In this document: positions 1 to 64,000 of the stretch, piece by piece | How positions within the stretch are numbered: the first letter of the stretch is position 1 | Layout: each line of letters begins with the position of its first letter | NCBI GenBank assembly: GCA_002269645.1 | Contig: NIVC01000293.1 | Location: forward strand, 1-64,000 | DNA: 64,000 nt | Direction of reading: 5' to 3' | DNA from: Macrostomum lignano | Taxonomy: Eukaryota | Program-made: the position numbers and the translations under genes | Notes under the pieces: model-generated | What the model was told of the DNA's origin: nothing | Database searches by the model: none | The model's input: the letters and a program-made list of their open reading frames with translations, nothing else

Positions 1-315
1 TGTATTACAATATTTATGATTTATTACGTTCTATATGGATAAACTCGAAACCAAAATCAGCGAAAATTGGAAGTCTTGTGTCAAAATTAGCCTCGAAATT
101 AGTGGAAGAGTTGCCTAGATATTGCCAGATTTGGTTTTATATACTTTAATTAAAAGCTGTCTAAATTGATGTTCGGCCTGTTTACTGGAAGTTGATTTAA
201 TTTAGTGGAAAGAAGATTAACGGCATAAATACGAACAGGAACACTGAAACAGCAGTTTTCCGCTTACTAGCTCGTATGCCATGCCCGCAGCGCCCTGCAG
301 CTGAACCAGACTGCG

Positions 316-3300
316 ATGAAAACATGCACCAGATTTTTTCGTTACTTTCAACTCATTGTGTTTGGCTTGTTATTTTGGTTTTCTCCATCCGGTACGTTTA
401 TTCTGTTTTGATTAGAGTCAGAAAAAACCAGTTTGCTCTTGCTAAAACGTGGGTTACTAAAAACGCAGAGTGCTGTTCCGGTAGGACGCTTTACTCGTCA
501 TCTGGAACGATCGCGTGCCCCTCCTCTGGAGGCCAGTATTCAAACAATTTGGATGTTTCCTGGTCTATTCGACCACGTGGTGTCAGCCGAATCCGATTCA
601 GCAAGCTGGATGTGGATTCGTGCTGCGACAAAGTTTTAATTTATGAAAGCGCAATCTACGCATCAAGCAGCTCAGAGAAGTTTCGACTTGTGCATGCAAA
701 CGCGACTGAGTCTGAGTTCTGGGTGAATTCCCTTTGTTGTGCGGTTTCGAAGTGACGGGTTTCACACGAGATCCGGATTTCGGCTTTCTTACGAACGCCA
801 GTGGGAATCGATTCCAGGTGAATTTTATGCCTTACGTTTATAACAGCACTCTGGTTGACTTTTGCTGATTTATTTGATCTCGGATGAAAATGGAATTTCA
901 GCTGCTACTGAGGTCATTCGGCAGAGAAGCGGTGTCAGACGGAGCCATCCAGATGTCGGGTCCTACCGCAATAACTACAAAAAAGCTTGGAGTATTTACG
1001 TGCCCAGAAATTCCCGTGTTTTCATTCGATTCACAAAGTTCAACACGGAATCTGGCCGCGACTATCTTAGGATATATTCAGGACTTGTTCCGCGATATCA
1101 ACACACGGCTCTGCAAGCGATTTCAGGCAATCATAGAATTCTTCATCCGTCATACACGTTTTCGCATAGCGTTACCCTAATTTTCACTACTGACGGCTCT
1201 GTTGTCCGTGAAGGGTTCGAATTTGAGTTCAATGTCCGTGAGTGATACAAGACGTCAACAGTATCTGGCAGTTTTTTCAGTTTTATTCAATTCAGAAGTT
1301 AAACTGTTCAGTGCAGAAAATATAAGTTAAAAGTTATGCAATCTTATGTTTATAGTTTCTTTTCTCGGCCAGATACGGACAGAGAAGCAACATAGTTTCC
1401 ATAGTTACTCGTAGTTACATAAATCTGAATAAGTCTCAACATTGTTTATGTTGATGCAGGTTATTTGTACTACGGATTATGCGCCATCGGCCTATCGATT
1501 ATAATGGATAATTAGTTTTAAGCAATGAGAAGAGAACTCTTATAAATTCTCTTTAGATTACATAAATATTATCAACTTCCACAAAAAATCTTAACGCTGC
1601 TACATTTACTCAGTTTGATACTCTTTACAGATGATCATGAATTACTGTGGATCTTTTCAAAATGGACCAGAATGGCCATAGGTGGCTCGAAATTCAGTTT
1701 TTCACTGCTTTCTATGGATCGAAATGTATCAGCTAGGTGTTACTTAGATCTTGAATGTGGAAGGCAAACTTCGGAGATCGCAATGAATTCCGTAAGCCGG
1801 GCATTTATCTGCATTAAATTTTCGAAAAAAGTGCTATATACGAGCGTAATTACTGGTTTAAGTTTTTCTTATAACTTTGCATAGTGAAGGTAATATCTCT
1901 TGACCTTTCAAGTTTGCATTCAAAAGCTTGGACAAATTTAAAGAGCCTCAGATTATATATGAATTGTTTTTGCAATTCCTCCAGACGATCTACTCACAAT
2001 GAAGATCAGTTAAAAAATTGTACCTGTTTTCTGGAATCATCTCAGACACTGCTGTCTGCATTCGAAACATCACGTGCAGATTCCGTGGCAGCGGTATCAA
2101 TGAACTGATTGAATCGACTCCAGCACCTGATGGTAAACAACTTTCTTCAATCAGTTTTTGAGACTCTGCATAGATGTTTTTGAAGAAGCGAAGTGTCTGT
2201 ATTGCAATATTAGCAAAGCGGTTCAGTAACTGTAGCAGATTTTGATTATCCTGCTCTAGTTTCCTTCATACATATGAATAACTTTCAGTTAAGCCAGCTT
2301 CACTTGAAATCAGCCTGATAAAGCCTGAGCTGTGGAGCCTCTCAGATAGTTTGATTCGGTTTCGAGCTGTGTCTCAAGCCGAGTGTCGGCGAGTGAGGCA
2401 TCGCTGCGAGCTGAGGCTTTTCAATGGAAGCGCAGTCACTGCTGTGCAAGTGAAGCGGGTAAGAATAATGTAACAATGCGTAGTTAAAATATTTAGCATA
2501 ATATAATATACTTAGAGTAATTGCTATGATAGGCGTGTACAACTAAACGATGTACACTGTAGGCCCGTACTGATATGCAGATATACGCAATTGTATTTTC
2601 CTTCAATTTACAATACCCAGCTAGCGTATTTTTATTCTGATACAATTGCTACGTCAAAACTTCAGCAAGCATCACAGCCACGTATTTCTCAGTGTGTGAG
2701 CAGAGTTCAAACAGATTTTACTCTGCTGGCTGAGCTCATCGACACAGTCAATTCTACGATAATTTGTTACAAGCAAGCCGGAACAGTCAACTATTCTCTG
2801 CCGGCTATGCAACTGCGTGAGTTGAGTTAAGATTATGAAGTTAATGCATAAATATATGCGTATAATATAAATAATGTATATAGAGCTCATTAAAAACAGG
2901 AATTTTATGTATGCGCATAAAATCACTACGTTAGAATATATAACAGTATATATATAAATATACATAAAAATATATATATATAATATATATATATATAAAT
3001 ATAATATATTAGAATATATAATATATATAACTATAGAATCTTCATACGAGCGTAGAAGCATGATTAGCGATATAGAAAAAAAGCGAGAACGATTACGAAA
3101 GATTTTAACTGATTTATTTTTGTGATTAATTTCATTAATTTTTAATCAAATAATTAACTTATTTGACTCTGTTTTTAAATGAAGTAAAAAGGTGACATTT
3201 GCGAGAGTAGGTTTGCAGAGTTTAAATCATTTGTTCAACGTATGTCATATGTACCAGCTGATTTATTCAATGTTTGGAATGTCGAATAAAGAAAGGTATT

Positions 3301-4771
3301 ATTATGATCGGCTCCTTACAATGGTCATTTCCTTATATCAGCTGTTCGAGAAATTCAATGGAGATTCCCAGAGTCTACTGAGATCGCTGCGGGTGCTCCA
3401 ATGCGCATTTTATTAACAACAGCTGCAAGCATCCGAGGCCTGTCAGCGAAATGTCGGCTGCACCAGGAGTGCGAGAATGGAACCATCGAAGTCCCGATCC
3501 GTGTTGTAAGATATAATCAAAATATTTGATACTTAATGAAGGCAAAAAGAAATAATAATTTTGGCTAAACATATTTGGCATCCGATTAATGTCTATTAAG
3601 GTTGATACTATTTGATATATACTTCTTGTGCGAAGTACTAGCCATATTTCCCACAATATGCATACACCATCAATTATGAAGTTCACTCGTCGTTTTACCT
3701 GCTACCACAGGATCGAATCGTCTCGACATCTTCGGGAAAAGTATTCCAGTTTTTTGGACGATGGCAGCGTCAAGTGTGCAGCCGCAATGTGTCTTGCGCA
3801 TTCTCTGTGCCAGGAATGCTCGGTTCGATTGAATTCAGCCAATTACCTCCAGGTATTGCTGTTGACCTCTCTTGTGATTCATTTATTTCATAACAGCTCA
3901 TAAAAACATGCGTTCTTAATGCATTTACAACCGTTTCTCCGTTTTATTGATTTCAGTTGAACCAAATGACTTACAGCTTAAGTTGATTGATCCTGAGCTG
4001 TGGCTACTCAACGGAGCAATTCAGTTCCGTGCGGTTTCCAAACACGCCTGTCCCAGTGTGAGGCACCGCTGTGAGCTGAGGACGGCTACTAACTATTCGA
4101 TTCCCGCGACGCTAATAAAGAAGGTTGTTTTTGTCTGTTGGCAGCATTATGTAGCTCGCTATGTGCAAGATAGTATGCTTTGCTTAACTTCAGGATGTCT
4201 CGAAGCCCATCGGGCCGCAGTGCTTCAGCTCGGTGATGTCGCAGTTCTTGGCGTTCGCTCAGCCATCAGACGTAGCGGGTTCCACCGTGAGGTGCCGCCT
4301 GCTCAACGGCAGCTCTGCGCTGCTCGTGCTTCCCGAAAAGGGTTTTGGTGAGTTTCGCAGCTGATTTCAGATGTTATACACGAGAAAGCAGCCCTGCTTT
4401 AAATATCGCCTCCATCAACAGGAGAGACGAGGCTGGCCGAAGTCTGGGAGCGGCCACTGCTAGCAGCTTCATCAACTACGGCTGTTCTCGCCATCATTGC
4501 ACTGGTAGCAGTGGTGGCCTGCTTTGTGCTGATGAGATCTGGTCGGTGGCCACCTTGGAAAAAATCTCCGGATGCGTCAGTAGTGAATGAGTCAATGAAG
4601 ATGCAAATGACAGTCAGTAACCAATATTATGGCGAATCAGCAGGCATTGTAAGCAGCTTTAATGTGATTTGAGGCACCAGACTTCATCATATTTTCAGCA
4701 ATGTCAAATTATTAATCATGCTTGCATCCGACTTTCAGCCTGATGACTCAACCGGAGTTTACGTCACGTGA
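316..4771 (+). pseudogene. Paralog A1: CUB-domain type I membrane protein (SP-CUB-CUB-W-P-W-P-TM-tail), disrupted
   Basis: Predicted exons 316-391 (signal peptide MKTCTRFFRYFQLIVFGLLFWFSPS), 469-817, 902-1237, 1631-1791, 1985-2132, 2289-2458, 2666-2816, 3342-3505, 3711-3852, 3957-4123, 4194-4347, 4422-4648 (TM AVLAIIALVAVVACFVLM), 4739-4771 (PDDSTGVYVT*). All are GT-AG with matching phases. Lesions: 2-nt deletion at ~729 relative to A2 (TGA at 753-755) and in-frame TGA at 2000-2002. Confidence 0.85.
2860..3030. repeat. AT-rich / (TA)n low-complexity tract in an A1 intron
   Basis: Runs of TATATA and AATATAT; the matching A2 intron lacks the long tract. Confidence 0.75.
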
Positions 4772-4971
4772 AAGAGCCACCAAAAATGACTAATTACTAC
4801 ATACAGAAGACGATCGATACGAGCTAAAAAACCTAAAAATCTAGGGCAGTAACTTTTTCTAAAATTTTTAAATACCTAGGTCTATTGCTGCTATAGTTTT
4901 ACTTTGCTTAAAAGTCAGTAATTACTTTCAACATTAGGTGTATATGTATCTGATAAATTCGGCAACTTTTG

Positions 4972-5593
4972 ACTCAGCAACAGTCAAAAGTTCTACCCTC
5001 CAAATTGCAAAAACTTCACACACAATTCAACCCTCAAGTTACGCAACTAAGCCGCCGCGAGGAAGGGAAAGTTGATTGAATATCAATACTCGTAGTAAAA
5101 TCATAATTTTTTATGCAATATTTAGTTAGAATCGCGATGCGTGTGGGATCCCCTCGCACGCAGTAAGTGCGACGACTCTGCGGGGCATCCCAATGATGAG
5201 CGGCGCAGAAAGTCCTGGGGAAGCCGCTCCGAAGCGTTTTCAATGGCATGACGCAGAGCTCTCCGCAACATTCTGTGGTGGATTCTCTTTTCGAATGCTA
5301 CGTTTTAGGAAGTCCCAGACATGCTCGATGGGATTCATGTCTGGGGACCGGGAAGGCCAGCGCAGAGTGCGCAGCTGTAGCTGTTCCTTCAGTTGACTAA
5401 CAGCATCGGCTTGGTGTGGCGGGGCGTTGTTCCTGAGCTAGGTCTGCTTAATGTCCAGGCCTGGACCATTAAGCAGACCCAAGCCACCCCCAAGCGGCAA
5501 TAAGCTTTGCGCGTGCCGTAGGTTGCGTCACTCGCAATAAGTTAAAAAAATCATCACGCTTAGTGGGGTGGAACTTTTGACTGTTGCTGAGTA
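4972..5593 (-). mobile_element. Internally deleted Tc1-family DNA transposon
   Basis: 27-bp terminal inverted repeats with one mismatch (4972-4998 / 5566-5592) and TA on the right flank. The minus strand (~5436-5140) reads RNNAPPH...LRWPSRSPDMNPIEHVWDFLKRSI, matching the Tc1 QDNAPxH and WPxxSPDLNPIE motifs. Absent from the A2 copy. Confidence 0.88.
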
Positions 5594-6618
5594 TATCAAT
5601 ATTAACCCGATGTAATAGCCTCTCCTGTACTCCTGATGGTCCTGATGCTTTATATAGTATAAAGTAAAACCAATTATCTTGTCATTTACTCAAGGTAGGT
5701 AATGCTCAACTGTAGAGCACTAATTAAAACAACATTGATCATCAATAAATAACTTTGCAATCCAATAGATAAAATGATTGATTAAATTCTGTGTTTTTGA
5801 CCTTGATGAAAATTTGAAATTGCGAATCGACGGTTTTAAAATATTTGATAAGAAGTATAATCACGCCAATTTATTTCTACTGAAGTTTTTCGTCTGTTTT
5901 GGTTTGGTGTTTAAAGTTATTGCGAGATTATTGCAATTGAAATTTAGATTTCAAATTAATAAGTCTGTAAATTTCATCAATCTTTAGCATCAAGTCTTTA
6001 GCAACATGTATATCCGTTTGCTATTATAAGTTATTTTATTTATAGATGTTTCTTATCCTTACAGAAGTGACAGCCTACTAAAAGATAGTATAGTTGCTCT
6101 AGCTTAGAAAAATTATTAGTCTTAGTTCGCTTGGACTCGGGTATTCATTAAAACCGCATGAAATTCTAAGATTCGGTGTCAGCGTTTGGGTGGAGTCTAG
6201 TGACGAAGTTTATTAATGTATTCAATAACGAATAGAAACGCTGTAACAATTATACAGACCGTACTATAAGAGTTATACTACAAGCTGTTAAAGTTATTTA
6301 CTGAAATACATCAACCGATTAATTTACTGATAATATGGCTTTCTAAAACGTTTAGGCTCTGCAGTTTATTCGCAAACAGTCTAGCTGTACATGAACACCA
6401 AAGCTTATGCATAAAAATGCTGCGCATCCCATTTTTGCCAACAGAATTTTGGCCAATTTTTATCATGTGAAACATTAAATTCTTCCTTGCCGCAGTGCAA
6501 GGGGTGCAAGGGCTTATAAACTTCAAATATAAACCGGAAAATGTAATGTACGCTCGTACCTGACACTAGGCATTCGCATTTCGCTTGATGGCTCAAGCAA
6601 TAAAAATTTAATTACACC

Positions 6619-6908
6619 GGGGCCGTAGCCCAGTGATCTATAGTGAGGTAGTGTCTGCGGCCCAGGCTCGAGTCAAAGTGCAGTCACATTTATTGAAGTC
6701 CTAATTGGAATCTCAGCTTGGCTCTGCTCATGCAATTAGCAGCCTTGAGGGCCAATCACAAGGCGCAGTGAAGTGTACATTCCAGACGATAATTAAATAA
6801 AGTTGGGGCTGCTGTACACTCCTGTGTGAGAGTATGCCTGTGTGTGTGACTGCGTACGTGTCCGTGCGATTGTGCTCAGGGGAGTCGTGGGAATGGGCAG
6901 TAATGTCT
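6619..6908 (+). mobile_element. tRNA-derived SINE, family 1
   Basis: GGGCCGTAGCCCAGTG head (A-box-like), GGCTCGAGTC (B-box-like) and a conserved body ending CTCAGGGGAGTCG...GGGCAGT. Other copies at 12679, 25510, 12530 (minus strand) and 13599 (partial). Confidence 0.7.
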
Positions 6909-7575
6909 CTCGCTGGTTTTGTGACGAAACTTTTTTTCTTATTTTTTTTATCTTACCCGTATTGCACACATGTATTAGTAGCTGATCTCTGTTAGCATAC
7001 CATTTGTACGAGCTTACTATAAAAAAAACAGAAACGACAGCGAGACAGCTTGCTTATCAGGGCATACCTGCAGATATCTCAGATCCTGTAAGCGTCCAAG
7101 TTAAATTGCAACCATGGGAGGTTATGTATACGACGACCATTCAAATGAAAAAGTTCTCCAATGGTGGCAAAAACTCTCATTGGCAGTAGATTTTGGCACG
7201 CTGAAGACACAGGCCGAGTAAAAAACTTGGCTAAGAATAAAGCATACTCAAGCTATCAAGCCTAAAGCCTTGATAAAATGAAGTACGATCGTAGATGTGT
7301 CGTCGGATTGTCAGATCCACCGCGAGATTATTTTATCTTTCGATCAAATTAGTTTTTTTACAGTTACTTGTTCTTTAGTTTGTGCAATTTCACTCTTAAA
7401 CGTTTTTTGACTCATTAGGTAATTCATTTTCTTGGTCACGCACCAACCCGTATAATGGCTGTGCACGCTACTCTCTAGTCGTATGCACTTCAGCTAAAGG
7501 GCACGCTCTATTGTCTTATAAACTTGCAATCAACTTCCCTCGGTCTCCGAACCCATAAGTTCGCAATGCTATTTG

Positions 7576-7851
7576 CACTCAGCAACATTGAAAAGTCGCC
7601 ACTCTTTGCTCCAATGAGCAATTTCTCTTGAACTTCTAGTAATTCTGAAAAAAATACTAGAAAACTGATCGGGTAGCTTTAATCCTTCCAACCCTCGCAC
7701 ACCGCTCCCCCACTTCATTCATCAACTCAAGTCTGTCGTGGCGTAGCTAAGTTGCGTCACTCGCAAAGATTCAGAGACTTTACCTGCACTCTCAAAAGTG
7801 ACGACCTCGAAGGAATCTTCGGTGATGGAGACTTTTCGGTGTTACTGAGTA
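7576..7851. mobile_element. Tc1-like MITE
   Basis: Imperfect TIRs CACTCAGCAACATTGAAAAGTCGCC / GGAGACTTTTCGGTGTTACTGAGTA followed by TA. Shares the terminal motif and internal GTTGCGTCACTCGCAA with the 4972-5593 element; a similar left end occurs at ~38988. Confidence 0.65.
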
Positions 7852-7886
7852 TATAGGGCCCGATATATACGATAAGATCGTTTTTA

Positions 7887-7960
7887 ACTCCTATCTCCAC
7901 AGTGTAAAAGTTCCTACGTACGATCAAACTTACGCTACGACAGCTTTAGAGTACGACCCC
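7887..7960 (+). repeat. Dispersed ~75-bp repeat, second copy at 54483-54558
   Basis: CTCCTATCTC..CAGTGTAAAAGTTCC.ACGTACGATC.AACTTACGCTACGACAGCTTTA.AGTACGACCCCA is present at both sites. Confidence 0.7.
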
Positions 7961-9479
7961 ATAGTTTTTAAATGCGTTCTCGTCAGGACGATCAGATCGA
8001 TGAAGCGGTGGGAAGCCAAGGCAGCTGACGCAATGAAATTGAACCTACCCCGATTTTCAAGGCAACTTCGTGAGTTTTAACAAACATTAAAATTACTCCG
8101 CGAATGAATACATTTTTTACGATAATGAAATTTGAACATACCCACGCGCTTATTGTTGATCGTAATCTAGTCTCTAAAATTTAAATCTAAAAAGACACTA
8201 AAGTTCCTTGACTAACAGCGCGGTTTTAACTGATATTCATCCATCCATAGATCTTCGTTCATGCATAGAAGAAATCAAGTTTTTCTGTTTGCAGAACAAT
8301 CAACCTCAAAAGTCATCAGTTAATGAATGAACGAATATGAACAAATTGTCAACACAAAATACCATAAAATATTGATTTTTGCAAAATTAATTATCTCAAT
8401 TTCGAGTTGATGTGCAAAGCTTTTTATTGCATATTAACAAAATTGTATGAGTCTGTGAAATTCCAACAGAAATTCAAATTTATCATTCTGAATTCTCCTA
8501 TTTAAGTTTCTATTCATCCTTAGATACATACAGATTGTCAATTATGGTTTCTAGGTAAATTGCTCGCAAAAATAAATTAAACTGTCAATAAACTTAACTC
8601 GATCAAGAACGGTTGTTCTTTTGAAAGCAGGATCATTAAGAGCCACTCAAAATAGGCCTTCTGATGACAAAGCGAACTGAACTTATTCGGGGAGCGTTTG
8701 ATCAACATGATTTACTTTGCCAACAACGGATCCCCGGGCACTCGGATCAACCCAACAACGAGATGACCAATCACCAATTAGCCCTTTCTTTGACCCCCTG
8801 CCTGTGGCCTCCATCCCACTGCTATTGTAACCACTTGTGGGGGTGCAACGAAGCACAAGGAGAGATAACCGCCGATAGTTCAGCTCTGCCGGCAGGATCC
8901 CCTCTTCCTCCTGCCCTCCGCAGGCCTTGCTTGGAATCAACCGCAGTCTGGCACCAAGGCGGTGACCACGGCTATCTCAGGTCATGGCTGGTCAGTTCAA
9001 GGAAGCATTTAATTTTAGAATGCCTCCTCTTTATTTAGGACAGGCTCACCGCGGCGCAAATCTGGATTTTTTCGACAGTTTCAAGCACGGGAATTTCTGC
9101 CACCTCGTCCAGGGGCTACCGGGCGACCGATCACTCACCTCCTGGAGGGGGACAGAACTGAGAACACCGGCACCACGGGATCTCCCTGCGCGACACAGTA
9201 GCACCAGCTGCCCGTGATCGCCAGGGGTCTGCGGAATGGACGGCAACACCTCCCTTCTGCACCCATATTCCGGGAAGCCTTGCAGCTAATTCTAGTGGCA
9301 AGTATGCAGTGTCCGTCATACAAAAGCTCGCAGTTGATAAATCAATCGTTTTTACAAGCCCGTACTCATGGACAAAGAAGACAAACGCTATAATATCTCT
9401 CTCGCAATACAGTTCGAAATAAACTGATACATACTTCCCCACCAACACACTGCCCGCTTTTTGCTAAAAGTAGTTGGTG

Positions 9480-9660
9480 AAGTCTCTTGCTAAAGTTTTC
9501 GAATTCGATGTTGTGAAATTTCGACCTTGTGAAGTTTCGACCTTGTGAAAGTGGCTGCTATTTGAGTTTTCGATGTTATGAAATTTCGACCATGTGAAAT
9601 TTCGATTGTGTGAAAGAAGGTGCTTTCGACGTTGTGAAATTTCGAGTTTGTGAAACCCCC
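9480..9660. repeat. Degenerate TGTGAAATTTCGAC-unit repeat element; rearranged copy at 51680-51880
   Basis: Tandem ~20-bp units. 9610-9660 is the reverse complement of 51681-51730, and 9480-9550 matches 51780-51840 directly. Confidence 0.7.
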
Positions 9661-10588
9661 CTTCAATGAATGGCTTCGAAAAGGAACATATTTGGCCCAG
9701 CCAGAAATTTGAATCCCTTGGGGAGTGGAGGGAGTGGGCCTGTACAATATCGAAAATATAGGATTCCCCATTCCCTTGCATTTTCTGTATCCCCTGTCAC
9801 CCTTTTTCTGCGCTAACACCACTGAATAGAGGCCAGCTAAATTCCCAAAAGACACCACAGATCCGAACCCCCAAGAGAGCTTTCTTCTGAAAATAAAGTT
9901 CGTTCATTTCTTGGCATTGAGTTGGGTGTGTCAATAATTTCAGCATTAACGACAGTTAAATTGATCAAATTTGAGTGTTGAGAACTATATGTTCGAATAA
10001 TTGAACTAAATTTTTATCAACGTGTTTCATTAACTGGTTACTAACTCTTTTAAGGCTTATTAAGCCGTTATTACCCATGTGAATGTTACAGTTACTATAT
10101 TTTTTACATTTTAATTACAAAGTTTAGCCTTTCAACAACGACGCCCAATCTGTTTTGCATACTTGTCCTGTCTTACATTTACTACAATGAACAACAGTAT
10201 CTGCTTGTAACTATCTATAATACGAGATTTGTGTGTCATCTGAAACGAAAGGGTTTGTATTTTTAGCAAATATATACTTTCACAATCACATTACAGTTTG
10301 AGTTACAAACGTACAAATATTACAAACTCCAAAAAATTTACAACCTAAACAAATTCACGGGGCGCTTTCATTAGGCAAAAATTTCACTTTGCCGAAAAGC
10401 ACTCTCTTTCACTAGGCCGAACCTTATGGAAGAGCATACTCGGCAATGTGAAGTTTCGGCCTAGTAACCCCCTTCCCCCAAAATTCACTAAGGTGGCTTT
10501 AAGCTACCTCAAATTTCCGAATTTCAAATCTTCGAACCCAAAAAGCAAAAAACTAAGACAGTTTTTCACTCAATCCCACATAGCATTG

Positions 10589-10955
10589 CTCCACTCCTCT
10601 CTACCCTCTCTCCCCTCTACCCTCTCTCCTCTCTACCCTCTCTCCTCTCTACCCTCTCTCCCCTCTACCCTCTCTCCTCTCTACCCTCTCTCCTCTCTAC
10701 CCTCTTTCCTCTCTACCCTCTCTCCTCTCTACCCTCTCTCCTCTCTACCCTCTCTCCTCTCTACCCTATATCCTCTCTACCCTCTCTCCTCTCTACCCTA
10801 TATCCTCTCTACCCTCTCTCCTCTCTACCCTATATCCTCTCTACCCTCTCTCCTCTCTACCCTCTCTCCTCTCTACCCTCTCTCCTCTCTACCCTCTCTC
10901 CTCTCTACCCTCTCTCCTCTCTACCCTCTCTCCTCTCTACCCTCTCTCCTCTCCC
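10589..10955. repeat. CT-rich minisatellite built from CTCTACCCTCTCTC units
   Basis: Pyrimidine-rich tandem array; it produces the spurious SLPS/TLSP/LYPL ORF 10448-10969. Confidence 0.92.
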
Positions 10956-11529
10956 TACTTCTTTTCTAAAAGCCCGCTTTCTAAAAGCGCAAATATTTAC
11001 ATGTATAAATTTATCGTCAATTTGATGCTTTTAATTTTCTTTCGACTGCAAACAAAAATTTGTTCTCGGGGGCTCTTAGCTCTACGCTACTAAAAGTAGT
11101 CTGATGCGCATTTAAATTTTATGAAACTTCACACATCTTTCCGAAAAAAATTATTTCACAATGTTGGCACTAGGCAACAGCAAATATAGCCCTAACGTTT
11201 ATTGTAAAGAGTAGCCACCTATTTTTGTGATAAAAAAACGGTTCTCCCGCTAGGCTGAAAGGGCAGTGCTATTAAATAAAGCTGCCTTGAACATGAAACA
11301 CGCCAAATTTAGGTTGCCGTCTCATAGGCCGCCGGGCGATCACCGGGCGGCTTCGATTAGGATTAAAAAAATCGTCCATATTAAGGCTATATAAAGTATT
11401 ACGAGTAAAAAATCACCATTTCTCATTGAAAAATCAGATCATATTTCATTGTAAAGTGTAAATAAAAATATTTACCGACTGCCCTCACAGGCGGCTGCGA
11501 GGGCGCACACCGCCCACTGTACGCCCCAC

Positions 11530-11955
11530 TTAGTTGTCCCACTGGTCCCAGTGTCCTTCACCAGACTCTTTATTGCCAGCCTCAAAATGCAGAAAGGTCT
11601 TTGTGCCACCGGACTGTCGGTAGATCACCCACGATTTCCGCACAAGCATCGCAAGAAGATGAAATCCCAGCGTGTGGAACCAGCGCATGCTCTTTCGGTT
11701 CGCGAGATACGGGTGCATTGAGGCGTCCAAATGGTCAATCCCGGCCATGCTGGAAGAGTAGGCAAGCACGCTGGCAGGCTTTTGCACCACCTGCATTGCA
11801 CCACCGCGAACCTGAACGCATTCTGCCTTGCCCGCCGTGTCCAGCAAATGCAGAGTCTTGATGCTGCTTAGCTTCCAGTCGACAAATTTACACGCCAGGA
11901 GGTCACCTGAATGTGCGAATGCAGATGAAGTTTGATGTTTGGTGACAGCCTGCAA
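11530..11955 (-). mobile_element. piggyBac transposase C-terminal fragment
   Basis: Translation VQKPASVLAYSSSMAGIDHLDASMHPYLANRKSMRWFHTLGFHLLAMLVRKSWVIY matches the piggyBac KPxxVxxYNxxMGGVDxxDQ...RKxxKWYxxLFxHLL consensus. No TTAA-bounded ends found. Confidence 0.8.
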
Positions 11956-12529
11956 ATAAGCTGAAGCTGTTGTATTGTTACTCGTATATAAGTGTCTTCA
12001 CAGAAACGCTCCGTTTAAAAAAAGTTGGGATGGAAATTTATGCATGCCTGACACATGACAGCATCGTCTGTTTATTCTTCTCGTCTACCTTTTTATTCCA
12101 TTTTCGTTGCCTTCAAACTTCAGCCTGTACACTCAGCAATCAAGGTGATAGCGTAAAAAAAGTCAAATAATTTTCAGCCTTGACTCTCGGTGACTGTACG
12201 CTAGAATACCATATTTCATACTGGATATTTGTACTTGCGAAAAGTTACGAATGACAACGTAATTTCCTAATGCAGCAGCTCTGTGTTGCAACAGTTTGTT
12301 TTTACATTTTAATTCCGTTGCCAACGGAACAACAGGTACCGTCGAAAAGCTTGCGATAAAATGAAATGTCCGTTTTACTTCCTTTGCATGTTAATACAAA
12401 ACTGCACGATACGTGCACACGCATAGTTTTCTGTCGTCTAGAAGCAACGATTTACCATACGGTTATTTAAAGGCTGCGTGCATCCAACCCTGGCGCACTT
12501 TAGGCGTTTAAGCGACATTGTCACTTAAG

Positions 12530-12600
12530 CGACTCCCCTGAGCAGGCATACACACGAGCAACCCTCACACAGGAGTGTACAGCGGCTTTGACTTTATTTG
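12530..12600 (-). mobile_element. SINE family 1, 3' fragment in inverted orientation
   Basis: Reverse complement of the AAATAAAG...GCTGTACACTCCTGTGTGAG...CTCAGGGGAGTCG tail seen at 12857-12940. Confidence 0.7.
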
Positions 12601-12678
12601 TTTCTTTATAAAATTCGAAAAATTAGTTTTCAGGTAAATTTTCCTGTTTATAATCGAAGTTTATAAGCCGTGATGTTA

Positions 12679-12955
12679 GGGGCCGTAGCCCAGCGGCAGC
12701 GCAGGCTCTGGTGTGCCAGCAACCCAGGCTCGATTCCAAGTGCAGTCACATTAATTTGGGGCTGAATTGGAATCTCGGCTTGGCTCTGCTCGTGCAATTA
12801 ACGGCCTTGAGGGCCAACCCCCCAAGGCGCAGTGAAGTGTACATGCCTAACGATAAAATAAAGTTAGGGCCGCTGTACACTCCTGTGTGAGTGTGTGCCT
12901 GCGTACGTATCCGCGCGCTTGTATGCCTGCTCAGGGGAGTCGGCGGAATGGGCAG
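12679..12955 (+). mobile_element. tRNA-derived SINE, family 1
   Basis: GGGGCCGTAGCCCAG head, GGCTCGATTCC B-box-like motif; body colinear with 6619-6908. Confidence 0.72.
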
Positions 12956-12961
12956 TTTTAG

Positions 12962-13590
12962 CTGCAGAACCTGAAGTTTTTAAAAGGCCATACATGTATC
13001 GTCGGTTAAACTAATCAGCTGATGCATTTCACTAAGAAAATAATATTACGCGATTTCTGTATATCAATCTAAATAACTGTTACAGTGTATCTATTCGTGA
13101 ACGAAATTTATAAACTCAATTTACTAGACTCATCTTAAACGCTGACTTCGAATAGTAGAAGTTATTTAGGGTTAGGCGAAGTGACGAAGACTGATATTAT
13201 AGCATAACGTGAAAGACAGCGAGTATAAATGAACGAGTAGGGAAGCAACACAAACTAAAAAAAACCGGCGCGCAAAAAGGAAAGGGAAAACAGTACGAGT
13301 AAAAGCAAAGAGCTAGCTGCTAGGTTACCGGCACTGCCACTCAGAGATGTACCCACGAAACCGCCGAGTTGTGCCAATCTCCCAGAAAGCTTCCAGTACG
13401 GTCTTGAAAAACAGGCGATTTAGACGGTGTCAGACACGCTGCTGAGTCGGGGGGCCACCAACATTGCGGCTCTGACAAAACTGAGAATAAGTGGAAGCTC
13501 TGAGACGCATCGAGAAGGCGATTCAGCTGCCAGAGATGTCCGAGCGCAGCAACAAGGCACAATTAGAAAGCGGCTGCTGAGCTCATGCAT
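12962..13590 (-). mobile_element. Degenerate second copy of the tyrosine-recombinase-bearing element end
   Basis: Diverged direct repeat of 13864-14600; it lacks the HSLRRGG segment. Confidence 0.65.
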
Positions 13591-14280
13591 CGCGAAGAGG
13601 GCCGTAGCCTACTGGTCAGCGGCCCAGGCTCGATTCCAGGTGCAGTCGCTTGGCCGCGGCACATCGGAGCGCCGCGCTAGACCACTGGGCTACCACTTCC
13701 GGTGCAGTAAATGTTTTATCGCTTTAGCCTTTAAGCGAATTCGAATGTTGGGTGTCAGGTACATTTTCCTGCTTATATTTGAAGGTTAGAAGCCCTGGAG
13801 TTCACTTGCATTGCAGCTTTTCTTTCTCATGATAAAGATTGGCCAAAGTTTTGTTTGACAAAAATGCAGAATCTGAACGTTTTAAAAAGCCATATTATCA
13901 GTTGAGCCAATCAGTTGATATACTTTGGTAAAAAAATCATTATGTCTGTATAACAATCAGTATAATCTGTATAACTATTACAGCGTTTCTATTCGTTAAT
14001 GAATTAATAAGCCTCATTCACTAGACTCATCATTAAGGGCTGACACCGAATCGTAGAAGTTTATGCCAATTGCTAAAAAGTTTTCTATGGGTTTAGGCAC
14101 TTTGATGAAGACAGAAACAGCAGAACGTGGATGACGGAGAATACATGTATAAATTAATGAGCAGGAAGCAACCCAGACTCTGAAAAGCAGGCGACTCAAA
14201 GGAAAGAAGGAGCAAGAGAAGAACGGTACGAGTAAAGGCCAGCAGACATAGACCGAAGAGCCGCTAGGTTCTGACCTTCG

Positions 14281-14640
14281 CTAGGTTACTGGCACTGCCA
14301 GCAGAGATGTACCCGCGAAATCGCCGAGCTGCGCCAATCTCCCAGCATTGAAAGCAAACGTCGCTCCACCACGTCGGAGCGAGTGCGCAGAGAAGCTGGA
14401 AGTTTCCATTCCGGTCTTGCGAAACAAACGCTGCAGGCGGTGGCGAACCTCCACTGAGTCGGAGGGCCACCAAAATGGCCGCTCTGACGAACTAAGAATA
14501 CGGGAAAGCTCTGAAACGTATCGAAAATTTGATTCAGCTGCCAGTGATGTCGGGGCGCAGCCACGGGGCGCAATTTGAGAGCGGCTGCTGAGCTCGGACC
14601 CATGACCGGGAGCTGGAGATGGTGTGGACGCGCTCACCGA
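14281..14640 (-). mobile_element. Tyrosine recombinase C-terminal relic (DIRS/Ngaro- or Crypton-like)
   Basis: FSAHSLRRGGATFAFNAG in one frame and LGDWRSSA in the adjacent frame match the HSxRxGxAT ... LGxWxSxA catalytic region of YR elements; frameshifted. Confidence 0.82.
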
Positions 14641-15073
14641 TCTGCACTGTCTTTGAAGAACGAGCTACATAGATGGCCCGATTTCGGGTCATCCCGCCAG
14701 CCCCGAAGCGAACGGCCGCGCGTTTGCAAAAGTCTATAGCAAATCAACCATCATCTCAGCACACCCGTTCCCGACGGGAATGGCCCGATTTCGGGTCAGC
14801 GTCTAACAATGTTGCAAAGAGTAGATTACGCAAAAAAATATTATTAGCTTAGAGATGTCATACCTGTAATTATATTAACTCGTTTATAATAAAAATACTG
14901 CCGCAGTTTTCAACAAAACTGTAAAATTGTTTACTTTTGCTTTTACGAAGTAAGCTTGTTCCCAATGAAGCCGGAATAGTCTAATTACATGACTTATTAG
15001 GGACAGTTTTAAAGTAGGAAATGATTTATAGACTGGAGCATCTGCAAGATACGAGAAGCAGGCTGGTACAATG

Positions 15074-15204
15074 GGTAGGTAGGTAGGTAGGTAGGTAGCT
15101 AGGTAGGTAGGTAGGTAGGTAGGTAGCTAGGTAGGTAGGTAGGTAGGTAGGTAGGTAGGTAGGTAGCTAGGTAGGTAGGTAGGTAGGTTAGGGTTAGGGT
15201 TAGG
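15074..15204. repeat. (AGGT)n microsatellite ending in TTAGGG TTAGGG TTAGG
   Basis: Tetranucleotide run 15074-15187 followed by telomere-type hexamers 15188-15204 that abut the right inverted repeat. Confidence 0.9.
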
Positions 15205-16006
15205 CTGAAAATTATTTGAATTTTTTACGCTATCACCTTGATTGCTGAGTGTACAGGCTGAAGTTTGAAGGCAACGAAAATGGAATAAAAAGGTAGACGA
15301 GAAGAATAAACAGACGATGCTGTCATGTGTCAGGCATGCATAAATTTCCATCCCAACTTTTTTTAAACGGAGAGTTTCTGTGAAGACACTTATATACGAG
15401 TAACAACGAGTAAGCTGTTTGGCAGTTGGAAGACATGTGATGTGTTTTCAACCCAGTCCTGATTTCAACCATCCAACCCAGTCAACAGTTTTAATTTGCA
15501 CCTGGGATTTCTTGCAAGACCAACGAGTTAATTAAAATGTACTAAACTTCGCTATGCTTTGATAGCAAGTTATGAAGATATGATATCGATTCTCATATTG
15601 ATATGACCAAAACACCAGAAATACTTCAGGGGGTGATTTCTGAAATGAAGTGTTGAGATACGGCACACTTTTACCTTCAAGGCATTCTGTATCACAATAT
15701 TTATGATTTATTACGTTCGATACGGATAAACTCGAAACCAAAATCAGCGAAAATTGGAAGTCTTGTGTCAAAATTAGCCTATAGACATTTGTGGAAAAGT
15801 TGCCTAGATATTGCCAGATTTGGTTTCATATACTTAAATTAAAAGCTGTCTAAATTTGATGTTCGGCCTGTTTACTGGAAGTTGATTTAATTTAGTGGAA
15901 AGAAGATTAACGCGCATAAATACGAACAGGCACATTGAAACAGCAGTTTTCCGCTTACTAGCTCGTATGCCATGCCCGCAGCGCCCTGCAGCTGAACCAG
16001 ACTGCG

Positions 16007-19000
16007 ATGAAAGCAGGCACCAGATTTTTTTGTTACTTTCAACTCATTGTGTTTGGCTTGTTATGTTGGTTTTCTTCATCCGGTACGTTTATTCTGTTTT
16101 GATTAGAGTCAGAAAAAACCAGTTTGCTCTTGCTAAAACGTGGGTTAATAAAAACGCAGAGTGCTGTTCCGGTGGGACGCTTTACTCGTCATCTGGAACG
16201 ATCGCGTGCCCCTCCTACGGAGGCCAGTATTCAAACAATTTGGATGTTTCCTGGACTATTCGATCACGTGGTGTCAGCCGAATCCGATTCAGCAAGCTGG
16301 ATGTGGAGCCATGCTGCGACAAAGTGCTCATTTATCAAAACGCAACCTCAGCCTCAAACAGCTCAGAGAGGTTTCGACTTGTGCATGCAAACGCGACTGA
16401 GTCTGAGTTCTGGGTGAATTCGCCCTTTGTTGTGCGGTTCCGAAGTGACGGGTTTCACACGAGATCGGGATTTCGGCTTTCTTACGAACGCCAGTGGGTA
16501 TCGATTCCAGGTGAATTTTATGCCTTACGTTTATAACAGCTAACACTCTGGTTGACTTTTGCTGATTGATTTTTATCTCGGATGAAAATGGAATTTCAGC
16601 TGCTACTGAGGTTATTCGGCAGAGAAGCGGTGTCAGACGGAGCCATCCAGATGTCGGGTCCTACAGCAATAACTACAAAAAGGCTTGGAGTATTAACGTG
16701 CCCAGAAATTTCAGTGTTTTCATTCGATTCACAAAGTTCGACACGGAATCTGGCTGCGACTATCTTAGGATATATGCAGGAATTGTTCCGGGATATCAGC
16801 ACACGGCTCTGCGAGCAATTTCTGGCAGAAATACAAGTCTTTATCTGTCATACACGTTTTCGCATAGTGTTACCTTCGTTTTTACTACTGACGGCTCCTC
16901 TGTCCGTGAAGGGTTCGAATTTAAGTTCGGTGTCTGTGAGTGTTACAATTAGTCTAAATTATCTTTCAGTTTTTTCAGTTTTTATTTTTTGGATTAGTTT
17001 ATGTAGAAAGTTCAGAAGTTAGGTCACTAATTGTCCTGTGCAGAAAATCTAGACTAAGTTTATGTATTTTTGTTTAAAATGTATTCTTTTGGCCAAATAC
17101 GGGCAGAGAAGAATATTTCTACTCCGTAGATGCGCCATAGGATTATCGAACATTGTATAATGAATTACCGCTTCTAAGCAATGAAAAGGAACTTACAGAA
17201 ATTTCCTTTCAATTACATAAAAAATAGACTTACACAAAAACGTTTACAGCGCTGCATTAACTCAGCATGATACTATATTTACAGATTATCCTGAATTAAA
17301 GGCCATCTTTCCAAAATGGACCGGAATGGCCACAGGTGGCTCAAAATTCAGTGTTTCACTGATTTCCCCGGATCAAAATGTATCAGCAAGGTGTTACTTA
17401 GATCTTGAATGTGGAAGCCGAACTTCGGAGATGGCAATGATTTCAGAAAAATTGGCTCAACCGATTTTCTTCAAACTTGCACCATTCGATCAGAAATTTT
17501 CCTGGGACGGTACATGCATCTTGGCTAAGAAATTGCTCAATGTTAAAGGGATTAAATATTCGAAAAACATGCTTTTTTGCAAAGGTCAAGCAGCTCTTTC
17601 GACCTGAAATGCATTGTAAGAATGCTAGAGAAAAAACTGTCTGACTGAATTTCAATTCTGATAAAGATTGCATCACAACAAGTTGAAAACAGTGCCGAAG
17701 AAATGCACACACGACTTGATTTAAATTGCGTAACCAATATTGCTAACTTGAACTGAGACTGATACTGGCTGACTGAGAAATTGATTATGTCATAACTTTT
17801 TACTTTAATTGACTTGCTGTAAGAATTGAATTATAAGGGCCACAATTCATGTACTCCAATTGAAAAGAGATACGTGACTCCATGTTAAACACTAAAGAGC
17901 CACCATGTCAAACATTAAAGAGCCACGATGTCGAACATTTAAGAGCACCATGTTAAACATAAAGGAGCCACCATGTCGAACATTAAAGAGCCACCATTTC
18001 AAACAGTAAAGAGCCACCATGTCAAACATAAAAGAGCGACCATGTCAAACATTAAAAAACCACTTTGTCTAACATTAAAGAGCCACCATTTCAAACATTA
18101 AAGAGCCACCATGTCAAACATAAAAGAGCCACCATGTCAAACAATAAAAAGCCACTTTGTCTAACATTAAAGAGCCACCATGTCAAACATTAAAGAGCCA
18201 CCATGTCAAACATAAAAGAGCCACCATGTCAAACATAAAAGAGCCACCATGTCAAACATAAAAGAGCCACTATGTCAAACATTTAAGAGCCACCAAGTCA
18301 AACATTTAAGAGCCACCATGTCAAAAATTCAGAAGCCACCATGTCAAACATATATGTGACTTTATGTCAAACTTTAAAGAGCCACTATTTCGAACATTAA
18401 ATAGCCACTTTGTCAAACATTAGAGAGCCGCCGTGTCAAACATAAAAGAGCCACCAGGTTAAACATTAAAGAGCCACCATGTCAAACAATAAAGAGCCAC
18501 CATGTCTAACAGTAAAGAGCCACCATGTCGAACATTAAAGAGCCATCATGTCAAACAATAAAGAGCCATCATATTGAAAATTAAGGAGCCACCATGTCAA
18601 ATATTAAAGAGCCACAATGTAGAACATTAAAGAGCCACAATGTCGAGCATTAAAGAGACACCATGTCAAACATTGAAAAGCCACCATATCAAACAATAAA
18701 GAGCCAGCATTTTGAACATTAAAGAACCACCATGTCAAACAGTAAAGAGCCACAATGTAGAACATTAAAGAGCCACCATGTCGAACATTAAAGTGCCACA
18801 ATGTCAAGCATTAAAGAGCCACCATGTCGAACATTAACGAGCCATGATCTCAAACAGAAAAGAGCTACCAAGTTAGACATAGAAGAGCCACCATGTGAAA
18901 CATATATGTGACTCCATGTCAAACATTAAAGAGCCACCGTTTCCAACATTAAGGAGCCACCATGACAAACATAAAACTGGCACGATGTCAAACATTAAAG

Positions 19001-22000
19001 AGCCACCATGTCAAACATAAAATAGCCACCATTTCAAACACAGGAGAGACATTTTCAAATGTAATAAGAAGCGTCATGCCAATCATAAAGGAGCCCCTAG
19101 AAAGCTAAAAGGAAATGTTGCACTCTATACTTTTTGTCTGGTGGATGCTTGCTATTTAAAGATAGATACTTGCTATCAATTGGATGCTTGCTATCTGGGG
19201 GTTCTTTCTATCTGGGGTGCTTGCTATCTGAGGGATGCTTGCTATCTGAGGGTGCTTGCTATCTGGGGGTGCTTGCTATCTGGGAGGAGGGGGGATGCTT
19301 GCTGTCTTGGGATGTTTTCTTTTTGCATTGCGCTTCATTTGAGCAGTTTTTCTGTTGTCTTTGTGAAGACTCTATTTGACGGTTTTTTTACTTGTAGAGA
19401 ACAGAAGTTCTATCCAGATGTCCCCCATCGGGGGGCGAAGATTGCTAGTTAGGTCACTAATTGTCCTGTGCAGAAAATCTAGACTAAGTTTATGTATTTT
19501 TGTTTAAAATGTATTTTTTGGCCAAATACGGGCAGATAAGAATATTTCTACTCCGGATTATGCGCCATAGGATTATCGAACATTGTATAATGAATTATCG
19601 CTTCTAAGCAATGAAAAGGAACTTACAGAAATTTCCTTTCAACTACATAAAAGTTTTGACTTACACAAAAACGTTTACAGCGCTGCATTAACTCAGCATG
19701 ATACTATATTTACAGATTATCCTGAATTAAAGGCGATCTTTTCAAAATGGACCGGAATGGCCACATGTGGCTCAAAATTCAGTGTTTCACTGATTTCAAT
19801 GGATCAAAATGTATCAGCAAGGTGTTACTTAGATCTTGAATGTGGAAGCCGAACTTCGGAGATGGCAATGAATTCCGTAAGCCGTGCATTTTTCTGCATT
19901 AAATTTTCGAAAAAAGTTGCATATATTTACTGGTTTAAGTTTTTCTTATAATCTTGCATAGCGAATGTAATCTTTTTCGACCTTTTAATGTTTTAATGTG
20001 AAATTAAAACCAAATTTACGGAGGTCTTAAATTATTTGAATTGTTTGCCATTCCCTCAGACGATCTACTCACAGCGAAGATCAGCTCAAAAATTGTACTG
20101 ATTTTCTGGAATCGTCTCAGATACTGCTGTCTGCATTCGAAACATCACGTGCAGACTCCGTGGCAGCAGTATGAATGAACTGATTGAATCGATTCCAGCA
20201 CCTGATGGTAAAACGTATTTAATCATTTTCTGAGACTGTAGATCTGCAAAAAAATTTGAATAGGTGAAAGTGTCTGAATTCGATAATTAGCAAAGCCATA
20301 CAATAACTGTATCAGATTAGTGATTATCATGCCCTAATTCCTTTTACAAGTATGAATCTGATTTTCAGTTGACCCAGTCTCGCTTGGAATTAGCCTGATT
20401 AAGCCTGAGCTGTGGAGTCTCTCAGATGGTTTGATTCGGTTTCGAGCTGTGTCTCAAGCCGAGTGTCGGCGAGTGAGGCATCGCTGCGAGCTGAGGCTTT
20501 TCAATGGAAGCGCAGTCACTGCTGCGCAAGTGAAGCGGGTAAGAATAATGTAATAATGCGTAGTTTAAATATTTAGCAAAATATAATATACTTAGAGTAA
20601 TTGCTATGATAGGCGTGTACAACTAAACGATGTACTGTAGGCCCGTACTGATATGCAGATATACGCAATTGTATTTTCCTTCAATTTACAATACCCAGCT
20701 AGCGTATTTTCATTCTGATACAATTGCGGCATAAAAACTTCAGCAAGCATCACAGCCACGTACTTCTCAGTGTGTGAGCAGAGTTCAGACAGACTTTGCT
20801 GTGGTGGCTGAGCTCATCGACACAGTCAATTCCACGGTAGTTTGTTACAAGCAAGCCGGAACAGTCAACTATTCTCTGCCGGTTATGAAACTGCGTGAGT
20901 TGAGTTAAGATTATGAAATCAATGCATAGATGAATACAAATAATAGGAATTTAGTATATAGAACTTCATTAGAACAAGAAGTATATATATTCGCATAACG
21001 TCACTTGAATCGAAATTGAACGAAAAAAGCAATCTAACATGCTATTACTATTACTTTATTCATCGTAAAGTTGATTCTAAAATAAGAAATACTTTATTCG
21101 AATATTAGGCGTTTCTGACTCTGTTTTCAAATAAACATGTGAAATTGGCGGCAATTTTGAGAGTTCTAATCAGGTGAAAAATGTGTCCTATGTACAGCTG
21201 ATTTATTCCATGCTAAAAATTGAAAATAAAAGAAAAGATTCTCAGCTCCTTGCAATGATCATTCTCTTATCCCAGCTGTTCGAGAAATTCAATGGAGATT
21301 CCCAGATTCTGCTGGAATCACTGCGGGTGCTGCAGTGCGCATTTTGTTTACAACAGCTGCAAGCATCCGAGGCCTGTCAGCGAAATGTCGGCTGCACCAG
21401 GAGTGTGGGACTGGAACCATCGAAATCCCAATGCGTGTTGTAAGATGAAAAATCAAAGTATTTGACACCCAACGCAGGCAAATAGAAATATATATTTAGG
21501 CTAAACATTAGTTTGCATCAGATGAAAGCCTATTAAGGTTGATACTATTTCGTACACTATTCTTGTACTAGTCATATTGCTCACGTTATTCACACCATCA
21601 ATTATTAAGCTCAATCGTCGCTTTACCTGCTACCACAGGATCGAATCGTCTCGACGTCTTTGGGCAAAGTATTCCACTTCTTTGGAAGATGGCAGCGTCA
21701 AGTGTGCAGCCGCAATGTGTCTTGCATATTCTCTGTGCCAGGAATGCTCGATTCGATTGAATTCAGCGAATTACCTCCAGGTATCGCTTTTGAACTCTCT
21801 GGCTAATAGTTTCCTTCATAACAGCGCATAAAAAGCAAGGCCCTTGATTCATTTAAAACAAACTATGTAATCAAAGCCCGTTTCTGCGTTTTTTAATTGA
21901 TTTCAGTTGAACCAAATGACTTACAGCTTGAGTTGATTGATCCTGAGCTTTGGCTACTCAATGGAGCGATTCAGTTCCGTGCGGTTTCCGAACTCGCCTG

Positions 22001-22733
22001 TCCCAGTGTGAGGCATCGCTGTGAGCTGAGGACGGCCACTAATTATTCGATTCCTGCGACACTGATAAAGAAGGTTGTTTTTGTCTGTTGTCAGCCTTTT
22101 TTGTAGCTAGCTATTTGTGCAAGATAGTATGCTTTGCTTAACTTCAGGATGTCTCGAAGCCCACCGGACCTCAGTGCTTCAGCTCGGTGATGTCGCAGTT
22201 CTTGGCGTTCGCTCAGCCATCAGACGTAGCGGGTTCCACTGTGAGATGCCGCCTGCTCAACGGCAGCTCTGCGCTTCTCATGCATCCCGAACTGGGTTTT
22301 GGTGAGTTTCGCAGCTGATTTCAGATGTTATACACGAGGAAGCAGCCGTGCTTTAAATATTGGCATATTGCCTCCATCAACAGGAGAGACGAGGCTGGCG
22401 GGAGTCTGGGAGCGGCCACTGCTAGCAGCTTCATCAACTACGGCTGTTCTCGCCATCATTGCACTGGTAGCAGTGGTGGCCTGCTTTGTGCTGATGAGAT
22501 CTGGTCGGCGGCCACCTTGGAAAGAATCGCCGGATGCGTCAGTAGTGAATGAGTCAATGAAGATGCAAATGACAGTCAGTAACCAATACTATGGCGAATC
22601 AGCAGGCATTGTAAGCAGCTTTAATGTGATTTGAGGCACCAGACTTCATCATATTTTCAGCAATTTCAAATTATTAATCATGCTTGCATCCGACTTTCAG
22701 CCTGATGACTCAACCGGAGTTTACGTCACGTGA
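16007..22733 (+). CDS. Paralog A2: CUB-domain type I membrane protein; 656 aa if the W1 exon pair is skipped, otherwise truncated
   Basis: Predicted exons 16007-16082, 16160-16510, 16600-16935, [19716-19876, 20060-20207 with TGA at 20099-20101], 20369-20538, 20744-20894, 21276-21439, 21639-21780, 21907-22073, 22148-22301, 22384-22610, 22701-22733. All other exons are open and phase-compatible. CUB motifs LDVEPCCDKVLIY and FRSDG...GF are present. Confidence 0.8.
17441..19448 (+). mobile_element. 5'-truncated non-autonomous Helitron-like element
   Basis: 3' hairpin CCCCC-ATC-GGGGG, then CTAG (19445-19448) followed by T. Shares GGCTCAACCGATTT, GGGACGGTACATG, GATTAAATATTCGAAAA and an 18-bp minisatellite with the element at 36242-37680. 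Confidence 0.78.
17878..19040. repeat. 24-bp minisatellite (AAAGAGCCACCATGTCAAACATTA), roughly 45-50 degenerate units
   Basis: Contiguous tandem units without spacers, inside the Helitron-like element. Confidence 0.95.
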
Positions 22734-23918
22734 AAGAGCCCAGAGTATGATTAACTTCTTTCTCGAGTAGACGAAAGATAACGACCGTAATGCACTTATA
22801 AATATAAGGCAAGTACTTTTTTCTAAAAAGCTTTGAAAAACTCATCTCCATTCCTACTACAGTTTTACTTCGTTTTAAAGTCAGTAATTACTTCCAACAT
22901 TAGCTTTATATGTATCTGATATATAAACCCTACGTTTTAGGTTCTCCTGTATTCCTGATGGTCCTGAGGCTTTATATATACAGTTTAAACTATAACCACT
23001 GTTTTTGTAATTTACTCAAGGTGGTATGGTAGTGCTTAATAAAACAAAATTTATCATAATTGAATTACTTCGAAATCTAATGGATAAAATTATTAAATGA
23101 ATTCTGTTTAGTACCTTGACAATTTGAACTTGTGAAGCAACAATTTTTGAGCATGTAGACTTAGGAACAGTCTCGGATATTTAATAAGGAGTATCAGAAT
23201 GTCAATTAATTTCCACTGAAGTCTTCCGTCGGGTTTTTATTTTTTTGAGTTTGAAGTTTTCGTGCGATTAATTGAAGTAAAATTCTGATTTCAAAAAAAG
23301 TTTTTAAATTTCATCAATAACGAAGTCTTTAAAGCTTTTTCAGTTTCCTATTGCCAGTTTTTTTATAGTAGCAGTTTTTTGTCCCTGCAGCCGTAAAAGC
23401 TTACTAGTAGTAGTGTAGTGACCTTCGCGAACGTTCGATGCATTAATTATGAATTATTTATTTCTAGAAATTTCCCCGTAGAGTACAAATTAAATTCTCG
23501 AAATTTCTTCTCACAGTAACTAATTCTAATACTCGCATTTATAAATATTCAATGTATAATTTATTACAGTAAGGCAGTACTACAATTAATGCAAATCTAA
23601 TAGGAATCAATGATTCATATTTGTTTTGTTATAATGCTCAGAATATTCTAGAAGTTTCCGGCGATGCTCCTGATGGCTATAAATAAACGGTGCCAACCGC
23701 GGATAATCTTTACTTCTCCTTACTTCTTACTCCGCTGTCTCTTAACCACATAAAATAAGAACCACCGCCTAGCTCTTTCCCTTTCTTTAATTTACATTAA
23801 ATTCTACAGTAGCACTATAAGAAAACGATTCGGGGTCAGCCTTGGCTTGAGTTTAGTGACGAAGTTTATTCATTCACGTATGGGATTATTTCTATCAAGG
23901 GATGCTTGCTGGGATTGA

Positions 23919-24774
23919 TGTGTTCCTTATTACCAGACTTTCTGTGTAATCAAGGAACAATCACTTCTAGCTCTTTGCTAGGTAACCCAGTTATCAATTA
24001 AAGGTACTGCTTACCTTGACTTAGTGTGAGATATCTCATCTGTTGTTCTCGCGGTACGTCTCATGTAGATCTCGTGTAGATCTCTCCTTGTCTTCCGGAA
24101 GAATTAACAACTTGAATCTGTTGTTCGGGTCCAGCTTCTTCTTCTACTTCCGATGAAGTTGTTCCGGCCGGTATCTGCAGTCAGGACCAATCAGAGGCCT
24201 CGTATCAACAATGGGTATCCTGCGCCGAACTGCGGTTTCACTTAAGCCTTCTCTTTCTAGTAGTGCCTCACTGCACTCTAGGTATTGCTCCGGTAATCTC
24301 TAATAGATCCTCTAAGAACTATTAGGGTAGTCCTTCGGGCGACTACAGCCAATGGAGTCTCAAATGGACTCAAGAGTCTCAACAGACTCTAACACTATCA
24401 AAATAGGGAGTCGACTCAACAACAACTGGCGCAATGAGCAAGGCTTACCGCAACAACTCGACCAAGTCTCGATTGACTAGGTGATTAGGAAGTCCTCTTA
24501 AGGCTTCCTCTTCGGAGCTCTCCTATCGCCGGAAGTTGGCTCCGGGTCCGCTTTGGACCGCTTGTATTTATAGACATTTTTGCCAGCAAAAAATAGCAAC
24601 ATAACTCGCGTGTTGCGTTAAAAATAGTAACATGATTCATTCTGCTGCTATAAATAGTAACATGATTCATCTGCTAAAAATAGTAACATGAATCATCCTT
24701 AAGTGCGCATGCATGCACTAGCTTACTTATAGTAGTATTCTACGATTTATACTTTGCGTAGGAGATATAACACA
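23919..24774 (-). mobile_element. LTR-like insertion (uncertain)
   Basis: Unique to duplicate copy 2. TGTGTT...AACACA termini, TATAAAT at ~24566-24572 on the minus strand, repeated AAAATAG(C/T)AACA motifs. No target-site duplication seen. Confidence 0.4.
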
Positions 24775-24779
24775 CTACA

Positions 24780-25261
24780 TGATGCTTGCCATCTGGGAGA
24801 TGCTATCTGGGGGATGCTTGCTATCTGGGGGATGCTTGCTATCTGGGGGATGCTTGCTATCTGGGGGATGCTTGCTATCTGGGGGATGCTTGCTATCTGG
24901 GTGGATGCTTGTGCTATCTGGGAGATGCTTGCTATCTGGGAGATGCTTGCTATCTGGGGGATGCTTGCTATCTGGGGGATGCTTGCTATCTGGGTGGATG
25001 CTTGCTTTCTTGGGGATGCTTTCTATTTAGGGGGAATGTCTGTTATCTTTGTGAAAGCTTTAATATGTCATCTTTGTCAATTTTAGAAAAAAGAGATTCA
25101 TAGGAAACATCTTTGTCCGTGACAATTTTACTTGATTAATGTGACTTTTAAAACTAAAGAAAAAGGAGTTAGGTCCTGAGAAAATGTGAATTTTAATTTT
25201 TTCCATGAATAATTTTTGCTCCTTGCTTATTGGGCCCCGAAGGAGGGCACTAGATTGCTAG
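24780..25261 (+). mobile_element. 3' part of a Helitron-like element with 18-bp minisatellite
   Basis: (TGGGGGATGCTTGCTATC)n at 24780-25030; hairpin GCCC-CGAAGGA-GGGC at 25234-25248; AGATTGCTAG|T end at 25261. Confidence 0.72.
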
Positions 25262-25509
25262 TCTATCAACTAGCATGGCTTTCCATGATAATATGATAAT
25301 CCATGATAATGATAATACGGCCTTCTAAAACGCTTAGATTTTGCAATTTAATCGCAAGCAATTTATCATGTGAAAGAAAAGCCGCAGTGCAAGGAACTTC
25401 AGGCAGCGCTTATAAACTGCAAATATAAACAGGAAAATGTACGCCCGTACCTAAAACAAGGCATTCTAATTTCGCTTGAAGGCTCATGCAATAAAAAAAT
25501 TATTACCCC

Positions 25510-25781
25510 GGGACCGTAGCCTAGTGATCTAGCGAGGTAGTGTCTGTGGTCAAGGCTCGAATCCAAGTGCAGTCACATTTATTTAAGGCTAAATTGGAAT
25601 CTCAGCTTGGCTCTGCTCATGCAATTAAAGGCCTTGAGGGTCAACCCCAAGGCACAGTGAAGTGTACATTCGGAACGATAAATAAATAAATTTAAGGCAG
25701 CTGTACACTTCTGTACGTGAGAGTGCCTGTGCTTATGATTGTGTAATGCTCAGGGGAGTCGTGGGAATGGGCAGTAATGTC
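25510..25781 (+). mobile_element. tRNA-derived SINE, family 1 (duplicate of 6619-6908)
   Basis: GGGACCGTAGCCTAGTG head, GGCTCGAATCC B-box-like motif; same flanks as the copy at 6619. Confidence 0.72.
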
Positions 25782-25833
25782 TCGCTGGTTGTGTGATGAA
25801 GCTATAACTTTTACCTCACTCGTATTGCACATG

Positions 25834-26803
25834 TGATAAGAGTTTTTTTCATATTCCTTTCCTACTACTGTAGAGAGTTATTAAACCATACCGTAATGCT
25901 CTACTTAAAGTAATATTCTAAGAAAGTCAATTTATTCTAGAATGAGTCATATCTACTTTAGGAATCACGCGCAAACAGAGTGATTTAGAACCCTGCGTGG
26001 GATTAACATTGTTTGATCAAGGAACCGGATTCCAACAGCTGTATTTATTTAACTCCATATATGGTAATGCTCAAACATGCATGACCGCTTAATCAAACAT
26101 GAATGACCTAAGTAAATACCCAATCCCAAACCGGTTTTTCTCCAAAATTTTGCTATAAATATAAGTGAAAATTTGAGTCAAAAATTCAGACTCAGAGCGG
26201 TCTCTAAGAAGAATCTGAAGGAACAAAGAAGGAGACCAATCTCTGAGGGACCACACTTGTCTAATTGGTAAGCGTTTACCGGATTCAGTTCTTTGATTGT
26301 TAGCGTTAATAAGTTGATTAATTGAGTTATACGAGAGCAGTTCATTGTCGATACATTTGAGAAAGGCCTCCTTGTTTCCTAGGATATATTACTAGAGGAT
26401 TTTGATTGAGTTATCCATTACGTTTCGGACGTAACGAAGAAGACGCCCTTAAGGAGGACCTATCACAAAACTTGAAGACTTCAATTGTTCATTAGGGCGC
26501 ACGTTTTATTGTTAATTTCGAGCTCGAGGACCGTCACAAGAATTCTGATTTGCTCTCGTTTTGGTCGACCCACAGATAAAAATTCAAAGACTCCAGAAGA
26601 CTACAGTTGATCACCGAAATCGGCCGTCACTACCGCTCAGCCAAGTTAGACAGAGTCACACACCGCAAGACCCAGACGTCTGCAACCACAAGAGGAGCCG
26701 CTCCAGTAAGAGTTATTTGAATTTGCAAATACCTAGGCACTTGTTCCCCAGTGTCTAGAAGTGGGAGTTTTTAAGTGACTGATCACTACTCATAAACTCT
26801 TCA
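25834..26803. mobile_element. ~970-bp insertion, solo-LTR-like
   Basis: Absent at the matching site of copy 1 (~6972). Termini TGATAAGAGTTT...AAACTCTTCA (TG...CA, imperfect inverted repeat), internal CTATAAATAT. No clear TSD. Confidence 0.45.
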
Positions 26804-29737
26804 CTACTTATTAGTAGCTGATATCTGTTCGCATACCATTTGTACGAGCGTACTACAAAAATCAGAAACGACAGCGAGACAGCTCCCTTATCAGGGCATA
26901 CCCGTAGATATCTGAAATCCTGCATGCAAGCGTCCAAGTTACATTGCAACCAGATGTGTAGCCAGAAGGTTAAGTATACGACAACCCTTCAAATGAAAAA
27001 GTGCTCCAATGGCAGCAGAAACACTCATTGGCAGTAGCTTTTGGCACGCTGAAGATACGGGCTGAGAAAAAACCTGGCTAAGAATACGAGCTAAGCATAC
27101 TCAAGCTATTCAGCCTAAGCCCGGATAAAATGAAGTACGATCGTAGCTTTGTCGTCGAATTGTCAGACCCACCGCGCAATCATTTTAGCCTTCGATCTGA
27201 TTAGTTGTTTACAGTACTTGTTCTTTATTTTGTGCAATTTCACATACTTCTGAAAAAACTGTGAAAAAACTTCATTTCTTCTAAGGATGAACGAATTTGA
27301 CCAAAATTATCAACACAAGATACCATAAAATACTGATTTTTGCGAAATTCATTATCTTTATTTCGAGATGATGTGCAACACTTTATATTCTTTGACCCCC
27401 TGCACGTGGCCTCTATCATACTGCTGTCGCTACCAGTCTTGATTAACCACTGGGTGGCAACGCAGCTCAGGGAGAGGTAAGGATGACTGGTATTTCAGCT
27501 CTGCCGTACTCTGTTCCTCTCCCCCGCCCTCCGCAGGACTCAACCGTATGGGCATCAAGGCGGTGGCCACGGCTAATCTCAAGTCATGGCTAGTCAGTTC
27601 AAGGAAGCATTTAATGTTTAAATGTCTCCTTTAACCCAGATCTCTCCGATATTTTTAAGCACGGGAATTTCTGCCACCTCATCCATGCCTATGGGCTACC
27701 GGGCGACCGATCACCCACTTTCTAGAGAGGGACAGAACTGCGAACGACGGCACCACCGGATCTTCCTGCGCGACATCGTAGCACCAGCTGCCCGTGATTG
27801 CCATGGGTCTGTGGAATGGGCGGCAACACCTCCCATCTGCACCCAGTATACTCCAGGAAGCCTTGCAGCTATGTTGTGTATTGGATAGTCGATGTGTCGG
27901 TTGATTTGGTTTTACTGAGAGCTCAATCCATCTATTCAATAATGCTAAAATGATTTCATTTATGCGCACTGGCTTTGTGTACGTTCTACGTACTCATGGA
28001 CAAAGAAGACAAACGCTATACTGGCAAATCGCGAGGCCGATTTCTGGAAATAAATTTTCGCTACAAAATACAGTATGAGACACTCGCGATTTTCAATATG
28101 AGTTCCAGAAGGTGCGAGACTGCGGTGGATGTTGTGCTAAAAAACTTAAATCTTGAAATCTTGAGTGTAGGTTCCTTCTGCTTTAGTTGCCCGTGCCCCG
28201 ACTAAGTAAGGAAAATGGCAGGTTCATTTAAAGTTACATATGGTTAGAATTGAAGTTCTCCGATTCAGTGTTTATATACATCTATTGAATCGGAAAACTT
28301 ACGAGTAATAACCAATTATATTCGCTTGCAGAAGCCTTCAATATTTACATTCCTGCTAATCCTTGTGATTCGTCTACCGGTGAAGTTCGCTCTACGAGAG
28401 TAGTTATCTTGTTTATGGTTTCCGTTCGGGAAACACTTGATGGACGCTGGCATAGATTGAAAGGCCGTTCTTATTTTAAATACATGCAGATGTATTATTT
28501 CTTACGCGTAACTTCAGCTTAATATTTTTGGAATTTAAGGTCTAAATATATAAATGTAAAGAAAGTTCAACTTGAAATTGCTAAGGTTTAATAAAGTTTA
28601 CAAACTGGTCCGAAAATTGCAAATGACCCGTGAAAACTCAAGCAATTATTTCACTTCATATTATCACTTGGCTGTGTTAATTTAAAAATGTTAGTAACAA
28701 CAGCAAATTTGTTCCTAGTATAGCTTCTATTGATAATATCTGCAATGTTTTTGTAAATGCAACTCAAAAGATTAAATGTTTATTGAAGATCAAGTCTAAT
28801 TCTGGAGATGACCATTTGCTGAGAGGCATCGCCAAATACAGATTCTATTGAAAATATTAAAAGGTTGTTGAATAAAAAATACACAATGGTCGTGCATACT
28901 CTTATTAATTTCCTTTAAGAGCGTAAGCCATGAGAACATGCTGCTGTATTGATGTCACCATGAGAACTTACATGGATTTACACAATTAGGTTCGAAGTTT
29001 TTTACTGCTAACCAAAGCTACCTACATGAAAGTGCTACAAGTAAATAGAAATCGCAAAGAAACATCTGCTAAATATTTAACCTTAAACCACGACTACATT
29101 TACCTAGTAGTGTTTCCGTAGCCATCAGCTTTCTTTTGCCAAAAGATCTGTATCAATGTTAAAGACTTCGCCCAAGCTCGTTGTTATCGTAGTTACTGCT
29201 ATTTTTACAGTTTGGTCATGTGATGAAAGTCTTGTATAATTAAAACTTTGCTAGAAAAGCAAGCAATGAAAGTGTTTTAACAGATTTAATCTCTAAGAGA
29301 AAATTTCTTCTTGCTCTGACCAAAATGTCAGAGTCCAAAAAAAATTTACTCTTATAGTACATGTATAAAAGCTTCATTATATGAATAAACTTTTTAAACG
29401 CTTTAGGTCCAGATTGAAAGTTTATCAACGAGAGCAGTAAATTAAAATCATGCTGGAATGAAAAACGTTTACTTGCCGCTTCTATCCGCACATATTCGTA
29501 GTGCAACCTCCAGCACATTCGGGGAAGGCTGAAAAATGTTAGCGTCTTAAAGGCTGCAGTTGGCTGCTGTCTGGTGATTTTCACTTGCACCCGTCCTTGT
29601 TTATTTAAAACGCGTCACTGAAGCGCATTAGCGGCAGTCCAAACTTAGAAACTTGCTGATTTATTAAACTTTGAACTATTCATTGCAACTTGCAGTTTGT
29701 TGAAAGTATGCTCATATTAAATCATTTTCTGCAACAG

Positions 29738-35313
<5,576 letters not shown>

Positions 35314-35851
35314 TGTAGTACTTGACTTTCAATGCCGATTTTTATTCCATTTTTATCCTTGTCTACCTTTGATTTTGTCAATCAATAATCTACCAGACAC
35401 TACTCAATACTGAGTAGTTAGTTCCTGAGTATAAAAACTGAGTATTGAGTACCTGAATCTACACTGATATTCTCTAAAAATTTGTGAATTGCACTCAGCT
35501 GTAAGCAAATAGAAATTAAGTTTTCTAAAGTCCTACTTAATTGTTCCGATATTGATTGACTATGTGCTTTTTTCATTTTGCTTCTGGTTCACACGCCTTT
35601 TGAAAATGCACTGATTAAAATATTCTTAAAACCTGTGCATATTAGTATCCATATGAAATGCATCTTTTTACACCTCACATGTATATATGTATCTTTTCAA
35701 TCGACGATGTCCCAGGTTCTCAGCTTCTATCCAATATTTCTATAGTAATACGACCTTTGCTCTGGAGTCTAATTATTATTTTAAGATTGACCGGACTTTT
35801 TCACGTAAATACGGATAGGCCCAGTACCCTATTTTTTACCATAAATATGAG

Positions 35852-35971
35852 CTATATACGAGTATATGGAAGTCTGACGCCAAAGAAATCAGACGATTGG
35901 TAAACCACCCAGTCTTTCAGGCTGATATAAAAGCGTGACGGAGTCGAATTTTTCTTTATACTCGTATATAG
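35852..35971. mobile_element. Tiny mariner-like MITE
   Basis: Perfect 15-bp inverted repeat CTATATACGAGTATA / TATACTCGTATATAG, consistent with TA|CGAG...CTCG|TA ends. Confidence 0.5.
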
Positions 35972-36241
35972 TTTAGGTATAATTTGCAATCGAATTTTGT
36001 TAATTGTATTTTCCAATCTAATTAATCTAATCCAACCTAATCAATACTTGCAGTTATAGTAACATTTGTTTTACATGTATCTCATTAACAAAAATTTGAA
36101 ATCATTTAGTTGAAGCGTTACTACATGCTCCTCTGGTCTCTTTGCGCTTCTCTGGGTGCGTGCGTGCTCTGGCATTGTCCTGTGTCCGCCGAAAAGACAA
36201 TCCCTTGGATACTTCGATTCTGCGAAGATTAAGTTAGTACA

Positions 36242-37680
36242 TCTATATACTAGTTGTGAGATGTCTCTGTCTGTCTGTGTGATGAATTTTTTAAAAAAAC
36301 GGCTCAACCGATTTGCGCCATTTGATCACAAATTGTCAGCAATCGGTATGGTTAAAATTATTAGTGTCTACGTCATTTCCAAGTACAGTTAAATTAAAAA
36401 AAGACTGTATTTTTACTATCTAAATAGTGTATTTTTCTGGCAGTCAGAGCTCAAACTTCAATTTTATGTCTGGCCAATTTTTCTGCTTCTGCTGATACTC
36501 AAGTCCAGAGTAGGGAAGAGAGAGCAGTCCTAACCAGAGGTCACATTGCTTAATCCTCACTCTGTCTATCTATCGAAACTATCAAAACCATGGCCCGTCG
36601 TGGAGGTGCTAGCAATCTAAAAAGGAGCCGTGTAGCTAAGCAAAAACGTCAAAGCGAAACGGAAGTCCAGCGCGAGGCCCGGCTGCAAGCTGGTCGCCAG
36701 CGCGAAGCTGAGCGTCTGGCCAAGGAGTCTGACGAAGACACTGAAGCCCGACGGATGCGTTGGAGAAACCCTTCAGAAAAGAGAAGGGCTTCTGAGCCCA
36801 AAAGATTTCAAATGTGCCCGGGACGGTACATGTATTTTTACGTATTAAGCTCTAGCTCATTGCTAGGGGGATTAAATATTCGAAAAACTGTACTTTCCCT
36901 ATCTAATTAGTGTATTTTTCTCGCAGTGAGAGCTCAATATGTCTATGGCCATAGACTAAACTTTAATTTCTTGAGCTGATGCTACGAGCTATAAATAATT
37001 AAATATTCGAAAACATGCCCTTTTGCACAAGGGAGCGATATCAGCCAGTGCACTTTAAAAGTATTGAAGTATTGCGCCACTTTATAGTACAGTATATGCA
37101 AAGGAGAGAGAAATGCTCAGTGGCTGCGTGCTGTTGGGGGGATGCTTGCTGTCTGGGGGATGCTTGCTGTCGAGGGATGCTTGCTGTCTAGATCTGGGGG
37201 ATTGCTTGCTGTCTAGATCTGGGGGATTGCTTGCTGTCTAGATCTGGGGGATTGCTTGCTGTCTAGATCTGGGGGATTGCTTGCTGTCTAGATCTGGGGG
37301 ATTGCTTGCTGTCTAGATCTGGGGGATTGCTTGCTATCTATGGGATGCTTGCTGTTTGGGGGATTGCTTGCTGTCTGGGGGGATGCTTGCTGTCTGGGGG
37401 ATGCTTGCTGTCTGGGGGATGCTTGCTGTTTGGGGGATGCTTGCTGTCTGGGGGGATGCTTGCTGTCTGGGGGATGCTTGCTGTCTGGGGAATGCTTGCT
37501 GTCTGGGGGATGCTTGCTGTCTGGGGCATCGCTTGCTGTCTGGGGCATCGCTTGCTGTCTGGGGGATGCTTGCTGTCTGGGGCATCGCTTGCTATCTGGG
37601 GGATCGCTTGCTACATTACATCATTATTAAAATTATTACATTCTTTTTTTTGCTCCCCAACGGGGGACGTAGATTGCTAG
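36242..37680 (+). mobile_element. Complete non-autonomous Helitron-like element
   Basis: A|TC 5' end (TCTATATACTA...TCTGTCTGTCTG), 3' hairpin TCCCC-AACG-GGGGA, CTAG|T end. Internal 18-bp minisatellite at 37135-37610. ORF 36590-36910 starts with charged ETEVQREARLQ...ESDEDTEARR repeats resembling RepHel N-termini. Confidence 0.85.
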
Positions 37681-39447
37681 TGCCAAACTAAGTTATTTCT
37701 CGTCATAGATACAATCAAATATACGCTCGTACGTCTTCGAGCAGTTGGAAGATTAGATTCGGACATGCTATGTTAGATAGCTCTAATAAAACCTGGTCTT
37801 TGGTATGATCTAAATTGTCAAATAAATAAGCTCGAACGTAAGAAACTATCAGGTTCGTCACATTAAATTCAAATTACTGTCGCACGTATTCAGAGGTTCT
37901 TTCACATTTGCCAGAATTGCAAAACTAATGCGCATATATTGGAGGGCCGAAGGAACCAGCTTGCAGACGAATAGTCTAAGGAACCAATTGTGGGAGAAGA
38001 ATTGGTGCTATATTTACCAATAGGAAAAATATTATAACATTTCTTTCACAATTGAATTTTAAATGACGAGTCCTAAATTGACATAGCTATGAGCCAATCC
38101 TGAAAAAGTAAATAAGGCGATGGAAACAACTGGACAAACTCGATCCAGTGGAAACCCCGCTTCAGGAATTGGAGGCGACAGGGTAGTAAAATAAGTGAAT
38201 TGCCGTTCGGGCAGGTAGCCTTACAGAGCGTTTAAAAAATTGGCTTTTGTCATTATTTTGGCTGGAATTTAAAGGAAGTAGCTTCGACTAATAGTCATTT
38301 AATTTAATATAGTTTAGTCCGGTTCTTTGTCTTAAAGATCACGCACACACGTAGTAGATTGTCCTCATTTTTCAGTAGTTATTCTGATCGAATGGTGCAA
38401 GTTCGAAGAAAATCGGTTGAGCTGTTTTTCTGAAAGCTATCACACACATGCCTGCCTACCGACAAACTATTTTTACTATATGGATTTTTACGAGCGTATT
38501 TTTGGTGAATTCTCTTTCCTCTTACGGATTGGTTTGTGTCAATTACGACTTCCAATGTGTCAATTACGGCTGTTTCAATTCGAATGTTTCTATTGGGATA
38601 TTTCTCCCTCTTAGCTTGGCCAATTACGCCTTTACTCTTTGCTCTTACGCTATTGGCTCTTAGACTAATCGTCTCGTGCTCTTGGCTTTCTCTCTTCCTG
38701 TCCAATGAGCATTCGCTCTTAGCTTCTGGCAAATAAGGAAAGACTTAAACAAACTCTGCTTATTCAGTTTCTTTATCAGAAAAGTGGGTTTGAACCAAAA
38801 TTCGGTGGGCCACTAGGGCGCAAAACGGCTTGTATTTATGGCAAAAATGGGGTTGGGGGATCGGGCGCATTCAAACCAAAGTCTTGATAATTTCGTTTCC
38901 TAAGGGTTCTGGCAAAAATTCAAAACTACTTGCCTCTCTCAATAGTTTACAAAATTCTGGAAAATTTGTTTCTAGAAACGTTGTACATACTCAACAACAT
39001 TAAAAAAGTCGCCACCTTTGAGAGTGCGCAGTAAATTCTAGCTCAGTATTGACTTTTGAGTGGCTAATTAAAAAAAATTCCGGTATCGAATTCGTCAAGT
39101 ATCGACTAACATACAGCAAAGTTTTTACATCAATTTCTGATTAATATTCTAGGCGGCACAGAAAGTATATTTAGGCTGCGGGTCCTCTAATACCTATTGA
39201 ACACCTATAGTTTATAAGTAATGATAATAATAATATTATTAATTTACTATAAAATACGAGCTAATATGAATAGTAAACTTTATTTTAACTGTTTCATGAA
39301 CCTCGAAGTTCTAATACAGAAATTATTTTCTTGAAACTGAACTAACTGGTACGTTGTTTACCAAAAATTTGCGCCTATATTTGCACGAAGTTGCCTCTGC
39401 TTCACCACGGGAAGTGTGGCAGAACATTTTCTAAAGCGCGCTACAGC

Positions 39448-42400
39448 ATGAACTTTCAAATCGTCACTAAGATAGTGTCGGTAATTGCTATCCTTTTCTC
39501 CAAAACTGTCCGGGTCACTGGTAAGTTGTCATAAAACATATCGTCTATGCGTACTTTTTTAGCATTTGCGACTCTTTGACTTTAAGTTAAACTCTAATAA
39601 TTTTAATTGAATAGTAGGCTATGCTCAACAATTAAATAAAGCTCGATTACTATACTATTATTGTAGATTGATTCATATAATTAAATCGACATTTGCGAAA
39701 ATATTTGAGCTACCGGGATACTAATTTATTTGTGCCACATATTTAACAGCGTCATGAGCTTCTAGTTCAGTCAGAAAAGCAAATTAATATTGAACTTATT
39801 GTTTAGTTTATAGCTAGGCTAGCTATTAAACGGGCCTCATAGTTTTGTAGTAACTGTACACATCACGAAAATCATATAGCGGACTAAAGAATTTTTAATT
39901 TATAGATTTAATTATTTATTAAGATTACCACAATACTAATCACATCCATATTTGATGTTTCTCCTTGCTTAATCTTTTAACTTTTTGTGACAGAAAAAAT
40001 ACCTTTGAATTCCCTTCAGGTACCTGTCCGAGCAGAGAATTATTTTCATCAACCGGGGTTGTAGCCTGCCCAGACAGCGCGAACTCCAGTAGTCTGTACT
40101 CGAGCAACCTGGACGCTCGCTGGGTGATACGAACACCTGGAATTAAGGTTTTTCGCTTTTTAAAATTAGACCTAGAAGAATGCTGCGACAAAATTCGTAT
40201 ATATGATGGTACCGACATTAATATAACAGACTATGAACGGTTCAGGCTTTCACACAGAGCTGACGCTAGCTCGGAGTTCTGGGTGACAGGGACAACTATT
40301 ATTCGCTTTACATCTGACAGATCGATTGTGAGGACTGGCTTTCGACTTCAGTTCGATACGACGCTTCTAGAGAGTTCAAAGCTAAGAGGTTGGACACATT
40401 AACCCTTAATAAATAGATTGTATTTCATACCTAGTTGGCTCTTCTCACTGTGCTAATGATATATACATGTACATGCAACATGCTAGCTAAGTTGATAACA
40501 TCAATTTAATATCACCCCTAATCCCCGTTTTATATTATTACTCGATTTGCCAGCTGCTACAGAGCTCATTAAGCAACGGAGTGGATATCGGAAAAGCCAT
40601 ACAAGCTTTGGGGCACAGTTATATCCAAATGACTTTAAACTAAGTTGGAGTATCAACATTCCAAGTGGATATTATTTGACGTTAAAGTTCCTTAAATTTG
40701 AAACCCAATCCAGCTACGACTATCTCAGATTGTATTCTGGCACTGTACCAAACGTATCAAGCTATGTTTTGAACGAATTTTCGGGAAATCGAACAATCAA
40801 AACACTAAAGCTTCGGCACAGCGTAACTCTCGTCTTTACGACTAACAGCTGGTCAACTAGCACAGGATTTATTTTTGAGTTTACTGTCATCGAAGAAAGT
40901 GAGCATTTGATTCTTTGTTTATGCAGTAGGTGTATTAGCAAAAAAATCAATTAATTCTTCCACATAAATGCAGGCTTCTATAAGAATATTTCTACTAAAC
41001 AGCCTTGGTAGAAATACGCTCGTATTAGTCTGAATTTTTTGCATGGTATTTAGAAAGCTTTGTGCCTACGAAAAATTTATAGCCTCACATTTATACGGGA
41101 ATATGGATTTTCATTTGCACATCTTTAGAAAATAAAATATAGAACGCATAAACATAGAAATATAGAATATAGAAATATAGAATAAAATATCTCTACATAT
41201 AAAATCAAAACTTAGAATATAGAAAATAGTTTTAAACAGCAGTCGCTCTATAGGTGAGACAACAATAGAACCATAAAAATATTTAATTTATTTTTTTCAA
41301 CCAAGTAGGTGCTTGAAAATATACTCGTACAATTGTATTCTACTCGACACAGCGCCCAGCTCCTGAAATTTTCAGACTCGTGTTCTGAAAAACTGCTATT
41401 ATCCGATCAAGAAGGTACCGTGATCAGTGGCAGTACTGAAAATAATAATAAATCATTATCAGTAATAAACCAAACCGACAATCTAAAAATAGACCGGTGC
41501 TGGTTAATTAATTCCAGTCTGAGCGAAATTGCAATCATTCACTTCCATAGTCTGGTCTTGGAGCCATACTGCGGTTTCATTTACATTTATGGGAACACAG
41601 ATGTTCCATTGGAAGACAGGATGCTGTATCGACTTACAAGTGCAAGTAACGCTGCAGAGTCTGAGTTTCAGCTCCATAGTGCGACGCTTATCCGATTCAA
41701 AGCAAACGCAACTGGATACAAGAAAGCTTCGCTTGAGTTTTCATTCAGAAGGCAAAGCATAAGAAGAATATTGTTTCTGAATGGTAAGTACAGGAGCGAA
41801 GTTGAACAATTTGTTTTGATTAGGTCTGCTCCACGTTATTATAATGTCACGATATAACAACATAAACATATCTATAGAGATGTATATTTATTTATTTAGC
41901 ATTTTTATCACAGAAACTGACTCGAAAAAAATATTTTTAAAAGTTGATTGCAAGTTAGAACATGAAGCACTGGCTGTAAAAATATTAAACATTATTGTGT
42001 GCTAACATGCTGACATAGGTGTGTGTGTAATTTATTAGATTTCATTAATTTTCCTTCCATTTTGGCAAAAGTAGAAACAATGAACTTTTCGGTGTTGAAT
42101 AAAGGCCTTTTAAAGACTACATCATTGCTAGGTTAAATACGAAATATTTTTTATTAAAATTGTTTACTTTTCTGTTATTTTAACTAATTTTCTAGTATTT
42201 TTCTACCAATCCTTTATTTTAGGTAATAGAGGTGAATCCAGGGAATATATAAAATCGCGTAGAGGCTTCAGAAAGAGTCCGGCTGCATTTGGAACATTTG
42301 GATTTGATCAAATGATTCAAATTTGGAATATTGAAGCGACGCAAAATCAAGTTGTTAATGTTCGAATTAGCAATTTTTCAAGACAATTCGATGAGCATGA

Positions 42401-44547
42401 TCTGCATGTACACTCTGAATCGTCTCCAGTTTTTGAGCTCAGCACTGAACAACATTCAGCAACGAATCATACTATTGAGTTTGTCTTCCCGGAAGCTGTC
42501 AATATTGTCTTTGTTATCAACCGTATTGCACTACTATCGAGCTTCGTGTTTGAGTTTAGTGTCGGTGCGTTTTCGAATTCAATTTATCTAGTACTAATAT
42601 CTAAAAAAAGCGGAATGATAAGAGTTATTGTGGGGCTTTAAGGTTGCGAGGCAAAAATTTTGTACCAATAAACCACAGGTATCATAAGTAAAATGCTGTA
42701 ATCATTTCCTAATTTTAACAGTCTATGCATGTATTGAAGCATACGATGGTTCTTTAGTATCTTGTTCAACAAGAGATATAGGAAAAATGCTTGGCTTCTA
42801 AGGCTAATCACTATACTAAGCGTAAAATTACACAAACCGTACCACCTAAATTCTGCAGGAAGAACACTATTGCCCGTTGTGCCAGTTTGGTCAGGAACTG
42901 CTTTAAGTTTATCCTCATTAAGATTGCTCGTGAGATCCGCAACAGCCGATATTCAGGTCTACTGTAAATTTCAGCCGAAGTTTTCCCAGGAAGATGTCTT
43001 CGTACAGGTATGGCAGCTCTTTTTGTTAGCAAAATTAAACGTAAAAGTCCCGCCAAAAAAGCTAAAGATTCTAGATACGACTCATACTTTCAGCTAACTC
43101 AGGTGGAACCAAACGTTGTCGAATCAGAGTTTGTTATCGGCTCCTCAGCTATTCAAAGCATCCACAATGTCTGCATCCATCGAGTGACTTGCATAGCTAC
43201 CTGGGCGGTTGGTTTGCCTAGGAAGGTTGAACAGATTGTTGCTCTACTCCCAGGTGAGAGAAAAATTAGCCAATTAGTTGCGTGATTTATTTAGTCATAA
43301 ATCCTAAAATCGAATGCGTCTCTTCAGCTGATCCAGAAAATGCAACAGTCACGTTAGTTCAACCCAAGTTGTTGTCCTTCGGCATCCTTCAGTTCCGTGT
43401 GATTTCGGAGAACTCCTGCCCAAGAGTGATACACCGGTGTGGGCTGAAAACGGCCAATGGAAGCAATATTCCCGCTATACTGATCAAAAAGGTTCGCATC
43501 CAAACAAATGACTTCACAAACAATTTCACTTCATCATTTAATCTCAATCGCACATTTCTTTTCACAGACCGTGTCAGACCCAGTTCTACCAGAGTTTCGC
43601 AGCACAGTGACGTCACAGTTCTCAGCGTTCGCTCATCAAGCAGTCATCAAAGGATCAATCATTAAGTGTCGCCTCTTTAAAGGAAACTTTTTGGAGCGTT
43701 CTGTGTCGCACCTATGTGGCGAAATTCAAACTGCTGCTTTGACACCAAAATCAGCTAAGCTTCCAGGACTCTGGAAGAGATGGGCTCTTGTAGCTTCATC
43801 CACAGTAGCAGTCATCGTCATCATTGCTTTGTCAGCTCTCTCGCTTGCGCTGCTTTTCAGGCGAAAGAAATATAGGTCTCATAGGACTGTGAACAGAAGC
43901 ACGGTTTCAGCATCGAGGTTCAGTCATTATCAAACTGGGGAATATGAAAACTCGGTATGTAATCTGCGGTTTTTCAGGATTATTTATGATATAGTGTCCA
44001 AATTGGGAGATAGACTAGCAGAGACAGAAGTTGGCGTTGGAGTGAAGCTATTTCTGCGGGTTTGATGAAGGTGTTGATACTGTCGATGTATACCGAACTG
44101 TTATAGTACCCAGCTAGCTAAGACAACGATCAGCCAGTACGGTCCCTGGAGTAGACTGAGCTTACGAGCTAAATTAGAGTCGACAGCGATACGTTCTAGC
44201 TTTGGCAGGAACCCGCAAGCTCGCCCTGAAAGATGAATTAGAGATTCCTGCCAGAGTCCTGTGTGTATGTGACATAATTCAAATCATAAGGGAGATTATG
44301 CAATGTCTGTATAGCTCTACTAATGGGAGCAAAGATAGGTTACCTTACAATCAACTGCAACTTGAAAGACTTCTTCAAGAAGAGAATGGTTTAAAAAAAC
44401 TCTTGACGGCAAGAGACTAGATACATTATGGGGCCTGTACATTACCCTGCTTATTTTAACATGATAATGACAAAATATCAATAGAATCATGCTAAAAACT
44501 GTTTAAATTTTCAGGGCATCAGTCTTACAGGTGTTTATGTCACCTGA
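39448..44547 (+). CDS. Paralog C: SP-4xCUB-W-P-TM-tail, 809 aa, apparently intact
   Basis: Predicted exons 39448-39520 (MNFQIVTKIVSVIAILFSKTVRVT), 40020-40388, 40554-40898, 41376-41783, 42223-42564, 42859-43007, 43094-43253, 43328-43491, 43568-43954 (P-b fused with TM), 44515-44547 (GISLTGVYVT*). Sum 2430 nt, open. Confidence 0.85.
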
Positions 44548-45980
44548 GATGAGAACTTCTGGGGCGATTAAACAGCAATCTATGCAGTTTTTTAGTCAGC
44601 TTGTTCAGCAGCCAGCGCATGGATTTGAAATCTATAAAAATTCTGTTGATTCCAGCGTACTATTTTGAGTGTTAAACCGAAGTAAATATTCATAAATGCT
44701 TAAATTAGCAGTTGTCATTCTTAATTTAGAAATTTCTAATCCAGAATTTTAGAACTATTATTACGCTTGTAAAGCGTGAGCCACGAGACTGTTGTCACTC
44801 ATATTTATCATTAAAATCGACTAATCTGAGCTCAATCACCAAAAATTAATTCAATTTTTAATATTCGTTTTCATTTCGCGCTAGTAAGTGTTAACAAGAA
44901 AATTGCACCCAGCAGCGAAACATAAAAAATGTTGAACATCGGATTGTAACAATAGCAACAATGTATTGTCGGAGTGTCCATTTTTTATGTTCTGTCGTCA
45001 TTGTTTTGTACAATTTTCTTTACTTGTTTATTAAATATTCTAAAATAACCATTAAATTATTTTGATGCCTAACTAGTGGTAATAGTTTTGTGTGCTTTGT
45101 GAGCGGCTATCGGTGAAGTCGTCGGCCATAGGAGGCTGGGTTGGCGGCTTAGCCTGTGTTCTGTCAGTCAGCTATGGTATCCTTGACCTGTTCAATTCGT
45201 TTTTAATTGTATTCTCGTATTTTGTGTATTCCTCGTAGCTTTTAACCACTTCATGCCAAATATATAATTTATCGTACGGTGATCCCCTGCTCGTTGCTTT
45301 ATACTTGCTGTCCTCCACATTTGCTTTGTTTCCGTTTTTATAACTTCGCCTAAGGCCAAACCTCCAATTGTTCAGAAAATAAAATTGCTCTTAACCAGTC
45401 GGATAAATGGAGCATCACTAAATTTGTCAAAATTCAAAAGCTTAAAACACGAAGGAGAGCTTTTGCACGATTTCGAAAGAAGAACTGAACATAGAAATAC
45501 CTGACAAGTATGCTCATTCACTGTCGTACTGAACGCAAAATTTCAAGATATGAAATCAGTGTCTCATTTTGCAAGAGTAGGCCTGGACCTATTAATATGT
45601 GAAATTGCTGGAATTGATTGTCCGAGACGACCGAAATCATTGTCCGAATCATCTTATTTTTATCATGCTTCAAGAAATCTATACTGAGTCTCATATCTTT
45701 TAATTTAAATTATTCTTCTACTATCGAGTCCGCATGTGTTTTGAGCCGTAGTACTAGAAGCTTTAAATATAGAAAAAATGACATGAAATTCTAACAAAAG
45801 CCGCTAAAGATGTAAGTCTGTAATTTAAAACGTCGCAAAATTTAGTCAAAAATTTAGGGAGAATAAACTGTTTTGCAATATAAAAGAATAAACAGTTCTG
45901 TAAACTATTCGAATGCATGATGCGTTCCGAGTTCTGATATTTCTTCCTCGTTTTCCTCCGACAGCACTATCTATTATTAC

Positions 45981-47940
45981 TGTTGTGTCGTGTAACTTGT
46001 CCTGTCAACTTAATGATAATATTGTTACGCTAATATATTTCTACTATAAGCATGCTGGTATTTCTAGTGTGGATAGAATACAGATCGTGAAGTTTTTCTA
46101 AGGTGACCAATATAAATAAAGCAACTGTGCGCACCTGGCCTTTACTTTGCAACTCAAGGCTCCTCAAGTCTTGGCTACACAACAACTGGCGACGAGGATT
46201 GACGAAGATGGCTCTCAATGTTAGCCCACCTGCACCATTTCTGCCAGCAAGCGGATCACCGGCGGTCTCATGGAACAGATGGCTGGACGCATTCGACTTC
46301 TATTGCCAAGAGCCCAAATCTGGACACCCCGACCGGCGGGTGAAGAAGCCCCGACAGTTAAGGCTAGGCGACTGGCGACGGTGTGCAGGAACCATCTACT
46401 GCACCTTCTCGGCTTCGAGGGGCAGCGGATCGCCCGAAATGCGATTGTCGATGGTCATACCTTCTAGCAAACTCGCGATCAGCTGGCGACGGTATTTGGC
46501 GACCGACCAAATGTGATGTTGGTGCGTCATCGATTCAGGGAGCGACAGCAGCTGCCGGGCGAAGACAGTGTCACGTTGGTCGCAGCGCTACGAGAGCTAT
46601 CAGCCACGTGTAGCGACGGAACTCTGGCAGACGAAATGATCCGCGACCAGCTTGCCCATAAGACCAGCAGCACTCGGATTCGCGAGCGTCTTCTGACGGA
46701 GGACGCCGCCAGACTGACACTAGAGCAAGTAGTTGTCATCGAGACAACGATCGAGGACGCGGCGGCAGGCAGCGAGGCAACAGGGCCCCGGCAACGCATC
46801 CGATGCGGACGGAGCCGCGAGGTCAAGGCAAAGTGTCCCACGCACGGCAAGAAATGCAACAGTTGCGGGAAATTGAACCACTTCAGTTAATGCTGCCGCA
46901 GCAAGGCAATCCAAGTCAGCGCAGACGAGACTGTCACGATCTACGCGGTCCTTGGCGGCGACGAGATCAGAGTCAAACTGCAGCTGGGCGGCTGCTCGAA
47001 GACTTTCAGCCTGATAGTCGACTGCGGCGCCAAAGTTTCTCTGTCAACGAGGCTACGGTGAAAAGTCTGAGCGACATCGATCTAAAGACATCGGCAGTGC
47101 ATCTACGAGCTTATGGCGGGAAGGAGATCGGCGTTAAGTACCGCGGCCAAGAACTGCAACACGACTTTCACGTCACTAGATCGGGCAAAAATATCGTAGG
47201 CCCGCGATTTGATGCAGAAACTAGTTATCCAAGTGCAACTCCAGCCGCACGATTGCAACATCTGGATTGGACGTCGCCAGCGAGGTCTCTTTCTCTGCAG
47301 CCAACCAAGAATTAACACGGCCGTGCCTTCGGTTTAGCAGCCGCTGCGCAGCCTGCCACTCGTCAAGCAGGAACAGGTAGGCGAGGAGCTCGACTGTCTG
47401 GAGGCAGCAGGCATCATCGAGCGGGTCAACTCGAGCTCATGGATTTCCAATCTGGTCGACGTGCGCGAACCAAATAAGTCACTGATCAGCGACCGACATT
47501 CGATGCCGCAGCTGGACGAGATCTTCGCAAAGATCAAGGCGGCCGGCAGCCGCATGTTCTCCAAGATCGACCTCAAGGCGGGCTACAAGCAGATGCAGCT
47601 ACACGAGTCATCAGGTGGCATAACGACCTTCATTACGCACCAGTGCTCATACCGTTACTGCCGCGTGCCGTTTGGTCTAGCGCCTGCTCCGGCGGCTTTC
47701 CAGAAGATGCTGGACGACCTGGTGACCCCATCTGCCCGTAGTGGAGCACATCTTGGATTCCTTCATCGTCTTCGGAGCAACTGAGACCGAACACGACTCG
47801 AGACTGCGAGCTCTTCTGAAGCGACTGGAGGACGCCGGCCTCACCGCCAGCAAGGACAAGTGCGAGCTGCGGAAGATCCAGATAGAGTTTTTCATCCCAG
47901 ACCAAGGCTTTCAACGAGCTGCGCGCACCGACGAGCAAGG
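45981..47940 (+). mobile_element. Decayed, 3'-truncated Ty3/Gypsy LTR retrotransposon
   Basis: 204-bp LTR at 45981-46184 with TGTTGTGT...ACACAACA ends. PBS TGGCGACGAGGAT at 46187-46199, complementary to the tRNA-Ser(GCU) 3' end. Gag from 46208 (PPAPFLPASGSPAVSWNRWLDAF; knuckle CPTHGKKCNSCGKLNHF), protease IVDCGA at ~47010, RT FSKIDLKAGYKQ...PFGLAPAPAAFQ. Many frameshifts; no integrase or 3' LTR. Confidence 0.93.
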
Positions 47941-48602
47941 AGCTACATTTATGCAAAATGTTAATAACTACATGCAACTTTATTGAAATGCTCTTTATGA
48001 TCTTATTTGAAAGTACTTTCCCCGCGGCACTCTTGATTTCTCTGAACTGAAAGACTAGGTAATTTTTTGGGTGGCTCTCTACTTCAATTTAAAAATATAA
48101 GCCAGAGCCGATCCTTTATATTCTGTGTGGTCCTTTTATTGCAATCTTTCACAATAATGTATACCTTATTTCTGACCGACCCTGCGGGTGGCGGTACAAT
48201 CGCAATCGCGAACTAACGTGTACTTAAGTTGAAATTCAAATCATTTTGATACATTCGTTTGTAAAGTTTCCATAAATACAATAAACAGTATCAATTAATG
48301 CTACAATTATTAGAAAAGGATATAGATTTCAGAACCAATTTTGTATTTCAGAGAGTCAGAAATAACAGGTTCACGTGTAATTTATAGTTAAGAGCTCGTA
48401 GTTTAGAAGTTAGATTTCGAACTGTTATCTAACAAAACGCTAATAAATGTTTACGGAGGATGTATATGCGATATGAATAAATAATTAAGCCACTAAATAT
48501 AAAGCCACTAATATCGCCAAACTATCTTTGCTCTACCATTCGAGATTCGATTGATTATCATCTTAAATTGAAATTGCTAATAAGAATCTAAAATCCTGAC
48601 AG

Positions 48603-51600
48603 ATGAATATCGTAGTACTAACTTTAATAATCAGATATTGGATTACAGTGGCAGGTAAGAAAGCATGAAATGCCGAATACATTGCTGTAAGTTTTGTAAT
48701 ACTTTTCCCACTAACTGTACGTCTAGAATTAGCGAATTCACTTTCGAGAAGTTTTGTTTACGTTAAAAACCGCTAAAATACGAATGTCGGCTACTTTCAC
48801 AAGCGCTTAACTTGTACTAAACTTTTGGATTGTAAAGGTTAGCGTTTGTGAAGTTTAGCGCTTGTGAAGTTTTGCGCTTGTGAAGTTTAGCGTTTGTGAA
48901 GTTTAGCGCTTGTGAAGTTTAGCGTTTGTGAAGTTTAGCGTTTGTGAAGTTTAGCGTTTGTGAAGTTTAGCGCTTGTGAAGTTTAGCGTTTGTGAAGTTT
49001 AGCGTTTGTGAAGTTTAGCGCTTGTGAAATTTAGCGCATGTGAAAGTCAATGTTGCTAGCGGTTATGAAAATTAGCGCTTGTGAAGGCGACCCAATATAT
49101 CTACGTGTACTATAGTGTATTTACATGTAGACCAATTTTCGTTTACTAACTGAAAAACGGAAATACGAGCGTAAAAACAAACCTACTGCGAACAGTAACA
49201 ATGAAATATGTTGTATCGTGAAATATGGCATCGAAGTAATTTGAGTAATACTGAAATGTGTAGCAACTATGTTGATGAACATAAAAATTATTGTGCATGC
49301 ATATTGCATACGCTCGTATTTACTCAAAATTCTATGTCCGATGTTATTTCAGATTCCTGCCCGAACGCAGACTTCTATACTTCAACAGGAGCTATTGCCT
49401 GTCTTGACAGTGCAAACTCCAGCAGTCTTTACGCGAGCAACTTGGATGTACGCTGGGTAATCCGAACCTCGGGAACTAAAGTTATTCGCTTTTCGAAACT
49501 GGATCTAGAAAAATGCTGCGACAAAATACAAATATTCGTCGGCACCGACACCAACGATACTGATTATGAAAGATTTAGACTGACTCACAGAGCCGACGTA
49601 ATGTCCGAGTTTTGGGTGACTGGAACAACTCTTATTCGATTCACAACTGACGGTTCAGTGCAAAAGAAAGGCATTCAATTTATATTTGAGTTAAAACAAC
49701 AGGTTTTACTTTCGGGTGAGTTGCTTGAATTTTTAACTAAAATCATAACACAAAATTATAACCGCTTTTCCAAATTCTACTCACCAATCAGCCGCAACAG
49801 AGATAATCAAGCATCGAAGCGGAATTCGATCAAGTCATCCAACCTTCGGAAAAACCATGTACCCAAACAATTTTAATACGGCTTGGAGCTTTTATGTTCA
49901 GCCCGGATACGTTATAAAGATAAGTTTCGTATTATTTTAAACGGAGTTAGCCCATGACTGCCTGAAAATCTATGAAGGTATGCTTCCAGACGCAGGAAGC
50001 CGCATCTTGGTGAAGTTCTCGGGTGATCGAAGTATTCAAGTGCGCCAGTTTCGTCACAGTGTCACGCTGGTATTCTCGACTAACAGCTGGATAACCAGCA
50101 TCGGATTCCACTTTAAGTTTTTCATTACTGAAGAAAGTGAGAAATAGTTTTATTTTAATTATTTATAAAAAAATTATAAATGATGGTAGATCGGTTAATA
50201 ATTATTAAAAAATGTAGAACTGCCATCTTTTTATCTATTATTCGAATGAGAAAAAAGAAAACTGTGGGTTTGAACTTGGCTTCAGTAACAAATCAATTAG
50301 TATATATTAATGAAGCAATGAAGCAATGATGTAAGAAATATTTTTTCTATGACCTCATAAGCTATGAGTTATGGCATTCGCTTTATATTTTTAGATGCCT
50401 GCTCGCAGAAAATTGATTTGATTCAAACAGAAGGCACTGTGAGCAGCGAAAGCAACACGAAGGGAGCCATCTCAATGAACTCTGACCAATGGGATCATTG
50501 CTGGGTACTAAATACCCTTCTGTCCGTGAAAATTTATTTTCAGGAGCTAAATTTTTTGTCTTCTAGTGACGCCGTTTACATTTACGGTAACACGAAAAGC
50601 AGTGCTACCCTGTCTGAGTTCTGGCTTACCGGAACAGTATTGTTGCGATTGAAAGCCAGTTCAAGAAAGTCCGGCGGGAAAACTCTAGCCTTCATGTATA
50701 GAATGTTTAATTCGACTTCAGCTGGCTTCCTCGGTGTCAACAATATTCCAGGTAATATAGTTTGTAAAATTAAATTTCCAATTAAAAATCTTTGCCGCAA
50801 TGGACCCGATGAAAAGAAGTATGTTAAGTTTAAACAGGTTTAGGTAAATTTTAACGCTTATTCTGTATCAATTTTCAGGTATTGGAACTTCGAGAGAGCT
50901 TATTAGATCCCAACAGGGGATTCGAAAAAGCCCACCCGCTTACGGCTCATTTGGATACAAAAATATGCTTCAAATATGGAAGATAGAAGCTATGAATAAC
51001 CAAGTGGTGAATTTACGGCTGAGCAAATTTTCTGAAGACTTTGATTTGTCTACCTTACTTGTAATTTCTGGTTTTACAAAACTAGTAAAACCGAATTTAC
51101 ATGAGCATGACATCGAACAAAGTCTTGGAGTACGTCGTGTTCGAAAATGTAGAGATAATGTTTTTTCTTTACCGCATCGGCATTCAATCGAGCTTTATAA
51201 TGGAGTTTAGCGTTGGTGAGTACGGCTACGTTTCATATTTTGCATAGATCCGAAGCCATTTATAACTTCTTGCAGTAGGCTTGAAAGGCTTATAAGTATT
51301 CCATATTGGTATTTTATAAAATAATAACGCGCCTAGCAAGCAAGTTTCCGACAATTCTTTAGCAAAAGTACTGAGGCAGGCCCTATTTTAATATTCTCCT
51401 TATTCACCTTTGAAAGAACTTATTTCAAATTTCCGTCTGTTATGTCTAGCTACGTATATTTTTAAATGAAGCATTTGCTTTAGTGAAATAATTTCGTTAT
51501 AGTCGGAAAAATTATTTTTGTTAAAATGATACATAAATTTTGTTTCTTCACATCCCACGTACCCCAATCTCCCTCTGCATACTATAAATAAAAAGCGATT

Positions 51601-53587
51601 TTAGACGCGGAGTTTTGCCCGCCGTTTCCCGTTTCTTTAATTCGGTTTAAGAAAGCAAAGCGTTCTGACTTGGGGGTGGGGGGTTCACAAACTCGAAATT
51701 TCACAACGTCGAAAGCACCTTCTTTCACAAGGTCGAAATTTCATAACCGAAGTTTCATGTTATGAAACTTCGACCTTATGAAATCTCTTGCTAGAGTTTT
51801 CGATGTGAAATTTCAACCTTGTGAAGTTTCGACCTTGTGAAATAATTTAATTTTCGACGTTAGGAAATTTTGACCTTGTTGAAGCAGCGCCCTCTGACTT
51901 GGTACTCTGGGAAGCTGAATTGACACAAGAAGGAAAGAGAGAGAAACCGTAAGAGGACAGAAAGCTTTCGGCCAGTCGGGCAACTCCATCCCAGGATAGC
52001 CTAATTCAGGACTCGAAAAAACGAGAGTAGGAATTTAGAAAGCTAAAAAATTTAGATTACGAGCTAGTGTTTGCCGCTTGACACTGCTACCACGAATACT
52101 TCATTGTGCAAGGAGTCTTAACTGGTAGTAAAATCTGGATCGAATAGCTAGAAGTAGGGCCTACAAAAACTTGGTGGCAGCGTTAGGATATAGTGTATAA
52201 ACAAATTAGCCTTAGAACACTTGGTGGGATTTACAAACGTAGAGGAAAAGCCCTCGTACAGTACATACTAAGCAATCCAAATTTGAATGGCTACTCAGAT
52301 TCGTTTCCGGTCTTCATTTTATTTCAGGTCGCAATGTGAAGCCGCTCATTGACACCTGGTCAGGTTCAACCGAAAGTCTTAGCTCTCTCAGAGTACTCGT
52401 TCATTCATCCACTGCAGATGCTCAGACCAGCTGCACAATATTTTCTATGTGCTCAGAGCAACCTGTTACTTTTAAAGTAATATTTAACATATTTGTTGTG
52501 TTAATTTTATATTGTTTGCGGATGTGCTTTGCTTATTACATGTGCCGATGTTGTGTCATATTTATGCCTTGCAGCTAAGGACTATGTACCAAAACGTAGT
52601 CGAATCTGAATTTATAATCGACTCTTCAGCAATTCAATCCATTGGAAATTTCTGCATTCGCAGAATCTCTTGCACTGTCACATGGGCCATTGGACTCCCA
52701 CGAAAGGTCGAGCAGGAGACAGTATTACCATCACGTGAGAGAAAGTTTTTAATCTCATATAATCTGATCTTAAAAATGAATTAATCTTAGATGTGTTTTA
52801 TTCCAGCCAACCCAGAGAATGTGAAACTCGAATTAGTTCAACCTAGACTGCTGTCATTTGGAATAATTCAATTTCGTGCCGTGTCCGAGAACTCCTGCCC
52901 TAGTGTAACACATCGATGTGAGCTGAGGACGTCTAATGGTACCATTATTCCCGCAATGCTAATAAAAAAGGTTGGCATTCTTTTTTGAATAAAACTGTTG
53001 ATATAATTACCAGTTTAGACGTCATTTTTTAAAGTTATATTATATAGGAAATAACGAACACAGTTGCTCCTCGGTGTATTGGAACGGTAACGTCTCTGTT
53101 GTCCGTGTTTATTAAACCATCAATTATCTCAGTGTCAGCTATTAGCTGTCGTTTGTTAAACGAAAGCCTCTCCGAAAGTTTTATCCTGAAATCGTACCAT
53201 GGTGAGTGCAAAGTGCATATCACTAAAAGCATTAAATTGCACTTCACTGTCTGATCAGACTCGATAAACATCAATTTACAGAAGCAGAGCGGAAGAAAAT
53301 TTTGGAGAGGCCCAAGGTATTATTTACAAAAATAGTTGGTGTCCTCGTCATCATTATAATCGCTTTGCTGATTTCGATCACCGCGCTATGCTGCAGACGA
53401 CGCAGAAATACTCCAGCTCAAACTGCGATGAGACAACCGGCTTCAAAATTCAGGTTTAGTCGCTACGTTACCGAGGATTACGAAAACTCAGTAAGTTAAA
53501 AAACTAAATGACAGATTTAAAATACGGCCTACCTAGGGCACATCTGCCTTACAGGATTCCCACGTTGCCAGCGTGTACGTCACCTAA
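48603..53587 (+). pseudogene. Paralog D: SP-4xCUB-W-P-TM-tail, disrupted
   Basis: Predicted exons 48603-48654 (MNIVVLTLIIRYWITVA), 49353-49715, 49792-50136, 50395-50751, 50879-51215, 52328-52476, 52575-52734, 52807-52970, 53048-53201, 53282-53490, 53555-53587 (DSHVASVYVT*). In-frame TAA at 49938-49940 in CUB2; the CUB4 exon is 337 nt with a frameshift near 51090. Confidence 0.87.
48789..49093. repeat. MITE-like element with an internal ~19-bp tandem (TTTAGCGxTTGTGAAG)
   Basis: About 12 units; imperfect terminal inverted repeat TTCACAAGCGCT / AGCGCTTGTGAA; lies in intron 1 of D. Confidence 0.7.
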
Positions 53588-54109
53588 ATCAGCTACCATC
53601 GACGAGCTACCAGTCATTTTCAGGATACAGGGCCCGTTCTATAAAGCCATCGTAAGATAAAATCATTCTTAGCTCCTGTCACGATGTTGGCGTAGCGGCT
53701 AACTATGGCTATGACCCTTAAAAGGGCCGTTTTGACGAGAGTTGTAGTGAGTCGTAGTCCCAAAATAAGTTGAAGTCAACTCTTGTAAAGCGGATTTTGT
53801 AGCGGAGCACTTGGCGATGAAGGCAGGAACTGCCGTAGTTGGTTTTATTGGTAGTATCAATATTAGGCTTGGTTATTACTGTCAATACACAAACTATAGC
53901 TTTCTGGGCACTGGCGGCTGCAACAATGGTTTTTTTGAAGATAAATTGGATATGAAGTCAAGTGACAGACGAATGATGCAATGGCGACGTAACGTGATGA
54001 GCAATGGCAATGAGCACAGTGGAGGCGGTGAGTAGCAGTGGCGAGTTTGTCGTCAGCCGTGGCGTGAGATAAGGAGGCTCGAGGCAGCCAGACAGAGAGA
54101 AGGAAAACA

Positions 54110-54180
54110 AGGCTAGACAAGGCTGGACAAGACGAGACAAGACGAGACAAGACGAGACAAGACGAGACAAGACGAGAGAA
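54110..54180. repeat. Short (GACAAGACGA)n tandem within a GC-richer, unassigned repeat-like stretch (~53960-54300)
   Basis: Five to six 10-bp units. Confidence 0.8.
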
Positions 54181-56399
54181 GCCGAGTGAAGCCCCCAGCT
54201 CGCCAGGCGAGGGTTAATAAAGAGCGCAAAAGGGGGTAGCATAAAACACGGAGAGTTTTCATTGGCTGGCGAGAGAATTTGAAATTATCGATCGTGCCAA
54301 AATTCACAGACGAGCGCAAGGCCTACCAAATACACAGTGAATTAGCAATTGATACAAATTATTTGCACGCTACTATAAGTAAACGTTAAAATAAACTATT
54401 GGAGAAATTAATATGAGAAATTGCGAGGGAAACTATAGTCCAACGGCCCTTTTGCGGGACCACTTAAACTAGCAACGTCACAGCTCCTATCTCTGCAGTG
54501 TAAAAGTTCCGACGTACGATCGAACTTACGCTACGACAGCTTTATAGTACGACCCCACAGTCAATTCCAGATGATGATGAACGATGGCTACGAGCTACAT
54601 GTATAATTATAGCTTTGATGCATTCAGATGGCTTTACATACTCGTACATTGTAGCTACTCTGATTCTTCATCATAACCAAGATTTTTGCAAATTTTCTAA
54701 TTATCTATACCTATAAATGAAAATCCGTTATAAATTATTCAATTATCTAATTATCCAAATTAATTATCCAAATACTCCATTCTGTAACTTAAAACTGCGA
54801 TTTTTGTTTTATATATAAAACTTCTCATGCTTTACAATGTATCTTTTCTGTATGAAATATTTTATTTAAGGTTGATGACTGTAGTTAATTGTTACTCGTA
54901 GCATTCTGCCAGTTCACTTTACTGCTTTCTCAACGCAGCTTCAAACAGCGCATTCGAAATAAATCTGTTGTGGCAGCTTAAGTTCTTGTACATCGTTTAG
55001 TTTTTCGTCGTTGCGAAAGTCTTAGCGAAATACTTGTCATTTTTGGTAATTAATTCTTCTACTTATAAGTATAGCTGCACGTACTTATTGACCTGTTAAA
55101 CAGATAAAGTTTCCCACTATTTAGTTTTAATCTTGATACGATCTTAATCTTAATCTTACTTAATATTCAAGTTTTAAACGACAATAAAAACGTTTTTAAT
55201 CTCCCTCCAAGATGTCTGGTTTGTCGCTCGTCGCTCTCGGCTTTGTGCTGGCTCTGATACAGTAAATGCATGTAAATACATACATATTAAATAATTCGCA
55301 GTTGTTTTCAACAGTATTTCTACCGCTTCCAGTAATTCGCCTAAGCTTACTGTCTATACTACCTAATACTACTCCCGTAAATCTAGCCGCATGCCATCGT
55401 CAATAAAAATTTAAATGCTATCCGCACGTAACTAATTTTTAACGCCCCCCCCCACAGACAAGCCAAGTGCTTGGAATGCTTTGAACCTTCTGTTGCATAA
55501 ATAAAGTGTCTAAGTCTTTGCAAAATACCTAGGTTTTTAGCTTTCGCAAATATTTAAATTTTTTATGAGGATGGCATGCGGCTAGATTTACGGGGGTCTA
55601 ATAAATAATAATAGACTGCTACAAAACTTATCAACTTAGCAAAATCGCCACAGTGTAGTAATAATCAAAGCCGAATTACGTAATTCTATTGAAGTCAAAT
55701 ATTTGCGTGTGTTTGCTATTTTGGGATTTATCATCTTTTAGAAGATCAGAATGTATGTTAAATTAGCAAAACTTAACAAAAATATTGATGAGGACGCACT
55801 TTTTCCCGAATTCCACGCTCGCACATGGGTTCCAAACTAACTAGCCTACTAACAGCAGGCTATGGGCATTTTTTCTCCTGTTTATGCGAATTATCATAGA
55901 ATTCATACTAGATATATGATTTTGCCATACTAGCAGTCATAATAACATAGGCGCGGCTTTTTGGGTCATAAATCATCGCTTGTGAAGCTGGTCTGACAGC
56001 CACCTGAGCCTCACTCAGTGCTGAGGCTGGCGCCGGATGGTCTGAGGGGATGCGCATGATAACTTTTTTTCTCATCATTTTTGACAGGCCATCAGATTTA
56101 TGAGGTCAGGGCCTATTGTTCGGATTCACTCAAGCGTGTGACAGCTTTGACAGCTATGCGTTTTACCTCTAAAAGTACTTTAGGATTAGCAATTAGCAAT
56201 TTCATTTCATTGTCATCACTTTCTACTTAATAAGAGCTTTCTAATGTATATTTTTTCATTAATTTTTGTCATTCCTACGCGAAAAGTCATAAATCATTAT
56301 GTAGCTATTTTGAGTAATTTATGGCCGCACCCGTTATGTTTTTATGGCTTTGAGGGAACTGATAGGATCTCCCGGTCACGTAACTTTGGGTAGCAACAA

Positions 56400-56510
56400 G
56401 CTCAGCCAATCAGAAAATTCGACGTGCGTTAAAACAAATCGGCTCAGCCAATCAGAATCGACGTGTTCCATTATAACAAACTGCGGTCCAGTTGGCGGCT
56501 ATATTTAAAC
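56400..56510 (+). promoter_or_regulatory. Promoter-like cluster, probably belonging to a mobile element
   Basis: Two GCTCAGCCAATCAGAA (CCAAT box) copies at ~56400 and ~56442, followed by CTATATTTAAAC at ~56499. Confidence 0.45.
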
Positions 56511-57364
56511 CGGTGTTTTTGGCCCGCTCGAACTGCAACTGGGTGACACTTGGCTCCACCGGCCAGGAACTTGCTCTCTCTCTGGCCTGAGCGTCGTTTC
56601 TTGATCTCCGGATTGCGACTTCCCCCCCGTCATCATCAAGTACGAATTCCCCCGGTCATCAGCAGTGAACGTCAAAGATTATTTGACGTTCACTTAGCAA
56701 CTTAGTCACATGGCATCACCTGCTAGCTATCTGCGAAGGTTGAAACATCAGCATCATCCCGAGTCTACAGCTGCAGAGTATCAAGCCGATTCGGTCACTG
56801 TGGATTACCTGGTCTCCGGCTGTTGAGTTTCTGATTGGTTGGGTGAGAGGCTACATAGACTTGCTTGATTGGGTGATCCCTTATCTGTCCCCTGTTTCAG
56901 TAGCTGGATTAGGCGCACACTTTTGCTCATTTTGTTCAGTAGTGCTGTTACTGAGGTAGAAATTGTAGTGAGTCGCTAGTTTAGTTAGGCGCCGCACTAG
57001 TCAGCTGTTGCCCTCGCCCTCGCCCCGGGCTTCTGTCTGCCGCTGGGCAGTTGCCTGTCCCTCCCGCCTGTCCTCTGGCCTGTCCCTCGCCCGTTTGCCT
57101 GTCTGCTTGTTTGTCCTCGTTTGCCCCCGTTTGCCTCGTGTTCTTGTTTCGCAGTGCCCAGACAGCTTGGTCTGGCCTGCCTCTGTTTCATTCCTTGTTT
57201 GGCATCTCCAAATTTGGAGTGCTGTCCTGTTTTTCCGGTCCCACGGTCACGAGTGCCTTCACTTGTGGGCCTTTTCCCCTTGTCATGTGAGCCAGTCACA
57301 TGACAAGGCCTTCTTCCTTCTTTAGTCCAAAGTGCAATGATTTCATCATTGTACGCTGGGCTCG

Positions 57365-57859
57365 TGTTTATGGGGAGATCACGTGCGCCCGGACCCCCTT
57401 GCCTCCTCTGAGGCATGGCCCGCTTGTTTGTTGCTAAAAATAGCAACAGAGTCAGTTATGACTCTCAGTGGGGGTCTTTCGTGCTATGGTGCAATCGATC
57501 CTCCCTATAAATGCAGCCCCTCTCATGGCTTGGCTCAGACAAGCCTTTCTGTGCCCTTTCGCTCTCACCCCGCACCAGCCCGGCAGGGACTGCTGACGGT
57601 GGGCACCTCTGCGCGAGAACTGCTAAATCTGCACGAAGTGCGAGTCTCTTTCTCTCGTCTTAGTTATTTGCTTCTACGAACTCAGCACCTCACCGAAGGC
57701 TGCGACTCTGCGAAGCTGGTGGCAGCACTACCTACGCTACGAGAACTAGTTTCTAAGAAACCGGCAGCTAGAGGTCACCGCCCTGCGCCAGGAGACCTTC
57801 CAGGCCCTCTCCAGTCGACATCGCAGAAGCCTGTACTTCACTGGTGGCAGCGGTGGGAT
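57365..57859 (+). mobile_element. LTR followed by a tRNA-Leu primer-binding site; internal coding region not recognisable
   Basis: TATAAAT at 57506, CA end at 57840, then TGGTGGCAGCGGTGGGAT (57842-57859), an exact 18-nt complement of the metazoan tRNA-Leu(AAG/UAG) 3' end including CCA. The left boundary is approximate. Confidence 0.72.
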
Positions 57860-59720
57860 GGAACGCCTCTAGACAACAACAGGCAAGACAACAAACACTT
57901 CAAAATCACTTACTAATAGTAGTCTGAAACTCCAATTCAATCTGAAGTGTGAAGTGATCTAAGGAGAAGGTTAAATATGACAGTTATTTTTATCGGTTTT
58001 ATTTCTTTGTTCGCCGATGGCTCAGATGAGTAGCTAAGCTAGTAGGCGCCGGTCACAGTGGACCAATGGCAAGGCAGTTCTCAGTCGATCAATCTATCAA
58101 ATCAGTTAGCGAAATTGCCAATAGTGCAGAATCGGCGCCAGAGATGTACTCTGTGCACTCTAGGTTAGCCAAGCGGCTCGGGTAATGAACCATGCGGTCT
58201 CCGATGTTCGAGTTAGCCTATCATCAGCGCTAGGAGAGGCTGGTTGGCGCGTTGAAGGCCAAAAGTACATATCTTCGTATTTAGCAATGTAATAGTACAT
58301 GTAGCTACCCCATAGTCTCGCCACTGCAAGAATCCCCTACACAAGTCACCTCTGTACCTGCATGGCAAATGCGACCAAGTCCCAGCAGTGTCCCTTATCA
58401 TCGGCTATGACTTCGAGATTGACAGCAAAAAGACACTAGTTGGCAGGTAAGTACAAGGCTCCTTCTAGTCGGAAGCCCGATTTCGAGAGTCCCGGTGTGG
58501 TGAGCCAGGGCGCACGGGCTGGTGGCAGCGGGTTAGTTAATCTACGGATTAGCGCTAATTTCTACCTTCAAAATTCTCCCTGCTTGTCTCTCGCTGTCCC
58601 TCTCTTAGCTATAGGACCTAGACTGCTCGCCACACGATCAAGCTACCATGGGGCTGACCATCTGACATTAGTGGGGGGCCAGGACTCTAATTGATTTATT
58701 TCTGAGACCTGAGGCCCGAAGGCTTCCCCACAAGGGGGCCCAAAGGTCGAAACCCATCAATAACAAGTACAAGTATTTGATATGTACGTAATATTACAAT
58801 AGAAAAAGAGATCTTTCAGTCCTACTGCCTACAGGCGGTGCAGTAGGGGCTGATGCTGTTGCTGCAGTTACGAGCACAGTTCTAGCGACGAGGCTACTTG
58901 GCTTTTCGTCAACTGCCTGCTCGCTGATGCAGGAGGAAAGGAGATTAATTATAAATACCAAATTAACCAATATTTAGGAAAACTTCCCTATAAGTTTTAT
59001 AGGCCTTCCTACAGTATATTCTTAGGCGAGTTTTTCATATCAAGAATCTAAAAAAATTGATGCGCTCATTGTAATTCACTGTTCATACACGGTGTATTAG
59101 CTATGTAATTAATTAAACAACTGTTTTTCAGTAATCTTATTACGCATTTCCGTATAACAACTGTCATAATCTCTCACAATTCCTCTCATAATTTACTGTT
59201 TAATTTTTCTAGAAAATAATATTCTCGGAAAAATATAGCGGTATCAAGTCTAATTTACAAAGAAATTTTCGAGTACATTTTATTTAAGGTCAAAACGTAT
59301 ATACAATAGCCTGCAGTGCGCTGCAGAGCAGATGTACCAAACTCACCTTAAAGAGCGTTATTCACTCACAATCTGACGGCTTTCGTATTAAACAAAGCGC
59401 CATTCTGTTACTATATTTATTCAGAATACAAATAGACACTTTATGAATATTTATTTCCTGGGTAACTTTTAAATTGTCGCTCTTTAATTTAGTTACCTAG
59501 TAATATTGAGAGTTTCCTATAGCTGCGAGGCATACATGCAGTAGAAATTCATAAATATAGGAAATCGATAAGCATGAAAATTCGGACAGACTTCCGTCCC
59601 AGCTCCTTGATAAATGCTGGAGACATACAAATCTGCATATTTCACTGTGGTGCAAAGGTAGGAAAATTGGAACAAAGCAGAAATATAATACGTGTGCAAC
59701 AGTCTGTCCCAATAGAAGCA

Positions 59721-63990
<4,270 letters not shown>

Positions 63991-64000
63991 CTACGGAAAA

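What the first reader, a model, noticed from the sequence alone, without database searches (positions are those of the whole stretch)
1631..3852. Second unrecognised two-exon domain (W type) with twin C-x5-C motifs, always placed before a P domain
First half has W(S/T/N)G and C-x5-C (CYLDLEC, CRLHQEC, CRLRPAC, CTIFSMC, CNLQNAC). Second half has another C-x5-C (CIRNITC, CSRNVSC, CARDAQC, CIRRISC, CISSVAC, CVSRIIC). It has the same 1-0-1 intron phasing as P. Copies: 1631-2132, 3342-3852, 19716-20207, 21276-21780, 33261-33651, 42859-43253, 52328-52734, 61407-61846, 62344-62777. W never appears without a following P, which suggests a W-P structural unit. Most of these exons are invisible or mis-framed in the supplied ORF track.
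Basis: partly seen in the sequence, partly recalled or inferred. Interest (0 to 1): 0.72.

Follow-up and report, generated by a model that had tools for sequence, protein, structure and literature searches.

The report
Unannotated Ig-like domain in flatworm receptors
The "W" exons are real, transcribed coding exons in a tandem cluster of Macrostomum lignano (flatworm) membrane-protein genes; they encode a very divergent immunoglobulin-like domain that no domain library recognises, which is a tidy but modest find.

Summary
Each has two exons with intron phases 1-0-1, conserved cysteines, and a P domain directly after it.

The window is Macrostomum lignano DNA. It carries six tandem paralogous genes built as signal peptide, CUB x2 or x4, (W-P) x1 or x2, TM helix and a short tail. 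Gene 3 is GenBank PAA86082.1, from an RNA-seq-derived annotation that splices W and P exactly as deduced.

W and P match no Pfam family and no PDB sequence. An exhaustive HMMER search of 1.84 billion proteins found the family only in M. lignano. AlphaFold2 and Foldseek place the W-P tandem on two-Ig-domain chains (probability 1.0). W alone gives a weaker model that also looks Ig-like. My reading is that W is a lineage-specific, disulfide-stapled Ig-like domain and, together with P, forms the stalk that carries the CUB domains.

- **HYR link:** the resemblance to HYR_4C is limited to the second C-x5-C strand.
- **Broken copies:** both W1 copies in genes 1 and 2, including 1631-2132, carry in-frame stop codons.
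- **Cysteine exceptions:** gene 4 lacks one cysteine, and gene 6 W2 has C-x7-C.
- **Orphan:** a half-W exon without a P lies at 17290-17454.

It is a new member of a known kind, of modest interest.

The parts
1631..1791 (+). Gene 1, W1 exon a (phase 1 in, phase 0 out); WTR motif, CYLDLEC
1985..2132 (+). Gene 1, W1 exon b (phase 0 in, phase 1 out); CIRNITC; in-frame TGA at 2000-2002, so this copy is broken
   Evidence: alignment to the intact paralog P0008
3342..3505 (+). Gene 1, W2 exon a; CRLHQEC; no W-x-G motif
3711..3852 (+). Gene 1, W2 exon b; CSRNVSC
2289..2816 (+). Gene 1, P1 (exons 2289-2458 and 2666-2816), directly after W1
3957..4347 (+). Gene 1, P2 (exons 3957-4123 and 4194-4347), followed by the TM exon (ORF 4403-4669) and the terminal mini-exon ending VYVT* at 4757-4771
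17290..17454 (+). Orphan duplicate of W1 exon a, with no exon b and no P; it flanks an insertion at 17445-19542 in gene 2
19716..19876 (+). Gene 2, W1 exon a
20060..20207 (+). Gene 2, W1 exon b; in-frame TGA at 20099-20101
21276..21439 (+). Gene 2, W2 exon a
21639..21780 (+). Gene 2, W2 exon b
20369..20894 (+). Gene 2, P1 (two exons)
21907..22301 (+). Gene 2, P2 (two exons)
33261..33409 (+). Gene 3, W exon a (HWSG, CRLRPAC)
   Evidence: exact match to PAA86082.1
33492..33651 (+). Gene 3, W exon b (CARDAQC)
34021..34416 (+). Gene 3, P (exons 34021-34187 and 34263-34416)
42859..43007 (+). Gene 4, W exon a (VWSG; CKFQPKF, second Cys lost)
43094..43253 (+). Gene 4, W exon b (CIHRVTC)
43328..43720 (+). 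Gene 4, P (exon a 43328-43491; exon b from 43568, running without an intron into the TM region; third Cys lost)
52328..52476 (+). Gene 5, W exon a (TWSG, CTIFSMC)
52575..52734 (+). Gene 5, W exon b (CIRRISC)
52807..53201 (+). Gene 5, P (two exons)
61407..61588 (+). Gene 6, W1 exon a (RWNG, CNLQNAC); an alternative phase-1 acceptor lies about 30 nt downstream
61684..61846 (+). Gene 6, W1 exon b (CISSVAC)
61924..62297 (+). Gene 6, P1 (two exons)
62383..62552 (+). Gene 6, W2 exon a (NWTG; C-x7-[10 protein letters not shown])
62636..62777 (+). Gene 6, W2 exon b (CVSRIIC)
62887..63290 (+). Gene 6, P2 (two exons; the internal intron needs the alternative donor GTACGA to stay in frame; third Cys replaced by Tyr)

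Best explanation
W is a lineage-specific, highly divergent immunoglobulin-like beta-sandwich domain of about 100 residues. It has seven predicted strands and four cysteines arranged as two C-x5-C pairs.

It is encoded by two exons (phases 1-0-1) in a tandemly duplicated family of Macrostomum lignano type I membrane proteins. Their architecture is signal peptide, two or four CUB domains, one or two W-P pairs, one TM helix, and a short Tyr-containing tail. P is a second, better conserved Ig-like domain of the same size and exon plan.

Shown:
- The exons are real, spliced and transcribed.
- W is under purifying selection in the gene 4 and gene 5 copies.
- It is extracellular by position.
- It is predicted to be all-beta, and its best structural matches are Ig-like domains.

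Inferred:
- W-P pairs form a short-linked, rod-like Ig stalk that holds the ligand-binding CUB domains away from the membrane.
- The two equally spaced Cys pairs lie on the neighbouring antiparallel C and F strands and form two cross-strand disulfide rungs (C1-C4 and C2-C3) that staple the sheet.
- W and P arose by duplication of one two-exon Ig module and then diverged, with W diverging faster.
- The phase 1-1 symmetry of the whole module allowed W-P units to be duplicated or skipped without breaking the frame.
For: Organism and gene family: database proteins from M. lignano are identical to window exons.

Transcription and splicing: PAA86082.1 maps 814/817 residues exactly to 29708-35313 with the W and P exon borders I deduced. 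The GenBank annotation derives from genome-guided RNA-seq assembly (PMC5730564).

Architecture: CUB Pfam hits lie upstream. A hydrophobic TM segment and tail lie downstream.

Fold of the W-P tandem: the AF2 model has pLDDT 77 and pTM 0.73, is all-beta, and has seven strands per domain. The top 50 Foldseek PDB hits listed are almost all two-Ig-domain chains such as TCR, Fab and Fc, with E near 1e-5, probability 1.0 and 204-246 aligned columns.

Fold of W alone: the top hits are nearly all Ig or FN3-type beta-sandwiches, including IgG Fc, IFNAR2 D2, IL-18BP, sDscam Ig1 and PD-1.

Sequence-level support: the W-P profile aligns W's last strands plus P's first strands to the F-G and A-B strands of bacterial Ig/PKD repeats. 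UniProt's automatic name for a gene 6 model is 'Ig-like domain-containing protein'.

Constraint: dN/dS for W is 0.14 between genes 4 and 5, although dS is saturated.

Conserved features: three invariant cysteines and a fourth present in eight of nine copies, and a short W-P junction of the form x-(D/E/N/K/L)-P.
Against: - The W part of both models is of only low to moderate confidence (pLDDT 48-76 in the tandem, 62 alone).
- The W-only Foldseek E-values are weak (0.016 or worse) and TM-scores are 0.35-0.55.
- The MSA had only eight paralogs.
- No Ig, I-set, V-set or FN3 Pfam model matches any copy.
- The canonical B-F disulfide plus C-strand Trp signature is not evident.
- Disulfide pairing and the stalk role are inference, because no coordinates or PAE were available.
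- Nothing is known about expression site or ligand.
Confidence: 0.78

Rival explanations
1. W is a very divergent member of the HYR family (hyalin repeat, HYR_4C type), an Ig-related adhesion module that often accompanies CUB and sushi domains.
For: The exhaustive HMMER search hit a bacterial Calx-beta giant adhesin (P0013, E 4.9e-9). The hit falls exactly on its Pfam HYR_4C repeats. The alignment puts W's second C-x5-C on the C-N-N-S-V-T-C strand of HYR_4C, and W's Cys2 on another HYR_4C Cys. By general knowledge, HYR domains co-occur with CUB in metazoan extracellular proteins.
Against: The E-value is a sum over six near-identical repeats, each contributing only 7-21 bits. hhalign of W against those repeats aligns only the last 19 residues, with probability 3%. 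No W copy hits Pfam HYR or HYR_4C even at E <= 10. The first half of W, with the W-x-G motif and first C-x5-C, has no counterpart.
Confidence: 0.13
2. W is a new fold, or a disulfide-rich module unrelated to Ig, and the Ig-like prediction is a default beta-sandwich guess from a shallow alignment.
For: W has low pLDDT. There is no sequence-library match at all. The twin C-x5-C pattern is unusual.
Against: Two independent models with different first sequences (gene 3 and gene 5) give the same strand order. The listed structural neighbours of both models are overwhelmingly beta-sandwiches of Ig/FN3 type or closely related folds, and none is a CUB domain. Profile similarity to bacterial Ig repeats spans W's C-terminal strands.
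Confidence: 0.07
3. The W exons are not functional coding sequence. On this view they are decaying pseudo-exons or chance ORFs.
For: W1 of genes 1 and 2 carries stop codons at different positions, and dN/dS between them is about 1.3. Some WormBase-derived models skip W exons.
Against: This applies to only two of nine copies. The other copies are open and have canonical splice sites. Those of genes 4 and 5 are constrained (dN/dS 0.14). W is included in RNA-seq-based proteins PAA86082.1, PAA76314.1 and PAA75150.1.
Confidence: 0.02

Closest known systems
Immunoglobulin-superfamily domains split into two exons (for example the Ig domains of NCAM; recalled from the literature, not tested here)
   Same: A beta-sandwich of about 100 residues. 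Phase-1 module borders allow shuffling, and an internal intron splits the domain. The domains sit in tandem in the ectodomain of a type I membrane protein. The best structural matches are Ig domains.
   Different: No Ig-family HMM matches. The canonical B-F Cys pair and C-strand Trp are not evident. Instead there are two C-x5-C pairs. The family is found only in M. lignano.
HYR / HYR_4C domain (Pfam PF02494 / PF23237)
   Same: An Ig-related extracellular module with four cysteines. It shares a C-x-x-(N/S)-x-x-C-x-(F/V) strand at the C-terminal end and, by general knowledge, is often found alongside CUB domains.
   Different: Only that one strand aligns (hhalign probability 3%). No Pfam match was found. 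The N-terminal half differs.
CUB-domain single-pass membrane proteins such as NETO1/2, SOL-1 and LEV-10 (general knowledge)
   Same: The overall plan is the same: N-terminal CUB domains, one TM helix and a short cytoplasmic tail.
   Different: Those proteins lack an Ig-like W-P stalk; they use LDLa or nothing in that position. No sequence relationship was found beyond the CUB domains, and function was not tested.

Membership tests
Immunoglobulin-like beta-sandwich (fold class) | Seven to nine antiparallel strands in two sheets, with structural neighbours that are Ig/FN3-type domains | tested here: met
   AF2 gives seven strands per domain. Foldseek places the tandem on TCR, Fab and Fc chains with probability 1.0 and E near 1e-5. 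W alone matches Fc, IFNAR2, IL-18BP, sDscam and PD-1 with probability up to 0.98 but E >= 0.016. Confidence for W is moderate.
Canonical IgSF sequence families (Pfam ig, I-set, V-set, Ig_3) | Match to the family HMM above the gathering score | tested here: not met
   No hit for any of nine W or nine P copies, even at E <= 10.
Canonical IgSF sequence families (Pfam ig, I-set, V-set, Ig_3) | B-strand Cys to F-strand Cys disulfide packed on a C-strand Trp | tested here: inconclusive
   In the model, W's cysteines lie on or next to the third and sixth predicted strands (C35 and C41; C75 and C81). No coordinates were available to measure distances. The conserved Trp of W-x-G lies before the second predicted strand (B), not in the third (C).
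HYR / HYR_4C (PF02494 / PF23237) | Match to the family HMM or a profile-profile match over the domain | tested here: not met
   No Pfam hit. hhalign against HYR_4C repeats of P0013 gives probability 3% over 19 columns. HMMER similarity is 7-21 bits per repeat.
HYR / HYR_4C (PF02494 / PF23237) | C-terminal Cys-containing strand motif | tested here: met
   W's C-(I/S)-R-N-(I/V)-(T/S)-C-x-F aligns with the C-N-N-S-V-T-C-T-V of HYR_4C. This is a motif-level resemblance only.
CUB domain (PF00431) | HMM match or jelly-roll structural neighbours | tested here: not met
   The Pfam CUB model hits several of the upstream CUB exons but never W or P. No CUB structure appears among the top Foldseek hits.
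Cytokine-receptor homology module (two FN3 domains, 4 Cys plus WSXWS) | WSXWS near the C-terminus of the second domain, and Cys pairs in the first | tested here: not met
   The W-(S/T/N)-G motif lies at the N-terminus of the first domain, and there is no WSXWS in P (alignments).
Macrostomum CUB-W-P-TM family (defined here) | W followed by P, preceded by CUB domains and followed by a TM helix; two-exon 1-0-1 structure | tested here: met

The most novel reading that the evidence does not exclude
W-P is a Macrostomum-restricted recognition module. On this reading W, the faster-evolving of the two domains and the one placed N-terminal to P, is a variable binding surface. The locally duplicating, birth-and-death receptor cluster would then serve partner, gamete or microbe recognition in this sexually conflicted hermaphrodite, signalling through the conserved tyrosine motifs in the tail (…VYVT-COOH, YENS, EVYLN).
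Probability: 0.12. Interest if true: 0.55.

Novelty: new member of a known kind. Interest (0 to 1): 0.27.

Why it matters
It defines two domain families, W and P, that are absent from Pfam. It explains about 200-400 unannotated residues in each member of a flatworm-specific family currently deposited as 'hypothetical' or 'CUB domain-containing' proteins. It also gives correct exon models for six clustered genes, where several public models skip or mis-frame exons.

For Macrostomum biology it flags an expanding, partly decaying cluster of surface receptors worth an in situ and RNAi screen. For domain evolution it is a clean example of a two-exon, phase-symmetric Ig module that has diverged beyond sequence recognition within one gene family. 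It does not reveal a new fold or mechanism.

Tried and rejected
- **Pfam:** scans of every W and P copy at E <= 10 found nothing.
- **PDB sequence search:** profiles of W and P gave only one chance-level hit.
- **W versus P:** profile-profile comparison found no detectable homology (probability 0.7%). Common origin therefore rests only on the shared exon plan and fold.
- **W and P versus HYR_4C repeats:** only a 19-residue strand aligned for W, and nothing for P.
- **Searches for relatives:** two word-indexed searches of 5.8 billion proteins and one exhaustive HMMER search of 1.84 billion representatives found only M. lignano paralogs plus two weak bacterial Ig/HYR hits.
- **W1 exon b acceptor:** I first placed it near 2010/2046 and concluded that the phases clashed. 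The intact paralog P0008 showed the exon starts at 1985 (20060 in gene 2) with normal phase 0, and that the real problem is an in-frame stop.
- **Rejected jobs:** I removed those residues.
- **Other domain families:** degenerate CUB and cytokine-receptor module were checked and rejected (see the membership test). ZP-N was set aside on the cysteine spacing only and was not tested beyond the empty Pfam scan.
- **Expression data:** I looked for the locus tags in full texts and in the supplements of two Macrostomum papers and found nothing.
Full report
**What the window is**

The region is intron-rich eukaryotic DNA of about 40% GC. A spliced W2-P2-TM query found only Macrostomum lignano proteins, and parts of them are identical to window exons.

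GenBank PAA86082.1 (BOX15_Mlig019335g1, 'hypothetical protein') maps 814 of 817 residues exactly onto 29708-35313. The three unmapped residues are split codons. The window is therefore M. lignano genomic sequence.

ORF inspection, tblastn and Pfam show six paralogous genes in tandem on the + strand:
- g1, about 316-4771: 2 CUB, 2 W-P
- g2, about 16007-22733: 2 CUB, 2 W-P; a 85-93% identical duplicate of g1
- g3, 29708-35313: 4 CUB, 1 W-P
- g4, about 39956-44550: 4 CUB, 1 W-P
- g5, about 49205-53590: 4 CUB, 1 W-P
- g6, about 59850-63990: 2 CUB, 2 W-P

Each gene ends with a hydrophobic TM segment preceded by a conserved W-E/K-R-P/W motif. After it come a short basic tail and, in most genes, a terminal mini-exon ending …VYVT*.

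**Checking the observation**

Each has two exons bounded by AG/GT. The intron before is phase 1, the internal intron phase 0 and the intron after phase 1, and P has the same plan. The one difference is g6 W2, which starts at 62383 rather than 62344 according to the database models.

The second-half C-x5-C is present in all nine copies. The first-half C-x5-C is present in seven. In g4 it reads CKFQPKF and in g6 W2 it is C-x7-C. The W-(S/T/N)-G motif is missing from W2 of g1 and g2.

An HMM scan of all 2047 six-frame ORFs finds exactly nine W(a+b), nine P(a+b) and one extra W exon a, all on the + strand. There is a gap between E <= 2e-9 and E >= 0.04. That HMM was built from the copies themselves. 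Leave-group-out HMMs still retrieve the other genes' W exons first, at the right model positions, with E of 1e-4 to 0.1. Sequence similarity between subgroups is faint (20-26% identity). Together with positional homology, identical intron phases and invariant cysteines, homology is secure.

The extra exon-a copy at 17290-17454 is a duplication fragment flanking a 2.1-kb satellite-bearing insertion in g2. It is the only W piece without a P.

**Two copies are broken**

I first thought W1 exon b of g1 and g2 could not be joined in frame. The intact 759-aa paralog P0008 (PAA76314.1, encoded elsewhere in the genome) shows the exon starts at 1985 in g1 and 20060 in g2, with a normal phase-0 acceptor.

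Both window copies carry an in-frame TGA at different positions. In g1 it is at 2000-2002 (CGA in the paralog) and in g2 at 20099-20101. g1 also has a frameshift in its CUB1 exon near 730.

dN/dS between g1 and g2 is about 1.3 for W1, against 0.67 for W2, 0.57 for P1 and 0.16 for P2. Between g4 and g5, W gives 0.14 and P 0.25, although dS is saturated. W is therefore a constrained coding module in the g4 and g5 copies, while the W1 copy inside the finding's own coordinates looks like a decaying or skipped exon pair. Skipping both W1 exons would keep the frame.

**Are the exons expressed?**

The GenBank annotation of this assembly was made from a genome-guided RNA-seq transcriptome (StringTie/TACO plus de novo transcripts, with ORFs called by TransDecoder; PMC5730564). 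Its proteins PAA86082.1 (g3), PAA76314.1 and PAA75150.1 contain W and P spliced exactly as I deduced. Older WormBase-type models skip or mis-frame several exons.

**What W is**

No Pfam family matches any W or P copy, even at E <= 10. No PDB sequence matches either. W and P are not detectably related by profile-profile comparison.

Two word-indexed searches and one exhaustive HMMER search of 1.84 billion representative proteins found ten M. lignano proteins, all from this CUB family. The only other hits were two weak bacterial ones.

AlphaFold2 on the g3 W-P tandem, with an MSA of eight paralogs, gave an all-beta model with seven strands per domain, pLDDT 77 and pTM 0.73. Confidence was 89-96 over most of P and 48-76 for W. 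Foldseek against the PDB returned two-Ig-domain chains such as TCR, Fab and Fc. E was near 1e-5, probability 1.0, and 204-246 columns aligned, so both domains contribute.

A separate model of W alone, with g5 as first sequence, repeated the strand order at lower confidence (pLDDT 62, pTM 0.54). Its neighbours were almost all Ig/FN3-type beta-sandwiches, with weak E-values of 0.016 or worse.

At the sequence level, the W-P profile aligns W's last two strands and P's first two strands with the F-G and A-B strands of bacterial Ig/PKD repeats in P0014. UniProt's automatic name for one g6 model is 'Ig-like domain-containing protein'.

I conclude that W and P are both divergent Ig-like beta-sandwich domains. 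For P this is well supported. For W it is moderately supported.

**The HYR lead**

The other bacterial hit, P0013, is a Calx-beta giant adhesin. The matched region coincides with its Pfam 'HYR-like domain with 4 cysteines' repeats. The alignment superposes W's second C-x5-C strand on C-N-N-S-V-T-C of HYR_4C.

The significance comes from summing six near-identical repeats. hhalign aligns only 19 residues at 3% probability, and Pfam's HYR models do not hit W. I keep this as a minor rival: a motif-level resemblance with membership not met.

**How it most likely works (inferred)**

W-P pairs are joined by short Pro-containing junctions. They sit between the CUB domains and the TM helix, so the simplest role is a disulfide-stapled Ig stalk that presents the CUB domains.

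The cysteines are equally spaced in both motifs (i and i+6, so on the same face of a strand). In the model they lie on or next to the third and sixth predicted strands (C and F), which are adjacent and antiparallel in an Ig fold. This suggests two cross-strand disulfide rungs, C1-C4 and C2-C3. It is a prediction, not a result.

W evolves faster than P (mean column identity 37% against 54%), so it could also contribute to binding. Conserved tail tyrosines (…VYVT-COOH, YENS, EVYLN) hint at signalling or sorting, which is speculative.

**Novelty and verdict**

The proteins are already deposited as hypothetical or CUB-domain proteins, but W and P are unannotated domain families with a known fold, restricted as far as can be seen to Macrostomum. 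This is a new member of a known kind. It is useful for annotation and as a lead to a lineage-specific receptor cluster, but it is not surprising to a specialist. Interest is about 0.27.

Noticed in passing
window 316-4771 (gene 1) and 16007-22733 (gene 2): Genes 1 and 2 are 85-93% identical segmental duplicates that look like decaying copies. Gene 1 has a frameshift in CUB1 near 730 and a nonsense codon at 2000-2002. Gene 2 has a nonsense codon at 20099-20101 and a 2.1-kb insertion. Assembly error cannot be excluded.
   Followed up: partly
window 17445-19542: This is an insertion in the intron after gene 2's CUB2. It carries a 23-bp satellite (17880-19040, about 50 copies) and is flanked by a duplicated copy of W1 exon a.
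   Followed up: partly
window 46091-47983: A GC-rich block (0.545) holds frameshifted retroelement ORFs, including reverse transcriptase (Pfam RVT_1, E 8e-11). It is a degenerate retrotransposon fragment between genes 4 and 5.
   Followed up: partly
window 4757-4771, 22719-22733, 53573-53587, 63976-63990; 35287-35313: Genes 1, 2, 5 and 6 share a conserved terminal mini-exon ending …VYVT-stop, and gene 3 ends …EVYLN. The tails of genes 4 and 5 also contain (E/D)YENSV. These may be phosphotyrosine or sorting motifs.
   Followed up: no
window 10594-10953, 24801-25035, 37174-37612, 48830-49044: There are intergenic minisatellites. An 18-bp unit (TGCTATCTGGGGGATGCT-like) recurs at two intergenic sites about 12 kb apart.
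   Followed up: no
window 33672-33987, 60276-60499, 63325-63581: Simple repeats lie inside the genes: (GTTA)n in the W-P intron of gene 3, (AGT)n giving a poly-Ser ORF just after gene 6's CUB1, and (TCTG)n in a gene 6 intron.
   Followed up: no
window 42859-43720 (gene 4) and 62887-63290 (gene 6 P2): Gene 4 has lost one cysteine in W (Cys2) and one in P (Cys3), leaving an odd number in each domain, and has gained a Cys near the end of P. Gene 6 P2 has Cys3 replaced by Tyr and needs a non-standard donor (GTACGA) to stay in frame.
   Followed up: partly
whole window: Within this cluster, genes with two CUB domains have two W-P pairs and genes with four CUB domains have one. The out-of-window paralog P0016 (2 CUB, 1 W-P) breaks the rule. 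All modules appear to be bounded by phase-1 introns, which favours unit duplication and loss.
   Followed up: partly

Follow-up and report, generated by a model that had tools for sequence, protein, structure and literature searches.

The window analysed here, the first 64 kb of the Macrostomum lignano contig NIVC01000293.1, contains six tandemly duplicated CUB-receptor genes (G1 to G6). The encoded proteins all follow the same order: a signal peptide, two to four CUB domains, one or two cassettes made of two domains that we call Q and P, a transmembrane (TM) helix and a short tail. The N-terminal hydrophobic leaders and the hydrophobic stretch of about 23 residues that comes after P were read from the sequences. 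CUB is the sole domain that Pfam recognises in the full-length proteins (PF00431, E 2.8e-18 in P0006, 4.1e-9 in P0022 and 9.7e-18 in P0014), and P is the last domain before the membrane in all six genes. The tails all end in VYVT or VYLN. In G1, the DDSTGVYVT at 4742-4768 has a CAG acceptor just upstream and a TGA after it, and the model P0001 splices ...KSPDASV to PDDSTGVYVT. G3 corresponds to P0022/PAA86082.1 (Mlig019335.g1), whose coordinates on NIVC01000293.1 match those of the window.

The initial annotation had placed P, as a two-exon domain with four cysteines, in nine intervals, and all nine do contain a copy of P, on the + strand, when the six-frame translation of the window is searched with half-domain HMMs (E 1e-20 to 1e-31; Table 1). 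Since these HMMs were trained on the same nine copies, the informative outcome is the absence of a tenth one: nothing else in the six-frame window scored better than E 0.05. The exon sizes and phases stand as described (exon A 164-170 nt, phase 1 to 0; exon B 139-154 nt, phase 0 to 1), with the exception of P9, which is irregular. Its exon B is 156 nt long, and a P-like frame is obtained only with the weaker donor at 63057 (phases 1-1-1), not with the one at 63053. Phase-1 introns bound the unit in eight of the nine copies, and in P9 too via the alternative donor. At P1, the UniProt-style models P0001 and P0002 join VKR straight to CVSRVQ, i.e. they use the downstream acceptor.

Table 1. Exons of the Q and P domains, and 3′ exons of G1, in window coordinates.
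Feature	Gene	Position	Strand	Remarks
P1 exon A	G1	2289..2458	+	Phase 1 to 0; AG/GT; frame KPASLEISL...VQVKR; HMM A E 2.6e-29
P1 exon B	G1	2666..2816	+	Phase 0 to 1; second in-frame acceptor 2693 (27 nt downstream)
Q2 exon A	G1	3342..3505	+	AG/GT; phase 1 to 0; 100% identity in P0001; all-beta in the tandem model
Q2 exon B	G1	3711..3852	+	AG/GT; phase 0 to 1; P0006, a full-length paralogue model, has a near-identical counterpart
P2 exon A	G1	3957..4123	+	HMM E 2e-30; P2 is the sequence modelled by AlphaFold2
P2 exon B	G1	4194..4347	+	HMM E 1e-27
Transmembrane exon LLAASSTTAVLAIIALVAVVACFVL	G1	4422..4582	+	Follows P2 immediately; phase-1 junction
Terminal mini-exon	G1	4740..4771 (5′ end approximate)	+	PDDSTGVYVT, then stop
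P3 exon A	G2	20369..20538	+	Exon boundaries, HMM
P3 exon B	G2	20744..20894	+	Second in-frame acceptor 20771 (27 nt downstream), used by UniProt transcript-style models
Q2	G2	21276..21780 (exons 21276-21439, 21639-21780)	+	
P4 exon A	G2	21907..22073	+	Exon boundaries, HMM
P4 exon B	G2	22148..22301	+	Exon boundaries, HMM
Q	G3	33261..33651 (exons 33261-33409, 33492-33651)	+	Directly upstream of P5; matches P0022
P5 exon A	G3	34021..34187	+	Exon boundaries, HMM; sequence present in P0022
P5 exon B	G3	34263..34416	+	Exon boundaries, HMM; in P0022
Q	G4	42859..43253 (exons 42859-43007, 43103-43253)	+	Second Cys lost
P6 exon A	G4	43328..43491	+	Exon boundaries, HMM
P6 exon B	G4	43568..43715	+	HMM; Phe in place of Cys3
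Q	G5	52328..52734 (exons 52328-52476, 52575-52734)	+	
P7 exon A	G5	52807..52970	+	Exon boundaries, HMM
P7 exon B	G5	53048..53201	+	Exon boundaries, HMM
Q1	G6	61407..61846 (exons 61407-61588, 61684-61846)	+	Partly present in P0009
P8 exon A	G6	61924..62087	+	Exon boundaries, HMM
P8 exon B	G6	62159..62297	+	HMM; C3-C4 spacing x21
Q2	G6	62383..62777 (exons 62383-62552, 62636-62777)	+	P0009
P9 exon A	G6	62887..63057	+	Strong donor GTGAGT at 63053, weaker donor GTACGA at 63057
P9 exon B	G6	63135..63290	+	156 nt; Tyr in place of Cys3; phase irregular

P is never found alone. It is always preceded by Q, a second unrecognised two-exon, four-cysteine domain, and the two make up a cassette of four exons (Q-P; intron phases 1-0-1-0-1) in which P is the C-terminal half. 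The initial annotation did not include this cassette. Its symmetric phases (1-1) allow the cassette to be copied whole, and two cassettes are present in each of G1, G2 and G6.

The P exons are coding, since dN/dS among the copies ranges from 0.16 to 0.57 and deposited protein models of M. lignano include these exons. All comparisons give a ratio well below 1, even between copies saturated at synonymous sites. This makes it extremely unlikely that the copies lack a function, being pseudo-exons in decay or open frames derived from repeats, an explanation to which the in-frame stops in the neighbouring exon B of Q1 (G1 and G2), the irregular phase of P9, the cysteines lost in G4, the calling of G3 as the sole gene in the GenBank stretch 19708-45313 and the frame-shifted or exon-skipping state of several deposited models would otherwise lend some weight. 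Moreover, all 18 P exons are open and bounded by AG/GT, and intact full-length paralogues have been deposited (PAA76314.1, 759 aa; PAA86082.1, 817 aa; PAA75150.1, 592 aa). Some genes of the cluster nevertheless look partly decayed, with the Q1 stops in G1 and G2 and the missing cysteines in G4.

P had been described as unrecognised, and so it proved: the five copies searched gave no match in Pfam at E≤10, Ig families included, and a profile search gave no PDB sequence match at E≤10. Among 1.84e9 representative proteins, the profile retrieved 10 M. lignano proteins and a single weak match outside them, a bacterial Ig_3-repeat protein. The latter is the sum of four sub-threshold matches to a 25-residue hairpin, each with an i-E of at least 7.5e3, and it sets the C-C′ hairpin of P against the F-G hairpin of the Ig domain. 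We rejected homology through this match, as its register is wrong and its stretches are individually insignificant. No significant sequence link to any Ig family was found in Pfam, the PDB or the 1.84e9 proteins, and P is a lineage-restricted sequence family, seen so far only in M. lignano.

The Ig-like fold is a two-sheet Greek-key sandwich of 7-9 antiparallel strands and about 100 residues, and such a fold had been guessed for P. The AlphaFold2 model of P (pLDDT 87.8, pTM 0.79), which rests, like that of the tandem, on an input alignment of only 7-9 paralogous sequences, is all-beta with seven strands (6-10, 20-30, 38-41, 47-58, 67-76, 86-90 and 96-100), a tight C-C′ turn of five residues and two short helices (4-5 residues) in the A-B and E-F connections. 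Its best PDB matches in Foldseek are Ig C-type domains (TCR C-gamma 1hxm_B, IgM C-mu4 4jvw, IgNAR C3 4q9c and IgE C-epsilon 4gt7) at E 2e-3 or worse and with a TMq of 0.5-0.59, a range in which a TM of about 0.55 does not tell apart Ig, FN3 and other s-type sandwiches. Of the 50 single-domain matches listed, most are Ig domains. In the Q-P tandem model (pLDDT 79) Q is also all-beta, and Foldseek pairs the tandem with chains of two Ig domains (E 6e-7; 918 matches at E≤1e-3); all 50 of those listed are Ig. The pair is similar to two-domain chains of the V-C or C-C kind (E about 1e-6). These models support an Ig-like beta-sandwich as the predicted shape of P, in agreement with the earlier guess, and two different Ig-like domains in Q-P.

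Three other families, which the initial annotation had opposed to an Ig-like fold, were missing from the 50 Foldseek matches listed. ZP-N domains carry four cysteines (paired C1-C4 and C2-C3), beginning near the N-terminal strand and ending on the C-terminal one, a layout that the P cysteines at 31, 38, 65 and 89 do not fit; Pfam gave no ZP-N match. Fibronectin type III (FN3) domains have a conserved Trp on strand B, a Tyr on strand C and no disulfides, whereas P has three or four conserved cysteines; no FN3 match was found in Pfam, nor among the 50 matches listed per model. SEA is an alpha/beta sandwich with a GSVVV-type autoproteolysis site, while P is modelled as all-beta apart from its two short helices, and Pfam gave no SEA match.

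Topology alone leaves an s-type sandwich compatible with P. It is conceivable, but rather unlikely, that P is a sandwich of another lineage (FN3-like, C2/s-type or de novo) which only converged on an Ig-like shape. Such an origin would agree with the lack of Ig matches in Pfam and among PDB sequences, with the single-domain Foldseek E-values, with the presence of DUF4426, CBM21 and flavivirus E domain III among the same matches listed, and with the tight C-C′ turn, which suits a C2/FN3 topology as well as a C1 one. However, Ig domains account for most of the single-domain and all of the tandem matches listed, with no FN3 among them. Furthermore, the unit is phase 1-1 symmetric and has a mid-domain intron, both classical features of Ig-superfamily genes, and its two halves bear the hydrophobic-x-C-x-hydrophobic...G... 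hairpin motif typical of Ig F-G.

Are exons A and B the right halves of the domain? The sole cross-kingdom similarity aligns the exon A hairpin and the exon boundary with the F-G hairpin and the domain end of bacterial Ig_3 (hhalign probability 55%, P 1.2e-4), as expected if the domain were offset by one exon, consisting of exon B plus the next exon A, with VRHRCELRT..G..I.A.LIKK as the true Ig F-G hairpin. We give this arrangement hardly any credence. A+B folds confidently alone, and the confidence of the tandem model is lowest at the junction between Q exon B and P exon A (64 and 69 in blocks 91-110) and high across the A/B junction within P. With an offset unit, every gene would also be left with one unpaired half-domain behind the CUB head and another ahead of the TM helix, and the single hairpin matches are far from significance. 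We therefore keep A+B as the P domain.

P spans 106 positions, with cysteines at 31, 38, 65 and 89, and the nine copies share P2, F23, S27, C31, H36, C38, L40 and C89; non-sister copies are 25-49% identical. The C-x6-C motif claimed for the first half is present in all nine. The full set of four cysteines is found in seven, Cys3 being absent from P6 and P9, and the C3-C4 spacing of x23 applies to six Cys3-bearing copies but not to P8. Classical Ig domains have an inter-sheet Cys(B)-Cys(F) disulfide and an invariant strand-C Trp. As had been noticed, P lacks this Trp: none is conserved on its strand C, where the invariant residues are C38 and L40. The F-strand cysteine (C89) is present, and the B-side one (C31) sits at the strand end and not in mid-strand.

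The strand registers of the models suggest how these cysteines may pair. Strand B (20-30) pairs with strand E (66-76) at i+j=96, which is also the sum of C31 and C65, and strand C (37-41) pairs with strand F (86-90) at i+j=127, the sum of C38 and C89; the conserved F23 and F73 fall opposite one another. Two intra-sheet staples, C1-C3 (strands B/E) and C2-C4 (strands C/F), are thus suggested, and Cys2 would take the position of the canonical Trp. The Q cysteines fall on the C/F ladder too (C37+C83 = C43+C77 = 120). The two cross-strand staples of P would then replace the inter-sheet B-F disulfide and the C-strand Trp, and P6 and P9, which keep Cys1 without Cys3, would have a free thiol. Cross-strand disulfides of this type are often redox-labile. 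If the staples are real and Cys does stand for Trp, P would be a clean natural example of a re-pinned Ig core.

The predicted structure of P resembles the C1/C2-set Ig domains in its seven-strand, two-sheet sandwich of about 100 residues and in its phase-1 flanks. It differs from Ig constant domains by its sequence (7-18% identity, no profile match, no C-strand Trp), by its two short helices, by the phase-0 intron that splits it, and by the placing of its cysteines: the first closes strand B, the next two open strands C and E, and the fourth lies inside F, whereas those of Ig constant domains are in mid-B and mid-F. The disulfide of CD4 D2 joins strands C and F, as would the proposed C2-C4 bond. 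CD4 D2 is a precedent for an Ig-like domain stapled across strands of one sheet and not between the two sheets, and CD4 D1 for an Ig domain encoded on two exons (PMC4354306). The staples put forward for P are like the known CD4 D2 bond, but P would have a second one (B-E), has no sequence similarity to CD4, and is the juxtamembrane domain of a CUB receptor, which CD4 D2 is not. P also resembles the domains of NCAM in its mid-domain intron, its phase-1 outer boundaries and its place among tandem Ig-like domains of a type I membrane protein. NCAM-type Ig domains are encoded on two exons each; however, Pfam detects them through its I-set/Ig profiles, and they have retained the Trp and the B-F disulfide; neither holds for P.

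The single-pass CUB receptors include NETO1/2, the C. elegans SOL-1 and LEV-10, the neuropilins and CDCP1. The P-bearing proteins resemble these receptors in architecture, being type I, with an N-terminal CUB array (2-4 or more), a spacer and a short cytoplasmic tail. The spacer is LDLa, FV/VIII, MAM or none in these receptors, and the Q-P cassette in Macrostomum. The exon structure, coding constraint, family distribution, domain order and predicted fold are established here. P is probably an extracellular, lineage-restricted Ig-like domain which forms the C-terminal half of a juxtamembrane Q-P stalk in CUB receptors. We found no expression, localisation or ligand data for these proteins. The most likely role of P is structural: the Q-P pair would be a disulfide-stapled, N-glycosylated rigid stalk, holding the ligand-binding CUB head off the membrane of a single-pass receptor whose short cytoplasmic tail ends in a conserved Tyr motif (VYVT/VYLN) and may signal.

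It is quite unlikely that P instead provides a recognition surface, its loops and those of Q binding ligand or mediating cis-dimerisation in fast-diversifying receptors (immune, mating or self/non-self). The six tandem paralogues, the divergence of the non-sister P copies, the variable numbers of CUB domains and cassettes and the lineage restriction of the family would suit such receptors, and the unpaired cysteines of P6 and P9 could form intermolecular bonds. But dN/dS is well below 1 throughout, conservation is at core and cysteine positions, as expected of a scaffold, and P is always juxtamembrane, the usual place of a spacer domain. The Ig-like domains of the Hydractinia Alr allorecognition proteins are undetectable by sequence and were recognised via structure prediction. 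Like them, the Macrostomum cluster consists of lineage-specific tandem type I genes that are Ig-like only by predicted structures; the Alr proteins, however, belong to another phylum, have no CUB head and are unrelated in sequence. To assign the Macrostomum genes a role in allorecognition would be pure speculation.

P is new as a sequence family, though of a very familiar fold, and does not represent a new kind of thing. P and Q would add to the Ig-like fold two families of extracellular domains not catalogued so far, and account for about 200-400 unannotated residues per protein in a family of M. lignano proteins termed "CUB domain-containing" or "hypothetical". Once more, structure prediction appears to have identified surface-receptor domains of a single lineage that escape sequence profiles. 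In practical terms the gain is modest: P and Q HMMs could serve to annotate Macrostomum and other flatworm genomes, and the gene cluster is now defined in a model organism for regeneration and sexual selection.

The split of P and Q over two exons may have further consequences. All A exons are phase 1 to 0 and all B exons 0 to 1, so skipping a B exon together with the next A exon stays in frame and would put the start of Q, up to its intron, in front of the end of P. Should hybrids of this kind fold, alternative splicing at the locus would yield chimeric Ig-like domains, and a present-day gene would illustrate how the Ig fold could have arisen from half-domains. Each exon might be a three-strand E-F-G-like unit, with the intron at the pseudo-twofold axis of the sandwich; this whole reading, in which P and Q keep half-domain (protodomain) genes, is very unlikely. 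One hybrid junction is already present among the protein models: in P0001, exon A of Q2 is followed by exon B of P2, with ...IEVPIRV running directly into DVSKPIGPQCF...

The P feature, a two-exon repeat domain of about 105 residues present in nine copies (P1 to P9), is real and coding. On translation, the nine intervals of the initial annotation gave the described peptides with one frame per exon, and every copy has an AG acceptor at its start, a GT donor at its end and an internal GT/AG pair. The exon sizes and phases first described stand for exon A (164–170 nt, phase 1 to 0) and for exon B at 139–154 nt (phase 0 to 1); exon B of P9, at 156 nt, is phase-irregular and keeps a P-like frame only via a weaker donor at 63057. 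For exon B of P1 and P3, the UniProt models use another in-frame acceptor, which lies 27 nt further downstream. HMMs of the half-domains, run over all six frames of the window, found the nine places and none other better than E 0.05; the total for the window is thus exactly nine, every one of them on the + strand. Eight residues are invariant in their alignment (P2, F23, S27, C31, H36, C38, L40 and C89). The four-cysteine pattern holds in most copies, but Cys3 is absent from P6 and P9, and the x23 spacing between Cys3 and Cys4 is x21 in P8. The phase irregularity of P9 and the lost Cys3 of P6 would speak for an improbable rival, that the copies are decaying pseudo-exons; on the other side stand the occurrence of P exons in deposited protein models and a dN/dS among copies of 0.16–0.57, pairs with saturated synonymous sites included. 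N-glycosylation sequons (NGS, NYS, NIT, NAT, NES) are frequent in the alignment, as expected of an ectodomain.

The DNA of the window is eukaryotic in character (37–44% G+C, short exons with AG/GT borders), and the spliced translation of 2289–4672 matched Macrostomum lignano proteins only. The GenBank protein PAA86082.1 (817 aa, Mlig019335.g1; P0022 among our protein models) aligns exon by exon with 29708–35310, and its gene lies at 29708–35313 on NIVC01000293.1 (GCA_002269645.1); this match of coordinates identifies the window as the initial 64 kb of the contig from this free-living flatworm. All-against-all comparison of translated pieces, together with inspection of the + strand frames, gave six paralogous genes, G1 to G6. 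Full-length paralogues are deposited as PAA76314.1 (759 aa), PAA86082.1 and PAA75150.1 (592 aa); they consist of a signal peptide, two to four CUB domains, one or two pairs of P with its upstream companion domain Q, one transmembrane helix and a short tail, CUB being their sole Pfam match. G1, G2 and G6 each carry two Q-P cassettes, and in every gene P is the last extracellular domain, with the transmembrane helix on the next exon. Several genes of the cluster seem to be unannotated in the GenBank assembly: in the stretch NIVC01000293.1:19708-45313 (25.6 kb), G3 is the only called gene, though parts of G2 and the whole of G4 lie inside. Literature searches on CUB domains in this species turned up only unrelated work on adhesion, those by six gene identifiers turned up nothing, and no expression or functional work on the cluster genes was found.

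Genes, C-terminal VYVT/VYLN peptides and other tandem arrays of the window
Feature	Gene	Position	Strand	Remark
Gene	G1	about 300-4770	+	
Gene	G2	about 15900-22730	+	
Gene	G3	29708-35310	+	PAA86082.1 locus
Gene	G4	about 39950-44300	+	
Gene	G5	about 49200-53600	+	
Gene	G6	about 59850-63990	+	
VYVT/VYLN peptide	G1	4742-4768		
VYVT/VYLN peptide	G2	22704-22730		
VYVT/VYLN peptide	G3	35293-35310		
VYVT/VYLN peptide	G4	44263-44274 or 44533-44544		
VYVT/VYLN peptide	G5	53573-53584		
VYVT/VYLN peptide	G6	63967-63987		
Other array		10594-10953		
Other array		24801-25035		
Other array		33672-33987		
Other array		37174-37612		

That P had gone unrecognised proved correct: five representative copies found no Pfam family, and a profile from the nine copies no PDB chain, at E<=10. 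Searched with HMMER against 1.84 billion representative proteins, the same profile matched 11, ten of them M. lignano proteins labelled "CUB domain-containing" or hypothetical. The remaining one, an LRR surface protein from Lachnospiraceae (P0012, E 6.7e-5), owes its score to the sum of four partial matches, each near 10 bits and individually insignificant, in which the P hairpin VRHRCELRT..G..I.A.LIKK is aligned to that of strands F-G (VQYRCRITDANGKTVTSSAVKLTI) in Pfam Ig_3/I-set repeats; hhalign gives the two hairpins 55% probability across 25 columns. We rejected this protein as a homologue, the four sub-significant hairpin pieces amounting to a motif resemblance. As judged from these searches, P so far appears confined to one flatworm.

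The Ig-like fold proposed for P is supported by AlphaFold2 models and Foldseek, both being predictions from shallow alignments. P2, modelled with the nine-copy alignment, reached pLDDT 87.8 and pTM 0.79, with strands at 6–10, 20–30, 38–41, 47–58, 67–76, 86–90 and 96–100 and two short helices. Foldseek found no PDB match to this model at E<=1e-3; the top-ranked matches were mainly Ig C-type domains with TMq 0.5–0.59 (TCR C-gamma, pre-TCR, IgM C-mu4, IgNAR C3, IgE C-epsilon and butyrophilin IgC). A tandem model of Q2-P2, from an alignment built without the split-codon junction residues, reached pLDDT 79 and pTM 0.67, recovered the P strands and rendered Q as an eight-strand all-beta domain. With this tandem, Foldseek gave 918 matches at E<=1e-3 (best 5.9e-7); without exception, the 50 listed are chains with two Ig domains (Fab light chains, IgY, IgM, IgA, IgG Fc, tapasin and butyrophilins). 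ZP-N, FN3 and SEA, which had been named as families that would speak against the proposal, did not appear among the 50 Foldseek matches listed.

Could the structural unit be offset by one exon, so that P as delimited joins halves of two neighbouring domains? Confidence in the tandem model is lowest at the Q/P junction (64 and 69 for the 10-residue blocks of 91–110) and high over the exon A/B junction within P. This pattern places the domain borders at the phase-1 introns, as the initial annotation had them, and counts against the offset.

Each Ig domain of NCAM is encoded on two exons. P resembles the Ig superfamily in structure and exon phase but has neither its sequence profile nor the canonical Cys-Trp-Cys, and for these two reasons we do not assign it to any existing Ig set. 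The lack of a profile match could be read as a sign of a convergent sandwich outside the superfamily, an unlikely rival against which the structural and exon-phase resemblance has to be set. P forms a new sequence family, and its fold is a variant of one that is very well known, which a specialist will find plausible more than surprising. Its two-exon coding has a precedent in domain D1 of CD4 (PMC4354306).

How would the cysteines pair? In Ig-like sandwiches strand B always pairs with E, and C with F; assuming this pairing, we argued the disulfides of P and Q from the DSSP strand ranges. Strands B (20–30) and E (66–76), of 11 residues each, run antiparallel in register i+j=96, the sum of C31 and C65, while C (37–41) and F (86–90), of five residues each, are in register i+j=127, the sum of C38 and C89. 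On this register the conserved F23 lies opposite the conserved F73, and C38 and L40 opposite C89 and V87, all on the core side. From these sums we propose that the predicted P domain would be held by cross-strand staples, C1-C3 (B-E) and C2-C4 (C-F), instead of local C-x6-C and C-x23-C loops. Cys2 would then sit in the slot of the canonical C-strand Trp, beside the canonical F-strand Cys. A weakness of the staples is that P6 and P9 lack Cys3 yet retain Cys1. The CX5C motifs of Q fit a C/F ladder in the same manner (C37+C83 = C43+C77 = 120). For cross-strand staples the precedent is the disulfide of CD4 D2, an Ig domain (PMC4354306).

Q, always directly upstream of P, has about 100 residues on two exons (phases 1-0-1), with CX5C in each exon and W-x-G at its N-terminal side. 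It had no Pfam match, and a profile search of the PDB gave nothing significant, the top match being the D-E-F region of an Ig VH at E 0.31. When the Q alignment was used in a word-indexed search, nothing came up at E<=0.01, and the known M. lignano members were missed as well. In G1 and G2, exon B of the first Q domain is interrupted by an in-frame TGA, placed at a different codon in each gene (1984–2132, TIYSQ*RSVKK..., and 20059–20207, ...SAQKLY*FSG...), and the deposited models omit this exon or begin downstream of it; this Q domain may therefore be decaying in both genes. The frame is open at that position in PAA76314.1.

The most likely role of Q-P is that of a stalk, rigid, glycosylated and stapled by disulfides; we consider the structural part of this reading probable and hold the functional part with less assurance. 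P behaves as a spacer domain of Ig-like type, and the stalk would hold out the CUB head in a family of single-pass receptors specific to this lineage. The four-exon, phase-symmetric cassette has been duplicated inside genes, and the genes themselves in tandem. An unlikely alternative is that P serves for recognition or dimerisation in a cluster of diversifying receptors; the constant place of P next to the transmembrane exon is the feature that a spacer would explain.

Exons A and B look alike by eye (QF.A...VR.RC.L..G). By hhalign, the P half-profiles gave E 0.15 for A against B and P against Q gave E 0.026, the best pair being exon B of P with exon A of Q (P 0.0027, uncorrected for seven tests). 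As this similarity is not significant, we did not adopt an internal duplication within P. The UniProt (WormBase-type) models P0001, P0002 and P0009 omit exon pairs in frame (3342–4347 and 61407–63060), splicing for example Q2 exon A to P2 exon B or, in G6, Q1 exon A to the last part of exon B of P8; in P0003 and P0005 the frame of some exons is misread. These models may be true isoforms or assembly artefacts; that in-frame skipping of B+A pairs, as in P0001, yields hybrid QA+PB Ig-like domains, reflecting a half-domain origin, is improbable.

At or past the 3′ end of all six genes lies a peptide ...(E/G)VYVT or ...EVYLN, which forms a separate final mini-exon before the stop in those checked by model or stop codon (G1, G3 and G6). 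It is a conserved C-terminal motif with a Tyr. G2 contains an internal duplication of roughly 2.4 kb (17285–19880) that doubles the first exon of Q1 (17285–17380 and 19716–19876), the donor context of the upstream copy being gone, and spans 50 tandem copies of a 23-nt unit (17880–19040). In G6, an (AGT)75 array (60276–60499) translates into poly-Ser when read in frame with the first CUB exon, and a (TCTG)65 microsatellite (63325–63581) lies in the intron from P9 exon B to the transmembrane exon. Just downstream of G1, an open frame on the - strand (5243–5437) ending ...RSPDMNPIEHVWDFLKRSIRK... looks like a Tc1/mariner-type transposase remnant. Three overlapping ORFs on the + strand at 46103–47315 lie in a G+C-rich island (54.5% across 46001–48000); one bears a CCHC zinc-knuckle-like motif (CPTHGKKCNSCGKLNHFS), which suggests that a gag fragment of a retroelement lies between these two genes, G4 and G5. 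A further G+C-rich stretch is found at 56–58 kb.
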